DNA of 64,000 nucleotides, taken from contig CAZDKK010000014.1 in the NCBI GenBank assembly GCA_964506245.1, positions 21,792 through 85,791 on the forward strand. The letters run 5' to 3'. Below the pieces are notes generated by a model that had not been told where the DNA came from, ran no database searches, and worked only from the letters and a program-made list of their open reading frames with translations. A program made the translations under genes and the position numbers. Of this stretch, positions 1 to 64,000 are shown one piece after another; position 1 is the stretch's first letter; each line of letters starts with the position of its first letter. This stretch comes from an uncultured bacterium. GTDB lineage: Bacteria > Eisenbacteria > RBG-16-71-46 > CAIMUX01 > WJJG01.

Positions 1-1767
1 CTCAACCACGCATCGCTGCCGGCCGTGAGCCCGGCCGCGCTCCCCGACCGGGAAGAGGGCTGCGAGTTCGTCATCCTCTGCCCGGACGACGCAGCCTCCA
101 CCGCGTGGGCGGACAGCCTGAGGGCTTGGCGCACGCTCCAGGGGATCAGCACCCAGGTGTTCACGACGGCCGAGATCGGATCGACCTGGCAGGAGATCCG
201 CGACTTCCTCGTGAACGCCTACACCACGTGGACCGTCCCCCCCGCGGCCTTCCTGCTGCTCGGCGACTACCCCGGGTCCGGCGACGGCCGACTGGCCGGC
301 GTCCCCGCTCCCCTCTATCAGGGCTACGCGGTCTCCGACAACCTCTACGCGGACATCGACGGCGACGGTCTGCCCGACATGTTTCACGGCCGAATCACCG
401 CGCACACCAGTGCCGAGCTGGCCTTCATGGTCGGCAAGCTCCTCGCCCACGAACGAACGCCCAGCCTCGATCCGGGCTTCTACGCACACCCGGTCGTCGC
501 CTCCGGCTGGGACCCCGACGGACGCACCGTCATGGAGATGGAGACGATCTACGGCTTCCAGGCCAACGTCCTCGGGAAGGAGCCGGTGCGCGAATACGTG
601 GCGACCAGTCCTGGCACGATCTGGCCGGATCCGCAATGGGTCGCGACCTTCGGGCCCGGGGGCCTGGGGTACATCCCCGCCACCCCCGAGTATCTGCACG
701 ACTGGGGCGGCAGCGCTGCGCGTATCAATGCCGACATCAACGCCGGCGCCTTCATGGTGATTCACCGGGGAGCCGGCATGGAGACGGCGTGGGGCGATCC
801 CTTGTACACCGTCGGCGACGTCGCCGGCCTCGCGAATGCCCGCTATCCCTTCGTCTTCAGCCTGGACGCGCTGACCGGCAGGTTCAACAGCGCGGGAACC
901 TGTCTCACCGAGGCGCTGCACCGCTCGGCACACGGCGCACTGGGCATGATCTCGGCCACCGAGATCGGCTACGCGCTGCCGACCTGCCGGCTCATGCTTC
1001 ACCTGTTCAACTCCATCTGGCCCGACTTCCTCTCCGGCGGCGGAGGCGGTGAGCCGGAGCTGCGGCCCGGGTGTGCTCTGGTCATGGCCAAGTACGCGCT
1101 GGCAATCGACGTGTGGCCGGTGAGCCCACAGCAGAAGCTGTTGACCTACCACCTCTTCCATCATCACGGCGATCCGCTGCTCGTGATGAACTCCGAGGTC
1201 CCGCAGCCGCTGCTCGTAGAACACGCGGGCTGCTGCCCCATCGGGGCAAGCGCCTTCAGCGTGCAGACCGAGGTGGGCGCGCTGATCGGCCTGACCGTGA
1301 ACGGGGAGCTGATCGGCGTCGGCTCGGGCACCGGGGCGCCCGTGGCGATCCCGATCATACCTCCCACGCAGGCGGGCACGCTGCGGATCACCGTTACCCG
1401 GCAGAACCATCTGCGCTATGACGAGCGCGTGCCGATCCTGGACCCGAGCGGGGTGACGCAGCAACCCGCATCGCGATCCGATGCATTGCACCTCGCGCTG
1501 GTGGGCGCCAACCCCCACCTGTCGCCGGCGTGCTTCCAGTTCGCGATTCCCCCCTCGCTGGCGGGCGCGCGGGCGTCGCTGTGCATTCTCGATGCCACGG
1601 GCCGCAGCGTGCGCACGCTGGTCGACGGTCGGCAGGACGGGGGCACGCACGAGAGTCGTTGGGACGGAGCGGACGATGCCGGGGCACCGTCCGGGGCGGG
1701 TGTTTACTTCGCCCGCCTGACCTGCGGCGGCCAGACCGTGACGCGGCGGTTCGCGCGGCTGCAGTAG
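1..1767 (+). CDS. Peptidase C25 (gingipain-like) cysteine protease with T9SS-type C-terminal sorting domain; 5' end probably outside window
   Basis: Frame is open from nt 1 and the ORF-track start at 25 is a GTG. The sequence opens directly with a C25 catalytic-domain-like motif (YADIDGDGLPDMFHGRI; His in VIHRGAG, Cys in SAGTCLTEAL) and lacks the expected signal/propeptide. The C-terminal ~80 aa (..GVYFARLTCGGQTVTRRFARLQ) matches the T9SS/FlgD-Ig-like CTD pattern seen on other proteins here. Confidence 0.6.
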   Translation, partial: LNHASLPAVSPAALPDREEGCEFVILCPDDAASTAWADSLRAWRTLQGISTQVFTTAEIGSTWQEIRDFLVNAYTTWTVPPAAFLLLGDYPGSGDGRLAGVPAPLYQGYAVSDNLYADIDGDGLPDMFHGRITAHTSAELAFMVGKLLAHERTPSLDPGFYAHPVVASGWDPDGRTVMEMETIYGFQANVLGKEPVREYVATSPGTIWPDPQWVATFGPGGLGYIPATPEYLHDWGGSAARINADINAGAFMVIHRGAGMETAWGDPLYTVGDVAGLANARYPFVFSLDALTGRFNSAGTCLTEALHRSAHGALGMISATEIGYALPTCRLMLHLFNSIWPDFLSGGGGGEPELRPGCALVMAKYALAIDVWPVSPQQKLLTYHLFHHHGDPLLVMNSEVPQPLLVEHAGCCPIGASAFSVQTEVGALIGLTVNGELIGVGSGTGAPVAIPIIPPTQAGTLRITVTRQNHLRYDERVPILDPSGVTQQPASRSDALHLALVGANPHLSPACFQFAIPPSLAGARASLCILDATGRSVRTLVDGRQDGGTHESRWDGADDAGAPSGAGVYFARLTCGGQTVTRRFARLQ

Positions 1768-1974
1768 GCCGACGCGCGGCGCTTCACGCGACCCCAGTAG
1801 ACGGATCTGCCACCGCCGGCACAGGGGTCGCGTCCCCGGGCCCATCCTGCTGAGCATCAGCGCAGGATCTCGCGCTTTCTCCCGCACCGGTGTGATTCTC
1901 GTCGGCCTCCCCCGTTTGTGTGGATAAGGGGGCTCACTTGCCCCTCGGGCACCAGGCAAGCGCGGGAGGCTACG

Positions 1975-2490
1975 ATGAAGCGATCCATCCTGTTCCTGCT
2001 CATCCCGATGCTCGCGTCGCCGATGGCGGGGGCGGTGCTGACCCTCGAGCGCAGAGTCGTCGCCAACGGGGGCGGCACCCAGAGCAGCGAGGACTACGCC
2101 CTCAATGCCACCTGCGGGCAGGCGGCGATCGGCACCGTGAGCAGCGCCTCCAACTCCGCGCAGCTCGGCTTCTGGCACGCCGCCGGGGGCTCCAGCGCCG
2201 TGCCCGAGGACCCGGCCGCCGCTCCGACCAGCTTCGCGCTCGCCCCCGGCCCGGCCGGCCGACTCGGTTTCGTCGGCGGGGTCGCGTTCGCCGTCCCGTG
2301 CCGCAGCCAAGTTGAGATCCGCCTCTACGACGTGACGGGCCGATCGGTGCTCCTGCTCGCGAGCGGCACCTATGAGGCCGGCTGGCACCAGGCCCCGCTG
2401 GCGAGCCGAGGACTGGCGAGCGGCGTGTACTTCTGCCGCCTGACGGCGGAGGGCTGGGCCGGCACGCGCAGGTTCGTATTGATGAAGTAA
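1975..2490 (+). CDS. Small secreted protein: signal peptide, ~60-aa Cys-containing N-domain, T9SS-type CTD (paralog of 3379..3921)
   Basis: ATG at 1975 is preceded by GGGAGG; MKRSILFLLIPMLASPMAGA signal peptide; C-terminus SGVYFCRLTAEGWAGTRRFVLMK. Internal motif NATCGQAAIGTVSS...QLGFWHA is shared with the 3379 gene. Confidence 0.6.
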   Translation: MKRSILFLLIPMLASPMAGAVLTLERRVVANGGGTQSSEDYALNATCGQAAIGTVSSASNSAQLGFWHAAGGSSAVPEDPAAAPTSFALAPGPAGRLGFVGGVAFAVPCRSQVEIRLYDVTGRSVLLLASGTYEAGWHQAPLASRGLASGVYFCRLTAEGWAGTRRFVLMK

Positions 2491-2557
2491 TGCGGAGGCG
2501 CGGGCGAGGCAGGTCCGGCAATCCAGACCACGTAGAGCGACAGGGGGAGGTTCGGGA

Positions 2558-2935
2558 ATGAAGCGGACTCTGGTTCTGTTGGCGGCGATGCTGTGGGCCG
2601 GCGCGGCCGGGGAGGCCTGGGTCGAGCTGGCCGACTGGTTCGACGCGGTCAACCGCGATCCACGCTACCAGCTCACCTGCATCGGCGGCCACGCGCCGGT
2701 CTACGTGGCCGAGGAGATCTCCGGGAATCGCTTCAAGATCGCGGGGGGCGCGCCGGGCATGAAGGTCTCCTGGCAGGTGACGGCCGTGCGCAACGACCCA
2801 GCAATCGCGAAGTACCGGATGCCCGTGGAACAGGAGAAGCCTGCGCCGGACCGGGGCAAGTACCTGGAGCCGGAGTTGTACGGCGCGCCCGACACGCAGC
2901 GCATCGGACGGCTGGAGGACAAGACGCAGCCGTAG
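2558..2935 (+). CDS. Hypothetical small secreted protein
   Basis: GGGGGAGG RBS 8 nt upstream of the ATG; N-terminal signal peptide MKRTLVLLAAMLWAGAAGEA; 125 aa; no recognisable domain. Confidence 0.45.
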   Translation: MKRTLVLLAAMLWAGAAGEAWVELADWFDAVNRDPRYQLTCIGGHAPVYVAEEISGNRFKIAGGAPGMKVSWQVTAVRNDPAIAKYRMPVEQEKPAPDRGKYLEPELYGAPDTQRIGRLEDKTQP

Positions 2936-3378
2936 GCTGGCCCACGGAACCAGAAGCGTCTCCCGCCCGTCTGCCGCCCCACGCCGTCCGGGGAGGCGCT
3001 GCGCAGGAACCCAGAGGGCAACGCGGGCTCGAGGTATCCTAGCTGATAACGGTTGTACGCAGAGACTTGGCGATGGGCAACAGAAGTGCGGCGGAGAACC
3101 AGGCGAGAGTCACGGCGGGTGCATGCAATCGCTGGCGCTGGATTCCCGGAACCAAGGCGACTACTATGGTCTTGCCGTCGCAGAGACGGATGCGCGCGAT
3201 CCGCCATTCGAATCCGCGGCAGACTGCATCCGATCCGCCTCGCGCGCAGGCAGTCAAACAACTTTGTGTCCCGCATCGTCAGCGTTCGGCGCTGGCTGTC
3301 TACCCATGGCATCGCAGATCCAGAGGACCACACCGGGCAGGCGTAATCCACAGGCTTCGACAGCGGCTATAGGAGGGA

Positions 3379-3921
3379 GTGATGAGAGGACTATCCACTG
3401 GTAAACGGGCCGCCGGGCTGATCGCTGGGCTCGTCCTGGTGCTGCCTTCGCTGGCGGCGGCACAGATCGAGCTCGACCTGAGCGTCAACGGCACCGGCGG
3501 GGCGGTTGTCAGCAACGCCAGCTACGTGCACGGGTGCACAGTGGGGCAGGCTGTGGTGGGTACTACGACCAGCGTCCTGTACATCCACAACATCGGGTTC
3601 TGGTTCCCGCTGGGCAACGCGTACTCCGATGTCCCCGAGCCCCTGCCCGCGATCCCGACGGAGTTCGCCCTGGACTTCAGGGGATCGAATCCGTCCGGAT
3701 CTGGAGCCAGGATCGCTTATGCGGTTCCGGTTCGCGCGCAAGTGACCCTCAGGCTCTTCGACATCACCGGCCGCGAGGTCTGGGCGTTCACCCCCGGGCA
3801 GGTGGAACCGGGCTATCACGAGACCGACATGCGCGCGCCCGGCTTGGCCGGAGGCATCTATTTCTGTCGCATGGACGCCAAGGGATTCTCGGCGACCAAG
3901 AAGCTGGTGTTGCTGCGCTAG
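3379..3921 (+). CDS. Small secreted protein with T9SS-type CTD (paralog of 1975..2490)
   Basis: AGGAGGGAG RBS; signal peptide LIAGLVLVLPSLAAAQ. N-domain HGCTVGQAVVGTTTSVLYIHNIGFWFP parallels the 1975 gene. C-terminus GGIYFCRMDAKGFSATKKLVLLR. Confidence 0.6.
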   Translation: MMRGLSTGKRAAGLIAGLVLVLPSLAAAQIELDLSVNGTGGAVVSNASYVHGCTVGQAVVGTTTSVLYIHNIGFWFPLGNAYSDVPEPLPAIPTEFALDFRGSNPSGSGARIAYAVPVRAQVTLRLFDITGREVWAFTPGQVEPGYHETDMRAPGLAGGIYFCRMDAKGFSATKKLVLLR

Positions 3922-4042
3922 GCGCTCCGCGGTGCCGGGCCGGCACGCGAGGCGCACTGGGGTGCGCCGGCGCGCCTACCGCGCCCGGGAGGGCATGGGA
4001 ACGCCGCCTCACGATCGGCGGCATCTCGAGGAGGTTTTGAAC

Positions 4043-5974
4043 ATGAAACGCATTGCAGGGCTCTGCGCCCTTTTGCTCTTGGCGACCGTGAACGTCGCCA
4101 CGGCCACCGTGCCCGCCACCTTGAGCTACCAGGGGCTGCTCAAGGACGCAAGCGGGGTGGTCATCCCCAATGGCACCTACAGCCTGACCTTCAGGATCTA
4201 CGGCCAGCCTTCCGGCGGCACGGCTCTGTGGACCGAGACGCAGTCGCTGCCGGTGACGGACGGCGTGTTCAGCGCCGTGCTGGGCTCGGTGACGCCGCTC
4301 ACCCTGAACTTCGACGCGCAGTACTGGATCTCTCTCCAGGTCGCGGGCAGCCCTGAGTTGCCCCGGGTCGTGCTGACCTCGGCGCCTTACTCGCTCCGCG
4401 CCGGGGTGGCCGAATCGCTGGTCGGTGGCACCGGCGACATCACCGCGGTCTACGCGGACAACGGCTTGACCGGCGGCGCCACCAGCGGAGACGCGCACCT
4501 GGCAGTCGGCGCCGGCACCGGACTGGTGGCGGAGGCCGACCTCGTCCGCCTGACCGATCCCTACGTGAGCGGCACGGCCTATGACAGCCGCTTCGTCAAC
4601 GAGGCTCAGTCGAACGCGGTCACGGCCGACATGGTCGTCCCGAACATCGTGAGCAGCGTGGACGGGGTCATCAACGACGGCGGCAACATAGACCTCATCG
4701 CTGGCGCGAACATCACGATTGTTCCGGACGACATCAACAACACGATCACGATCACCTCCACCGGCGGCGGGGGGATCGGTGGCAGCGGCACGACGGGCCG
4801 TGTCCCCAAGTTCACCGCCGCGACCACCCTCGGCAACTCGCTGATCTCAGACACCGGCTCGAGCGTGACCGTCGACGGGCCCACGACCATCGGCGCGTAT
4901 GTCGAGGATGCAATGGTCAAGCAGGGCGACTCCAATCCCGGTGAGGGGCGCAACACGCAGCAGCTCACCGTCTATGGTCGCGAGCAGACGATTTACGCAA
5001 GACTCAACGAGGCAAACGCGACCGAGGACGCGCGCGCCGCCATCTATGGGTACCGCACGCGCGCCGTCCAGAATGACGGCAGTGGGTACGGCTACGGCTA
5101 CACGAACAATGCCATCGTGGGATACAACTACTGGGGTGACCTGTACTCGTTCGGCGTGGCCGGGTACTCGTACAACGACTACACGCGCACCGGGGGAGTC
5201 CTCGGATCCGATCAGGGGGGCAACTACTGGGGCGCCTTGGGATACAAGGACGATCAGAGCCGCACCTGGGGCTTCTACACACCCAACGCCTCCTACTACG
5301 GCGGCGACATGACGATCGACGGCCACATCCGCATGAGCAAGGACTACGGCAGCGGTCTGGGCGGTGTGGCAATCAAGGCCGAGAACACCAACTCGGGCGG
5401 CATCGCGCTGTGGGCTGTCACGCACGGTACGGACGCCACGATCGTGGCGACGCAGAACGGTACGGCCGACGTCATCCGGGGCTTCACACCGACCGGGCTG
5501 AAGTTCCGCGTCACGAACACGGGTCGGGTGATCACGCCGGTCGTGGAGATCACCGGGGGATCGGACCTGGCCGAGCCCTTCGCGCTGTCCGGGCAGGACG
5601 AGATCCCCGCGGGCGCGCTGGTCGTGATCGATGATGAACACCCCGGGCAGCTCAAGCTGAGCGACCGTCCCTACGACAACCGCGTCGCGGGCGTGGTGAG
5701 CGGCGCCGGCGGGGTGGATCCGGGCCTCACGCTGAGCCAGGCCGACAAGTTCGACGGCGGGCGGAACGTGGCTCTGACCGGGCGCGTCTACGCGCTGGCG
5801 GATGCGTCGGGTGGTCCGATCCGCCCGGGCGATCTGCTCACCACCTCGAGCCGACCCGGCCACGCCATGAAGGCGACCGATCCCAGCCGCTCTCATGGGG
5901 CGGTGATCGGCAAGGCGATGTCCTCCCTGGACGGCGGCACGGGGCTCGTCCTCGTGCTCGTCAACCTGCAGTAG
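4043..5974 (+). CDS. Tail-fibre-domain-like secreted protein with C-terminal intramolecular-chaperone (peptidase S74-like) region
   Basis: Internal ATG at 4043 has GGAGG 9 nt upstream; the ORF-track start at 3932 is an Arg-rich extension. Signal peptide present. N-terminal motif TLSYQGLLKDASGVVIPNGTYSLTFRIYGQPSGGTALWTETQSLPVTDGVFSAVLG, then a Gly/Tyr-rich middle. The C-terminus (...ITGGSDLAEPFALSG...VAGVVSGAGG...LTTSSRPGHAMKATD...GAVIGKAMSSLDGGTGLVLVLVNLQ) resembles, from memory, the conserved tail of 'tail fiber domain-containing' proteins. Confidence 0.55.
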   Translation: MKRIAGLCALLLLATVNVATATVPATLSYQGLLKDASGVVIPNGTYSLTFRIYGQPSGGTALWTETQSLPVTDGVFSAVLGSVTPLTLNFDAQYWISLQVAGSPELPRVVLTSAPYSLRAGVAESLVGGTGDITAVYADNGLTGGATSGDAHLAVGAGTGLVAEADLVRLTDPYVSGTAYDSRFVNEAQSNAVTADMVVPNIVSSVDGVINDGGNIDLIAGANITIVPDDINNTITITSTGGGGIGGSGTTGRVPKFTAATTLGNSLISDTGSSVTVDGPTTIGAYVEDAMVKQGDSNPGEGRNTQQLTVYGREQTIYARLNEANATEDARAAIYGYRTRAVQNDGSGYGYGYTNNAIVGYNYWGDLYSFGVAGYSYNDYTRTGGVLGSDQGGNYWGALGYKDDQSRTWGFYTPNASYYGGDMTIDGHIRMSKDYGSGLGGVAIKAENTNSGGIALWAVTHGTDATIVATQNGTADVIRGFTPTGLKFRVTNTGRVITPVVEITGGSDLAEPFALSGQDEIPAGALVVIDDEHPGQLKLSDRPYDNRVAGVVSGAGGVDPGLTLSQADKFDGGRNVALTGRVYALADASGGPIRPGDLLTTSSRPGHAMKATDPSRSHGAVIGKAMSSLDGGTGLVLVLVNLQ

Positions 5975-6040
5975 GCCAGCGCCGGTCGAGACCGCCGGGG
6001 CAACCCCGCGGTCGACCGACGAGACAAAGGAGGACAAGCC

Positions 6041-7627
6041 ATGAGAAACGATAGACAAGTGCGCAGAGACGCTGTCGCGGCCGCGCGAGGCCGTGCGAGG
6101 CTGGCGGTCGCTGCGCTGCTGCTGGCCTGCATCGCTGTCACGTGGACGGACGCTGCTTCGGCGCAGGCCCCGTTCACGGATGGAGCCGTCAACCCCGCGC
6201 CGGCGGGCGTGCAAGTGCCCCGTGCCACCCCGCGCGCGATCGCACTCGGACTGCCCATGGGGAACCTCTTCGGCGCGACCCATCGTCTCGAGACGCCACC
6301 GCTCGATGTGCCGGCCTTGCTGGCCGAGGACAGGGCCGCCGAAGAGGGGCCCCAGCGCACCGGGGTCGTGCAGGACTTCGCGCCTCAAACGGGCGAGGCC
6401 GGGCAGTGGACGGTCCTGCCGGACGGCGGGCATCTCTGGACGATGACCTTCGCGGCCCCGGGCGCCGCGGCCCTGCGGCTGCGTGTCCGCCCGTGGGATC
6501 CCCCGGCGGGCGCGGAGCTGATCCTGTTCAACGCACGAAACCCTGAGGAGTCCGTGGGACCCTTCACGAGCTCGCTGCCGATCCGGCAGGACGAGTTCTG
6601 GAGCGCGATCGTCTACGCCGACGAGGTCAATGTGGAGTACTACCTTCCTCCGGGTGTCGATCCGCAGGAGCCGCGCTCCGTCATCACCGTGGACGGGCTG
6701 CTCAACCAGTACCGCGATCCGCTGGCCACGCAGCTACGGGAGCTCTGGTGCCACCTGGACTTGTTGTGCTACCCGGCCTGGGTTCCCGAGGGGGACGGCG
6801 TGGCTGCCATTGCCAATATCGTCTACCCCTACTCGTACTTCTGCTCGTCGGGGATGTTGAACCGGAGTCCGACGGACTATACATCACTCCTCGCGACCGC
6901 CAACCACTGCGGCATCAACACGAGCAACGAGTCGTCGGTCATCGTCACCTGGTTCTACCAGACGTCGGTCTGCAACGGCACACCTCCGAGTCCATCCACG
7001 CTCCCGCAGACGCTGGGCTGCGCGGCGCTCGTGAACGACACGAACACCGACTACTGCCTGGTCGGCCTGCAGGACAGTGGTACCGGCGGCGTGATGTACC
7101 TCGGGTGGGATGCCAACTACTGGTCCAACGGGTCGAGCGGGACATTGATCCACCATCCGGACGGGTCCTACAAGCGGATCACCTTCGGCACGAAAACAGC
7201 CGACGTGACGAGCTGCATCCCGGCCCAGGCCTGGCAGATCTACGTCGCCCACGGGGACGGCGAGGACGAGCCTGGCTCGTCAGGTGCCCCGATGTTCGAC
7301 TCGGCCCACAGGGTCAGAGGCACCGCGAGCTGTGCCACGTGGAGCTGCTACAGCGACGACATCATCGAAGCGGGTCGCTTCGACCTGGCGTACGACAAGC
7401 TCGCGCCCTATCTGGTGCCGACCGATCCCGTGTACGTCAACGCGGGGTACGTCGGTGTCGAGCAGGGCACGTACGCGCAACCGTTCCAGCGCTTCAAGAA
7501 GGGCTTCTTCGCTGTCATCCGGGGGCACGATCTCTATGTCCAGGCGGGCTCCTACCATGAGGCGCTGGTGATCGACAAGGCGATGATCGTCCACTCCCTG
7601 AACGGCAGTGCGGTGATCGGGCAGTAA
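6041..7627 (+). CDS. Secreted trypsin-like (S1-family) serine endopeptidase
   Basis: AAGGAGG RBS; signal peptide. Candidate catalytic triad context TANHC (His), DYCLV (Asp), EPGSSGAPMFD (Ser, GDSGGP-like). Confidence 0.6.
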   Translation: MRNDRQVRRDAVAAARGRARLAVAALLLACIAVTWTDAASAQAPFTDGAVNPAPAGVQVPRATPRAIALGLPMGNLFGATHRLETPPLDVPALLAEDRAAEEGPQRTGVVQDFAPQTGEAGQWTVLPDGGHLWTMTFAAPGAAALRLRVRPWDPPAGAELILFNARNPEESVGPFTSSLPIRQDEFWSAIVYADEVNVEYYLPPGVDPQEPRSVITVDGLLNQYRDPLATQLRELWCHLDLLCYPAWVPEGDGVAAIANIVYPYSYFCSSGMLNRSPTDYTSLLATANHCGINTSNESSVIVTWFYQTSVCNGTPPSPSTLPQTLGCAALVNDTNTDYCLVGLQDSGTGGVMYLGWDANYWSNGSSGTLIHHPDGSYKRITFGTKTADVTSCIPAQAWQIYVAHGDGEDEPGSSGAPMFDSAHRVRGTASCATWSCYSDDIIEAGRFDLAYDKLAPYLVPTDPVYVNAGYVGVEQGTYAQPFQRFKKGFFAVIRGHDLYVQAGSYHEALVIDKAMIVHSLNGSAVIGQ

Positions 7628-7701
7628 CGGGCGGAAGGCAGTGGATCGCCAGGTTGCCCAACGCAGAGGGCCGGCCGCAGCGTGGACGCGTGCACCGGCC
7701 C

Positions 7702-8055
7702 TCACTGCGCGGGCTGGACGTTGCGGAACATGAAGTAGGCCGCCGCGATGAGGCAGAGCGTCGCCCATACGTAGTCGAGCGACAGACGCTGCTTCATGTA
7801 GAAGGCGCAGAAGCCGGCGAAGACGAGCATGGTGATCACTTCCTGGATCACCTTGAGCTGACTGAGCGAGTAGTGCTGGGAGCCGATGCGATTGGCCGGG
7901 ACCTGCAGGCAGTATTCCAGGAAAGCAACGCTCCAGCTCAGGATGATGACGATCAGGAGCGGCTTGTGGCGGTGGTCCTTCAGATGGCCGTACCACGCGT
8001 AGGTCATGAACAAGTTGGATCCAACGAGCAACGCGATCGGCGCGATCTTTGGCAT
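7702..8055 (-). CDS. DMT-family small membrane protein (DUF486-like)
   Basis: 117 aa with four predicted TM helices; GGGGGAG RBS upstream of the ATG at 8055; resembles the short EamA-like/DMT DUF486 family. Confidence 0.7.
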   Translation of the reverse strand: MPKIAPIALLVGSNLFMTYAWYGHLKDHRHKPLLIVIILSWSVAFLEYCLQVPANRIGSQHYSLSQLKVIQEVITMLVFAGFCAFYMKQRLSLDYVWATLCLIAAAYFMFRNVQPAQ

Positions 8056-8316
8056 GGTGTCTCCCCCGCGGGCCCCTCACCGGCCTGAACCTCTCCGGCC
8101 GCTGGCGGGCCCCGGCTTCCCCGCCGGCCCGGCTGCAAGCGGACCGGCCGACCTGCCCCTGTGGCAGTTGTCGGCCGGACAATCGGGGGATTGTACCAGC
8201 GTCGGGGTCGCGCACAGCCAGTTCTTGCACCTGCGGTGCGACCCCGCAACACCCGCCGCGCAATCGGTCGATGAACCCCCCGCCGCAGGGCGACCGTGCC
8301 CCGCGGCAACCCAGCG

Positions 8317-10551
8317 TCACTCCCCTCCACCCGCCAACCACAACAGCGACTGCGCGGCGGCCGTCTGCGTGGCCGTTTCGTCGAAGAAGTAGGGGTGGAA
8401 CGCAAAGCAGACGATCTTGCCGCGCCGGATGCCGAAGCGGAGATCCTCTTCGGTGACCGTGGTGCGCCAGGCGATCGGCCTGTCGTTCAGGTCATGACCG
8501 GCATCCGAGCGGCATCGCGCGGTGTAGATCGGCTCGAGGCCCTCCTCGCGTTCGTACCACGGCGAGAGGCCTGCCTCGGTGGGGTTGGGCACGAGGCACT
8601 CGTAGAAGTACTCGCCCCGCTTGTTGTCCGGGTCCTGCGGCAGACCGCCCCACCGCGAGTAGTCGAGGCAGATGTCGGGAAAGGCTGGATCGGCCGACAC
8701 CGCCCGCACCAGGGACTGCAGATCGCGCGCATCGTCGGTGCCGCGCGGCTTGTTCACGGCCCCGCGCAGGTGGAGGTACTGCCACAGGAAACCGAATCGG
8801 TTCCAGGTCTGTTGGTTGCTGAGATCATCGGGGGAGGGTGTCTTGGGAGGACCCTCGTCCGGCGGAAACGCCTTGGTGATCTTGGTGACGGGGCCGCCCC
8901 AGGCGAAGAGCAGCAGGTTGCCCCCCGCGCCCACGTAGCGCGACAGGAGCATGTTCACGGCGGCCAGGCTGAGGGCGTTGTCCTGCTGGCTCGTCTGGCC
9001 GTTGGCGCAGTCCCAGATGACCGTCTGGTGCTCCCCTAGAATGTCCAGAAAGTTGTCCGGAATGCTGACACCTGGTGAGGAGCCCTCGTCAGGGAACACG
9101 GAGAAGGTGGTCGGCACCTCGCCAGGAGGCAGGAAGTCCCCCATGCACGCGAGCATCCGGTCCCGCCACGCGTCTTCGGGGACGTCGTCCGTCCGCACTC
9201 CGTCGACTCTCCGCGGGCAAGACCGTTGATCATCCACGACCAGGAATCTTCTCGTGAATCCGAACTGCGCCAGGGTGATGTTCACGACGCATCGCGTCTC
9301 CGTCTCCTTCTTGTTCGAGACGTCGCGCATCTTCAGGTAGAAGTAGTGGACCTTGGGACCATCCGCGGGAAACGAGATCACGTCCTGCATCTGGTCGCGC
9401 GGTGCCCAGCCGATCCATCCGCCGCGACCGTCAGTTGCTCGGAAGGGCTCGTCCTCATCCCCGGGGTCGGGGATGTCGAAACCGTAGTTGCACGGTCCGG
9501 GTTCCGTGCCACTGGCCGAGGCATCGGCCTGCCACTGGAGGCGGAAGCGCTGTCCGGGCGCGATGGTGACCTCCCACGGATCGGCGAAGACACCGGTATC
9601 GAAGCTGTGGCGTCCCATCGACGGCTCGAACACGGCGACGTTGATCCGGGTGTCCACGACGAGGAAGGTGACCCAGTTGCGGTTGCGGCTGCGATCCCCG
9701 AAGACTCGCTGCTCGACCGCGCCCGCTTCGTCGATCGCGCGCACGGCGAATCCGTACCGCGACCCGACCTTCATCTCCTCGAGCCACTGCTCGGTCACCG
9801 TGCCGGGGACGCGCTTCCAGGCGCGCTTGGCGCGGGCGAGGTATTCGCTGACGCTGTCGGCGGGGAAGTCTGCCCCCTTGGGCGCCTGCAGCAGGTTTTC
9901 GGCCTTCTCGAATAGCTCCGCGACATCCTTCAGCCGCGTCACGTCGATGCCCGGGTCGGCAATGTGCTTGATCTCGTAGTAGGCCGGCTGCTGATCGGCG
10001 CTGGCCGCGTCGAGGTCCTGGCCGGACCAGGTGAACCGCAAAGTGGAAGCCCAACGGGCGTCCTCGTTCCCGTCCGGGGATTCGATTTCGCTGGTCGGCG
10101 CGATGGTGTGGGCGTTGAAGAGCCGGATGTCGGGGCAGGAGCGGTAGTACTTGTCGTCGACCGCCCGGACGTAGAAGGTGTGCCAGTCGCCATAGCCGTC
10201 CGGTTCCGCATAGGTGGCGGCCCGCGTGACGATCCAATCATCGAAGCTCGTGGTCCGGTGCCAGGCATTCTCCGAGATCGTGTCGTCCACGGCCCATTCG
10301 AACCAGCGGATGACACCGTCCCGGTCGGCCCCGTACCAGTAGAAGTGGACCCGATTCTCCCCGATGTCGGCCGCATTCTCGAGCACGCCGCCCGTGATGC
10401 CCACGGTGGGGCGCTGGTTGCCGGCGGGTTGGCCCGCGAACTCATCGTCGGGGATCAGGAGGCATTGCGCGCCCAGGAGGGCCAGGAGGCAGAGGCACGC
10501 CAACGGGAGCATCCGGGCGAACGCCTTGAAGGTCAGGCCGGGGGGGTACAT
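8317..10551 (-). CDS. Large hypothetical secreted protein/lipoprotein
   Basis: ATG at 10551 is 9 nt after AAGGAGG; N-terminal hydrophobic segment ending LLGAQC; ~744 aa coherent reading frame; no domain recognised. Confidence 0.55.
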   Translation of the reverse strand: MYPPGLTFKAFARMLPLACLCLLALLGAQCLLIPDDEFAGQPAGNQRPTVGITGGVLENAADIGENRVHFYWYGADRDGVIRWFEWAVDDTISENAWHRTTSFDDWIVTRAATYAEPDGYGDWHTFYVRAVDDKYYRSCPDIRLFNAHTIAPTSEIESPDGNEDARWASTLRFTWSGQDLDAASADQQPAYYEIKHIADPGIDVTRLKDVAELFEKAENLLQAPKGADFPADSVSEYLARAKRAWKRVPGTVTEQWLEEMKVGSRYGFAVRAIDEAGAVEQRVFGDRSRNRNWVTFLVVDTRINVAVFEPSMGRHSFDTGVFADPWEVTIAPGQRFRLQWQADASASGTEPGPCNYGFDIPDPGDEDEPFRATDGRGGWIGWAPRDQMQDVISFPADGPKVHYFYLKMRDVSNKKETETRCVVNITLAQFGFTRRFLVVDDQRSCPRRVDGVRTDDVPEDAWRDRMLACMGDFLPPGEVPTTFSVFPDEGSSPGVSIPDNFLDILGEHQTVIWDCANGQTSQQDNALSLAAVNMLLSRYVGAGGNLLLFAWGGPVTKITKAFPPDEGPPKTPSPDDLSNQQTWNRFGFLWQYLHLRGAVNKPRGTDDARDLQSLVRAVSADPAFPDICLDYSRWGGLPQDPDNKRGEYFYECLVPNPTEAGLSPWYEREEGLEPIYTARCRSDAGHDLNDRPIAWRTTVTEEDLRFGIRRGKIVCFAFHPYFFDETATQTAAAQSLLWLAGGGE

Positions 10552-10738
10552 GCGACACATCCTCCTTCGCGGGGGGCGTCCAGGAGTCGTGCCCGATGGC
10601 ATGCGCCGGCGGATGGAGCCCACGGTGGTCGCTGCGCGGCGCCTGGGGTGTGGAACGCGCACCGGCGCCCTTGGTCTCGATCGGTCCGCCCGACACTGTC
10701 AACCATAGTCAGGAGACGGCGGAGTCGTGAGACTTACT

Positions 10739-12397
10739 TCACGTTCCTGCGGTATGGCCAGCATGGCGAAGGCGACCAGGCATGGCGTCGCGGATGTCGG
10801 CGTCGGTCTGAGACGATGCTCCCAGGCCCTCTGCCCCGGGAGGAACCTGCTGCAGCACGAGCGTCCCCACCTTGCGCCGCGGGTAGCGCAGTCGCACCAC
10901 GTCGTGCACAGCCGGCAGTGCATGGCGCTCGTCGGTGATCAGGTAGTACTCGGGGAAGCTGAAACGCCGGCGGTCGTAGATCGGTCGAGCGACCCGTCCC
11001 TCCAGGGCCACGGCCAGATGGATCAGGTCCGGGCCCGGTTCGATCACGATCGGGCGGTCATCCGCAAGCAGCGCTGCCACCTCTTCAGCCGCGACGTCCG
11101 AGTTCCACTTGCACGCGGCCCGATAGGCGTAGATGCCATGTTCGTAGAATCCCAGGACCACGGCCGCCACGGCCAGGGTGTAGGTGACCACCCGGTAGCG
11201 GAAGCGCGACAAGGCGAGGGCCACCGCACCGGTGGCGAGCAGCCCGATGCCACCCGCGAGGAGCCCGAACTCCAAGCTCGTCCACCCGGCGACAATGCAG
11301 ACGCCAGCGAGGAGCCACAGCAGGACCCGACCCGGCCACACGGGCATGCGGCGCGCAAGATCGATCCGGTGGGCCACCACGATGGCGAAGAAGGGCACCG
11401 CCGGCAACATGTAGCGGTCCCGGGACCTCGCCGCGAGGGTGAAGATCAGGAGCGACGAAACCAGAATCCACAAACTCGTTTCGTACAACCAGCCGGAAGA
11501 GCGCTCGCGGCGGCGAATCGCCAGGAGCACGAGCGACCAGGGCAACAGCACGATCCACAGGCGCACTGGATAAACGGCGATGTGCGCCAACCACGAGCCC
11601 ACGTTGCCCAAGGCCTTGCCGGAGATCTCGGAGGCGGCCGTGCCGAGCATCGCCTCGGAGTGGCCACCGGCACGCAGCGCAAGCGCCCATGCCACGGGCA
11701 GCACGAGCGACAGCCCCAGATGCGTGGCGAGTCGGAGTGCCGCACGGCGGCGCTCGGCGCGTTGGAGCAGCGCGTGGATCAACAGCCCGGGATAGAAGAA
11801 GAGCGGCGAGACGCCTTTGGTCAGGATCCCCAGTCCCATGCAGAGCGCCGACAGCAGCAGGAGGCCCGTCTGCCTCCTGCCGCGCAGATACGCCACGTAG
11901 GACAGGAAGGTGAGCGCCCCAAGCACCATGTCCGGTTCGGCCATGTTCCCGTACTCACACATGGTGAGGTAGCAGGTGAGCGTGACGAGCGCCGCGAAGT
12001 AGACACGCTCGCGGTCCCCTTCGGACTCGCTGCCAGACACGGCCGGGCGTTGAGCACGCATGGCCATGGCAGCGGTACCGGAGAGAATCAGCAGGGCGAC
12101 GACCGAGAGCGTCCGCGCCGCGCGGGGTGTTACCGGAAGCTGGCCGCCCGAGGCCAGAACGATCAGCCAGTTGTAGAAGGGAGGTTTCTTGTAGTACGGC
12201 ACCTGATAGATGGTCGGCATGAGGTAGTTGCCGGTGAGAATCATCTCCTGCGCGACGATGACCCGACGCGGCTCCTCGTGGATCCAGGCCATCCGGTCGA
12301 TGTGCACCAAGAGCGTGATGACCACCCAGGCGAGCAGGAACCAGCCGCCCGCGGCCAGCCGGCCGGCCGGCACGGGGCCTGTACGCGCCCGGGTCAC
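10739..12397 (-). CDS. ArnT/PMT-like (GT39/GT83) lipid-carrier-dependent glycosyltransferase
   Basis: Polytopic membrane protein with the YYKKPPFYNW motif typical of ArnT/PMT-type transferases. Candidate GTG start at 12397 overlaps the LAB_N stop by 4 nt; alternative ATG at 12292. The upstream part of the track ORF is likely non-coding. Confidence 0.7.
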   Translation of the reverse strand: MTRARTGPVPAGRLAAGGWFLLAWVVITLLVHIDRMAWIHEEPRRVIVAQEMILTGNYLMPTIYQVPYYKKPPFYNWLIVLASGGQLPVTPRAARTLSVVALLILSGTAAMAMRAQRPAVSGSESEGDRERVYFAALVTLTCYLTMCEYGNMAEPDMVLGALTFLSYVAYLRGRRQTGLLLLSALCMGLGILTKGVSPLFFYPGLLIHALLQRAERRRAALRLATHLGLSLVLPVAWALALRAGGHSEAMLGTAASEISGKALGNVGSWLAHIAVYPVRLWIVLLPWSLVLLAIRRRERSSGWLYETSLWILVSSLLIFTLAARSRDRYMLPAVPFFAIVVAHRIDLARRMPVWPGRVLLWLLAGVCIVAGWTSLEFGLLAGGIGLLATGAVALALSRFRYRVVTYTLAVAAVVLGFYEHGIYAYRAACKWNSDVAAEEVAALLADDRPIVIEPGPDLIHLAVALEGRVARPIYDRRRFSFPEYYLITDERHALPAVHDVVRLRYPRRKVGTLVLQQVPPGAEGLGASSQTDADIRDAMPGRLRHAGHTAGT

Positions 12398-12729
12398 GCA
12401 GCCTGCCTCTCCGGACCGTCGCTCGCGGGGTGCCGAATCAGGTGGATGTTGCGCATGTAGATCAAGAAACCGGCCGATTGACCCAGGATGAACACGGGAT
12501 CGCGCTTGTGGATGGCATAGAACAGGAGCATCGCCGATCCCGCCATGCTGAGGTACCAGAAGAGCGGGGGCATGACGCTCTTGCGCGCCCGCTCCGAAGC
12601 CAGCCATTGGACGACGAAGCGCGACGCGAAGAGACCCTGGGCCACGAAGCCGATCACCAGCCACACAGTCTCGGCCGACAATGATGAGAGCCACTGATGG
12701 ATCGCTGACAGCATCTCATACTCCGTCAT
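12394..12729 (-). CDS. Lipid-A-biosynthesis N-terminal (LAB_N) domain membrane protein
   Basis: 111 aa, three TM helices. Motif YAIHKRDPVFILGQSAGFLIYMRNI matches the LAB_N family that accompanies GT2/ArnT pairs. ATG start overlaps the GT2 stop by 14 nt. Confidence 0.7.
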   Translation of the reverse strand: MTEYEMLSAIHQWLSSLSAETVWLVIGFVAQGLFASRFVVQWLASERARKSVMPPLFWYLSMAGSAMLLFYAIHKRDPVFILGQSAGFLIYMRNIHLIRHPASDGPERQAA

Positions 12730-13534
12730 GATGGCCGGAGCCGCACGAGACGCGGTCCGGCGATGGGCTTGCGCAAAGAGCGGGTCCGTTCACGGATTGC
12801 TCACGGATCCGCGGTCGGGCCTGCCGGGACTTGAGCCATCGGACGCCGAACGTGTCCACGATCCCCACCCAGAGTCGGTTGTGGACACCGTACTTGGTCC
12901 GCCCGTATTGACGCGGCCGGTGGTTGACCGGGATCTCGGTCAAGGAGTAGCCGCGCATGGCCAGCAGCGTCGGCAGGAAGCGGTGCATGCCCCGGAAGTC
13001 GGGCAGCTCGCGGGCGCAGTGCGCGCGCATGCCGCGCAGCGAGCAACCGACATCCGTGACGCGTTCGCCCGTCAGGCGATTGCGAAAGCCGTTGGCGATG
13101 CGCGAGGAGACGCGGCGCACCAGCGTGTCCTGGCGCCGTTCGCGCACCCCGTTGACGACGTCGGTCTCGCAGGCCTGGAGGACCTCCAAGAGGCGCGGGA
13201 TGTCGCGCGGGTCGTTCTGCAGATCGGCGTCCAGGGTGATGATGTACTCTCCCCGCGCCAGGCGGAACCCGGCCGCCAGCGCGGCGGACTGACCGCAGGA
13301 CTGCTCGAAGCTCACGTAGCCGTGCTCGGGCCGGCGAGCGGCAAGTTCGCGCAGGCGCTCGAGGGTGCCATCCCGGCTGCCGTCATCGATCCACAGGCAC
13401 TCCCACGCCAGACCGGTCGCATCCAGGACGGTCTCGATCTCGTCGCTCAGGACCCCCACCGACTCCGCCTCGTCGCGGGCCGGGACGACGATGCTCACGG
13501 CAGGGACTCCAGGCCTGTCCGCGTTCATTCGCAT
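12716..13534 (-). CDS. GT2-family polyprenyl-phosphate glycosyltransferase (ArnC/DPM1-like)
   Basis: Motifs VSIVVPARDEAESV, IDDGSRDGT and LDADLQNDP (DxD) plus a C-terminal TM pair. Start is ATG 13534 or 13528; the GTG at 13558 is less likely. Confidence 0.8.
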   Translation of the reverse strand: MRMNADRPGVPAVSIVVPARDEAESVGVLSDEIETVLDATGLAWECLWIDDGSRDGTLERLRELAARRPEHGYVSFEQSCGQSAALAAGFRLARGEYIITLDADLQNDPRDIPRLLEVLQACETDVVNGVRERRQDTLVRRVSSRIANGFRNRLTGERVTDVGCSLRGMRAHCARELPDFRGMHRFLPTLLAMRGYSLTEIPVNHRPRQYGRTKYGVHNRLWVGIVDTFGVRWLKSRQARPRIREQSVNGPALCASPSPDRVSCGSGHHDGV

Positions 13535-13612
13535 TGACCGGAATGGTATTCGGGTCACAGGGGGGCGTCAAGAGGGCTGGGCCGCCTGCCCGGAAGCAGG
13601 TGCCGCGCCGCC

Positions 13613-15166
13613 TCACGCAGCGGCGCACTCCTGCGCGAACGGCAGAGAGACTTCGAACGTGAAGGTCGATCCCTCCCCGACCGTGCTCGAGAGCGTGATG
13701 TCGCCGCCCATCATGCGGGCCAGCTCGCGGGAGATCGTGAGCCCGAGCCCCGTCCCGCCAAAGGAACGCGCCGTGGACCCATCCGCCTGGCGGAAGCTCT
13801 CGAAGATGATCTCCCTCTTTTCCGCGGGGATCCCAATTCCCGTGTCGATCACGCGAACCGTCAGCTCACAGCGCCCGGGCACGGAGGCGACGGCGCCGGC
13901 CAACTCGATCGTCACCCGACCGCAGGCCGTGAACTTGACCGCGTTGGAGAGCAGATTGAGGAGAATCTGCAGGATGCGGTGGCCATCTCCGATGAGCGGC
14001 GGCAGCGGCGCCGTCGGCAGGCGGCACTCGAGCGTCAGTCCCTTCTCCTCCGCCTTGGGACGCAGCATCGACGCCGCGCGGTCGATCACCTCTTCGGCTC
14101 GGAAGGGCGCCTCGGCCAGTTCCATTCTGCCCGATTCGATCTTCGAGAAGTCCAGGATGTCATTGATGAGCGCCAGCAGGCTGTCGCCGGACTTCTGGAT
14201 GTTGGTCACCCATTCCGCCTGCTCCGGGCTGAGGGTTGAGATGCTCAGCATGTCGGTCAGTCCGATGATCCCGTTGAGCGGCGTGCGGATCTCGTGCGAA
14301 ACGTTGGCCAGGAACTCGGACTTCGTACCGCTCGCATGCTCGGCCGCTTCCTTGGCCGCCCGCAGTTCCGTGGTTCGCTCCTGCACCATGATCTCCAGCC
14401 CTTCGGCATAGCGCTGCACCTGGGCCTGCGACATGCGAAGCTTCCGGTTGCCCGCTTCGATCGCGGCCGCCATCGCGTTGAAGCTCGACCCGAGCTGCCC
14501 GATCTCGTCGGGCCCTGCATCCGTGATCCTCGTGGTCAGGACACCGCCGGCAAGCTTCTGGGCGCCCTGTGCAAGGTGTTGGAGCCGCGAGGCGACGCGT
14601 TGAAAGAGCAGGTTCGAGATCAACATCGACACCGAGAGCGCCAGCACGGCGGTCAGGCCGACGAGGAGACGCCCCTCCAGAGCCCGCAGCCTGTGGCGGC
14701 TCAGGTCGGCCAGCAGGACAACCGTGCCCACTGGCTGGCCGCGATAGCGTACGGCGCGAACCACACGCATGGAGGATTCGCCCGCGAGGTCCGACTCGTT
14801 CAGTCTGGATCCCGCAGAGGCGTCGTCGACGATGAAGCTGCGGCCGGCTTGCCGATCGTAGCAGGCCACGGGCTTGGAGGTCGTGTCCAGCAGCCAGGCA
14901 AAGCGGATGTCGGGGAGCACGCTGAGCGGGGTGAGTGCTTCGGCAGCCGCGTCGGCATCACCGAACACGAGCGCCGGAGCGGCGCTGTAGCCGACGACCG
15001 ACGCCGTCTGTTCGGCCATCTCGACGCCGTTGGCGAGGAGCTGACCGTGTTCGCGGTGCAGGAAGAACAGCCCGAGGCTGACGACGGCAATGGTCGTCGT
15101 CAGCAGCGTGAAACCGAGCAGTCGTTCACGCAAGGAAAGGCGTGAGATCACTTCCCGCAGATGCAC
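13613..15166 (-). CDS. Sensor histidine kinase (periplasmic sensor-HAMP-HisKA-HATPase)
   Basis: N-terminal TM, periplasmic domain, second TM, HAMP, H-box [15 protein letters not shown] boxes LLSNAVKF and [21 protein letters not shown] start at 15166 adjacent to GGGGGAGAG. Confidence 0.9.
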
Positions 15167-15181
15167 CTCTCCCCCGTCATC

Positions 15182-15811
15182 TCAGCACAACCGCGCTCGG
15201 TCCTCGCGGACCAGGATGATCCCCTGGTGTCCGTGCGCGAGTTGCAGCAGCCGCGAGCTGATCTTGATCGCCGCCGCGCGGGCGGCAGCCAGGTTGATGT
15301 CAAAGCAGATCTTGGTCGACTCCCGACTGAGAATGATCACCGTGTCGCGGCCCGACTCCAAACGGCTGTCGATGGTGAGCACGCCGGCCCGGTGCGCTCT
15401 CTCGATCAGGTCAGGCGCTCCCCCCGTCGCGGTGCCGGCCAGCACCAGGATGTCGAGGGGAGTCGGGTCACCCGAACTGCTCACTGCTTCCACATGCACG
15501 ACCCGAGGGACCCCCGGGAGCAGCCCTCCCTCCGGCTGGGCATTGTGTTGGGCGGCCAGCCGATCGAGGGCGGCAAGCAGTTCCTCCCCATCCACGACGC
15601 CGATGCGCAGGGTATCCCCGAGCGGGTGCGACCACGTCAGGAAGGCCGGGAACTTCAGGATGAAGGCAGCGCGGATCTCCGCCTCCGGCAACTGGCGTTG
15701 CGCCAGGGTCGGGGTCGACACGGCGAGCAGCGCCCCGCAGGCAAGCGCAGCTACGAGCGCAAGCCGATGCCACCTGGCGTGTCGCGAAGGACTACCGGCG
15801 CCGGGGACCAT
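15182..15811 (-). CDS. YfiR-like (DUF4154) periplasmic protein
   Basis: Signal peptide from the internal ATG at 15811; ~210 aa resembling the YfiR/DUF4154 family that often sits next to HKs or DGCs; 15 bp upstream of the HK. Confidence 0.55.
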   Translation of the reverse strand: MVPGAGSPSRHARWHRLALVAALACGALLAVSTPTLAQRQLPEAEIRAAFILKFPAFLTWSHPLGDTLRIGVVDGEELLAALDRLAAQHNAQPEGGLLPGVPRVVHVEAVSSSGDPTPLDILVLAGTATGGAPDLIERAHRAGVLTIDSRLESGRDTVIILSRESTKICFDINLAAARAAAIKISSRLLQLAHGHQGIILVREDRARLC

Positions 15812-16162
15812 GGATCTGCCTACGTCCGCGTGCTGGTCGCCGCCTGGACCAACTCCCGCCGGACAGTTGTGGACAGACTCTTTCCCTCGGGAGTCCGAAA
15901 CCCGCAACTCCCGCGGTTCACATGGGTAAACATCGGCCAATGCCGGATGGGTCTTTAGGTGACGGCTCCGGCAGAAGCCGAGGGGCTGACCGAGGGCGCG
16001 CGTGCTCCCATGCGCGAGTGGCCCCTGCGCAGCGCAATATTGCGCAAGGGACAGGTGAAGAGCGCCGAAGGAATCTGGGGATGTTTACGGTGGTTGGCAA
16101 GCTCGCTGAGCAGCGCGCGGGATGGCCCGCCCATCTTCGTCTCAGAGTAGAGGATCGCCACG

Positions 16163-18214
16163 ATGAGGAACACGAATCTGACCGCGGCGCTGTGGGCGGC
16201 CTGCCTCGCGATGCTCGGCGCAGCGGCCTCAGCGACGACCTCGTGTGCCAGCGTGCAGGTATCCCCGGGCGCGGATCCTCGGGCATCATCTGTCGAGCGC
16301 GATCTCGAAGCTCGCGACATCATGACCCTCCGGCTCGAGGATCTGCTCAACGTCGAGATCCTCGTGGCATCCGCTGAGCCCAGCACCGTGCGGGATGCGC
16401 CGGCGGTTGTGACCGTGGTGACCCGCGAGGAGATCCAGCAGTCGGGCGCCCGTGATCTGATCGATGCCTTGCGACTCGTCTCGGGATTCGAATTCGGCAT
16501 AGACATCTGGGGCGTCATCGGTGTCGGCTTCCGCGGACACTGGGGTCACGAGGCCAAGATCATGCTCGCCGTGGACGGCTTGGTGCTCAACGAGCTGATG
16601 TACGGCAACCTCGCATTTGGCGAGCACATACCCGTCGATGCGATCGAGCGAATCGAGATCATACGCGGCCCGGGCTCGGTGATTCACGGCAACTTCGCCG
16701 AGCTGGGGGTGATCAACGTGGTCACGAGAATCGGGGCGGAGCGGACCGGTCTTCGTGGCGTCCTGGCCGCCGGGACCTTCGAGGACGGCGTCTCGCGTGG
16801 CAGGATCGGGGCCAGCTACGGAACCGCGCTGGGCAGCGAATCCTACTTGGGCGCCTCCGTGTTTGGGTCCAACGCTAGGCCGAGTCTGCGAACCTACACG
16901 GATATCTTCGGGAACTCGTACGATATGGAGGATGATCACGACCTGCGGGCCCTGAATCTCGGTTTGCACTACCGCCAGGGACCCGTACGCGCGCAGTTCT
17001 ACTACGACGGGTACAGAACCACGTTTCGGGACGGGTACGACGCGATTCTCCCCGCGTCGATCGGCGCGGATTTCATATCCTATCTGGGCGACATCTCTTG
17101 CGTTTTCACCCCGCGGCCCGGTCTCACGATCACACCCGTCCTGAAGGCGAAGTATCAGGAACCGTGGAGAAGCACGGACGTTCCTCCGGAGGATTTCTCC
17201 TTCTACAACCCCACCGCTCAGCAGTATGGCGCCACGCTGAAGATGAACTGGGACGCTTCGGACACTTTCTCTCTGCTCGCTGGTGGCGACTACGATCGCG
17301 AAGAGGGGCGCTACAGTGACGAGATGCCCTACACCTTCTCCAATGGCAAGAAGAGCATCGACTTCCGGCGCAGTGCTGTCTTTGCTGAGGGGTACCTCAA
17401 GACCGTCCCGGCGCATGTGACCATGGGCCTGCGCATCGAGGACCACAGTGCGTACAACAGCGCAGTCACGCCACGCGTGGGGATCACGCGGTTCTTTGGC
17501 GCCACGCACGTCAAGCTCATCTACAATCGCTCCTTCCGTGCCCCGAGCATCGAGCAGATCTCCTTCGGCCAAGACGTCGAGACCGAGGAGGCCGACGTCT
17601 ACGAGATGGAAGTCGGCCACCAATTCGGCAATGTGGCCTATCTGGGCGCCAACATCTACGACATTCAGGTTCACCGTCCGATCTTCTATTTCTACGACAC
17701 GGAGGAAGAGATCGACACGTTCCGCAACCTCGACGACCTCGGGTCGCGGGGCTTCGAGCTCGAGGGACGACTCCACGGGCGACTGGGTCAGCTCACCGCA
17801 CGGCACTCGTTCTACACGGCCTCGAAGCGGGACTTGGATTACTATGCCGCTCCCGGCGACGACGATCTGTTCCTGGCCTTCCCAGCACACAAGTTTACCC
17901 TGGCCGCGGGGATTCATGTCACGCACGCGCTGAGCGTGAACCCGTCGCTGATCTGGACGAGTGCACGGCATGCGTACGACCGCTATGACCCCGAGACAGA
18001 ACAACCGCTGGCGAGCAAGCTGCCGGCCGAGGCGCTGACCCACCTCTATCTGCTGTACGAGGGTTTGTACGGCGGCGCCGTTGACGTGGGCCTGGGCGTC
18101 TACGATCTCTTCGACACCAACCACGATTTCATCCAACCGTACAATGGGCAGCACGCACCGTTCCCGGGGCCGGGACGGGAGATCGTGTTGAAAGTGGGGC
18201 TGGACCTGGAGTAG
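16163..18214 (+). CDS. TonB-dependent outer-membrane receptor
   Basis: Signal peptide. Plug-domain motifs (DIMTLRLEDLLNVEILVAS...AVVTVVTREEIQQSGARDLIDALRLVSGF) followed by a long beta-barrel region. C-terminus is not aromatic, which is slightly atypical. Confidence 0.8.
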   Translation: MRNTNLTAALWAACLAMLGAAASATTSCASVQVSPGADPRASSVERDLEARDIMTLRLEDLLNVEILVASAEPSTVRDAPAVVTVVTREEIQQSGARDLIDALRLVSGFEFGIDIWGVIGVGFRGHWGHEAKIMLAVDGLVLNELMYGNLAFGEHIPVDAIERIEIIRGPGSVIHGNFAELGVINVVTRIGAERTGLRGVLAAGTFEDGVSRGRIGASYGTALGSESYLGASVFGSNARPSLRTYTDIFGNSYDMEDDHDLRALNLGLHYRQGPVRAQFYYDGYRTTFRDGYDAILPASIGADFISYLGDISCVFTPRPGLTITPVLKAKYQEPWRSTDVPPEDFSFYNPTAQQYGATLKMNWDASDTFSLLAGGDYDREEGRYSDEMPYTFSNGKKSIDFRRSAVFAEGYLKTVPAHVTMGLRIEDHSAYNSAVTPRVGITRFFGATHVKLIYNRSFRAPSIEQISFGQDVETEEADVYEMEVGHQFGNVAYLGANIYDIQVHRPIFYFYDTEEEIDTFRNLDDLGSRGFELEGRLHGRLGQLTARHSFYTASKRDLDYYAAPGDDDLFLAFPAHKFTLAAGIHVTHALSVNPSLIWTSARHAYDRYDPETEQPLASKLPAEALTHLYLLYEGLYGGAVDVGLGVYDLFDTNHDFIQPYNGQHAPFPGPGREIVLKVGLDLE

Positions 18215-18278
18215 GCCGGCGTCCCCTGGCGCCCGGGCCCGGCGGAGTGGGATGCGGCCGGCTCGGTCGCGACCGCGA

Positions 18279-21176
18279 TCAGTAGTAGTTCCTCAAGGTC
18301 AACCGCCGGGTCTCGCCCCCGGCGAGGGTGAGCGTGACCTCCCGCCCGGCCTGGGCGTAGTTCCACTCCCCCGTCTCCTTCCAGTACCTCACTGGATCGA
18401 TCGATTCGCCGTCGACGGCGACGATGCGATCCCCGATCTTCCAGCCGGTCTCTTCGGCCGGACTGCCGGGAGCGACGAACACGACCTGCAAGGTGTCCCC
18501 AGCCAGCTCGAGGGCCAAGCCGCTGCGCTCCCTGCGGAAGGCCCCGTCATCCCAACCCTGACCCGGCTCCAGATAGAGGCATTCGCTCGGATAGTCGAAG
18601 AGCACCCGGAAGCGTGAGAGAATGCCGGCGCCAAGTCTCCCCGCCTGGCGCCGCGTGCCCTCGGAACCCGCTCCGAGACCCGAGAAGGTGGCCGGCACGT
18701 TTTCGAGGACGAAGCCCGCGATGGTGAAGGAACGCAGGGTCGTCGCCTTCGAGGTCGTGCGTCCCCCGACGCCCCCGCCCAGGTGTTCGGAGATCGGGGA
18801 ACGCCCATCGAGGAGACGGTGCTCCTCGGCGTAGGCGCCGTAGACCTCGAGGGTCCCCCCGCTCCCGGTATCCAGATGGAAGCGCGCCGGCCCGAGATTC
18901 TCGATCGCGGCCTCGATCTCGCGGTGCCCGCCCTCCATCGGAAACAGGGGCGCCTTCTGCCCGGGGCCCTCGTAGTGGAAGGTCGCGGGATCGAGAAAGC
19001 GGATGCGAGCGTTCGGGTAGTCCAGGTCGACGATGAGGTTGTTGAACACCTCCTTGCCGAAGATGACGGGCAGCGGGCGCCCCAGCATCCGGCCGGTGCT
19101 GGCGAGATCGATCACGACCACGCTGAGGCTGTCCGCCAGGAGCCCCGCCGCCTCGATTCGCACGCCGGAGACGATCGCGGCGGTCGTGTTCCCTCCGGCC
19201 CCCTCGGCGGCCAGCTCCCCCGCGGCCTCGAGCCCGAGCGTATCCGCGAAGGCGCGGTCCAGCACCGTCATCCCCGCGCCCGAGTCGAGGAGCAGATCGG
19301 TCTCCACGCCGTTGACCCGACCTCGCAGGTAGAGATATCGATGGCGGAACAGGTCGACGGGGCTCCAATCGGTGGCCGTCCCTTGCGCGATGCGGACCGG
19401 CTTCTTGACCGGCAGGGGGGGATCGAAGAGCGCGTCGGCGAGGTGGGTGTTGATCTCGATCCCCTCCCACTGGATGAGCTGGTTCTCCGCCGGGTTCGAC
19501 ATGCTCGTCTCCTGGCGGAAGGGGAATCGCAGTCCTTCGACCTCGCGCCACTCGGTCAGATGGATCCAGGACTCCTCGTTGTCGACGCGGCTGCGCTGCC
19601 ACTCCAGACCGCCGTCGGCGGGATCGAGGAGCAGATCGAACTCGTCCCCGTTGGGATAGGTGAAACGCACATCCTCCCAGCTTCGCCCCGCCCGCTCGAG
19701 CATCCCCTGGTGGGTGATTGCGGTGCCCTCTCCCTGCAGGTGAAGGCCGAAGGCGCGGGCCAGCGCCCGCCGCTCCTCTTCCGCTTCATGCTGCCCGAGG
19801 GGCTCCGGTTGGCCGGATGGACTGAGGGAGTAGGCCTCTGCGGGCGTGACGGTCGTGCCGCCCTCGAGGACCATCAGATCGTACGTGGCCCGCATGTAGC
19901 CATCGCGGCGAGACCTGGCCGCGATGGTGCCGCTCAGGCCGGACGCGCTCAGTTTCCCGCTCTGCGTGATGTCTTGAAGCCCCGCCAGACGTTCCCAACC
20001 CCCGAGCCAGGCCACATGGCGCTCGATGGCCGCAGCAGCGGGAGATGCAGCGTCGTGCGCGCTCGCGGCCGCTGCCGGGCGCCGGACTGCATCCAGGACG
20101 CGGTCGTAAAAGACCTGGATCGGCCGGCTCGACTCCTCGCCGGTCTTGGCGTCGCCGAGAATGACCACGACCATGTCGTGCTCCGGGACGACGAAGATGT
20201 ACTGGCCGAAGCGCCCCCGGGCAAAGGGGACATACTCGCGGCCGTTCCCCTGCCAGTCGGGGGCGCCGATCCACCAGAGATAGCCGTACCCGGAGGGCGG
20301 CTGGCCGGGGGCGGTCAGATCGACCTGCATGCTGAGGGACTTGCGGACCCAGTCCTCGGGAACGACCTGCACATCCCCCCAGCGACCGTTGTTCAAGTAG
20401 AGCAACCCGAATCGGGCGGCGTCCCTGGCCGTCAGGAGCAGGCCGCCGCCGGTGTGAGTATGACCTTCCGCGTTGGCCACCCAGAACTTCTTCTCGATGC
20501 CGAGCGGCTGGAAGAGGTGGCGCTCGGCGTACTGCAGAGCGTGCATTCCCGTGCGGTTCTTGAGCATCGCTGACAGCAGCACTGCCGCCCCGCTGTCGTA
20601 GTTGAACTTCGTCCCCGGCGGGTCGAGCATGGGGCGGTCGAGGTAGAACTTGTCCCAACCGGTCGCCCGCTTGTTGAGCATCTCGAGCGGCGAGTTCGGC
20701 CCGCTCTCGTGGAAGTCGACGCCCGTGCGCATGGTCAGGAGGTCCTCGAGCCGCATCGCCTCCTTGCGCTCATCGCGGTTGGCGATCTCCTTCATGTCCG
20801 GGAAGAAGTCGAGGACCTTCTCATCCAACCCCTTGAATTCGCCCCGGGCGAGGGCGATGCCGACCAGGGCCGAGGTGACGCTCTTGGTGACGGACTGCAG
20901 GGTGTGGACGCGACCGGCCTCCCAGCCGTTGAAGTACTCCTCGACCACCAGACTGCCGTGGCGAACCACCACCAGGGCGTCGAGCTGGGGGCAGAGCTCC
21001 CCCTTGCGGATGGATTCGATCAACCCGGACAGCTTCTGCGCATCCAGGCCCTGCTCCTCAGGCTTCGCGATGGGCCAGTCCCAGGCGGGCGGCGTCTGCG
21101 GATTCGCCTGTTCCACGGCCAGGGCGGAGAGCAGGACGATCGACAGAGCAGCCACGGAACGTTCGATCTGCTGCAT
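18279..21176 (-). CDS. Secreted multidomain protein: beta-lactamase-family serine hydrolase + two retropepsin-like aspartic-protease lobes + C-terminal PDZ
   Basis: ATG at 21176 with GGAGG RBS; signal peptide. S-x-x-K motif (QSVTKSV) in the serine-hydrolase region; two D-S/T-G motifs (LLLDSGAGMTVL, FHLDTGSGGTL); PDZ-like GWKIGDRIVAVDG at the C-terminus. Confidence 0.75.
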   Translation of the reverse strand: MQQIERSVAALSIVLLSALAVEQANPQTPPAWDWPIAKPEEQGLDAQKLSGLIESIRKGELCPQLDALVVVRHGSLVVEEYFNGWEAGRVHTLQSVTKSVTSALVGIALARGEFKGLDEKVLDFFPDMKEIANRDERKEAMRLEDLLTMRTGVDFHESGPNSPLEMLNKRATGWDKFYLDRPMLDPPGTKFNYDSGAAVLLSAMLKNRTGMHALQYAERHLFQPLGIEKKFWVANAEGHTHTGGGLLLTARDAARFGLLYLNNGRWGDVQVVPEDWVRKSLSMQVDLTAPGQPPSGYGYLWWIGAPDWQGNGREYVPFARGRFGQYIFVVPEHDMVVVILGDAKTGEESSRPIQVFYDRVLDAVRRPAAAASAHDAASPAAAAIERHVAWLGGWERLAGLQDITQSGKLSASGLSGTIAARSRRDGYMRATYDLMVLEGGTTVTPAEAYSLSPSGQPEPLGQHEAEEERRALARAFGLHLQGEGTAITHQGMLERAGRSWEDVRFTYPNGDEFDLLLDPADGGLEWQRSRVDNEESWIHLTEWREVEGLRFPFRQETSMSNPAENQLIQWEGIEINTHLADALFDPPLPVKKPVRIAQGTATDWSPVDLFRHRYLYLRGRVNGVETDLLLDSGAGMTVLDRAFADTLGLEAAGELAAEGAGGNTTAAIVSGVRIEAAGLLADSLSVVVIDLASTGRMLGRPLPVIFGKEVFNNLIVDLDYPNARIRFLDPATFHYEGPGQKAPLFPMEGGHREIEAAIENLGPARFHLDTGSGGTLEVYGAYAEEHRLLDGRSPISEHLGGGVGGRTTSKATTLRSFTIAGFVLENVPATFSGLGAGSEGTRRQAGRLGAGILSRFRVLFDYPSECLYLEPGQGWDDGAFRRERSGLALELAGDTLQVVFVAPGSPAEETGWKIGDRIVAVDGESIDPVRYWKETGEWNYAQAGREVTLTLAGGETRRLTLRNYY

Positions 21177-21376
21177 CGGAGGCGCCTCCTCCGCGTCGTG
21201 CCCCACCTCCGGGGGCTGGGGTGGAGCGGTTCGGGACACGACCGCCGAGAGTCTACTGCGGCACCTGCGCGAATGGCAAGGGCGGGCAGATGGATCACTC
21301 TTCTCTGCCATGGCCGCAGCCCCTTTCCACCCCACCAGCCCAGGCCAGTCGAGTGTCCAAGGAACCCGGATGCGCT

Positions 21377-21632
21377 ATACCTCACTCCACCTCGAATCCC
21401 TGGCTGGAGAACTTCAGCGTCCGCCCATTCTCCGTCACCACCCGCACCACGTGGTCGGGCACGCCTTCCGGCAGCGACGCCTCGATGTCGAGCGTCACCC
21501 TGGCCTTGGCCCCCGGCAGCGCCGCGAGGTGCGCGATCACCTCCTCGGCGATCTTGCCGGCGTCGGAGCCGAGGCGCATGGGGTTGCACAGCTCGACGGT
21601 GCCGTAGAAGCGCCGCGGCTTGGGTGGGGGCG
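21377..21632 (-). pseudogene. Truncated duplicate of the 3' end (~80 codons) of the DUF499 ATPase gene
   Basis: ~255 bp at ~90% identity to 22955..23210. Encodes ...PPPKPRRFYGTVELCNPMRLGSDAGKIAEEVIAHLAALPGAKARVTLDIEASLPEGVPDHVVRVVTENGRTLKFSSQGFEVE but is closed by an in-frame TAG immediately upstream, so there is no upstream body. Confidence 0.7.
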
Positions 21633-21788
21633 CTGGCTAGCGTTGTGACCAAGTCCTATCGTAGGGTGCCGCGGGTTCCGCGAGGCATCTTCGGGAAGGG
21701 CCCGCGAACGAACCACGGGATCACTCGATGCAGGAGGAGATCTTCTCGTCTATCGCCTGCCGTATCCAGCGAAGTGTACAACGAAGGG

Positions 21789-22484
21789 TCAGCCCCGCCG
21801 CTTGCGGAAATGTGCCAGCGTACCCAGGCCGGCGAGGCTCACGGCCAGAAGCGTAACGACACCTGGCTCAGGGACAGCTCGGACGCCACCCAAGTCGAGC
21901 TGGTAGTCGAACCCCCACTCGTACCACACCGGTCCCATCCAATCCGCTAAGGGATTGGCCGCACCGGGACCGTTGGGGGCCCATTCGCCTGTGTAGTACA
22001 GTGGATCCTCAACGTCCCAGATCAGTTGATCGATGGAATCGACCGGATCCCGGTTGTATCTCGACAATGCGAGGTAGTAGTTGCCTGGCGCAGGCACGAG
22101 CGCCCCCGTGATTGTCGACAGCTGATTGCCAAGGGTGTAATCCCCGACATCCTCGTTGAAGACCACGCCGCGTCCCCCCGCGTCGAAGAGGTACAGCGTT
22201 GTGTCGTTGGAGTACCACAATGGGCCATAGGTATACGGATTGTCGGTGCTGGCCATGAACAGCGCCACGTCGTAGATGTTGACGTAGTAGACATCCACGT
22301 CATCCGGGTACCCAAGCGAACCGTAGATCGTGGAGAGGTCTCCCGTTCCCACGGGGGTCTCTGCGCTGCTCAAGAGTTCCCCCGCATCCATTTCGTACCA
22401 GACCAAACCGTGCGCGGGCAAAGCCGCGAGCGCCAGCGCCGCCAATCCAATCCCGAAGTGACGAATCATGCCCATCTGGCCCAT
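21789..22484 (-). CDS. PEP-CTERM-anchored secreted protein
   Basis: ATG at 22484 is 6 nt after GGAGG; signal peptide. C-terminal VPEPGVVTLLAVSLAGLGTLAHFRKRRG is PEP, then a TM helix, then a basic tail. Confidence 0.7.
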   Translation of the reverse strand: MGQMGMIRHFGIGLAALALAALPAHGLVWYEMDAGELLSSAETPVGTGDLSTIYGSLGYPDDVDVYYVNIYDVALFMASTDNPYTYGPLWYSNDTTLYLFDAGGRGVVFNEDVGDYTLGNQLSTITGALVPAPGNYYLALSRYNRDPVDSIDQLIWDVEDPLYYTGEWAPNGPGAANPLADWMGPVWYEWGFDYQLDLGGVRAVPEPGVVTLLAVSLAGLGTLAHFRKRRG

Positions 22485-22599
22485 GGTGAACCTCCGCGAA
22501 GCATCTTGCTGTCCGCCATCAGGAAACACCCCACTGCTTCATGTCGCCCTCGATGATTCCACCACCCTGCCGGCCCTGCATGGGCGCTCCAAAGGACGA

Positions 22600-22850
22600 C
22601 CCACAATTGTCCAAGCAGGCTACGTGCCACAGGGCTCAGAACATGCACTGCCTTGAATCTCTTGGAGTTGCGCATCAGGGCCATCGCGCCGTGGGCTCTT
22701 TCGATGTACTGACTGTCTGAGCAGCCTGACACTGCCAGGACTTGGCTGCCGGGGGCGTGAGACATAACCACAACCCCAGTAGTGAGTTGAGAGAGCGGTC
22801 GCGATTCTTGTGGGTGTTTCCGTTGGCAGACATCGCATCTCGCTCATCGG
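22600..22850 (-). mobile_element. Decayed IS5-family transposase N-terminal fragment (frameshifted)
   Basis: On the minus strand, ...RDRSLNSLLGLWLCLTPPAAKSWQCQAAQTVS resembles the IS5 HTH block LNGILWVLRTG..WRDLP..GPWQTVY. In the adjacent frame, SGCSDSQYIERAHGAMALMRNSKR resembles IDSTxVRAHQHAAGAKK. No intact ORF or terminal inverted repeats were seen. Confidence 0.4.
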
Positions 22851-22957
22851 CCTCAGGTTCGAGAATATCGCGCCCCGCTGTGCGCCGGTGGAGATGGATT
22901 GGCCGGTCGCTTGCTTGCTGCCGACTTCCCCTGGCGAATGGCGTTCGGCGAGATTCC

Positions 22958-26335
<3,378 letters not shown>

Positions 26336-26735
26336 GGCTTACATCCTTGTTGTATTGGCCCCATAACAGAATGCGACGTGGCTCGTGTTGCCTCTCCGAA
26401 CCGGGCTTTCGCCCGATACTCTCCACTTGCTCCCCGTTCCTTCGTGGCCACCATTCCCCGAGGGGGGCGCATCCGCCAGAGACCGCTCGCAGACCTCGAC
26501 GGGCCTCCTACACCTCACCGGGCGTCTGAGCTCGGACAGGCTGATTCCTGCCCACCACGAGCGCTTGATCCCGGCTTCCTTGGGTGCAGGCCTCCGAGGT
26601 TCTCCCCTGACGTCCTGACCACTTGCAAGACCTAGCATCAACGACTGCACGCAGTGTCGCCCGCCGCGTGCTCTTGTTCGGCAGCGTTTCCACTGCGTGA
26701 TCGCTGGTCGGCATCGAGCGCAACACCGCCTCTCG

Positions 26736-27233
26736 TCACGTGCCGTCCTCCTCTTGGAACTCCAGATGCGCACGGCTATTGGGAAACACGAACGCTCGCA
26801 CTGGCCGCCGCCCCGAGGACGTTCGGCCCACCACGAGCATGATCGGTTCTTGGCACCGGTAGTTTGGAGATGTGCTGATGCTGACCATCTGATCAATGTC
26901 TTCTTGGCTCGGCTCGACGCTTGGGCTCGGGTGGTAGTGCCATTCGCCCAGGTAGTGCGTTCGCTGGGACTGGCGCCACAGCTCACCCAGGAGAGACGTC
27001 AGCCCGGCGACCCCTCGCTGGAACCATGTCGGACCCCGTCGCGAGTCCCTTGGAGGACCGGATGCCTCCGTGACGATGGCGGTGCTCTTGTCAGAGGTGT
27101 AGTAGCCGATGAGAATCCCGCCCGTCTCCATCCCATCCCAGCGTGAGCATTCCTTCTCGATGCTCCTCCAGCACTGGTCGTCTATCACGAGTGCGAATTC
27201 ACCGCGCGGTGTCCTCCAGTACCGGTCAGGCAT
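26736..27233 (-). CDS. cap3: CBASS Cap3-like JAB/JAMM isopeptidase
   Basis: JAMM motif EWHYHPSPSVEPSQEDI (H-x-H-x7-S-x2-D) with an upstream Glu. The ATG overlaps the cap2 stop as ATGCCTGA. Confidence 0.8.
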   Translation of the reverse strand: MPDRYWRTPRGEFALVIDDQCWRSIEKECSRWDGMETGGILIGYYTSDKSTAIVTEASGPPRDSRRGPTWFQRGVAGLTSLLGELWRQSQRTHYLGEWHYHPSPSVEPSQEDIDQMVSISTSPNYRCQEPIMLVVGRTSSGRRPVRAFVFPNSRAHLEFQEEDGT

Positions 27234-29172
27234 CTCGTCTATCCTCACGTGCCCATGGCTCACCCTCCGGAGGAACCACGACAGGCCGAATGCCGTTGAA
27301 TCTGCTCCCAGCGTGGACCTGCTCGAACGCAAGAAGCTCCGTTGCCCCTGGTTCCTCCTTCAAACGATACTCGATGGCCTTCACGCACGCGGCAGCGGCG
27401 AGGAGGACGTCGTCGAAGCGGGCCGGGAACAGGGGAGACCAGCAGCCGGCTCCTTCGAGTGTCTCACCCTCCGCCTCCCACTTGGCGCGCTCCTCCCGAA
27501 GCAACGGCTCGATCCGACTTCGGAACCCTTCCAAGTCGAATGCATTGCCCGAGCAGAAGTACAGGAATGTCCGCCGAGCCCAATATCCCACTGATGCAGA
27601 GACGAACAATCGAGGCACACTCCACCACCCTTGAGCCAATGCAACAAGAGCATCGTCAGACCCGGTGCAGTCGATGATAACGTTGTGTCGCTGCAGCAGC
27701 TCTTCGAGGACAGTCTGCTGGACCGGAACCGACTTGGAGTGGATCTCGACCGTTCCCGTCGGAGCGATGGCTCTGAGTCGATCCGCCAGCGCCGTAGCCT
27801 TTGGTCGTCCGAGGTCTCCCCCCGTGAGTGTGTGCCGCGCGAGGTTCCCGGCGGCGAAGAAGTCGCCGTCCACCAGCAGTAGCTGGTGAACACCTCCCCG
27901 CACCAAAATCTCGGCAATCGCGGATCCCAGGGCCCCGCAGCCCAGCAGCGCTACCCGAGCAGAACTCAGGGGGACCTCGATCCGACCTCGGGCGAGTAGG
28001 CGATCCGAGTGCCAGTTGTCCGTCGTCACATACTCGATCTCTTGTTCCCCTCCGAAGGCCTTCTGACGGTCACGCATCCACCATCCCAGGTCATTCGGGC
28101 GAAAACCATCTGCCGGTGGCCCGCCTTCGCGAAGTGCGGGGAGCCGCAACCCCTGCCAATGGACCTCTGTCTCAGGCTCACCCACTTTCATCGGTATTGG
28201 GTAGCCCAGCAAGAGCATCACGTTTTCTTCACCACGAATGCGCCCGGCGATCTTCCGCAGCACCTCATCAACACGGACTCCCTGCATCTGTCCCGCTTCC
28301 CTAAGTTCGCCCCATGTCCTCGGAAAGTGCCACGGGGGAATGATTGCGGGGCGCGCCCAAAGCCACCACAATCCGAGTGTCGGCTCCCTCGAAGCATCGC
28401 GCTCCGAGACACGGAACGAGGCGGTCCGCAGCACGGCATCGCTCCGACCCTGGAACTCTAACGCGCAGATCGTCTTCCGAAATCCTTCCACGTCGGCCAG
28501 GACCGCCACGCCCCAGGAGGTATCGCGCAGTCCTTTCCAGGTGGCGAACGACGCGGCAGATTCATCGTGGACAAGCCGAGTGGTGTTGTCGCTAAAACTG
28601 CACCAGGGAAGTTCAAATGGGTCACCCGGCACCACCAGACGATCATCCGCCGCGAGAGTAAGCCATTCCCGGGTCCGCACGAGATACCAGTGCAGCCGCT
28701 CATCTGCGTCACCGACGGGATCCTGACGAGGGGCCAGGTGCCCGAGACGTCCGACAGGGCTGTCCAGACAGAGGCTCCCATCCCGCCAGAGGCGTTCCTT
28801 CGGACCGGGACGGTTTTGTTTCTGATGAGGAAAGGTCTTGGTGATGCCATCTTTGGTCGCGGGGTAGACCCCAATCTGGCCCAGTGGATACGTGTCATCG
28901 ACACACACGATCCACCTCGACTCCACAGGAACGTGCTTGCCTTCCTTGGCGACTCGAACAGCTGTCGGGAGGGCCCAACATGACTCGTCCGCGATATAGA
29001 TCGGGTCTTTCAGACCTACCCCCTCAAGAGCAGAGGCGGTCCTGATCCCTGCGCGCAGCGCCGCGGATGGTTCGCGTCTGTCAGTAGCCACATGGCCCTC
29101 GGGCAAATCTCTCGCGGCCTGGCACGGCCGGCGCAGTGGGTACCGTGTAGCCCCGGCCCTTGCCATCGTCAT
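27226..29172 (-). CDS. cap2: CBASS Cap2-like E2-E1 fusion (ThiF/MoeB-type adenylation domain)
   Basis: Rossmann motif VALLGCGALGSAIAEILVRGGVHQLLLVDGD in the C-terminal half; an E2-like Cys-containing N-terminal half. The ORF overlaps the CD-NTase 3' end; the true start may be an internal GTG near 29087 (GTGGCTACTGA overlaps the cdn stop). Confidence 0.8.
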   Translation of the reverse strand: MTMARAGATRYPLRRPCQAARDLPEGHVATDRREPSAALRAGIRTASALEGVGLKDPIYIADESCWALPTAVRVAKEGKHVPVESRWIVCVDDTYPLGQIGVYPATKDGITKTFPHQKQNRPGPKERLWRDGSLCLDSPVGRLGHLAPRQDPVGDADERLHWYLVRTREWLTLAADDRLVVPGDPFELPWCSFSDNTTRLVHDESAASFATWKGLRDTSWGVAVLADVEGFRKTICALEFQGRSDAVLRTASFRVSERDASREPTLGLWWLWARPAIIPPWHFPRTWGELREAGQMQGVRVDEVLRKIAGRIRGEENVMLLLGYPIPMKVGEPETEVHWQGLRLPALREGGPPADGFRPNDLGWWMRDRQKAFGGEQEIEYVTTDNWHSDRLLARGRIEVPLSSARVALLGCGALGSAIAEILVRGGVHQLLLVDGDFFAAGNLARHTLTGGDLGRPKATALADRLRAIAPTGTVEIHSKSVPVQQTVLEELLQRHNVIIDCTGSDDALVALAQGWWSVPRLFVSASVGYWARRTFLYFCSGNAFDLEGFRSRIEPLLREERAKWEAEGETLEGAGCWSPLFPARFDDVLLAAAACVKAIEYRLKEEPGATELLAFEQVHAGSRFNGIRPVVVPPEGEPWAREDRRDA

Positions 29173-30223
29173 CCGGAGGAGAGGGGAACTTGGTTCCTAG
29201 TAACTCGCCCCAGAGCAAGCCGCTGTCCCTCCGCTCAGTCGAGTCGTAGGCCTTGCGGGCCAGCTCCGCACCATGCTTCGCTTGGCTCCAGAAGACCCCG
29301 AACTCATTCGATGCCAGCCGGTGAAGGACATCATGGGCGGGAACCCCGTAGTCTCCGAGACGTGGCTTACTGCCAGCCTCAGCGAGAATCCGGTACTTCG
29401 ACACGATGTTCTCGAGTGTCTCCACGACGCCCTGCGCCATCGACTCGATTCCGTCCGGGCAGCAATCACCGATGATGCGCTCCAGCGGGAAGCCCCTCGG
29501 GTGTTCGGGATCTTCGTGATTGACGAGGCGCCACCACTTGAGTGCCTTCACTACATTCACGAAATGGCCATTCGTTGCCTTGTTCTTGTCGCGGGTCCAG
29601 CGAATCTGTTCGAGGGGGTGGGTATCGTCCCACTCGTCGGCGTCACGATCTGGTATTCGAAGAGGCCGGAGCTTCCACTCATCCTGATCCGCAGCTTCTT
29701 TGAGCATCTGTTCTGCATTGGCCTTGTAGCGGTTGGACAACGCAAGCCAGGAGGGATGCAGCCGCCAGTCGCGGGCCTCTTCGATGTTCTCGTCCGTCGT
29801 CACCGCCTCGGACTTGAGTACCCCGATCTCGCTCTCCCGGGGTGCAGAAGTCAGAACCAGGTCCAGTTCAACGTACGACAGCTCGATTCCGAACGAGCGC
29901 CCCTGATACCGCCACTTCCCCTTATAGTGTTCATCTAGGAATGGCTCGAAGTGGGCCATCGCGTCCCTTGGCGCGTACTCGGACTCAGAGAGCCTCGTGA
30001 CGACGATGATATCCACGTCCGCTCGCTGGTCGTTCTTGGGCCGAACCGCCGTGTAGCGTCGGTAGCTGCCCTGAAGGAAGTCACTCACGAGAATCGGGGC
30101 AAGATTCTCGTCAGAATTCAGCCGCGCGCGAAGGGTCTTGTGCCCAATGATCAACTCCGATCGCTGATCTGCGGTGGGGCGGATGGCATTCAAGAATTGC
30201 TCGAAGTCGCTCTTGAGTTCCAT
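29081..30223 (-). CDS. cdn: cGAS/DncV-like nucleotidyltransferase (CD-NTase, SMODS domain)
   Basis: Pol-beta NTase signature GSYRRYTAVRPKNDQRADVDIIVV (GS...DxD); ~380 aa; AGGAG RBS 6 nt before the ATG at 30223. Confidence 0.8.
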   Translation of the reverse strand: MELKSDFEQFLNAIRPTADQRSELIIGHKTLRARLNSDENLAPILVSDFLQGSYRRYTAVRPKNDQRADVDIIVVTRLSESEYAPRDAMAHFEPFLDEHYKGKWRYQGRSFGIELSYVELDLVLTSAPRESEIGVLKSEAVTTDENIEEARDWRLHPSWLALSNRYKANAEQMLKEAADQDEWKLRPLRIPDRDADEWDDTHPLEQIRWTRDKNKATNGHFVNVVKALKWWRLVNHEDPEHPRGFPLERIIGDCCPDGIESMAQGVVETLENIVSKYRILAEAGSKPRLGDYGVPAHDVLHRLASNEFGVFWSQAKHGAELARKAYDSTERRDSGLLWGELLGTKFPSPPDDDGKGRGYTVPTAPAVPGRERFARGPCGY

Positions 30224-30237
30224 AACGATCTCCTATG

Positions 30238-31764
30238 TCACTCCGCACCACGGAGTGGCAATGTGAAACTCTGCGAGTAGCCCGAGTGTCCGTCAAAGTC
30301 ATACTCGTAGAGCACGGCCGGGTCCAAGGCGCGCCCCAGCTGTCCCAGGAAGTACATGAAGCCGTTAGGAGCGGCCGCGAAGAGGTGAAGAGAGACCGGC
30401 TCATCGATGCGCCGACGCTCCTTCATCACGAGTTGTTGGAGCTGCTCCGCAAGCGCCGCCGCGTGATCCGCCCCCTGAACGCTCGACGCCCCGACCCCAG
30501 AGAGGGGGCGCAGATGAAGAAACACACGAGGACTGACCCCCGCAGAGTGCAGATGCCGATTCACGTCCGCATGAACGTCATGAGTGACCGACACGGCGAG
30601 CACCAGTCCGCCTCGGCCATCCGGTTGCTCGGCGCGCTCGACCATCCACTGCGCGTGGGCAAACTCCGGAGGGGGACTCACGGCTGGCTTCCAAACTGCG
30701 CGGGCTCTACCTTTCTGAAGTGGGTAGACCGATGCTCCTGACGCCCGATGAAGGATATATCCAGCCGCGTATGCGACAGAAAGGTGGCATTCCAGCAGGA
30801 CGTGGTGCTCTGCTTGCCGAAGGGCCTCGGTGCTCAAGAACTCATGTAGAGCCGGGAGTACCCGATCGCCCCACAGCTGCCGATCCCGAATCGAGCGGCC
30901 GTCGAAGTACTGCGCCAGGCAGACGAAGCGGTCACACTCGTCTTCCAGATGCTCTGCAAAGCGCATGAAACTGCGGATTCCAATCGCTCGGGGGTCTCTC
31001 GTCTGCGGTTCAGCGATGACGAGGCCTTCGGCTGCGCAGATGGACCGCAAGGTTGAGGCATTAAAGTCCCTGGGTCCACTCGTGACAAACTTCGTCGCCA
31101 GATCATCATAGGGGACGACTTGCTTGGCTTCATCGATCGGGCGAAGGCCTGCCCGGTAGAGCCGATCCGAGAGACTCCTGAGGAGATCGCTGCGGGAGAA
31201 ATAGTTGAGTTTGAGGCGCAAGCGACGTGCGAAGTCCTCGAACTCATCGTCGCTCGCGTTCACTGCACTCTTCCATTTCTCACGGATCATTCCTAGTGCG
31301 CTCTTGGGACCGCGCGAAAAGAACGCATCCGGAAGGGTGCCGTCGCAGTCGCGGATGGCAGTGGCAAGGACGTCTTCCGAACGCCATGTCCAGTTGGATA
31401 CAAGGGCAAGCACTAGACCAGGGTGCTTCTCCCTTTCTGCGAGGAAGGCGTCATAGAAGCGCTTCAGGAGAGAGGTCTTGGCGTTGATGAAGCCGGGATC
31501 GATCATGGCATCCGAGGAGTAGGCGTCACGGTGATCAACATGGTACTTCACTTGGAAATACTGCGCGGTACATCGGGTGTTTGAGTCCAGGATCCCGGTT
31601 CCCTTGTAGTAGACGACGACATCATCGACTCCGGACACGGTGTCGTGCTCGATGACAACTCGCTCCACGTGGCTGTCTTGGAACAGAAGTCCGGCAGCGT
31701 GATACCAGAAGAACCTCCCCTGGTAGTTGTCCCCTTTCATTCGGGCTGCAACTTGTCGGGCCAC
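30238..31764 (-). CDS. cap4: CBASS effector, Cap4-like: N-terminal DUF4297-type nuclease + C-terminal SAVED domain
   Basis: N-terminus VDDVVVYY...AQYFQVKYH fits the D...QxK restriction-endonuclease-like motif of Cap4. C-terminal half with ...LHLFAAAPNGFMYFLGQLG... resembles SAVED/CARF-like sensor domains. Sits immediately upstream of the CD-NTase. Confidence 0.65.
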   Translation of the reverse strand: MARQVAARMKGDNYQGRFFWYHAAGLLFQDSHVERVVIEHDTVSGVDDVVVYYKGTGILDSNTRCTAQYFQVKYHVDHRDAYSSDAMIDPGFINAKTSLLKRFYDAFLAEREKHPGLVLALVSNWTWRSEDVLATAIRDCDGTLPDAFFSRGPKSALGMIREKWKSAVNASDDEFEDFARRLRLKLNYFSRSDLLRSLSDRLYRAGLRPIDEAKQVVPYDDLATKFVTSGPRDFNASTLRSICAAEGLVIAEPQTRDPRAIGIRSFMRFAEHLEDECDRFVCLAQYFDGRSIRDRQLWGDRVLPALHEFLSTEALRQAEHHVLLECHLSVAYAAGYILHRASGASVYPLQKGRARAVWKPAVSPPPEFAHAQWMVERAEQPDGRGGLVLAVSVTHDVHADVNRHLHSAGVSPRVFLHLRPLSGVGASSVQGADHAAALAEQLQQLVMKERRRIDEPVSLHLFAAAPNGFMYFLGQLGRALDPAVLYEYDFDGHSGYSQSFTLPLRGAE

Positions 31765-31964
31765 TCTTGGTCTCCAGCTACGATTCCTGAAGTGTGGACT
31801 CCATATCAGTCTCGTCAGAGAACCGGTCTACCGCATCGCGGAGCCGGCCGAGTTCGGCGAGGCTCGTGGGCGTCGACGGATCGCGCCGAACGAAGTCGAG
31901 CTCGCTCCCGTCCATGCGCGCCTGCTGTATCTACCGAGCGAGTTGATGTCGGTCCGTCCACATC

Positions 31965-34874
31965 TCAGCCGAATAGCCCCGCCTGACCTCCTCTCTCTTC
32001 GTGGTTTGCACTCACCAGCCGCAATATCTCTGGCCAGCTCTGAACAAGTGCGTTGTAGCTCATTGCTTCCTGTGCCCGCTTCTTCCGCTCGCAGATCGTG
32101 TAGAGCCGATAGGCGAGCTCCCGGCAAGCCTCGACCCGCGCCCCGATCCTCCTGACAAGCTCCGCCGCCGCCCCCTCCCCGCCAGATTCCAGCACCCGGA
32201 CAAGGTGATGGACCATCTCCCAGACCGTCAGACGTGCGTCCGTGCTGGGGTCCCAGTGCGCTGGCAGCTCCGCGGGACCCAGCAGCCGTACCCTGCCTGC
32301 CTTGGAGGCGAGGAACCCCGCCTCGACCATCCCCGCCACGCTGGTGTTCTTCGCTTTCGAGAGGGTCTCGGCCACGCCGAACTCGCCCTCTGCGAAGGCG
32401 TACTGCTCGAACCACGCCAGCGCCCAGCGGGTGTCAGCGTCGAAGTCGCCTTCCTGCTCCGCCAGCGCATCGTCGAGAGTTTGGTTTATGAGTGCCAGCG
32501 CTTCCCGAACCAGAAGCGGGCTTCCCTCGGCGTCGAGTACCCGCTCGTAGCGGGTGTACACGGCCATCCCTGGGCCGATGGCCGCCTGCGCGAGGTCCAC
32601 CGGGGCGATGTTGCCCCGCTGGAGGTGGGCGAGTGCCCGCGGCAGCTCGGCCTTGAGCGCTGTGACCAGATCGCGCCGCGTCGCGATGGGCGCGTCATCA
32701 GCTCGCTTGCAGCAGACGAGGATGATACTGGATGCGAGGGCGTTGGTACCCATCGCGACCATTCGACCCGAACCTTCCGTTCGCATGGGCCAGGTTCCTG
32801 TGATCGCGAACCCCGCACGGATCACGGCGTCGAGAAAGGTATCCCAGCCCGTGTTCGTAGTCCCGTTAGCATGATCGCTCTCGGACTGCTTGAACGCGTA
32901 GTAGATGGTGACCGGGAAGGCGGGGTGCGCTTGTTCAGCGAGGCGCCGCATGGCGTTAGTCATTCCTCCAAGGAAGAACGCCGCGGCTCGTTCCCTGCCC
33001 CCGTGGCGGTGAAGGGTGGCAACCAGCTCTTCAGATTTCGGAGTGGATAGTGTCGCGAAGATATCGGGGAAGATGGGTTTGAGCGCCCGTCGCAGCCATA
33101 CGTAGAAGAAGTCCGATAGCTCCGCGTAGCCGATGTTGTCGTAGTAGGGTGGGTCGGTGGAGACGACCCTGTCGCGAGATTGTGCCTGCACCGATGCGTC
33201 CAACTGGGTGGCACCACCAGACGCTGACGCCGGAAACGCGGCGATGGCCATTGCACCCTTGTCGAGTGCCGTGTGTAGGCTCCCGCCGACGTCTGCGAAC
33301 GGGTTCGCTTCGGCGAAGTCCCAGACCATCGGGATTGCCTGTCGCGCGAAGGTCTCTCGGAATGCACCGCGGTCACTCATCCAAGAGGCAAGCGACGAGC
33401 CAATGTTCGCGACCTTGGAGACAGCAAATGCGAGATACACCGCCACAGCGTCGGCGTAGGCGGAGGCGCCCTCGGGGACGAGCGACCTACTCCCGTCGGG
33501 CAGGCCGGCGGCCAATGCGGCGCGCTTCACCAATCCGCGTGCTTCCTGCACTCGGTCGCAGAGGGTCGTCAGTGCCAGTGTCTGACGTGGTGTGAAGACG
33601 TGTCCCCACGTCGAAAGCCCATAGGCGGAGCAGACACCACCCGTGATCATGGCTCTGGTGGGAGTCAAACCGGACAAGGAGGTCGCTCGTGCCTCGCTGA
33701 CCATGGCGTCGTCGGCGACGCGCAAGGCGATGCTCTCCCCCGCATCCGTTGGTGAGAGATACACCCTGGTGCGGTCACCCTCGGCGACGACGGCCATGAG
33801 GCGGGCACCGAGCCGCCCGGCCTTGCCTTCTTCGCGGACATACCATCGCGGCACAGGAACGCCGCTCATGAGGCAGAGGAAGTCCTGGGCCTTGCCAGCT
33901 CGTGTGCCGTTCTGAGCCGCCTTCATGTCGTACGGCTTGCCCATTCTCACGGCAAAGCGGTAGCCTCCGTCTTCAATGACCGGCTCGACGTACGCCTCCT
34001 TGCCCGCCTTGGTCGACAGCATGAACGTCGAGGCGAGCGGCACGTCGATGTGCGCGTAGGCCGGGTTCGGGCTCTTCACCGTCCGCGCCCACAGCCAGGC
34101 GATGACGGTGAGCTTGCGCCCGACCAGGGGTCTTAGGTCCCGCCGCTCCCGCGCCATCTCCTCCGTGATCTCGATCTTGGGGTAGAGGTGGCCGATGCGC
34201 TTCTCGGCCTCGTCGCGCATCCAGCGGCCGTAGTAGCGCACGTCCTCGGCCAGGCCCTGCGCGCCGCGCCACGTGCGTCCGATCAGCTCGGGCTTCTGGC
34301 GCGCCTCGGGGTTGACCGGCGGACGGCCCGCGAACTTCGGCGGGATCTCGATCATCGCCTTGCAGATGAGGACGGCCACCGGATTGAGATCGCTGGCATA
34401 GGCCTCGAGCCCGAGCCGCTGCGCCTCGAGCGGCAGCGACCCGCCCCCAGCGAAGGGGTCGTGAAAGGCGGGCAGCTTGTGGCGGTCGAACAGCTCCTTG
34501 GCGCGCGGGTGGTCGACGTTCTCGGCGCAGGTCCGCCGCCAGCTTGCCCAGATCTCATCGCGCGCCTTCTGGAGCACCTCCTCGTTGGTCGTGTTCTCCC
34601 ACTTGACCAGCTCCTCGATGATCTTGAAGAGCCGCTTGCGCTCCTTCTCCTGCGCCTTCTCGGTCGGGAAGAGGTCCGGGTGCCCCGAGGGGTCGTCCAC
34701 CATTTGCGCGAAGATCACCGCCCGCGCCGCCGCCAGCGGCCGGCGCGCCCACCACAGGTGCAGCGTCGAGGGGTGCCCGTGGCGGATCGACTTCTCCCGC
34801 GCCGAGGCCGCGTTGATCGCCTCGAGCGGCAGGGCGACTTCGATGAGCTTCTTCTTGGCGATGACGTGGGTCAC
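31965..34874 (-). CDS. DUF1156 (COG1743) adenine-specific DNA methyltransferase; methylase component of Hma-like module
   Basis: N-terminal DUF1156 signature [41 protein letters not shown]. AdoMet motif [18 protein letters not shown] and motif [19 protein letters not shown]. Confidence 0.85.
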
Positions 34875-34895
34875 GGGGCTACCTCGGATCCTCCA

Positions 34896-36215
34896 TCACT
34901 CCGCCTCCTCCCCCAGCAACCACTCCGCCGCCGGCACCCACCGCACCCGCGCCGGCAGCTCGGCGGCCGGCGGAATGGACTCCAGCGTCAGCAGCACGGG
35001 CGTGGCTCGCGGGTGTTCCTTGGCAGCTGCTGTCAGGGCCCGCATCTCGCGCTCCAGCGTCGACGCATCGCGGACATCCAGGCACACCTGCAGCAGCAGG
35101 GTCGGCCGCCCCGGCGCCTGCCCCAGGAAGTCGACCTCGAAGTCCTCCTTGGTGCGAACATAAGTGATGTCGTAGCCGCGGCGCTCCAGCTCGACGCAGA
35201 CGACGGTCTCCAGGGCATGACCGAGACTCGGGCGACCGCTCCGATCGTAGACGGGTATGAGCCCCGGATCCACGGGGTACGCTTTGCGCGGATTCACCAT
35301 CCGCCGTCGCTCGGAGGCCGTGTGGAGCGAGACGACTCGGACCAGGAACGAATCCTCCAGATGTCCCATGTAGGCGTGCAGCGTGTCCTTGCCCACGGGA
35401 ACACCCTGGGATCGGAGCGCATCGTAGAACTTCTGGACGCTGAAGAGCCCCGCGGGGCTGGCGAGCAGTTGCCGCTGCATCCAGCGCAGTGCGAGCGGAT
35501 TGGAGACCTGGTGCCTCTCGATCACATCGCGCAGCACGACGACGTCCACATAGGAGCGCAGCAGCTTGACCCGGTCCGGCTCCTCAGCCCCCAGTGTTTC
35601 CGGGAATCCACCTTCCGTGAGATACGCCCGCAGCCGACTCTCGAGCTTCGAACGTGCAGCCTTCCGCAACCGATTCCACGGGACCTCGGGTTCCTCGCCC
35701 CGATGGCGGAGCACTTCGCGGAAGCTGAAGGGGTGCACCAGCACTTCCAGGGCGCGCCCGCGCATGCTCGTGGCGACTTCGCGACTGAGCAGCCGCGCGG
35801 AAGATCCCGACAGGAAGAGTTCCACGCGCTCCGTGTCCACCAAGCGCCGGGCGAACGGCTCCCATCCCGCCACGCATTGGATCTCGTCGAAGAAGAAGGT
35901 GACGGTCTGCGAGTCCCTTCTCTCGGGCTGCTGGCGGTAGAACTCCTCCACCAGCCAGGCCAGATCGGCAGTCGTCAGGTTGGGCAGGCGATCATCCTCA
36001 AAGCAGAGGAAGAGCATCGCCTCGCGAGGCATCCCGGTCGCCAGTCGGTCCGCCAAGCACTGCCATAGGAAAGTAGTCTTGCCGCTCCGGCGCACGCCGA
36101 CCACCGCCATGGCCTTGCGGGCCACGCGCGGGAGGCGCACCTCCCTCCTGGTGTAGACGGGCGGCGGAGTGGCCAGGCCCTCCGCCATCTTCAGCCGGAG
36201 CATGTCCTGCATCAT
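34896..36215 (-). CDS. COG1373-type AAA+ ATPase with C-terminal DUF4143
   Basis: Walker A VVGVRRSGKTTFL and Walker B FFFDEIQ; this 'archaeal-ATPase' family is common in defence islands. Embedded between the helicase and the methylase. Confidence 0.8.
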   Translation of the reverse strand: MMQDMLRLKMAEGLATPPPVYTRREVRLPRVARKAMAVVGVRRSGKTTFLWQCLADRLATGMPREAMLFLCFEDDRLPNLTTADLAWLVEEFYRQQPERRDSQTVTFFFDEIQCVAGWEPFARRLVDTERVELFLSGSSARLLSREVATSMRGRALEVLVHPFSFREVLRHRGEEPEVPWNRLRKAARSKLESRLRAYLTEGGFPETLGAEEPDRVKLLRSYVDVVVLRDVIERHQVSNPLALRWMQRQLLASPAGLFSVQKFYDALRSQGVPVGKDTLHAYMGHLEDSFLVRVVSLHTASERRRMVNPRKAYPVDPGLIPVYDRSGRPSLGHALETVVCVELERRGYDITYVRTKEDFEVDFLGQAPGRPTLLLQVCLDVRDASTLEREMRALTAAAKEHPRATPVLLTLESIPPAAELPARVRWVPAAEWLLGEEAE

Positions 36216-36375
36216 TTATCCTTCCTAGAAGGACAATATCACCACAAATTCTCCTTTTGAAAAGGATAAATAACTCGGCTTTCGTCCCTGCGCAGCCCCG
36301 GCCCGAGTCCGGAAGCTGCGGCCAGCCGCTTCCTAACCTCCTTCACGATGGGACCTTGCGTGGCGATCCCCGCTG

Positions 36376-40062
<3,687 letters not shown>

Positions 40063-40252
40063 GGGGCGGCGCGGGCTCCTCGTGTTCCGTCAGACCCGGC
40101 GTCCACCTGCCGGTGCGCATGGGGTACCGGCATGGCCCACCCGGCGCACGCTCCTGTAAGTGCGCTTCCTGGAATGAGTGTGCACCCCTGAGCCGCGAAG
40201 CCGCAAGGGGGAATCGGTGCGCTGGGTACCCGCCGCGATGCCCCCGCTCGCG

Positions 40253-42415
40253 CTACCGTACAAGCACAACCCGCCTCGTCGCCGACGACACCCCCACATC
40301 CAGCCGGCAGAAGTAGGTGCCCGCGGGCATCGGCCGGCCGTGCTCGTTGTTCCCGGTCCAGACGACCTCGTGCGGACCGGCCGGCAAACGCCCATCCAGC
40401 AGCGACGCCACGCGCCGTCCCTCGGTCGAGAAGACGCCCAATCGCACCAGGCTTTCCTGCGAGAGCGTGAAGCGGATCAGCGCCTGCGGCGTGAACGGAT
40501 TCGGCTGACCCTCCTCCAGCACGAATCCTCCCATCACCTGCGGCTCGACGCCGGCAGCAAAGGTGCTCTGCAGCACCATCAAGCCCCCGTCACTGAGCCC
40601 CGCCAGGATCTGATTGCCCCACACCGCGACCTCCGTGGCAGCGCAGGTCGTGATGAAGTACCCGGCTTCCACCGGCGCCGACGGAACGCTCACGTCGATC
40701 ACGCGGATGCCGGCAGCATCGTCGGCCACATAGGCGTATTGCCCTTGTACGGCGACCTTCCGGGCATGGCCCGGTGTGTCGCATAGCCCCACGGGGAACG
40801 GGTCCGCCGGATCGCTGACATCGACGATGCAGAGCCCTCGCGCTCCGTTGGCGAGGTACGCGTAGTTCCCGGCCACCGCGACACCCCACGACCAGTTGTC
40901 GGGCTGGTACCCGCCGACTGCAACCGGCGAGGTGGGGTCACTGACGTCGACGATCTCCAACCCGTAGTAGTACTGGGCGACGTAGGCATAGTCGCCGCGG
41001 ACATCGACATCATGGGACCCTGCGGGGATGTTGGAGATCTCCATGGGCGCGGTCGGCACGCTGACATCGATGATGCTCAGGCCCTCCTCTTCGTGCACGA
41101 CGTACGCGTAGTTGCCTTGCGCGTCGATTTCCAGCGCGCGCCAACGGCCCTGGGTCTCGCCGAGGATCTGCGGTGCGGTGGGTTCGCTGACATCAAGGAC
41201 ACCGATGGCGCCGTAGTATCCTGCCAGGTACGCATACGGAGGAACCGGGACGGCATCCATCGCGTACCAGAAGCCCTGGAAACCCCGAGTGACGGGAATG
41301 CTCGATCCGCGGGTGTCGATGATGAAGAGACCCGCCGTGGGCACCCGGCTCCATGCATCCCCCTCACCGCCATCTTCCTCGCTGGGGCGGTAGCCCCCGC
41401 ACAAGTAGAGGTCGGAGCCCACGATGTCGAGGCTGGTGACATCGCCCACCAGGGCGTAGTACCCGAGGGACGCCGGCGCGGCGGGATCGGCGACATCGCA
41501 GATTCGCAGTCCACCCCACCACGCGGCGATATAGGCGGTGTCGTCCGCAATGAACATTCGTCCCGGGCGCCCATAGATCTCGAAGGATGACACCACGACC
41601 GGGGCAGCGGGCATGCTGACGTCCAGGATCTCCAAGTACTCCCAGAACGAGAGGATCGCGTAGTCCCCATGCATCGTAATGGAGACGACTTCGTCGTCGG
41701 CATCGTACTGCGCAACCTCCACGGGGTGGGCGGGATCGCTCACGTCGACGACCCGCATCCCGGGGACGGTGGCGATGTAGGCATAGGAGCCCGCTACCGC
41801 AACGGCGTGCACGGGTACCCAGGGATTGAAGATGCTCACCTGAACAGGGGCGGAGGACACGCTGACGTCGAGGATGCGCAGACCCACGAGCTCGTCGGCG
41901 AAATAGAGCAGATTGCCCACCAGGCACAGGTTGCCCAACGGGCTGGACGTCAGATAGTAACCGACCTGGTGCGGCGCGGCCGGCTGGCTGATGTCGAGAA
42001 TGCGCACGCCGCGCCAGTTGTCCGCGACGTAGGCGTAGTTGCCCGCCACGACCACGTCGACCGCCGTGGTTTCACAGTATCCGGACCCGACCTCGATCGG
42101 CGAGGCCGGGTCGCTGACGTCGACCACGTGCAGGCGCGGGCCACCGACGTAGGCGTATTGCCCGCTCACCGCGACGCAGCAGACCTCCGGCATGGGCAGG
42201 AACGCGACCTGGGTGGGCCCCTGCACGGCCGTGACATCCAGGATGAGCAGGCCGCTGCGCGCTGCGCAGTAGGCAAAGCTACCCTGGACCTGGACATCTT
42301 CGAGATAGCCTGGAAGGCCCCCGACGTACTCGACGTTCCATGCGTCCTGAGCGACCGCGGGCCATACGGTCACCGTCACCAGCACCAGAACGGAGGTCGC
42401 GATGGAGGATTTCAT
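40253..42415 (-). CDS. LVIVD-repeat beta-propeller protein with T9SS-type CTD
   Basis: ATG at 42415 preceded by AAGGGAG; signal peptide. More than 12 repeats of (YAYVA..GLRI[IV]DVSDPAAP). C-terminus GTYFCRLDVGVSSATRRVVLVR. Confidence 0.7.
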   Translation of the reverse strand: MKSSIATSVLVLVTVTVWPAVAQDAWNVEYVGGLPGYLEDVQVQGSFAYCAARSGLLILDVTAVQGPTQVAFLPMPEVCCVAVSGQYAYVGGPRLHVVDVSDPASPIEVGSGYCETTAVDVVVAGNYAYVADNWRGVRILDISQPAAPHQVGYYLTSSPLGNLCLVGNLLYFADELVGLRILDVSVSSAPVQVSIFNPWVPVHAVAVAGSYAYIATVPGMRVVDVSDPAHPVEVAQYDADDEVVSITMHGDYAILSFWEYLEILDVSMPAAPVVVSSFEIYGRPGRMFIADDTAYIAAWWGGLRICDVADPAAPASLGYYALVGDVTSLDIVGSDLYLCGGYRPSEEDGGEGDAWSRVPTAGLFIIDTRGSSIPVTRGFQGFWYAMDAVPVPPYAYLAGYYGAIGVLDVSEPTAPQILGETQGRWRALEIDAQGNYAYVVHEEEGLSIIDVSVPTAPMEISNIPAGSHDVDVRGDYAYVAQYYYGLEIVDVSDPTSPVAVGGYQPDNWSWGVAVAGNYAYLANGARGLCIVDVSDPADPFPVGLCDTPGHARKVAVQGQYAYVADDAAGIRVIDVSVPSAPVEAGYFITTCAATEVAVWGNQILAGLSDGGLMVLQSTFAAGVEPQVMGGFVLEEGQPNPFTPQALIRFTLSQESLVRLGVFSTEGRRVASLLDGRLPAGPHEVVWTGNNEHGRPMPAGTYFCRLDVGVSSATRRVVLVR

Positions 42416-42741
42416 CTGCTTCTCCCTTCTCTTCTCGGTCCTGCCGCCCACTACTCGATCGATCTGGAGAAGTCCGGTCAATCGACTGACAAGGCCGCTG
42501 GGCCTGGGTCGATTACACACGTCAAGTATGCGACTGGCCCAGGCAAATGGGCAAGTGGGAAGGCGAGCCTGGAGTTCCCGGCGCGAGTCGCGCTCCGTTC
42601 CCCTCGGTCGTCCGGGCGGCAGCCTTCCGGGTCATGCGGGGCCCCGCGCCGCTGTTGTCACGCCCGGCGCGGGGACCTATGCTGGCGGTCGTCATGCGCG
42701 ATCCCGTTCACATCCCAGGCGTGGCCCGCAGGCGATCGGCG

Positions 42742-43977
42742 ATGCCCCGGGGCCCGGGGGCATGGCTACTCCCGGCGCTCCTCGTGGCTCTCTGTCTCGG
42801 CCTGGGCGGCTGCAGCAAGGGCCGCTTCGAATTCGTCGTCACCGATGAGGGGGGCAAGCCCCTCGAGGGTGTCGAGGTCTGCTACCAGGTCGAGTCGCAG
42901 GGCTCAGCGCAGGATGTGGTGGTCGGACTGACCGACGCGGCCGGCAGCCTCGTGCTGGCCGGCAAGCACTTCGCAACCGGTCGCCAGTACCTGTTCCGCA
43001 AGGCGTGCGTGGCCGGCGGGAGCGGGGAACGCTTCGACCCGGTGCAGTGTGCCGTCCTGACGGGTGGGGGCGGGGGTCAGTACACGTTCGCCCTGCGCGA
43101 CGGGCTCGTCCGCCGGCCGGACCTGAGCCACCAGCTGCCGGGTCGCAAGTGGCCCGGCCGCAACGTCAGGCTCACCTGCGAGGCGGTCCCCGACGGGGCC
43201 GGCGGTTCCGGCCGCCAGCAGCCTCTGACGCGCATTCTCGACCTGACCGCCCCGGCCGGGGCCAGTGTGAGCGTCAATGGCCACGCGATGGGCACGGTGC
43301 CCGAGACGGGTTGGCTCAACACCGAGTTCTGCCCGGGCGATTCGGCCGAGTGCTTCGCGAGCATCGTGGCGGTGACGGTTTCGCAGGCCGGGTACGCACC
43401 CCGCACGGAAGAAGCTCCCCTGCCCGAGCCGCTCGGGACCGTGAAGCTGAGCGTGGCTCTGCAACGGGCTGGCGGGGCGGCGGTGGCTCAGGCGGGCAGC
43501 GGCGAAGCGGCCGGCGAGGCGGCCTCATCGGCAACCTCATCGGCCGGCGAAGCGGCGGGCGGCGGCCTCGCGCAAGTGCGGATCGAGAACCGCGGCACGC
43601 CCTTCGCGTGCGGCGCGGAGGGAGATCGGCTGCCGGTGGTCCTAGTGAACGACCGGTCTACAGTTGTCCGACCCTCATCCGCCTCGACCGATTGGAAGAC
43701 CTACTTCGATCTGCTCCTCAAGCCGGGCCAGAGCTACTGCATTGCCGTCCGCTGTCCCGACGACGAGCCGGGAGCCCTGTCGTGGAACCCGTGGGATTCG
43801 GGCCACGCCGAGTGGTACTCCATCCGCATCCCGGCCGGCGCGACGCGCCTGTTCTTCGCCGTCCCCGCCAACGAAGCCGGCCGCAACTTGAGGCTCACGC
43901 CCGTATCCGACGGTTCCTGGAAGGGGTTTCAGCCCTCGCGGGCGGTCCAGGTCACGCGGGGCTGCGAGCGCGGGTAG
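42742..43977 (+). CDS. Hypothetical lipoprotein
   Basis: Internal ATG 42742; lipobox LGLGGC; low-complexity Ala/Gly/Ser linker; no domain recognised. Confidence 0.5.
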   Translation: MPRGPGAWLLPALLVALCLGLGGCSKGRFEFVVTDEGGKPLEGVEVCYQVESQGSAQDVVVGLTDAAGSLVLAGKHFATGRQYLFRKACVAGGSGERFDPVQCAVLTGGGGGQYTFALRDGLVRRPDLSHQLPGRKWPGRNVRLTCEAVPDGAGGSGRQQPLTRILDLTAPAGASVSVNGHAMGTVPETGWLNTEFCPGDSAECFASIVAVTVSQAGYAPRTEEAPLPEPLGTVKLSVALQRAGGAAVAQAGSGEAAGEAASSATSSAGEAAGGGLAQVRIENRGTPFACGAEGDRLPVVLVNDRSTVVRPSSASTDWKTYFDLLLKPGQSYCIAVRCPDDEPGALSWNPWDSGHAEWYSIRIPAGATRLFFAVPANEAGRNLRLTPVSDGSWKGFQPSRAVQVTRGCERG

Positions 43978-44192
43978 GTCGGCCCCTCGCCCGGCTGGCC
44001 CTCAGACGCTTGACTCCGCCCCCACGGTCTCGGATCCTGGACGCAGCTCCCGGGTGGATGCGTGTGCACCGAGAGGGCGCGGCCGTGGGGCGCTGCCGGG
44101 CCGCGCGCGTGTGAGTTCTTCCGCTGAGCGGGTGATCCCCAGGCCCGCCCGGCAAGCAGGTCGAGGCGTCTCGCCGCACAGGGAGGTCCCTC

Positions 44193-45359
44193 ATGTCACC
44201 CATGTCCATTTCCCATCTCGCTTTCTCGTCTCTCGCTCGCGGTCCGCGGCGGTGGGGCGCCGGCGGTCTGCGGCCGATGACGACTCTCCTGATTCTCCTG
44301 GCGATCGCGCTCCCGGTCGGGACACCGGCGCCGCTGGCCCAAGAGGGCGAGGGGGAGGGCGCGGGCTGCGACCTGCTCGTCCAGCGCGCGCTCGAGTCCC
44401 TGATCAGCGACCGTTACCGCGAGGCCTTGACCTACGTCGAGCAGGCCTTTGGCGTCGCCCAGGCCGAGCCGGCCTGTCAGGCCCGCTGCCTCCAGACGCG
44501 CTCCTGCACATACCTGCGCATGGGTGAGCGGGAACAGGCGATCCAGTCGCTGTCGCAGCTCTTCGACATCAACCCCAACCCGCCCTACGACGGCCGCATG
44601 TTCCCGCCCGCGATGAACCGCCTCTTCCGCGCGGTGCGCGACTCGTTCATGCAAGCGGGCACGATGGACATCGGCACCGTCGCCGTGCTGGACTTCAAGG
44701 TCCTCAACCCCGGCAAGTATCGCTACCAGGACTACGACTACGACGCGCTCGGACAAGCGCTGCAGATGATCATCAGCACGGACATCATCGAGTCGACGAA
44801 TCTGTCGGTGGTGGACCGCACCAACATGAAGGACGTGCTGGCGGAGCTGCAGCTCAGCTCGAACGCCGATCTGACCAACCAGCAGAACCGCACCCGTCTG
44901 GGGCAGCTCCTGAACGCGCACGCCTTCGTCACCGGGCAGATCGCGTTGTTCAGCAAGGACCAGATCCGGATCGACATCCAGGTCATCCATGCGGCCACGA
45001 GCCGTGTTCTGGCCCGCCACTACGAGGGGCCATTCAGCGGCGACCCGCACAACCTGCTCGAGCTGCAGCGCGGGGTCCTCGCCGCGGTGACGGAGGCTTT
45101 GAACGAATTCCGCACCGAGGTGAAGTCGACCGACTTGCTGGCGCCCGATCCGATCTACTACGACAAGCTCGAGAAGTCGCGCCGTGCCGGCAAGCAGTAC
45201 ATGGAAACCTGGCTGCTGCAGGGGCAGGCGCTGGCCCTCGAGGACAAGCACGATCTGAAAGGCGCAATGAAGATCTGGGAGAAGGTGGCCAAGCTGGATC
45301 CCGACAACGAGGTCGCCCGCGCGCGCGTCTGGGCCATCAAATCCGAGATCGGGGGGTGA
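44193..45359 (+). CDS. Periplasmic protein with CsgG/LpoB/TolB-N-like domain (paralog 1 of 3)
   Basis: GGGAGG RBS 6 nt before ATG 44193; hydrophobic export segment LLILLAIALPVGTPAPLAQ. Core TVAVLDFKVLNPG...DALGQALQMIISTDIIESTNLSVVDRTNMKDVLAELQLSSNADL. Confidence 0.55.
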   Translation: MSPMSISHLAFSSLARGPRRWGAGGLRPMTTLLILLAIALPVGTPAPLAQEGEGEGAGCDLLVQRALESLISDRYREALTYVEQAFGVAQAEPACQARCLQTRSCTYLRMGEREQAIQSLSQLFDINPNPPYDGRMFPPAMNRLFRAVRDSFMQAGTMDIGTVAVLDFKVLNPGKYRYQDYDYDALGQALQMIISTDIIESTNLSVVDRTNMKDVLAELQLSSNADLTNQQNRTRLGQLLNAHAFVTGQIALFSKDQIRIDIQVIHAATSRVLARHYEGPFSGDPHNLLELQRGVLAAVTEALNEFRTEVKSTDLLAPDPIYYDKLEKSRRAGKQYMETWLLQGQALALEDKHDLKGAMKIWEKVAKLDPDNEVARARVWAIKSEIGG

Positions 45360-45372
45360 GGAGGTCGCGCGG

Positions 45373-46536
45373 GTGATGTTCCTCCATCGGCCGCGGTGCT
45401 GGGTGGGTGCGGTCCGCCCGGTTTCCCTCGCAGGGGTGCTCTGGGTTGCGTGCCTGGGGATCGCTTCGCCGCGCGCGGATGAACGGGGCGCGCCGCCGCC
45501 CGCGGACCTGTTCGACCTGGTGGCCGGTCACCGGCTCGATCAGCTTCTGGCCCTGGCCGGCGCGGAGCTGGATTCGGCGGAGATCCCGATCGCGCGCAAG
45601 CTCGACCTCCTGCGCGCGCTCGCCAGCGCGCACCTCGCCGAGGCCGAGGCGCGAGGTGATGCCGCCCACCGCGAGAGCGCCCGATCGGCGATGATCGCCA
45701 TGCTCAAGCTGGATCCACAGGCCGACTTCGTCCCCGGGTACCGTTTCCCGCCCCAGGTGCACGCACTCTTCCGCAAGGTCCGCGACGAATCGCGCGCGGG
45801 AGAGGAAATCGTGGCCGATCCGCGCCGCGTGGCGGTCGCTCCTTTCTACCTCGTCGACCTGGGCGCGAGCGGGCGGTTCGATTGGCGCGAGTACTGCGAA
45901 GCACTCACCTTCATGATCACGACCGATCTCGATCAGGTCCCCGGCCTGACCATCTTGTCACGCGAGCACATGGAGTCGATCCGGGGCGAGCTGGCGCTCT
46001 CGTCGCAGGCCGACTTGGTCTCGGCCGAGAATCGGATCCGCTTGCAGCGACTCCTGTCCGCCTCCTCGTTCGTCTACGGCGAGGTTCAGGCGCTGCCGGG
46101 TGACGAGATCTATCTTGAAGTGCGCTGGGTGCAGACCGAGTCAGGCGCGGTGCTCGCCGCGTATCACGATCGGGCGCGCATTCGCAAGGGGGCGGATCTC
46201 CTCGAACTCGAACACGGCGTGATCCTGGACGGGCTCCTCCCCGCCATGCTGGAGGGGCTCGGCCTCACGCGGGCGGGTGCGGGCGTCAGCGAGGTGCTGC
46301 AGCGCAAGCTGGCACAGGCAGCCAAGGGCGATACCTACTTGCACTACATCGCGGCCGTCGCCCGTGCGACCACGGCCGAGCAGTCGGGCGACATGGCCGA
46401 GGCCCTGCGGCAGTGGGGAGCTGCCAGCCGCGATTTGCCCGCAGACGCCGCCCCAGCCGAGCGCATTCGCGCGCTCAAGATGTTCTACGAGGGGGCGGAC
46501 AGCGACAGCTTGCTCAACCGTTCATCAGGAGGATGA
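45373..46536 (+). CDS. Periplasmic protein with CsgG/LpoB/TolB-N-like domain (paralog 2 of 3)
   Basis: Signal peptide. Core VAVAPFYLVDLGASGRF...CEALTFMITTDLDQVPGLTILSREHMESIRGELALSSQADL is collinear with paralog 1. Separated from its neighbours by 14 and 5 bp. Confidence 0.55.
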   Translation: MMFLHRPRCWVGAVRPVSLAGVLWVACLGIASPRADERGAPPPADLFDLVAGHRLDQLLALAGAELDSAEIPIARKLDLLRALASAHLAEAEARGDAAHRESARSAMIAMLKLDPQADFVPGYRFPPQVHALFRKVRDESRAGEEIVADPRRVAVAPFYLVDLGASGRFDWREYCEALTFMITTDLDQVPGLTILSREHMESIRGELALSSQADLVSAENRIRLQRLLSASSFVYGEVQALPGDEIYLEVRWVQTESGAVLAAYHDRARIRKGADLLELEHGVILDGLLPAMLEGLGLTRAGAGVSEVLQRKLAQAAKGDTYLHYIAAVARATTAEQSGDMAEALRQWGAASRDLPADAAPAERIRALKMFYEGADSDSLLNRSSGG

Positions 46537-46540
46537 TCGG

Positions 46541-47852
46541 CGTGAAAGCTCGTCTCATGGCGCGGCTCTGGCTGATATGGCTGATGCCGCTGGCAACGCT
46601 GGCGGGGTGCGCCGGGCGGGGTGCGTCGTTCGATCCCGCGGGGGGAAGCCGCGCGGCCTGGGTGGCTGAGTTGCCCGCGCTCGAGCAGGAAGCGGCCACC
46701 CGGCCGGACGACCCCGGTGCGCTCGGCCGCCTGGCGCTGGCCTACTTCATGGCCGATCGCTTCGAGGAGGCGGCCGCGACCGCGGCGCGCGCTCGCGAGG
46801 TCAACCCCCGCGACGGAACGGCGTGCTACGTCGAAGCGCTGCTCTTCGAGCGCGCGGGCGACTGGCGCCGGGCGGACGAGATCTACGCGGCGCGTGAGAC
46901 CCTGGCGCCGATCAGCGTCGAGCTCGAGCGGCTGATGCGCGCCCGCCACGAGATCGCCGCCCGCGAGATCATCCGGGCCGGGATCAAGGCCGACCTCGCC
47001 GCCGCCCACGGCCGCGCGCCCGAGGTCGAGCCCAACGCGCTCGTCGTGCGCCGGTTTCTGCCCGTCAGCGCCGCGCGCCGCGATTCGGTGCTCGCGGTGG
47101 GCATCACGCACTTCTTCACCCAGGCCTTCGCCGAGATCGACACCCTCACCGTGATCGACGAAACGCGGCGCCGGCTGCTCGAGGACGAGATCGCCCTCAG
47201 CTCGAGCGATGCGCTCGATCCGGGAGCGCGGCTCGTCGCGCGCACGATCGGCGCCGGCCTCGCGCTGGCGGGTCGTTCGGGCACCGACTTCCCCGACAGC
47301 GATCGCGTCGCCATCGTCTACCAGCTCGATGACCTCGCGCTGGAGCCGAAGAGCGAGTCTTGGCGCGGCACGCGTGAAATGGTGCGGATCGAGGCGCCCA
47401 CCCGCTACATCTTGACCGACGTGGGTCGCGAGGTCGTGCGCATCGCCCAGGAGCAGCTCCACCTGAGCCTGGCCCCGGCGGTGGCGGCACGGCTCGCCCA
47501 GCCGCCCACCAAGGCCTTCGCCGCCTTCATGGCCTACTCGGAGGGTCTGCTGGACGAGGGCCGCCGGGAGTACGGCAAGGCATTCGAGCGCTATCGCGAG
47601 GCGGCGCGCATCGACCCGGGCTTCGCGTGGGCTGGCGCGGCGGCCGAGCGCGTCGCGGGCGCGGGCGAACGCGGCGAGGCGCTGCCGCCGGCCGAGACGC
47701 CGCCTTCCGGGGAGGCCGGCGACCTCGAGCAGCAGGCCACGGAGATCGCCGGCCAGCAGGTTGACGATGTGCCCACGGGACACAACGAGCAGCCGAGCCC
47801 GCTGCCTCCGCTCGAGACCGAACGCGTGCGCATCGTCGTCCGGCCGCGGTAG
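46541..47852 (+). CDS. Lipoprotein with TPR-like N-region and CsgG/LpoB/TolB-N-like domain (paralog 3 of 3)
   Basis: GTG 46541 is 9 nt after AGGAGG (the ATG at 46533 abuts the RBS); lipobox LATLAGC. Core ALVVRRFLPVSAARRDSVLAVGITHFFTQAFAEIDTLTVIDETRRRLLEDEIALSSSDAL. Confidence 0.5.
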
Positions 47853-47864
47853 AAGGAGGGAGGC

Positions 47865-49061
47865 ATGCCGAGAGTCGCCGTCGCCGCGTTGATCGGCGTG
47901 ATCGTGGGCTGCGTCGCCATCCCGTTGATCGGCACGGTCGTGGGCAGCGCCGGGACAGCGGCTGCTGCGGAGGGAACAGCGGGCGCGGGCGTCGAGCTGC
48001 GATCGTGGACGGTCGACCTTCCCGGCGCCGACGCAACCTTCGAGCAGACGCTCGTCTCCACGCGCATCGAGGTTCCCCATTTGTGGGGCCCGCTCGCGCT
48101 GCGCGGCTACCTGCCCCTCGCCACGAGCCGCGACGACGAGCTCGACACCGAGATCAGCGGCGCGGGCGATGCCCAGGTGCGCCTGATGTGGCCTGCGTCC
48201 GGCACGGCCTGGACCCTCAGCCTCGGCGCCGATTTCCCGACCGGCCGGACCGGACTCACCACGACCGAGGCCCTGGTCGCCACCCGCATGCTCGGCAGCC
48301 GCGTGCTGGACTTCGGCCTCAAGCGCCCCGGCGAAGGCTTCGACCTGATGCTGGGGGCGTCCCGTGCAATCCGCGCCGGTCGCACCACGGTCGCCGGCGT
48401 CGCCTTGGCCGGTCACCTCAAGGGCGACTACGCGCTCTACGAGGAGGACGGCGTCGAGCACACGGCCTCGCCGGGCAATCGCATCCACGTCGCCCTCTCG
48501 TTGCTCGCCCGCGAGCATCCCGAGGATCCTGACTGGGACCTCGACCTGACGCTGGGCGGACAATGGGCCGGCGACTACACGCTCGAAGAACGCGGCGGAG
48601 AGATCACGGTCGCGGAGGGGGCGCTGGGGACGCTGGATGCCTCGTACAGACACCGCGTGGGCGAGGAAGGGCGACTCTCGCTCTCCGCGCACCTCCTCGC
48701 GCGCGACCACGACGAGCTCACCGGCGGCAGGGCGATCGAGACGGAGTTGCTCGGGCTCTCGACGCGCTGGGTGACGGCGCTGGGGTTGGGCTACGGGCGC
48801 CCCCTCGGCACCTGGGCCGATATCTCGGCCGGCGTGAGCTACGCCCTTTACTGCAACGACCCGGCAGGCGACCTCAACAGCGACGTGACCGCGCTCGATC
48901 TGGGGCTGCACCGCGCGCTCGGCGAAAACCTGCAGTTGAACGCCTCCGCCGAGTACGCCTTCGGAAACACGATGTGGAGCGAACTGGGCGGAGACGGTGC
49001 GGCGGACCGGCGCCCGCTGACAGGAACGACTCTGGGGATCGGCCTGGAGCTTGTCTTCTAG
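47865..49061 (+). CDS. Outer-membrane beta-barrel protein
   Basis: AAGGAGGGAGG RBS; signal peptide. Alternating hydrophobic beta-strand pattern; C-terminal ...LGIGLELVF with terminal Phe typical of OMPs. Confidence 0.55.
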   Translation: MPRVAVAALIGVIVGCVAIPLIGTVVGSAGTAAAAEGTAGAGVELRSWTVDLPGADATFEQTLVSTRIEVPHLWGPLALRGYLPLATSRDDELDTEISGAGDAQVRLMWPASGTAWTLSLGADFPTGRTGLTTTEALVATRMLGSRVLDFGLKRPGEGFDLMLGASRAIRAGRTTVAGVALAGHLKGDYALYEEDGVEHTASPGNRIHVALSLLAREHPEDPDWDLDLTLGGQWAGDYTLEERGGEITVAEGALGTLDASYRHRVGEEGRLSLSAHLLARDHDELTGGRAIETELLGLSTRWVTALGLGYGRPLGTWADISAGVSYALYCNDPAGDLNSDVTALDLGLHRALGENLQLNASAEYAFGNTMWSELGGDGAADRRPLTGTTLGIGLELVF

Positions 49062-49091
49062 GACGACCGCCCCGCCAGCAAGGTGAGACGC

Positions 49092-52000
49092 ATGATTGCG
49101 CACTTCACGCTCGCTCGTCGCGCGGGCCCGCGGGTTCTGTGGGCGGCGCGAATCGCGTTCTGCGTACTGGTCCTGGTTGGCCCCACCAGCTGCGATCGGG
49201 ACACGGCCACGGTTCCCCAGCACGTCCCCAATGGCGGCTTCGGCGTCGGCCTCTGGCTTCCGCCGGATGGCGCCTGGGATGGACAAGTGCAGGCCGCGCT
49301 GCAGGACTCCTCCCAAGTGTGGCTCTACCTGCTGGGCGCCGATCCCCCGTCCCGGTTCAGCGAGCGCCCGCACCCTGACAATCCAGCGCGGCCGCCCTAC
49401 GCCCGCGCGTCGGCGGGCTTGTCCGGCGACATCGTGCTCGAGATCGATCCGCTCGACCAAGCGACTTGGTGGCGCGTCTTCGTGCGTCGCGGCGGGCTGC
49501 TCGGCCAGACCACGTTCACCCTCGCGCCGGAGGATCGCGAGCACATCGCCAATCTGATGCTCGCGCCCGAGACGGCCGTGGAAGACGGCCTCGTGGTCTA
49601 CGCCGGCCTGCCGGTCGCCCAGGGCGGGTCGCCGCCCGACGCGAGCGGATCCCTCGACGCGGGGGTGACGCTGCTCTTCCCGGTGGCCGTCGAGAACCCC
49701 ACGGCGATCGACGGCCTGTCCTTCGCCTACGCCCTCGACCTCTCCGTCGAGAGCACCGTGTACGTCGATCCCGGCAGCAGGCTGTGTGCGGGCGGGGACA
49801 GCCTCGCCTATGTGTTCTTCGTGACGCCCCTCGATGCGCAAGGCGGATGCCGGCGATTCTCCCTCAGCCTGCGTCGCGCCGAGGGCCCAGGACTCGTTGC
49901 GCCTGTCGCCGCCGGCGCCGACGTTCTCTTCTACATCGCGGCCGCGGGCGACACCGCCGGCGCGAGCTTGTGTCTCGACCGCACCTCCGTGCGCTTCAAG
50001 GTGGGCGCCGAGGAAGACACGGTACCGGCCCATCGTGTCGTGGGACCGGCCGAGTGCGAGTATCCGGTCTGCGAGGCGGCCATCTCGAGCCCGATGTCGG
50101 GCGAAGTGCTGTGCGCCGGCGCGGCTGCGACCATCACCTGGACCACGAACGCCTGCTGCGGATCGACCGTGGGAATCGCCCTCCTCCACGACCGCGTGGT
50201 CTGCCGCACGATCGCGGCGACCACCGCCAATGACGGCGAGCACGTCTGGACCGTCACCGGCTGCGGGGAGGCGCAATCCGACTACCAGATCGCGCTCCTC
50301 GATGCGAGCCAGGCGATCATCGCGGCAACGACGGGCGGCTTCAGCATCGAGCCGGGCTGCCGCATCGCCGTGACCGCCCCAGCCGGCGGTGAGCGCTATA
50401 CCGAGGGCGAGAGCCGGATCCTGCAGTGGCAGCCGGGCGGGTGTTGCGGGGACGAAGTGCGACTCGAGCTGCTCAGCGAAGGCGAACCCTGCCTGACGAT
50501 CGCCGCTACCACCGAGAACGACGGCATGTTCTCCTGGACGGTGGCGCCCTGCAGTGAGATGTACAGCGCCTATCGGCTGCGCGTGACCGATCTCGAGACG
50601 CAGGCGATCGGAGAAAGCGGCCAGAACTTCTCCATCTTTCCAGCCTGCGCGCCAATCGTCGACTACCCCAACGGCGGCGAGACATTCTGCGTCGGACAAC
50701 CCGAGACGCTGACCTGGATGGGCTTCGGATGTCAGGGTCCCATGCGGGTCGAGCTGCTGCGGGACGGCGAGTCGTGCCTCACCATCGCAGAGGATGCGCC
50801 CAACACCGGGAGCTACGAGTGGACCCCGGTGCCCTGCGAGCAGGGCGCCGGGGAATACTCGCTGCGGATCGCAGACCAACAGACCGGCGCCGCCGACACG
50901 AGCGCCGCGCCCTTCACGATCGCGCCGGCTTGCTCGCTTGGTGTCACAAGCCCGACCGCAGGCCAGGGTTTCTGCCCGGGGGATCCGGTCACGATCACCT
51001 GGACCGTCGCGACCTGCTGCGGGCCGTCTGTGGGTATCGAGCTGCTGCACAACGGTGTGAGCTGCCTGACGATTGTAGACAGCACGCCGAACAACGGGTC
51101 CTACGCCTGGATCGCTGAGCCATGCGAAGGCACAACCGGCGCGGCCCCGGCGTACAGCATCCGGGTCACCGACCCCGAGACGGAGGCGACAGGCACGAGC
51201 CCGGGGTTGTTCACGATCGGCACCTGCGAGCCGGCGATCACTGGTCCCGCCCCGGGCGCGGAGTTGTGCTTGGGCAGCACCGTGGAGGTGACCTGGACGG
51301 CCGCCGAGTGCTGCGGCGAGCTGGTGCGCGTGGAACTGCTGTGCGACGGCCTTGCTTGCGGGGTGATCGCCGATTCGACCGCCAACGACGGGTCGCTCCT
51401 GTGGACCGTGGGCGAACCCGGCTCTGCGGGTGTCAACTTCGGACTGCGGGTGACCGACCTGGAGAGCGGCAACTCCGGCACGGTCGCGCCCTTCGGGATC
51501 GCTCCGAGCTGCGCCATCGTGGTGACCGGCCCCACCGTGCAAGACGAGGTCTGCGAGGGCGCCCCGATCGAGGTGACCTGGACTGCGTCGAGCTGCTGTG
51601 CATCCCAGGTGAGCATCGAGCTCCTGCTCCTGGGGGATCCCTGCCTGACGATCGCTGCATCCACCGAGAACAACGGCCTCTACCTCTGGACGCCCGAGCG
51701 CTGCGACGGGGCGACCGAGGGCTACACGATCCGCGTCGCCGAGATCGGCGGGCAGATCGCCGGCGAGACCCCCGCGGCCTTCACCATCGGCCCGCCGTGC
51801 GCGATCGCGATCACCAGCCCCACCCCCCAGGCCACGCTGTGCGAGGGCGACCAGCTCGACATCACCTGGTCGGCCAGTGCCTGCTGCGGCGACCTCACGC
51901 GGATCGAGCTCCTGCTCAACGGCACGGTCTGCGAAACGATCGCGACCGTGCTCCAGGGCAGCTCCTATGCGTGGACCGTCGCCGCCTGCGGATCGCCCAC

Positions 52001-53231
52001 CGACAACCACGGCGTGCGCGTCACCAACGTCTCCACCGGGCAATCGGACGAGGTCACGGGCCTGACGATCCACCCGGCCTGCGCCCTGGATCTGACCTAT
52101 CCGGACGGCGGTGAGACGCTGTGCGCCGGAGAGACGGTCGAGATCCTGTGGACTTATGGCGCCTGCTGCGGCCGCACCGTTGCGATCGATTTGCTGCGCG
52201 ACGGCATTTCCTGCCGCAGCATCGCGACAGCGGCGGCCAACACAGGCCACTACGCGTGGACCGTCGGCGGCTGCGGGACCGCAACCCAGGGGTACCAGGT
52301 CCGCGTCCGGGACCTCTCCACCATGACGGAGGCGACGAGCGCCGTGACCTTCTCGGTCGAGGCCGAGTGCGCCATCACCATCACCAGCCCGGGCTACGGC
52401 GACGAATATTGCGCCGGCGATTTGGTCGACATCGAGTGGCTGGCCTCGTCCTGCTGCCCCGACACCTTCACGGTCGAACAGCTTTGCGACGGCGCGGTCT
52501 GCGCAACGATCGCCGTCGGGGTCACCGGCTCGTCGTACGCCTGGGAAGCGAGCATCCCCCCGGGCAGCCTGGGCAGCTACACGATCCGCGTCCGCGGCGG
52601 GGACTACGCCGGTGAAAGCGACGTCTTCACCGTCAGCGACGAATGCATCGTGTACATCAACTATCCCAACGGGGAGGAGGAGCTGTGCGAGGGTGATCCG
52701 ATCACGATCACGTGGGGTCACGAGCTGTGCTGCGGATCGTCCGTCGGAATCGCGCTCCTGCGCGAGGGGGTGGTAGTGGATGTCATCGCCTCGTCGACCG
52801 CCAACGACGGCTCGCACCCCTGGACACCGGAGCGGTTCAACTCGAGCTCGGTGGGCTACCAGATCCAGATCACGGACTTGCAGACCGGCGTCGTGGATCT
52901 GTCGGATGCCATGTTCCGCATCAACCCCGAGTGCTACATCGACGCCAACGCGCCGAACGGTGGTATGTACTATCCTGAAGAGCCGGTCACCATCGCGTGG
53001 GACTACAGCCCCTGTTGCGAGGGTCCGGTTCGCATCGAGCTGCTTCTCGAGAGCGAACCCTGCGCACCGCCCCTCGTGATCGCGGCGTCGACGCCAAACG
53101 ACGGCCTCTATACTTGGCCCGCCGTGCCATGCGGGAGCGAGCCGTTCCCCTACACGGTGCTCATCACGCACCTTGGCACCGGGGTCTCTAGCACGACGCG
53201 GGAACCCTTCTGGATCACGCTGGAGGACTGA
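49092..53231 (+). CDS. Giant cell-surface protein with 11 tandem Kre9/KNH-like (Ig-fold) Cys-containing repeats
   Basis: N-terminal signal/anchor. Eleven repeats of ~95 aa share [IV]TW.......CCG..V.[IV]ELL.DG..C.TIA.ST.NDG.Y.WT...C....Y.[IL]RVTD. No T9SS CTD at the end. The GTG at 49083 is the track start; the ATG at 49092 is preferred. Confidence 0.7.
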   Translation: MIAHFTLARRAGPRVLWAARIAFCVLVLVGPTSCDRDTATVPQHVPNGGFGVGLWLPPDGAWDGQVQAALQDSSQVWLYLLGADPPSRFSERPHPDNPARPPYARASAGLSGDIVLEIDPLDQATWWRVFVRRGGLLGQTTFTLAPEDREHIANLMLAPETAVEDGLVVYAGLPVAQGGSPPDASGSLDAGVTLLFPVAVENPTAIDGLSFAYALDLSVESTVYVDPGSRLCAGGDSLAYVFFVTPLDAQGGCRRFSLSLRRAEGPGLVAPVAAGADVLFYIAAAGDTAGASLCLDRTSVRFKVGAEEDTVPAHRVVGPAECEYPVCEAAISSPMSGEVLCAGAAATITWTTNACCGSTVGIALLHDRVVCRTIAATTANDGEHVWTVTGCGEAQSDYQIALLDASQAIIAATTGGFSIEPGCRIAVTAPAGGERYTEGESRILQWQPGGCCGDEVRLELLSEGEPCLTIAATTENDGMFSWTVAPCSEMYSAYRLRVTDLETQAIGESGQNFSIFPACAPIVDYPNGGETFCVGQPETLTWMGFGCQGPMRVELLRDGESCLTIAEDAPNTGSYEWTPVPCEQGAGEYSLRIADQQTGAADTSAAPFTIAPACSLGVTSPTAGQGFCPGDPVTITWTVATCCGPSVGIELLHNGVSCLTIVDSTPNNGSYAWIAEPCEGTTGAAPAYSIRVTDPETEATGTSPGLFTIGTCEPAITGPAPGAELCLGSTVEVTWTAAECCGELVRVELLCDGLACGVIADSTANDGSLLWTVGEPGSAGVNFGLRVTDLESGNSGTVAPFGIAPSCAIVVTGPTVQDEVCEGAPIEVTWTASSCCASQVSIELLLLGDPCLTIAASTENNGLYLWTPERCDGATEGYTIRVAEIGGQIAGETPAAFTIGPPCAIAITSPTPQATLCEGDQLDITWSASACCGDLTRIELLLNGTVCETIATVLQGSSYAWTVAACGSPTDNHGVRVTNVSTGQSDEVTGLTIHPACALDLTYPDGGETLCAGETVEILWTYGACCGRTVAIDLLRDGISCRSIATAAANTGHYAWTVGGCGTATQGYQVRVRDLSTMTEATSAVTFSVEAECAITITSPGYGDEYCAGDLVDIEWLASSCCPDTFTVEQLCDGAVCATIAVGVTGSSYAWEASIPPGSLGSYTIRVRGGDYAGESDVFTVSDECIVYINYPNGEEELCEGDPITITWGHELCCGSSVGIALLREGVVVDVIASSTANDGSHPWTPERFNSSSVGYQIQITDLQTGVVDLSDAMFRINPECYIDANAPNGGMYYPEEPVTIAWDYSPCCEGPVRIELLLESEPCAPPLVIAASTPNDGLYTWPAVPCGSEPFPYTVLITHLGTGVSSTTREPFWITLED

Positions 53232-53260
53232 AGGCGGGACCTCCTGGCCCGTGCAACGGC

Positions 53261-53794
53261 TCACCCCTCCGCCGGCACCTGCCGCGTCTCCTTCACCTCC
53301 AGGAAGAACCGCTCTCCCGCCTGGAGACCGCCGGCGCCCCCCTTGATGAAAGGTCCGATCAGTATCAGCGTGAGCACGATCGATGTGAACGTGCGCGACT
53401 TGCCCTTGAACGCCTGGCGGCCTTTGATCGCCACCGGGACCTGATCCCCGCCCACCTCGATCCAACCGTCCGTGAAGACGACCTGGCCGGCTTTGCCGAA
53501 CATCCCGTTCCCTTTGGCCTCTGCGACCACGAGCACGCCCTCGGTCCCAGCCGGGACCGCCACCTGCTCGTGCACCACCACGTCACTGACGACGCGGAAA
53601 TGCACCTGGCCCTCGGCCTCGACGCGGCCACCGGTGGCATCGTCGATCATCTCGGCCTCGATCTCGCAACCCTCGCGCAGCGTGACCATCGTCTGGGCGG
53701 CAGCGGTGAGCAGCGGCAGCGGGAGCTGTCCGATGATCAGCGCGCCCATGAGGACCATCACCAACCCTCTGCGCAGGTTCTTCGCGCGAAGCAT
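53261..53794 (-). CDS. Hypothetical small membrane-associated protein
   Basis: Internal ATG 53794 with AAGGAGG RBS; N-terminal signal/TM, beta-rich middle, C-terminal hydrophobic segment SIVLTLILIGPF; last gene of the minus-strand operon. Confidence 0.4.
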   Translation of the reverse strand: MLRAKNLRRGLVMVLMGALIIGQLPLPLLTAAAQTMVTLREGCEIEAEMIDDATGGRVEAEGQVHFRVVSDVVVHEQVAVPAGTEGVLVVAEAKGNGMFGKAGQVVFTDGWIEVGGDQVPVAIKGRQAFKGKSRTFTSIVLTLILIGPFIKGGAGGLQAGERFFLEVKETRQVPAEG

Positions 53795-53808
53795 GGGAGA
53801 CCTCCTCC

Positions 53809-54618
53809 TTACTGCTCGATTCGATACACCACATCCGCGATTCGCTGCGGCTCTCCCCCACCCGCCTCGTAGAGGCACCAGAGGTCGTAGCGCCGCACGG
53901 GTCGGTAGGCCAACGTCGCGATCGAGATCTCGGAGCGCCGCTCGACCGGCAGCTCGCTCAGGGCGCCGCGCATGAGGCGCCGCACCGCCTTCGTCACCCG
54001 CGATGCGAGGATGCGAACCGCGGCCCCCTCGCCGAGGGCCGCCGACACTTCGGCCACTTGCTGTTGCGCCGCGGGCGACAGAGGCTCCGAGGAATTCGAG
54101 CCTTGGCCTGCGGTTGCGGCCGCCCCCGCGCTCGTGGCGGGCTGCAGCATCTTCGCGTCGATCGTCAGCGCCGCGCACTGGTCGCCTTCGAACCAGCGAT
54201 CCCGGAAGAAGCCGGCATCCTCGTAGGCGAAGGGGTCGGCACCCCCCTCCAGGTAATCATTGTGGGGGATCGTCAGGAGCTGGTGGAACCAGGCCATACG
54301 CCCACCCGCGTCTACGCCCTGTCGCAGGACTTTGCCCACCAGGTGCGTCGTGCCGGCGCCGTCATCGCTCCGGGGGATCGCGCCGGCACCATCTTCGCCC
54401 CGCGGGGTCACACTGCCCCCCACACCCGCATCCCCGCTCGGCACGGCCACGTGATACAAGGCGCCGCCGAAGTCCGGCGTCAGGATCTCGCCCCACGACT
54501 TGCACGCCTCCACGGCCTGCTGGGCGAGCTTGGGCGTAATGCCCTCGGAGCGCGAGACCAGCGTGAATCCCTGTGTGAAGGTGAACGTGCCGTAGACGAG
54601 CTGTTCGACGCGGATCAT
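53809..54618 (-). CDS. Hypothetical protein (unknown function, co-operonic with the GTPase)
   Basis: ~270 aa, GGGGA RBS, no TM helices, Gly/Ala-rich low-complexity stretches, no domain recognised. Confidence 0.45.
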   Translation of the reverse strand: MIRVEQLVYGTFTFTQGFTLVSRSEGITPKLAQQAVEACKSWGEILTPDFGGALYHVAVPSGDAGVGGSVTPRGEDGAGAIPRSDDGAGTTHLVGKVLRQGVDAGGRMAWFHQLLTIPHNDYLEGGADPFAYEDAGFFRDRWFEGDQCAALTIDAKMLQPATSAGAAATAGQGSNSSEPLSPAAQQQVAEVSAALGEGAAVRILASRVTKAVRRLMRGALSELPVERRSEISIATLAYRPVRRYDLWCLYEAGGGEPQRIADVVYRIEQ

Positions 54619-54691
54619 CACGTCCCCTTCGCCAGAGGCCTACACCGGGCGCATCCCCTGCGCCCATCGACTGCGCGTCGACGCCGCTGCA

Positions 54692-57049
54692 TCAGAGGTT
54701 CGGCAGCGCCGTCGTCAAATCGGGGAAAGCGACCGTCACCCCCAGGTTCCCGCGGAAGACATGCCGGCCGCCATCCTCCTGGATCTGGAAGAGCGCCCAG
54801 CGGCCGCTCACCTCCCACTCGTCGACGATCTTGTTGCCGGTGCTCTTCGGGTCGGTCTTCTCGATGCCGATCTTGACCGCGTCGCCCGGCTTCCAGCGCA
54901 GGCGTCCGGGCAGCCCGGGCTCGATGTCAGTCGGGTCCCAGGCGTTGGTCTCGGTGTTCCACACGCGCAGATGATAGCCCCGCGGGCACTCGCTGGCTTC
55001 GACCTTGACCAGCATGCCGCTCTTCTCGACCGCTTCGATCTTGCCGAGGAAGCGCTGGACGCGCTGCGCGTCGGGCGTGCCGGCGAAATCGCGCGTAAAG
55101 TTGCGCAGGCGCCCTTTGAACGCCTCGCTGAAACGGTAGTCCAGGCCGCTGCCCTCCATGTCCTGGATGATGCTGTCCAGCTCCTCGCCCGCGCCGGCCG
55201 ACGCCACTTCCTGGCCCAGGCCGCTCAGGCTGGACGCAATGCGCCCACCGATCGCCTGGCCGTTGACCGGACCGATGCTGCGGAGCTGCGCCGCGATGCC
55301 CGCCAGCTCGTCGGGATTGTCCTGGGCCCCGATCGCCCGCTCGAGCAGCCCGCCGATCTCGCGCACGTTGACGTAGGTCGTGCGCCACGGCCCGGTGTCC
55401 TGCAGGTCATCGGCATAGGCCTCGACGTACGCCTTGCACAGGTCGTTGATCCGCTGCAAAGCCGACCACGAGCGCCCGCCCAGACCCGCGACGCCGCGGA
55501 TGATCTGGTCGAGGTCCTGGCTGCGCACGTCCCCCATCACGCCGGTCTGCCGCTGCCGCCAGCGGCTCTGCCACTCGCTCACGTTCTCGGGCCGGAAGAG
55601 CTGCTTGATCGCCGCATCGACGTCTGCCGGGGCCGCGCGCGAGCCGGCGAGCATCGGCTGCAGGCGCCGCTCGACGAAGGCGCGGTCCCACTCGCCCTCG
55701 CGCCGCGCGAGCGTCTCGTCGCACGAGCGGTACTCCTGCGACGCGGAGGGGAACTGGTCGCGCATCTCGCGCATCGCCCGGCGGGCTTCGGAGAACTCCT
55801 CATAGGCAAGACCCGGCACCGCGTCGCGCATCTTGGCCGAGAGCGCGCGGGCCTGTTCGTACTGGAGGATGAGGCCGGCCGTCTCGCGGAATTCGGGCTT
55901 GAAGAAACCAGCCAGCAGGCTGTTGCGATAGCCCTCGAGCGCGTCGACCTTCTCCGCGGCCGTGCCGCCGCCCACGCCGCCCAGGCCGGCGAGCTTGCGG
56001 ATCTTCTGGATGCGCCCCTCGTGCCAGGCGTTGACCAGCGAGAAGAGGATGATGAACACTGCCGCCGCCCCGGCGATCCACCACTTGATCCGCTGCGCGA
56101 TGAGCGCCTTGCGCTTCTCCATGAGGAGGTGCACCGACCAGACGAAGGGCCGCTCCAGTCCGACCGGCCGCAGGTCCTTCGGCGGCCGCGTCTCGCCCGC
56201 CGGCGTGCGCTCGAGCCCGCCGGTCGAGGAGATGAAGAAGATCTGCAGGTCGGGTGACTTGGTCAGGCAGTAGTCCACGAGGGGTTTCAGCAGCGAGAGC
56301 GCGCGGTCGACCTGGTCGCGCCAGGGCAGATGGCGCGCGACGTGCGGCTGCTGCAGGACGGCCGAGACGAAGCTGTCGTAGCCGCGATAGCGCGAGTAGC
56401 GGATGGTGTCGCCGACCAGGACCACCTGGTCCTCGCCCTGGAAGCCGTCGAGCAGGTCGGCCTTGGTGATGACGACCGCCACCGGGATCTTCAGGCGATT
56501 GCGCGCGCCCTCGACGAGCTGCGCGAGCATCAGCTCGAACGAGTCGATCTTCTTGCGCCGGCGCACGCTGGCCTCGCGCCCCTCGACGATCAGGTCCTCG
56601 GCGTCGACCAGCACGAAGACGGCGTCGCAGCTCTCGAAGTATTCGAGGAACCCCTTGCCCGTCTCGACCTCGCGATCGATCGAGATGCTCTCACCCTGGT
56701 AGTCCTGCGACTCGAACGGGTAGCGGATGGTCGTGTCGATCACCGCCGTGAAGCGGTAGAGGCGCTCGGTCGCGGTGGGCGGCGGCCACTGCCCGGCGGC
56801 GAGCAGGTCGAAGTAGCTGCTCATGTCCTGGCGCGTCTGGAAGTCGTCGGTCTCGAGGGAGAAGTCGCGCCGGCCGTGTGTCTTGTGCCACAGCATCGTC
56901 AGGAAGACGGTCTTGCCCGCCCGCGTATGACCGAAGATGCCGATCTTGCGTTCTTTCGGGCGGCGTCCTCCACGCTTGGCCTGCGCCTTGGCCGCCTGTC
57001 CTTGCACCTTCTTGGCCTGCGTCGCGCCTTTCTTGAGCAACTTGAACAT
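54692..57049 (-). CDS. Membrane-anchored P-loop GTPase with large periplasmic C-terminal region (TssM/IcmF-like topology, hypothesis)
   Basis: G1 GIFGHTRAGKT, G3 DYQGE, G4-like VVITKADL. A single TM (IKWWIAGAAAVFIILFSLV) lies at ~aa 300, then ~460 aa of predicted periplasmic region. The ATG is 3 nt after the upstream gene's TGA. Confidence 0.6.
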   Translation of the reverse strand: MFKLLKKGATQAKKVQGQAAKAQAKRGGRRPKERKIGIFGHTRAGKTVFLTMLWHKTHGRRDFSLETDDFQTRQDMSSYFDLLAAGQWPPPTATERLYRFTAVIDTTIRYPFESQDYQGESISIDREVETGKGFLEYFESCDAVFVLVDAEDLIVEGREASVRRRKKIDSFELMLAQLVEGARNRLKIPVAVVITKADLLDGFQGEDQVVLVGDTIRYSRYRGYDSFVSAVLQQPHVARHLPWRDQVDRALSLLKPLVDYCLTKSPDLQIFFISSTGGLERTPAGETRPPKDLRPVGLERPFVWSVHLLMEKRKALIAQRIKWWIAGAAAVFIILFSLVNAWHEGRIQKIRKLAGLGGVGGGTAAEKVDALEGYRNSLLAGFFKPEFRETAGLILQYEQARALSAKMRDAVPGLAYEEFSEARRAMREMRDQFPSASQEYRSCDETLARREGEWDRAFVERRLQPMLAGSRAAPADVDAAIKQLFRPENVSEWQSRWRQRQTGVMGDVRSQDLDQIIRGVAGLGGRSWSALQRINDLCKAYVEAYADDLQDTGPWRTTYVNVREIGGLLERAIGAQDNPDELAGIAAQLRSIGPVNGQAIGGRIASSLSGLGQEVASAGAGEELDSIIQDMEGSGLDYRFSEAFKGRLRNFTRDFAGTPDAQRVQRFLGKIEAVEKSGMLVKVEASECPRGYHLRVWNTETNAWDPTDIEPGLPGRLRWKPGDAVKIGIEKTDPKSTGNKIVDEWEVSGRWALFQIQEDGGRHVFRGNLGVTVAFPDLTTALPNL

Positions 57050-57052
57050 GGC

Positions 57053-57964
57053 TCACTCCACCCGGCCGGCTTCTTGGTAGTAGCGCTCGAGGATCTGCAC
57101 CTGCTGTCCCTGGCGCCAGCCCCAGAAGGCCAAGGTCAAGAGGACGAGGACCACGGCGATGGCCATGTAGGCGAGCTGCATCCGGTAGACCATCTTCCAG
57201 CGGCTCAGGCGCCCGAAGGTCGCGCGCCCGCGCCCCAGCGAGGCGAACCACTTGCGCACGCGCGCCCAGAAGCCCTCGCGCGCGATGTAGCCGTGGCGCT
57301 CGAGGAAGTAGCCCAACGAGCGCCGGACCGGCGCGACCTCCTGGAAGAAGCCGGCCTCGGCCAGACGCTGTTCGAGCGTGTGCGCCTTCAGCGCGAGGTT
57401 GGGGACGTCGCTGTGGCGCACGCGCCGGCGCCCAAGCTCGAGCAGCAGCGTATCGGTCCGCGCCTCGCGGACGCTGTCGATCGTCTGATCGTCGCGCCAG
57501 TGGCCGCCGGGGTCCTTGTCCTCGAGGAAGCGGGAGACCTCGTGCACCAGGTAGTAGCGCAACCGGTCGGCATCCTGGAGCGCGGCCTCGTCGAAAATGA
57601 GCGGCACAAGCTCGTCGTAGATGAACGGCCCGTCGATGGACGAGGTCGTGCGCTTCTCCTGCGACAGCTCGTAGCCCTTGCGGTGGCCGCGACCCTCGTT
57701 GGCGTAGTTCTCGAAGAGCGTCGCCAGGAAGTGCGCGATGATGACGCGCAGGCCGGGTTTGTCGAAGTCGATCGGCTGGATCAGCTCGTAGAGCTTCTGA
57801 TCCATCTCGGTGAGGCGCGCGTCGTTGCCGCGCAGGTTCTTGAAGTCGTCCAGCACGCCGATCAGGTTGCGCTCGAGGCTGTCCTGGTTGAGCGCCCCGG
57901 GATCGCGGTCGAACGCCTCGGCCTGGCGGAAGACTTCCTCCAGTTGCTCGATGCCGACGCCCAT
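57053..57964 (-). CDS. C-terminally TM-anchored cytoplasmic protein (TssL/DotU-like topology, hypothesis)
   Basis: AAGGAG RBS 9 nt upstream of the ATG; ~260-aa helical cytoplasmic part; single TM MAIAVVLVLLTLAFWGW near the C-terminus. Confidence 0.5.
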   Translation of the reverse strand: MGVGIEQLEEVFRQAEAFDRDPGALNQDSLERNLIGVLDDFKNLRGNDARLTEMDQKLYELIQPIDFDKPGLRVIIAHFLATLFENYANEGRGHRKGYELSQEKRTTSSIDGPFIYDELVPLIFDEAALQDADRLRYYLVHEVSRFLEDKDPGGHWRDDQTIDSVREARTDTLLLELGRRRVRHSDVPNLALKAHTLEQRLAEAGFFQEVAPVRRSLGYFLERHGYIAREGFWARVRKWFASLGRGRATFGRLSRWKMVYRMQLAYMAIAVVLVLLTLAFWGWRQGQQVQILERYYQEAGRVE

Positions 57965-57999
57965 CCCGCACAGCTCCTTTCAGACTCCCGGGTCGGTGA

Positions 58000-59457
58000 C
58001 TACAGGTAGTACACCCGGATGTCCGTGTCCTTCTTCTGGAGCAGCTCCTTGAGATCGACGACGCCCGAGGAGCGCAGCGTCAGGTAATTCGCATTTTCAC
58101 GCTTGTTGCGCTCGACCTCCATGAGGAGGTAGATGCGCCCCGGCCGCTCCTTGAAGTCGGGCTGCAGCTCCGGGCAGTAGAGCGGGCGATCGTCGTTGAC
58201 GCCGCCCTTCAGGCGGATGTCGCGCTCGTCCACGCCCGGGGCGACATTGTTGCGCAGCACGAAGAGGACGCTGCGCAATGCCCTCGTCTCCAGATCGCGG
58301 AAGTAGAGCACCTGGCTCTCCTCCGTGAAGCTGCTCTCGATCTTGTTCACCTCGAGCAGGTAGTAGTCCTGCTGGCGGTAGGTCACCTTGGGCTTGGGCG
58401 CTTCGGCCACCTCGCCGCCCGCGGAGGTGAGCTTCTCGCCGATGAACCGCAAGCAGTCGCGCGTGTAGTCGAGGAGCTGCGCCCCCTCGCGCATCTGGCG
58501 TCCCATGGCCTCGTGCACGTAGGGCGAGGCGACGTAGCGCGCAACTTTGTTGTGAAATTCGATGCCCCCCGCGGGCCCCGGCAGGCCCCCGGTCTGCAGG
58601 AAGTGCTCGTCGAGCTCGGATTTCACGGGTGAGGCCCCCGCGAGCGCGTTGGCGAAGACGCGCAGCAGCGAGCGCAGCGATCCCACGAAGAGCGGCGGGG
58701 GCGCTTCCTCCCAGCCCCCGAGATGCTCGATCGCGATGGACCAACCGGTGAGGATCGCATCCAGCGTGCCGCGCGCGGCCAGGTTCCACGGGTGCATGTC
58801 GGCGGCCGGCGGGGTCGCGCGCAAGACCTCGACGACCTCGTCGAGCGCCACCTGCCCCACGCGGCGGATCTCGTCGGTCGTGCGGCGCAGCGTCTGGGTG
58901 GCGCCGATCGTGAAGGCCGGCGGCAGGTACTCGGCGCTTTCCTCGGCCTTGTAGTTGGCCACGGCGATCTCGGCGATCTTCAGGCAGGAGCCGTCGCCGG
59001 GCGCCTGGGACTCGACCAGCAGCACCTCGTAGCTCGCGGTCCGGCGCGGCGCGTTCCCCGAGGCATCCGGCGCACCCAGCGGCTGCTTCTCCGCGCGCAC
59101 CCGCAAGAAGACGGGAATCGTCTGGGACGGCTGGGGGTTCAGCTCGAGCGTGCCGATCACCGGGTAACGCTCCTGGGCCTCGCTGTCGGCATCGATGTGG
59201 ATGAGCGTTCCGTCGCGCGTGACCGCGCGGCAGTGGAGCACCTCGACCCGCAGCCGGTTCTCGCTCTCGATCGAGGCGCGGACCTGCAGGGGCGGGGCAT
59301 CGCCCGGCGATGCGGCGAGCAGCCCGTGCAGGGGCAGCCCGTTGCGGACCAGCCAGCGCAGCGCCTCCTCGTGGTAGCGTTCCTGCGCCTCGAAGTGGGC
59401 CCGGGAGACGAGCATCCCGTCCCACCAGTTCACGGACGTCAGATCCAGTCGCCGCAA
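58000..59457 (-). CDS. TssK-like (T6SS baseplate family) protein, hypothesis
   Basis: Proposed TTG start at 59457 is 7 nt after AAGGAGGG; the upstream part of the track ORF is Arg-rich junk. N-terminus LTSVNWWDGMLVSRAHFEAQERY resembles the TssK N-terminal motif (V.WsEGmFL.PQHFQQ.D.Y); ~486 aa, which is TssK-sized. Confidence 0.5.
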   Translation of the reverse strand: MRRLDLTSVNWWDGMLVSRAHFEAQERYHEEALRWLVRNGLPLHGLLAASPGDAPPLQVRASIESENRLRVEVLHCRAVTRDGTLIHIDADSEAQERYPVIGTLELNPQPSQTIPVFLRVRAEKQPLGAPDASGNAPRRTASYEVLLVESQAPGDGSCLKIAEIAVANYKAEESAEYLPPAFTIGATQTLRRTTDEIRRVGQVALDEVVEVLRATPPAADMHPWNLAARGTLDAILTGWSIAIEHLGGWEEAPPPLFVGSLRSLLRVFANALAGASPVKSELDEHFLQTGGLPGPAGGIEFHNKVARYVASPYVHEAMGRQMREGAQLLDYTRDCLRFIGEKLTSAGGEVAEAPKPKVTYRQQDYYLLEVNKIESSFTEESQVLYFRDLETRALRSVLFVLRNNVAPGVDERDIRLKGGVNDDRPLYCPELQPDFKERPGRIYLLMEVERNKRENANYLTLRSSGVVDLKELLQKKDTDIRVYYL

Positions 59458-59808
59458 ACCGCCAGCCCTCCTTGCGCGCGGGCAAGGCCCGTGCGGGTCG
59501 AACGATAGGGTGCCGAGGGCGCCGGGGCCGCCACGCTCAATGCCGGGAGTTTGGCACAGGGCCGGGGGGGTGTCCAGGGTGGGGATGGTGGGGGCATGGT
59601 CCCGTCCCACCCCGGCGATCCGGTGCGAGGGAACCTGGCTCCGCCGGGCGGTTTGGATGAGATCAACGGCGACCCCGGGGACGGACCTGCGGCAGCGAGC
59701 AGGCACGGGCGTGCGGCGGTGGGCGAAAGGGGCTCGTTGTCCGAGTGCGCGAGCGGCTCTCCTGTGCCCTGAAGCCCGCAGTCTGAGACCAAAGGGAGGA
59801 TACTCATC

Positions 59809-60000
59809 ATGAAGACCAACGTCGGCGGCATCGACCGCATCATTCGTTTCGTGGTGGGCGTGGCCGTCATCGGCATCGGCATCGCGACCAGCAGTTGGTG
59901 GGGCTTGATCGGGGTCGTGCCGTTGGCCACTGCGGCGATCGGCTGGTGCCCCGCCTATCTGCCGTTCGGGATCTCGAGCTGCCGCGTGAAGAGCAGGTAG
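59809..60000 (+). CDS. DUF2892 (YgaP-like) small membrane protein
   Basis: [11 protein letters not shown] 8 nt upstream. 63 aa; GIDRIIRFVVGVAVIGIGI...LATAAIGWCPAYLPFGISSC matches the DUF2892 pattern (RiiR..lG.... ..G.CP.Y...G). Confidence 0.65.
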   Translation: MKTNVGGIDRIIRFVVGVAVIGIGIATSSWWGLIGVVPLATAAIGWCPAYLPFGISSCRVKSR

Positions 60001-60087
60001 CCGCCTCATCGGGAGCAGGTCACCGCCACATTCCTCGCGGGCGCGAGTGAGCGCTGGCCAGTGACGAAGCGTTGCAGGGAGGAACTG

Positions 60088-62496
60088 ATGCGCAAGCAGA
60101 TCATCGCGCGGGCGGCTCTGTTGCTTCTCTCACTGATCGCCACCTCGACCGCCCTGGCCCAGGAAACGCGCGAGGTGAGCTGGAGGTACTACCGCCCCGG
60201 CAACACCGGCATCCAGGGCGACTACTGCGAGGCCATCTGGATCGGCCCCGACGGCGATCCGTGGATCGGCGGCTACGATCCCAGCTTCGAGGAGGGCGGC
60301 GTCGCGAAGTTCATCCAGGCGGAGAACCGCTGGGTGAACATCTCGAACATCGACTATCCCGTCATCGGGCACCCCGACATCACCGGCACGACGCGGGTGA
60401 GCGACATCGTTCCCGACGCGCAGGGCAACCTCTGGATGGCGACCTGGCGGGGCGCGCTGCGCCTCGACCCCGCGGTCGGTCCCTCCTCGCTCGTGAACTA
60501 CGCCTCCGCCAGTCCGGCCCTCGCGAACGGCGGGTGCCGTGACCTCGACTTCTCGCCGGACGGCAAGGTCTGGTTCGCCCTGCTGGGATTCGGCAGCAGC
60601 ATGGGCGGCATCCTGCGCCACACGCCAGGCACCGGCGATTGGCACTACTGGACGGGTGGCAACCCGCCGCAGGGCGGCAACAACTGGCCGATCCTCGTCT
60701 GGAGCGTGCGGTCCGTGTCCGTGCAGCCCAAGCCGGGCGGCGGCTACATCGTCTGGGGCGATGCGGACAATGGGTCCTCGATCGTCGCGTTCGACTCGGG
60801 CACGCAGCTCTGGACCTACTACGAGTTCTCTTACACACCCGGCAGCATGCTCGACATGCCCGGCAGGGAGAGCGTGGACGCCGCGGGCAACCTCTGGATG
60901 ACGCGCTTCGTCGACTTCGTCGGTGGCAACGCCGTCTTCTCCCTCGACTACCGCCGTCCCGACGGGACGTGGGTCACGCCCCCACAGACCCCCATTCCCG
61001 CGGGCAGCCCATCGATCTGGGCTTTTCGCGCGTTCGGTGACCGGCAGGCGCTCCTGGCCGATGGCAACGGCCGGATCTGGCGGTACAACGGCACCGCGTG
61101 GCAGGACCTCGGCATCTGGCGGTCGGGCGGATACACCTACGACGTGTTCATGGATGAGGCGGGCGTCGTCTGGGCCAGCGGCACGGGCGGCGCTGCCCGG
61201 CGCGATCCGGGCACGGGCGCCTGGCAGCTCTACCGCATCACCAACACCAGCCAGTATGACCTCTTCAACTCCGACTTCTCCCTCGATGCGGCCACCGGCC
61301 ACGTCTACGCGTGCGCCAATGCAGGCCCCGGGTACGGCGGCATGACGATGTTCGACGGCACGCGCTGGATCGGGTTCAACGACTACACCTATGGCCTCGG
61401 TGTGTCGTGGCCGTTCCCCACCGACAACAGCCAGGCCGTCGGCTTCCGGCCCTCGAACGGCAGCGTGGCGGTCAATCCGACGTACAACGGCATCCACCAG
61501 TGGAACGGCAGCACCTGGACCAACCTGAACGGCATGAGCGAGAGCCGCGGACTCGTCGAGGATTCGCTCGGGCGGCTCTGGTCGCTGGGCAACTACTTCG
61601 AGCTCCGCTATCACAACGGCACGAACTGGGTCTCGGTGCCGAACAACGGCGCCTGGGGCAACAACATCCAGCCCGATCCCGATCGCCCGGGAACCGTCTG
61701 GGTGAGCACCTATGCCGAGGTCATCCGCACGGACGGCAACTACCGCTTCTCGCGGACTTACAATCAGTTCCCCGAGCTCAACCCCCAGAGCGACATCTTC
61801 GGCACCGTCGCCGCCGGTCACGATGGCATCGCCTGGCTCGGCTCGACCCAGGGGTTGTTCAGGCTCAACGCCAATACCGGAACCTACGAGTACTTCACCG
61901 ATGTCGGCGGCATCCCCTGCCTCGGCGCAAGCCCCATGGCGGTGACCCCCGACGGCCGCGTCTGGTTCGCCATGTTCGACCCCTACGGCACCGGCCCGCA
62001 CGGTCTCGTCTGGTTCGACGGCGTCGACGCGGGCATCTTCCCCGCGCCGCGGGATGGAGGGCCGCAGTGGGGCGGTCTGCCGCACGCGCAGATCCGCCAG
62101 ATGCAGGTGCGCGAGATCCCGGGGGCCTATGAGCTGTGGATGATCTGTGTGAGCCGCGGTCTGGCGGTCCTCACGGTGCCCATGGTCGATCCCGCCGGCG
62201 TTCCCCTCGCGTCCGCGCCGGTGCGGCTGGCGCTCGAGGCCCGACCCGGTCTCTTCAGCGGCAGCGCCGAGGTGCTGTTCGATCTCCCTGCGTCAGGCCC
62301 GGTGCGTCTCGCCGTGCTCGATGTACAAGGCCGCGAGGTGCGCCGCCTGCTCGAGGGCGAGCTGCAGGCTGGTCCGCAGCGGGTCCGCTGGGACGGACGC
62401 GATTCGGGTGGGCGCGAGATCCCGGCGGGGGTGTACTACTACGATCTCACGACCGCCGCGGGGAGGTCGACGGAGAGGACGGTGCGGGTGCGGTGA
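60088..62496 (+). CDS. Secreted beta-propeller (two-component-regulator-propeller-like) protein with T9SS-type CTD
   Basis: Signal peptide from ATG 60088 (or 60061). Repeated W/G-rich blades (GNLWMAT, GRIWRYNG, GVVWASG). C-terminus GVYYYDLTTAAGRSTERTVRVR. Confidence 0.65.
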   Translation: MRKQIIARAALLLLSLIATSTALAQETREVSWRYYRPGNTGIQGDYCEAIWIGPDGDPWIGGYDPSFEEGGVAKFIQAENRWVNISNIDYPVIGHPDITGTTRVSDIVPDAQGNLWMATWRGALRLDPAVGPSSLVNYASASPALANGGCRDLDFSPDGKVWFALLGFGSSMGGILRHTPGTGDWHYWTGGNPPQGGNNWPILVWSVRSVSVQPKPGGGYIVWGDADNGSSIVAFDSGTQLWTYYEFSYTPGSMLDMPGRESVDAAGNLWMTRFVDFVGGNAVFSLDYRRPDGTWVTPPQTPIPAGSPSIWAFRAFGDRQALLADGNGRIWRYNGTAWQDLGIWRSGGYTYDVFMDEAGVVWASGTGGAARRDPGTGAWQLYRITNTSQYDLFNSDFSLDAATGHVYACANAGPGYGGMTMFDGTRWIGFNDYTYGLGVSWPFPTDNSQAVGFRPSNGSVAVNPTYNGIHQWNGSTWTNLNGMSESRGLVEDSLGRLWSLGNYFELRYHNGTNWVSVPNNGAWGNNIQPDPDRPGTVWVSTYAEVIRTDGNYRFSRTYNQFPELNPQSDIFGTVAAGHDGIAWLGSTQGLFRLNANTGTYEYFTDVGGIPCLGASPMAVTPDGRVWFAMFDPYGTGPHGLVWFDGVDAGIFPAPRDGGPQWGGLPHAQIRQMQVREIPGAYELWMICVSRGLAVLTVPMVDPAGVPLASAPVRLALEARPGLFSGSAEVLFDLPASGPVRLAVLDVQGREVRRLLEGELQAGPQRVRWDGRDSGGREIPAGVYYYDLTTAAGRSTERTVRVR

Positions 62497-62614
62497 GGCT
62501 GCCTGCGGCAACGTCGAGCAACTCCGGGCGGGATGCCGGGAGATGGGGGGTTGCGGCGGCTAGACGGGGCGCGGCGAGGTGCTGCGGTTGCGGAGAGGAG
62601 GCGATCCCGATGCT

Positions 62615-64000
62615 CTACCCCTCCAATCCCAGCTCCCGCCGGATCGACCCGAAATCGAACCGCTGCCCGGCGGGCAAGCGCGCCTCGCGGTTCTCACCTT
62701 CCTTGAGCAGCAGATCGACCTGTTGCCGGCCGGCCTTGGTGCGCACGGCGGCGCGCGGCGTTTCATTGCCGAGCGCGGGGATAGGCTGGTCAATCCAGTC
62801 GGCGTAGTGTTTCGCCTTCACCGCGAGAAGAAGTTGATCCCCCTCCGCCGATCTCGGTTCGGGGGCTGTGGGCTCTGCGGCGGGCCCACCTGCGCGAAGC
62901 TGGGCCAGCGGATCGACATGCTCCCGGGTACGGTGACGAACCAGGCGCCCGAGCGACGACTCCGTGAGCGCGCGCAAGCCATCCGCTCGCTTGACCGAAT
63001 TGGTCTCGACTCGCAGCGCCTTGTCGCTGAGGACGGCTCTGCCGATGACCGTGTTCTCCCAGCTCCGATGCATCGGGTTGCCCGCTCTGGTGTAGACGTA
63101 GACCGATTCGCGATCGCCCGGCTCCGACTCATCCACGATGTCCTCGATGGACGCCAGGCGGCGCTGGATCTCCGCCCGATCAGCCGGCGCGAGCGCGAAA
63201 TGGTCGATCGTGAGCAGCAGGGGGTCGCCGTCGGTGTTCTTCAGCTCGTGCGGCTGGCGAGCCCGGATCTCCGCTTCCTCGACCGCCTCTTCCCAGCATC
63301 GGATCATGTGGCGGCCGATAGCCTCGCCCCGCAGGCGATCGATTGGCACGGCGCTCTTGCGGCGCAAACGTTGCTGCACGCGCTCGACCACATCGGCCGC
63401 ATCCCGCGGCGGGAGCGAGCGATGGTGGACGCCGCACAGCACAGACTGCTCCTGATCGTCCACGACTCGGGCCAGCAGGGCATCGCGGAGGCGCAATGAC
63501 TTCGAGGCCGTCGTCTCCCACACCGAACGGGTCTCGCCCGTGAGCAGATCCTTCAGGACCAGGCTCTTGCCCGGGTTCACCTCGAGCACTTCCCAGATCG
63601 AGAGCCAGGCGGCCCGCTGCGCGAGCAGCCAGCGGACCTCCTCCTCGGGAAGCCGGGCGCCGCGGTCTACCAGGAACCACTCCGCGATGGGCTTGCCCTC
63701 GAAGTGGTGATGGTAGAATGCCCACGGACCTACCAGCGCACCGGGCATCGACAGATCGCCGAATACTCGGGCAGGCCGCGCCATCCAGTCGGGCCCGAAG
63801 CGGCCGCGGGCGTACTGGTCCATCTGTTCCACCAACCGGCCGTCAAGATCGTGGGCCGCCGCGCGGGGCTCCTCGGTGTCGTGGCGCGCGCCGGGGTCGG
63901 CCGCGCGTGGCCGCGCTGGCCCGACCTTGTTGACGGTGAAGAGCCCGGCGGCTTGAGCCGGCAGCGTGAATCGCACTTCGATGTCCTCTTCGTCGAAGTA
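62615..64000 (-). CDS. Hypothetical protein, 5' end beyond window
   Basis: Reading frame is open to the window edge (YFDEEDIEVRFTLP...). ~460 aa visible; charged/helical; no domain recognised. Confidence 0.5.
   Translation of the reverse strand, partial: YFDEEDIEVRFTLPAQAAGLFTVNKVGPARPRAADPGARHDTEEPRAAAHDLDGRLVEQMDQYARGRFGPDWMARPARVFGDLSMPGALVGPWAFYHHHFEGKPIAEWFLVDRGARLPEEEVRWLLAQRAAWLSIWEVLEVNPGKSLVLKDLLTGETRSVWETTASKSLRLRDALLARVVDDQEQSVLCGVHHRSLPPRDAADVVERVQQRLRRKSAVPIDRLRGEAIGRHMIRCWEEAVEEAEIRARQPHELKNTDGDPLLLTIDHFALAPADRAEIQRRLASIEDIVDESEPGDRESVYVYTRAGNPMHRSWENTVIGRAVLSDKALRVETNSVKRADGLRALTESSLGRLVRHRTREHVDPLAQLRAGGPAAEPTAPEPRSAEGDQLLLAVKAKHYADWIDQPIPALGNETPRAAVRTKAGRQQVDLLLKEGENREARLPAGQRFDFGSIRRELGLEG

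Follow-up and report, generated by a model that had tools for sequence, protein, structure and literature searches.

The 64-kb stretch of DNA analyzed here (the window) carries a cassette that combines a TssK-like protein with membrane-associated partners, raising the question of what such proteins do where the remainder of a type VI secretion system (T6SS) is not in view. HMMs for ClpV, TssB, TssC, Hcp, VgrG, TssE, TssF, and TssG gave zero matches in the window, as expected from an initial annotation that saw no tube or sheath genes in view; the same HMMs find these genes in sister loci. The initial annotation had proposed either a stripped-down T6SS membrane module reused for another purpose or a GTPase system that only superficially mimics TssKLM. 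Because of synteny in about 80 metagenome loci and five sister loci, we instead read the cassette, with a probability of roughly two in three, as TssK and the envelope-anchoring module of a non-canonical T6SS, the rest of which is probably encoded elsewhere in this genome.

Organization of the Cassette

The cassette comprises five intact, co-directional ORFs on the minus strand: g1 (58000–59457), encoding a TssK-like baseplate adaptor of 485 residues; g2 (57053–57964), a predicted tail-anchored, all-helical cytoplasmic protein of 303 residues; g3 (54692–57049), a predicted single-pass inner-membrane GTPase of 785 residues belonging to the DO-GTPase2 family; g4 (53809–54621), a short homologue of GAP1 (GTPase-associated protein 1) of 270 residues; and g5 (53261–53794), a small, putatively exported β-rich protein of 177 residues. 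From g1 to g5 the spacers are 35, 3, ~70, and 14 nt, so that the range of 3–35 nt given originally holds for most of them but not for the gap between g3 and g4. The sequence AAGGAGGAGG precedes the ATG start of g5. The same gene order is kept in at least 10 independent contigs, and dN/dS is 0.10–0.18 for each of the five genes; the cassette is therefore more than a chance arrangement. These are real, intact genes under purifying selection, and the five-gene minus-strand operon of the initial annotation is borne out.

The TssK-like Protein

The N-terminal half of g1, initially noted as TssK-like from a motif, is matched by Pfam T6SS_VasE with 25 bits (gathering score 23.4), by TIGR03353 with an E value of 9e-13, and by TssK in hhalign with a probability of 97.9% over residues 7–198. 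The similarity is confined to the "shoulder" domain (residues 7–200; 58858–59439, minus strand), the sole part alignable to canonical TssK; the C-terminal half gave no alignment with canonical TssK by Pfam, a TIGRFAM-type profile, or hhalign. By these comparisons, g1 is a genuine relative of TssK in its N-terminal domain only, joined to a C-terminal head that is family-specific and very strongly conserved. The TssK shoulder domain binds the TssF/G wedge in the canonical T6SS, and the C-terminal head is the part that binds the membrane complex. The TTG start at 59457 lies 8 nt downstream of a Shine-Dalgarno sequence, AAGGAGGG (59466–59473, minus strand), read from the sequence, and is corroborated because orthologues begin at the same residue: the consensus of their alignment starts MRRLDLxSVNWWDGM, and most are 485 residues long.

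The Membrane GTPase and Its GAP1 Partner

Pfam PF19993 (DO-GTPase2) matches g3 with 39.4 bits (gathering score 27) and all 45 of the 45 family members. The cytoplasmic GTPase domain (residues ~34–300; 56150–56950, minus strand) contains the motifs GHTRAGKT (G1), DYQGE, and TKAD that were recognized at the outset, as well as T72 and SSTG, all in invariant columns among the 45 sequences. The protein starts with a Lys-rich helix without an N-terminal transmembrane hairpin. Its single transmembrane helix, also as first described, was placed by hydropathy at residues 321–339 (56033–56089, minus strand), corresponding to a low-pLDDT helix in the AF2 model, and is followed by ~445 extracytoplasmic residues, among which a long helical domain (residues 364–677) and then a C-terminal β-sandwich (residues 679–775) are predicted (together 54725–55960, minus strand). 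The mean pLDDT of the model is 75, with values of 80–95 in the extracytoplasmic region, and motifs of the β-sandwich are common to the distant homologues P0010–P0012.

The proposed likeness of g3 to IcmF/TssM holds for the GTPase core but not for the periplasmic part, which has no TssM similarity and no significant PDB match. In hhalign, the core scores 65–91% against the TssM NTPase; the best alignment between the two domains (90.6%, E 1e-6) spans the P-loop, Walker B, TKADLLxGF, and FFISSTG. Pfam IcmF-related_N matches 28 of the 45 family members, in every case below threshold. The similarity to the TssM/IcmF NTPase is remote and specific, and the core is a probable remote homologue of it. 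The stress GTPase YcjX (PDB 6nz4) has only the GTPase fold in common with g3; it lacks transmembrane and periplasmic domains and has a different genomic context.

The product of g4, initially listed as matching nothing known, can be assigned to GAP1. It scores 21.9 bits with GAP1-M and 20.5 bits with GAP1-N2, just below the gathering score of 24, and its orthologue in locus L126 clears the GAP1-N2 gathering score. In ~25 planctomycete loci, a family HMM also picks up the ORF that comes immediately 3' of the DO-GTPase2 gene, with E values down to 1e-17. The product of g4 is a GAP1-N2/M protein, the kind that partners DO-GTPases, and carries the N2 and M domains and no C domain. Among the T6SS-linked cassettes, it is limited to the clade of the window and L126.

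These assignments relate the cassette to the DO-GTPase2/GAP1-N2 systems of Kaur, Burroughs, Iyer, and Aravind (2020, PMC7159879), with which it shares the Walker-B glutamate (DYQGE) and a GAP1 gene directly downstream of the GTPase gene; a C-terminal transmembrane segment followed by an extracytoplasmic β-domain, as in g3, is also an architecture described for them (PMC7159879). The cassette differs in having a single GTPase, in its GAP1 being devoid of the C domain, and in its location within or next to a T6SS, an association that is not mentioned in the text and one supplementary file of PMC7159879. An ordinary intracellular anti-phage conflict system of this type, close to T6SS genes in relatives by coincidence, would account for the Pfam placement of g3 and g4 and for the same gene pair in planctomycetes. 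However, the FNIII-repeat protein, the zinc ribbons, and the variable effectors by which such systems are defined are all absent, and PADLOC returned nothing significant, with no family for g1 or g3–g5 and a weak match for g2 (E 0.044). A strictly collinear position in the T6SS operon across dozens of divergent loci is moreover beyond chance. This reading is highly improbable, being nearly refuted by synteny.

The Proteins Encoded by g2 and g5

The initial description of g2 as TssL/DotU-like stands for topology and position but not for homology. Hydropathy places one transmembrane segment near the C terminus (residues 264–282), and the secondary structure of the AF2 model, which is poor (mean pLDDT 61), is all-helical; DotU was detected by Pfam in 0 of 54 family members, and hhalign gave 1%. 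In g5, hydropathy agrees with the signal and C-terminal hydrophobic segment noted earlier: the protein starts with a signal-like segment that lacks a lipobox, and a short stretch of hydrophobic residues (136–157) lies near the C terminus. No homology to SciN was found, and hhalign against TssJ gave 0.1%. Neither protein matched a known family. From gene order, g2 would occupy the slot of TssL, g3 that of TssM, and g5 that of TssJ, g2 and g5 having no detectable homology to the proteins they would replace.

T6SS Context in Relatives

An exhaustive profile search with g1 gave 424 relatives, and the nearest full-length group (~480 residues) was placed in 80 metagenome loci. Downstream of the g1 homologue, a g2-like gene is present in 67 of these, directly 3' of the tssK-like gene, a g3-like gene in 53, and a g5-like gene in 37; in the 34 loci with enough downstream sequence, ORF clustering gave 32, 32, and 25, respectively. 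Upstream, the 31 loci with a full flank contain ClpV, TssF, and TssG in all 31 and VgrG and TssE in 30 each, and wherever the operon was mapped in detail, tssG immediately precedes the homologue of g1. Homologues of g1, g2, g3, and g5 thus close a collinear operon, clpV-tssB-tssC-hcp-vgrG-tssE-tssF-tssG-tssK-g2-g3-g5, in which no TssJLM or TssNQOPR genes were found. Apart from g2, g3, and g5, which have membrane or export features, no protein of this 12-gene operon has a match to a membrane component. In sister loci L137, L009, L004, L135, and L136, the five-gene cassette is head-to-head with clpV-tssB-tssC(-hcp-hcp-vgrG-tssE-tssF), so that a physical link to a T6SS operon exists in each of the five sister loci that are informative; their named relatives are Candidatus Eisenbacteria. 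In L126, the T6SS operon is complete, and its GTPase gene is immediately followed by one for a GAP1-N2 protein. The T6SS variant is found in uncultured bacteria, with Candidatus Eisenbacteria and candidate division Zixibacteria as its sole named relatives.

In the proteobacterial T6SS-i, the order tssJ-K-L-M is mirrored by tssK, a tail-anchored protein, a membrane NTPase, and an exported protein. The N-terminal domains of TssK are homologous, whereas the C-terminal halves do not align. The parts of TssM come in the order seen in g3 (cytoplasmic NTPase, transmembrane segment, periplasmic helical domain, and C-terminal β-domain), but TssM has the N-terminal hairpin that g3 lacks, and Pfam assigns g3 to DO-GTPase2. 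DotU, SciN, IcmF-related, and IcmF_C signals are absent from the cassette, g5 is without the TssJ lipobox, and the GAP1 partner is an addition. The T6SS-iii of Bacteroidota (Bongiovanni et al. 2024, PMC10781749), which in that study's survey of complete genomes was seen in this phylum only, shares the sheath and tube families PF17541 and PF17642 with the related operons, and the TssC of these operons matches only Bacteroidota T6SS-iii TssC among plasmid records. Their sheath and tube proteins are closest to the T6SS-iii type. Both lack TssJLM and have loci that can be split, but the cassette-linked operons have no TssN between tssG and tssK and no TssO, TssP, TssQ, or TssR. TssN, with five transmembrane helices, and TssQ, TssO, and TssP, with N-terminal anchors, are also unlike the cassette proteins in topology (PMC10781749). 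No paper linking DO-GTPase/GAP1 to T6SS was found in a literature search, and the variant is best read as undescribed, with a GTPase-based anchor.

A membrane-complex role of g2, g3, and g5 is suggested by their topology, by where their genes lie, and by the fact that the operon encodes no other membrane protein. They could instead, with g4, be accessory regulators of assembly or firing, comparable with the post-translational control modules TagF/Fha/PpkA, in which case the real anchor would be something else, or there would be none, which has been suggested for certain contractile systems. The pairing of a GTPase with GAP1 does resemble a switch, homology to TssL, TssJ, and periplasmic TssM is lacking, most operons do without GAP1, and a nearby conserved convergent operon encoding CsgG/TPR proteins and an outer-membrane barrel could supply envelope parts. 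We nevertheless find a purely regulatory role improbable: g2, g3, and g5 are near-universal, g3 has a large extracytoplasmic part, its core is probably homologous to the TssM NTPase, and the TssK head is at once family-specific and extremely conserved. Genes for anchors, TssNQOPR-like or of another kind, could also lie elsewhere. The likeness to TssKLM is best read as functional and syntenic, not superficial, since the module is collinear with a T6SS operon in relatives.

Split Locus or Orphan Module

In the two 88–90% relatives of the window, no structural T6SS genes were found within 7.5 kb upstream (L002) or 2.5 kb upstream (L140). In this genome, the cassette does not adjoin the structural operon, which is probably encoded elsewhere. 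The relatives place the module in a complete non-canonical T6SS; the orphan appearance is for this reason most likely that of a split locus, and reuse for another purpose is not the best reading. T6SS-iii loci are often split (PMC10781749).

A true orphan is unlikely, though more probable than the other alternatives. The lineage would then have lost the contractile parts, and TssK-g2-GTPase-GAP1-g5 would persist on its own as a GTPase switch anchored in the envelope. Its role might be that of a DO-GTPase2/GAP1-N2 "conflict" system or of an envelope sensor, with the phage-RBP-like TssK shoulder as sensor or scaffold. Structural genes are seen in none of the window, L002/L003, and L140, a state common to all three subclade members, where the cassette is under purifying selection; g3 and g4 are the core pair of the systems of Kaur et al. 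(PMC7159879); and, within this subclade, the TssK shoulder is somewhat less constrained (dN/dS ~0.2) than the C-terminal domain (0.03–0.07). On the other hand, the upstream view in the subclade spans just 2.5–7.5 kb, the shoulder is itself still under purifying selection, and the N-terminal motif is invariant in an alignment that includes the two close relatives. With the sister loci physically joined to T6SS operons and split loci being common in T6SS-iii, a split locus is more likely in the lineage of the window.

Proposed Mechanism

In the anchoring-module reading, the slot after tssG-tssK would be filled by g2, g3, and g5, together with the GAP1 partner g4. A TssK trimer would bind the TssEFG wedge via the conserved N-terminal shoulder, and its C-terminal head would dock to g2 and g3 on their cytoplasmic sides. 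Whether g3 is bound to GTP or GDP, a state that the GAP1-like g4 would help to set, may gate baseplate docking or firing, and the periplasmic domains of g3 would span the envelope together with g5.

The convergent operon next to the cassette (44136–53231, plus strand) encodes, as assigned by Pfam, TPR and CsgG-like lipoproteins (44136–45359 and 46119–47852), a MetA-like outer-membrane barrel (47853–49061), and a giant Ig-repeat secreted protein (49083–53231). Sister loci and distant T6SS loci have the same CsgG/TPR/barrel/Ig gene set in this convergent arrangement with the cassette, and this conserved synteny suggests that the two are possibly linked in function.

Organization and Conservation of the Cassette

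The cassette consists of five minus-strand genes transcribed in the order g1 to g5. The TssK-like protein g1 (485 residues, 58000-59457) is read from a TTG start preceded by AAGGAGGG at a distance of 8 nt; the choice of this start in the initial annotation is supported because the alignment consensus of orthologues begins MRRLDLxSVNWWDGM. It is followed by g2 (57053-57964; 303 residues), with a C-terminal transmembrane (TM) segment at residues 264-282, g3 (54692-57049; 785 residues), with one TM segment at residues 321-339, g4 (53809-54621; 270 residues), and g5 (53261-53794; 177 residues), which has a signal-like segment and a short hydrophobic stretch near the C terminus; all of these segments were assigned from hydropathy. 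Three of the spacers, of 35, 3, and 14 nt, lie in the previously described range of 3-35 nt, but that between g3 and g4 (54622-54691) is longer, at ~70 nt. The window has a G+C content of ~67%, and GC at the third codon position is 0.84-0.94 in the four cassette ORFs that pass the codon-position filter, g5 not being among them.

The nearest named relatives of the window are Candidatus Eisenbacteria MAGs. The families are very small, with ~8-12 orthologues each for g1, g2, and g3 in a database of 5.8 billion proteins, and the g3 of the window is otherwise recorded only on a 6.4-kb contig. Comparison with relatives, as proposed in the initial annotation, found the five genes together, with their order preserved, on at least 10 independent contigs (window/L001, L002/L003, L140, L012, L008, L009, L010/L137, L004/L011, L135, and L136). 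Each of the five genes has a dN/dS of 0.10-0.18 when the window is compared with its 90% relative. In L140, the cassette of which is a 90% relative of that in the window, an additional 561-residue gene with no Pfam match (8375-10060) lies between g4 and g5. PADLOC found no defence system and no family for g1 or g3-g5, with one weak match for g2 (E 0.044), and no Rfam family was found anywhere in the window.

Relationship of g1 to TssK

The N-terminal ~200 residues of g1 match PF05936 (T6SS_VasE/TssK) over profile positions 1-194 with 25 bits (gathering score 23.4), and g1 matches TIGR03353 with an E value of 9e-13 (48 bits, equivalog cut-off 100). When the TssK-like family was compared by hhalign with TssK, the references for TssK, TssL, TssM, and TssJ being taken from E. 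coli Sakai and five proteobacterial plasmids, values of 96.6-97.9% were obtained, the highest (E 6e-13) for residues 7-198 only. The TssK-like N terminus seen earlier is thus upheld, and the N-terminal shoulder domain of g1 is, as judged from profiles, homologous to TssK. Alignments of g1 to canonical TssK end at residues ~200-275, so that g1 does not match TssK over its full length, C-terminal head included. This head is family-specific and is the most constrained region of the protein (omega 0.03-0.07). Because the C-terminal head of canonical TssK touches the membrane complex (Bongiovanni et al. 2024, PMC10781749), a strongly constrained head of a different kind fits co-adaptation to another anchor.

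The GTPase g3 and the GAP1 Homologue g4

The membrane GTPase g3 matches PF19993 (DO-GTPase2) with 39.4 bits (gathering score 27) and conserves the Walker-B glutamate motif DYQGE, and its score of 19.6 bits with PF14331 (IcmF-related_N) is below the gathering score of 25. Among 45 T6SS-linked GTPases, DO-GTPase2 is matched by all 45 and IcmF-related_N by 28, in every case below threshold (best E 4e-5). Full-length hhalign comparison of the GTPase family with TssM gives 65-69.5%, and comparison of the GTPase domain with the TssM NTPase domain gives 90.6% (E 1e-6). The domain-restricted alignment spans the P-loop, Walker B, 'PVALVITKADILPGF' opposite 'PVYVxLTKADLLxGF', and 'FFISSTG'; with FlhF as a control in the comparison with the GTPase domain, the P-loop alone aligns. 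The g3 family reaches 99.5% with planctomycete DO-GTPase2, which itself reaches 16.5% with TssM. The periplasmic part of g3 gives 0.6% with that of TssM, and neither the IcmF-related nor the IcmF_C periplasmic domain is matched in g3 by Pfam or NCBIfam. In TssM, an N-terminal TM hairpin precedes the NTPase domain, whereas g3 has its single TM segment and begins with a Lys-rich helix. The TssM-like character assigned to g3 in the initial annotation is therefore backed by similarity of the NTPase core but not of the periplasmic part, and the link to TssM is, at the level of sequence profiles, a probable remote homology of one domain only.

In the AF2 model of g3 (mean pLDDT 75; 80-95 outside the membrane), the GTPase domain is followed by the TM helix, a long helical domain, and a C-terminal β-sandwich. 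A Foldseek search of the PDB with this model found nothing at E<=0.001, with generic helical repeats only. Sequence searches of the PDB with the g1, g2, and g3 profiles gave only P-loop noise, with no TssK chain for g1 and nothing relevant for g2 or g3.

Although g4 had been taken for a protein of no recognizable family, it is a GAP1 homologue. Its matches to the Pfam families GAP1-M and GAP1-N2 are just short of the gathering scores, and its orthologue in the metagenome locus L126 scores 31 bits (gathering score 24). A scan of GTDB genomes yielded 42 further loci, nearly all from Planctomycetota, in which the GTPase domain alone matches. In ~25 of these, the ORF directly downstream of the GTPase is matched by the g4 family HMM, with E values down to 1e-17, and the g1, g2, and g5 HMMs have no match in the planctomycete loci. 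This distribution identifies g3 and g4 as a DO-GTPase2/GAP1 pair, with g1, g2, and g5 of other origin.

To our knowledge, DO-GTPase2 and GAP1 have until now been known solely from comparative genomics, as the cores of "conflict systems." DO-GTPase and GAP1 form the constant pair of the "GTPase-centric" conflict systems of Kaur et al. (2020, PMC7159879), which include membrane-anchored GAP1-N2 versions in planctomycetes. Those systems share with the cassette a DO-GTPase that has the Walker-B glutamate and a GAP1 gene directly downstream, but their FNIII-repeat component, N-terminal zinc ribbons, and variable effector genes have no counterpart in g1-g5. Neither the main text nor one supplementary file of that paper refers to TssK, T6SS, or baseplates.

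Planctomycete DO-GTPase2 and GAP1-like pairs adjoin flagellar genes in 9 of the ~42 loci (L017, L018, L013, L021, L022, L016, L024, L050, and L051). In L017 and L018, flhA, flhF, and the GTPase gene share a strand, and in L018 a GAP1-like ORF comes next; three Kuenenia loci have FliF immediately upstream, and the other four have flhA and/or flhF within 6-10 kb. The GAP1-N2 section of Kaur et al. (2020, PMC7159879) does not mention this association, which hints that this DO-GTPase2 branch serves envelope machines in general.

The Positions of TssL and TssJ

Neither g2 nor g5 had a match in the first Pfam and NCBIfam searches. As in TssL, the helical domain of g2 is cytoplasmic and its only TM segment is C-terminal, and the gene lies beside tssK. 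The earlier comparison with TssL/DotU is borne out by this topology and gene position but not by sequence: PF09850 and TIGR03349 match neither g2 nor any of 54 family members, and the hhalign value for the g2 family against TssL is 1%. The AF2 model of g2 is poor and too weak for comparison with the DotU fold. For g5, there is no Pfam match to SciN (TssJ), the family gives 0.1% with TssJ by hhalign, and in the 18 of 34 alignment rows inspected the signal peptide is not followed by a lipobox Cys. Judged by gene order and predicted topology, g2 is in the TssL slot and g5 in the TssJ slot, homology to TssL or TssJ being undetected. A canonical but diverged TssJLM trio, as stated, was rejected because the signal is confined to the NTPase core of g3.

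T6SS Operons Containing Relatives of the Cassette

An exhaustive profile search with g1 found 424 relatives, the nearest being proteins of ~480 residues with full-length alignments; NCBI names one of these TssK of candidate division Zixibacteria. This group was placed in 80 metagenome loci, where HMMs detected directly downstream of the g1 homologue a g2-like gene (67 loci), then a g3-like membrane GTPase (53), and then a g5-like gene (37); GAP1 is present only in L126. ORF clustering placed the homologues of g1, g2, g3, and g5 last in an operon of strictly collinear gene order, in which the preceding genes are, by Pfam, ClpV, TssB (VipA), TssC (PF17541, E 4e-69), Hcp (PF17642), VgrG, TssE (gp25), TssF (weak), and TssG. 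In the 31 loci with a complete upstream flank, ClpV, TssF, and TssG are found in all 31 and VgrG and TssE in 30 each; in the 34 with sufficient downstream sequence, the g2-like gene and the GTPase are each found in 32, the misses being ORF-caller artefacts. The shoulder domain of TssK touches TssFG in canonical T6SSs; TssG lies upstream of the g1 homologue in each of the 31 loci, and the window itself has no baseplate genes.

No match to TssJ, TssL, or TssM, or to TssN, TssO, TssP, TssQ, or TssR, was found in the distant T6SS operons. Among plasmid records, their TssC matches only that of Bacteroidota T6SS-iii, a type with TssNQOPR that is reported only in Bacteroidota (Bongiovanni et al. 2024, PMC10781749). 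In T6SS-iii, tssN sits between tssG and tssK, whereas in the distant operons tssG adjoins the tssK-like gene.

The HMMs from the distant T6SS clusters were also applied to the window and to the loci of its clade. All other informative sister loci (n = 5) have a structural T6SS operon head-to-head with the cassette. In L137, the genes for ClpV, TssB, TssC, two Hcp, VgrG, TssE, and a cut TssF run in one direction, and those for the TssK-like protein, g2, the GTPase, GAP1, and g5 run in the other; L009 has the same arrangement. L004, L135, and L136 have ClpV and TssB (L135 also TssC), and between clpV and the tssK-like gene they encode an Ig-like protein of ~1600 residues with faint ASH/HYDIN-like Pfam matches (2166-7187, 4508-9283, and 3267-8075, respectively). 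This arrangement shows that the cassette belongs to a T6SS, and a plain conflict system of the type described by Kaur et al. was rejected on the strict synteny.

No T6SS structural gene was found by HMM in the window or in its 88-90% relatives L002 and L140, where 4.5, 7.5, and 2.5 kb, respectively, are visible upstream of g1; the initial annotation was correct that tube and sheath genes are absent from the 64-kb window. The lineage of the window may have lost the contractile parts and kept the cassette as a free-standing, GAP1-regulated inner-membrane GTPase switch, in which a domesticated, phage-RBP-like TssK trimer would be the cytoplasmic sensor or scaffold. With T6SS genes facing the cassette in all five sister loci, we consider this unlikely; if true, it would show exaptation of a T6SS anchor and the kinship of DO-GTPase "conflict" systems with TssM-type anchors.

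A third arrangement occurs in L005, L006, and L007 (JGI 3300057040, Logan contigs), where a g3-like membrane GTPase of 29% identity is found without TssK-like or GAP1 genes. It is flanked by two PD40 β-propellers, a PEGA and OMP barrel protein, a PAAR-motif/Ig protein, DcrB, and an M14 peptidase, with a ClpV-like gene 8.6 kb away on the downstream side. Two 398-residue genes upstream of the GTPase in L005, considered as TssK-like, are PD40 β-propellers.

A Putative T6SS Anchor

The cassette is best read as TssK together with a module that anchors a variant T6SS, the T6SS being seen in relatives and the window showing the cassette alone. Synteny and topology suggest a membrane-complex role for g2, g3, and g5. 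The GAP1-associated, TssM-related DO-GTPase2 protein g3 would replace TssM, GTP would control docking or firing, and the TssK-like protein would contact the proteins of the anchor module. The location of DO-GTPase2 and GAP1, two uncharacterised families, in a T6SS gives them a cellular context and suggests that GAP1 regulates docking or firing.

T6SSs are anchored by TssJLM in Proteobacteria and by the unrelated TssNQOPR in Bacteroidota, and Bongiovanni et al. leave undecided which came first and how the two complexes arose (PMC10781749). The cassette-type anchor looks like a third solution that is widespread in uncultured bacteria. Its central predicted GTPase would link the TssM NTPase with the DO-GTPase2 family, which leads to the concrete hypothesis of an ancestral TssM-like GTPase anchor. 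The families also supply HMM-able markers by which T6SSs scored as incomplete by current TXSScan-type models could be found. In the literature searched, we saw no paper connecting DO-GTPase or GAP1 to T6SS or presenting this operon type, and no earlier description in the literature on T6SS in Zixibacteria or Eisenbacteria or on new T6SS subtypes.

Genes Surrounding the Cassette

The divergent neighbor of g1 in the window is an 811-residue Reg_prop β-propeller with a C-terminal FlgD_ig domain (60061-62496), as compared with the ~1600-residue Ig-like protein in L004, L135, and L136. A minus-strand ORF of 453 residues with a C-terminal Xre/MbcA/ParS-type antitoxin domain (62615-63976), 3 kb upstream of g1, stands where clpV stands in the sister loci. 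FlgD_ig-type C-terminal domains are also present in two further large secreted proteins, a C25 gingipain-like peptidase (1-1767) and an LVIVD-repeat propeller (40253-42631), which fits a gene content rich in surface proteins across the window; in a related locus, this domain type co-occurs with T9SS sorting-domain matches.

Convergent to the cassette is a plus-strand operon (44136-53231) encoding TPR and CsgG-like lipoproteins, a MetA-like outer-membrane barrel, and a giant secreted Ig/laminin-G protein. It is syntenic across lineages in which TssK-like identity is only ~25%, being found also in L121 (15273-21440), L004, L009, L012, L135, and L136, and may serve this T6SS as cargo or as an outer-membrane partner. 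Farther away, the segment at 26000-32000 has a G+C content of 0.60-0.64 as compared with ~0.68, contains three minus-strand ORFs that fail the GC3 filter (27226-29172, 29081-30223, and 30238-31764), and may be foreign DNA.
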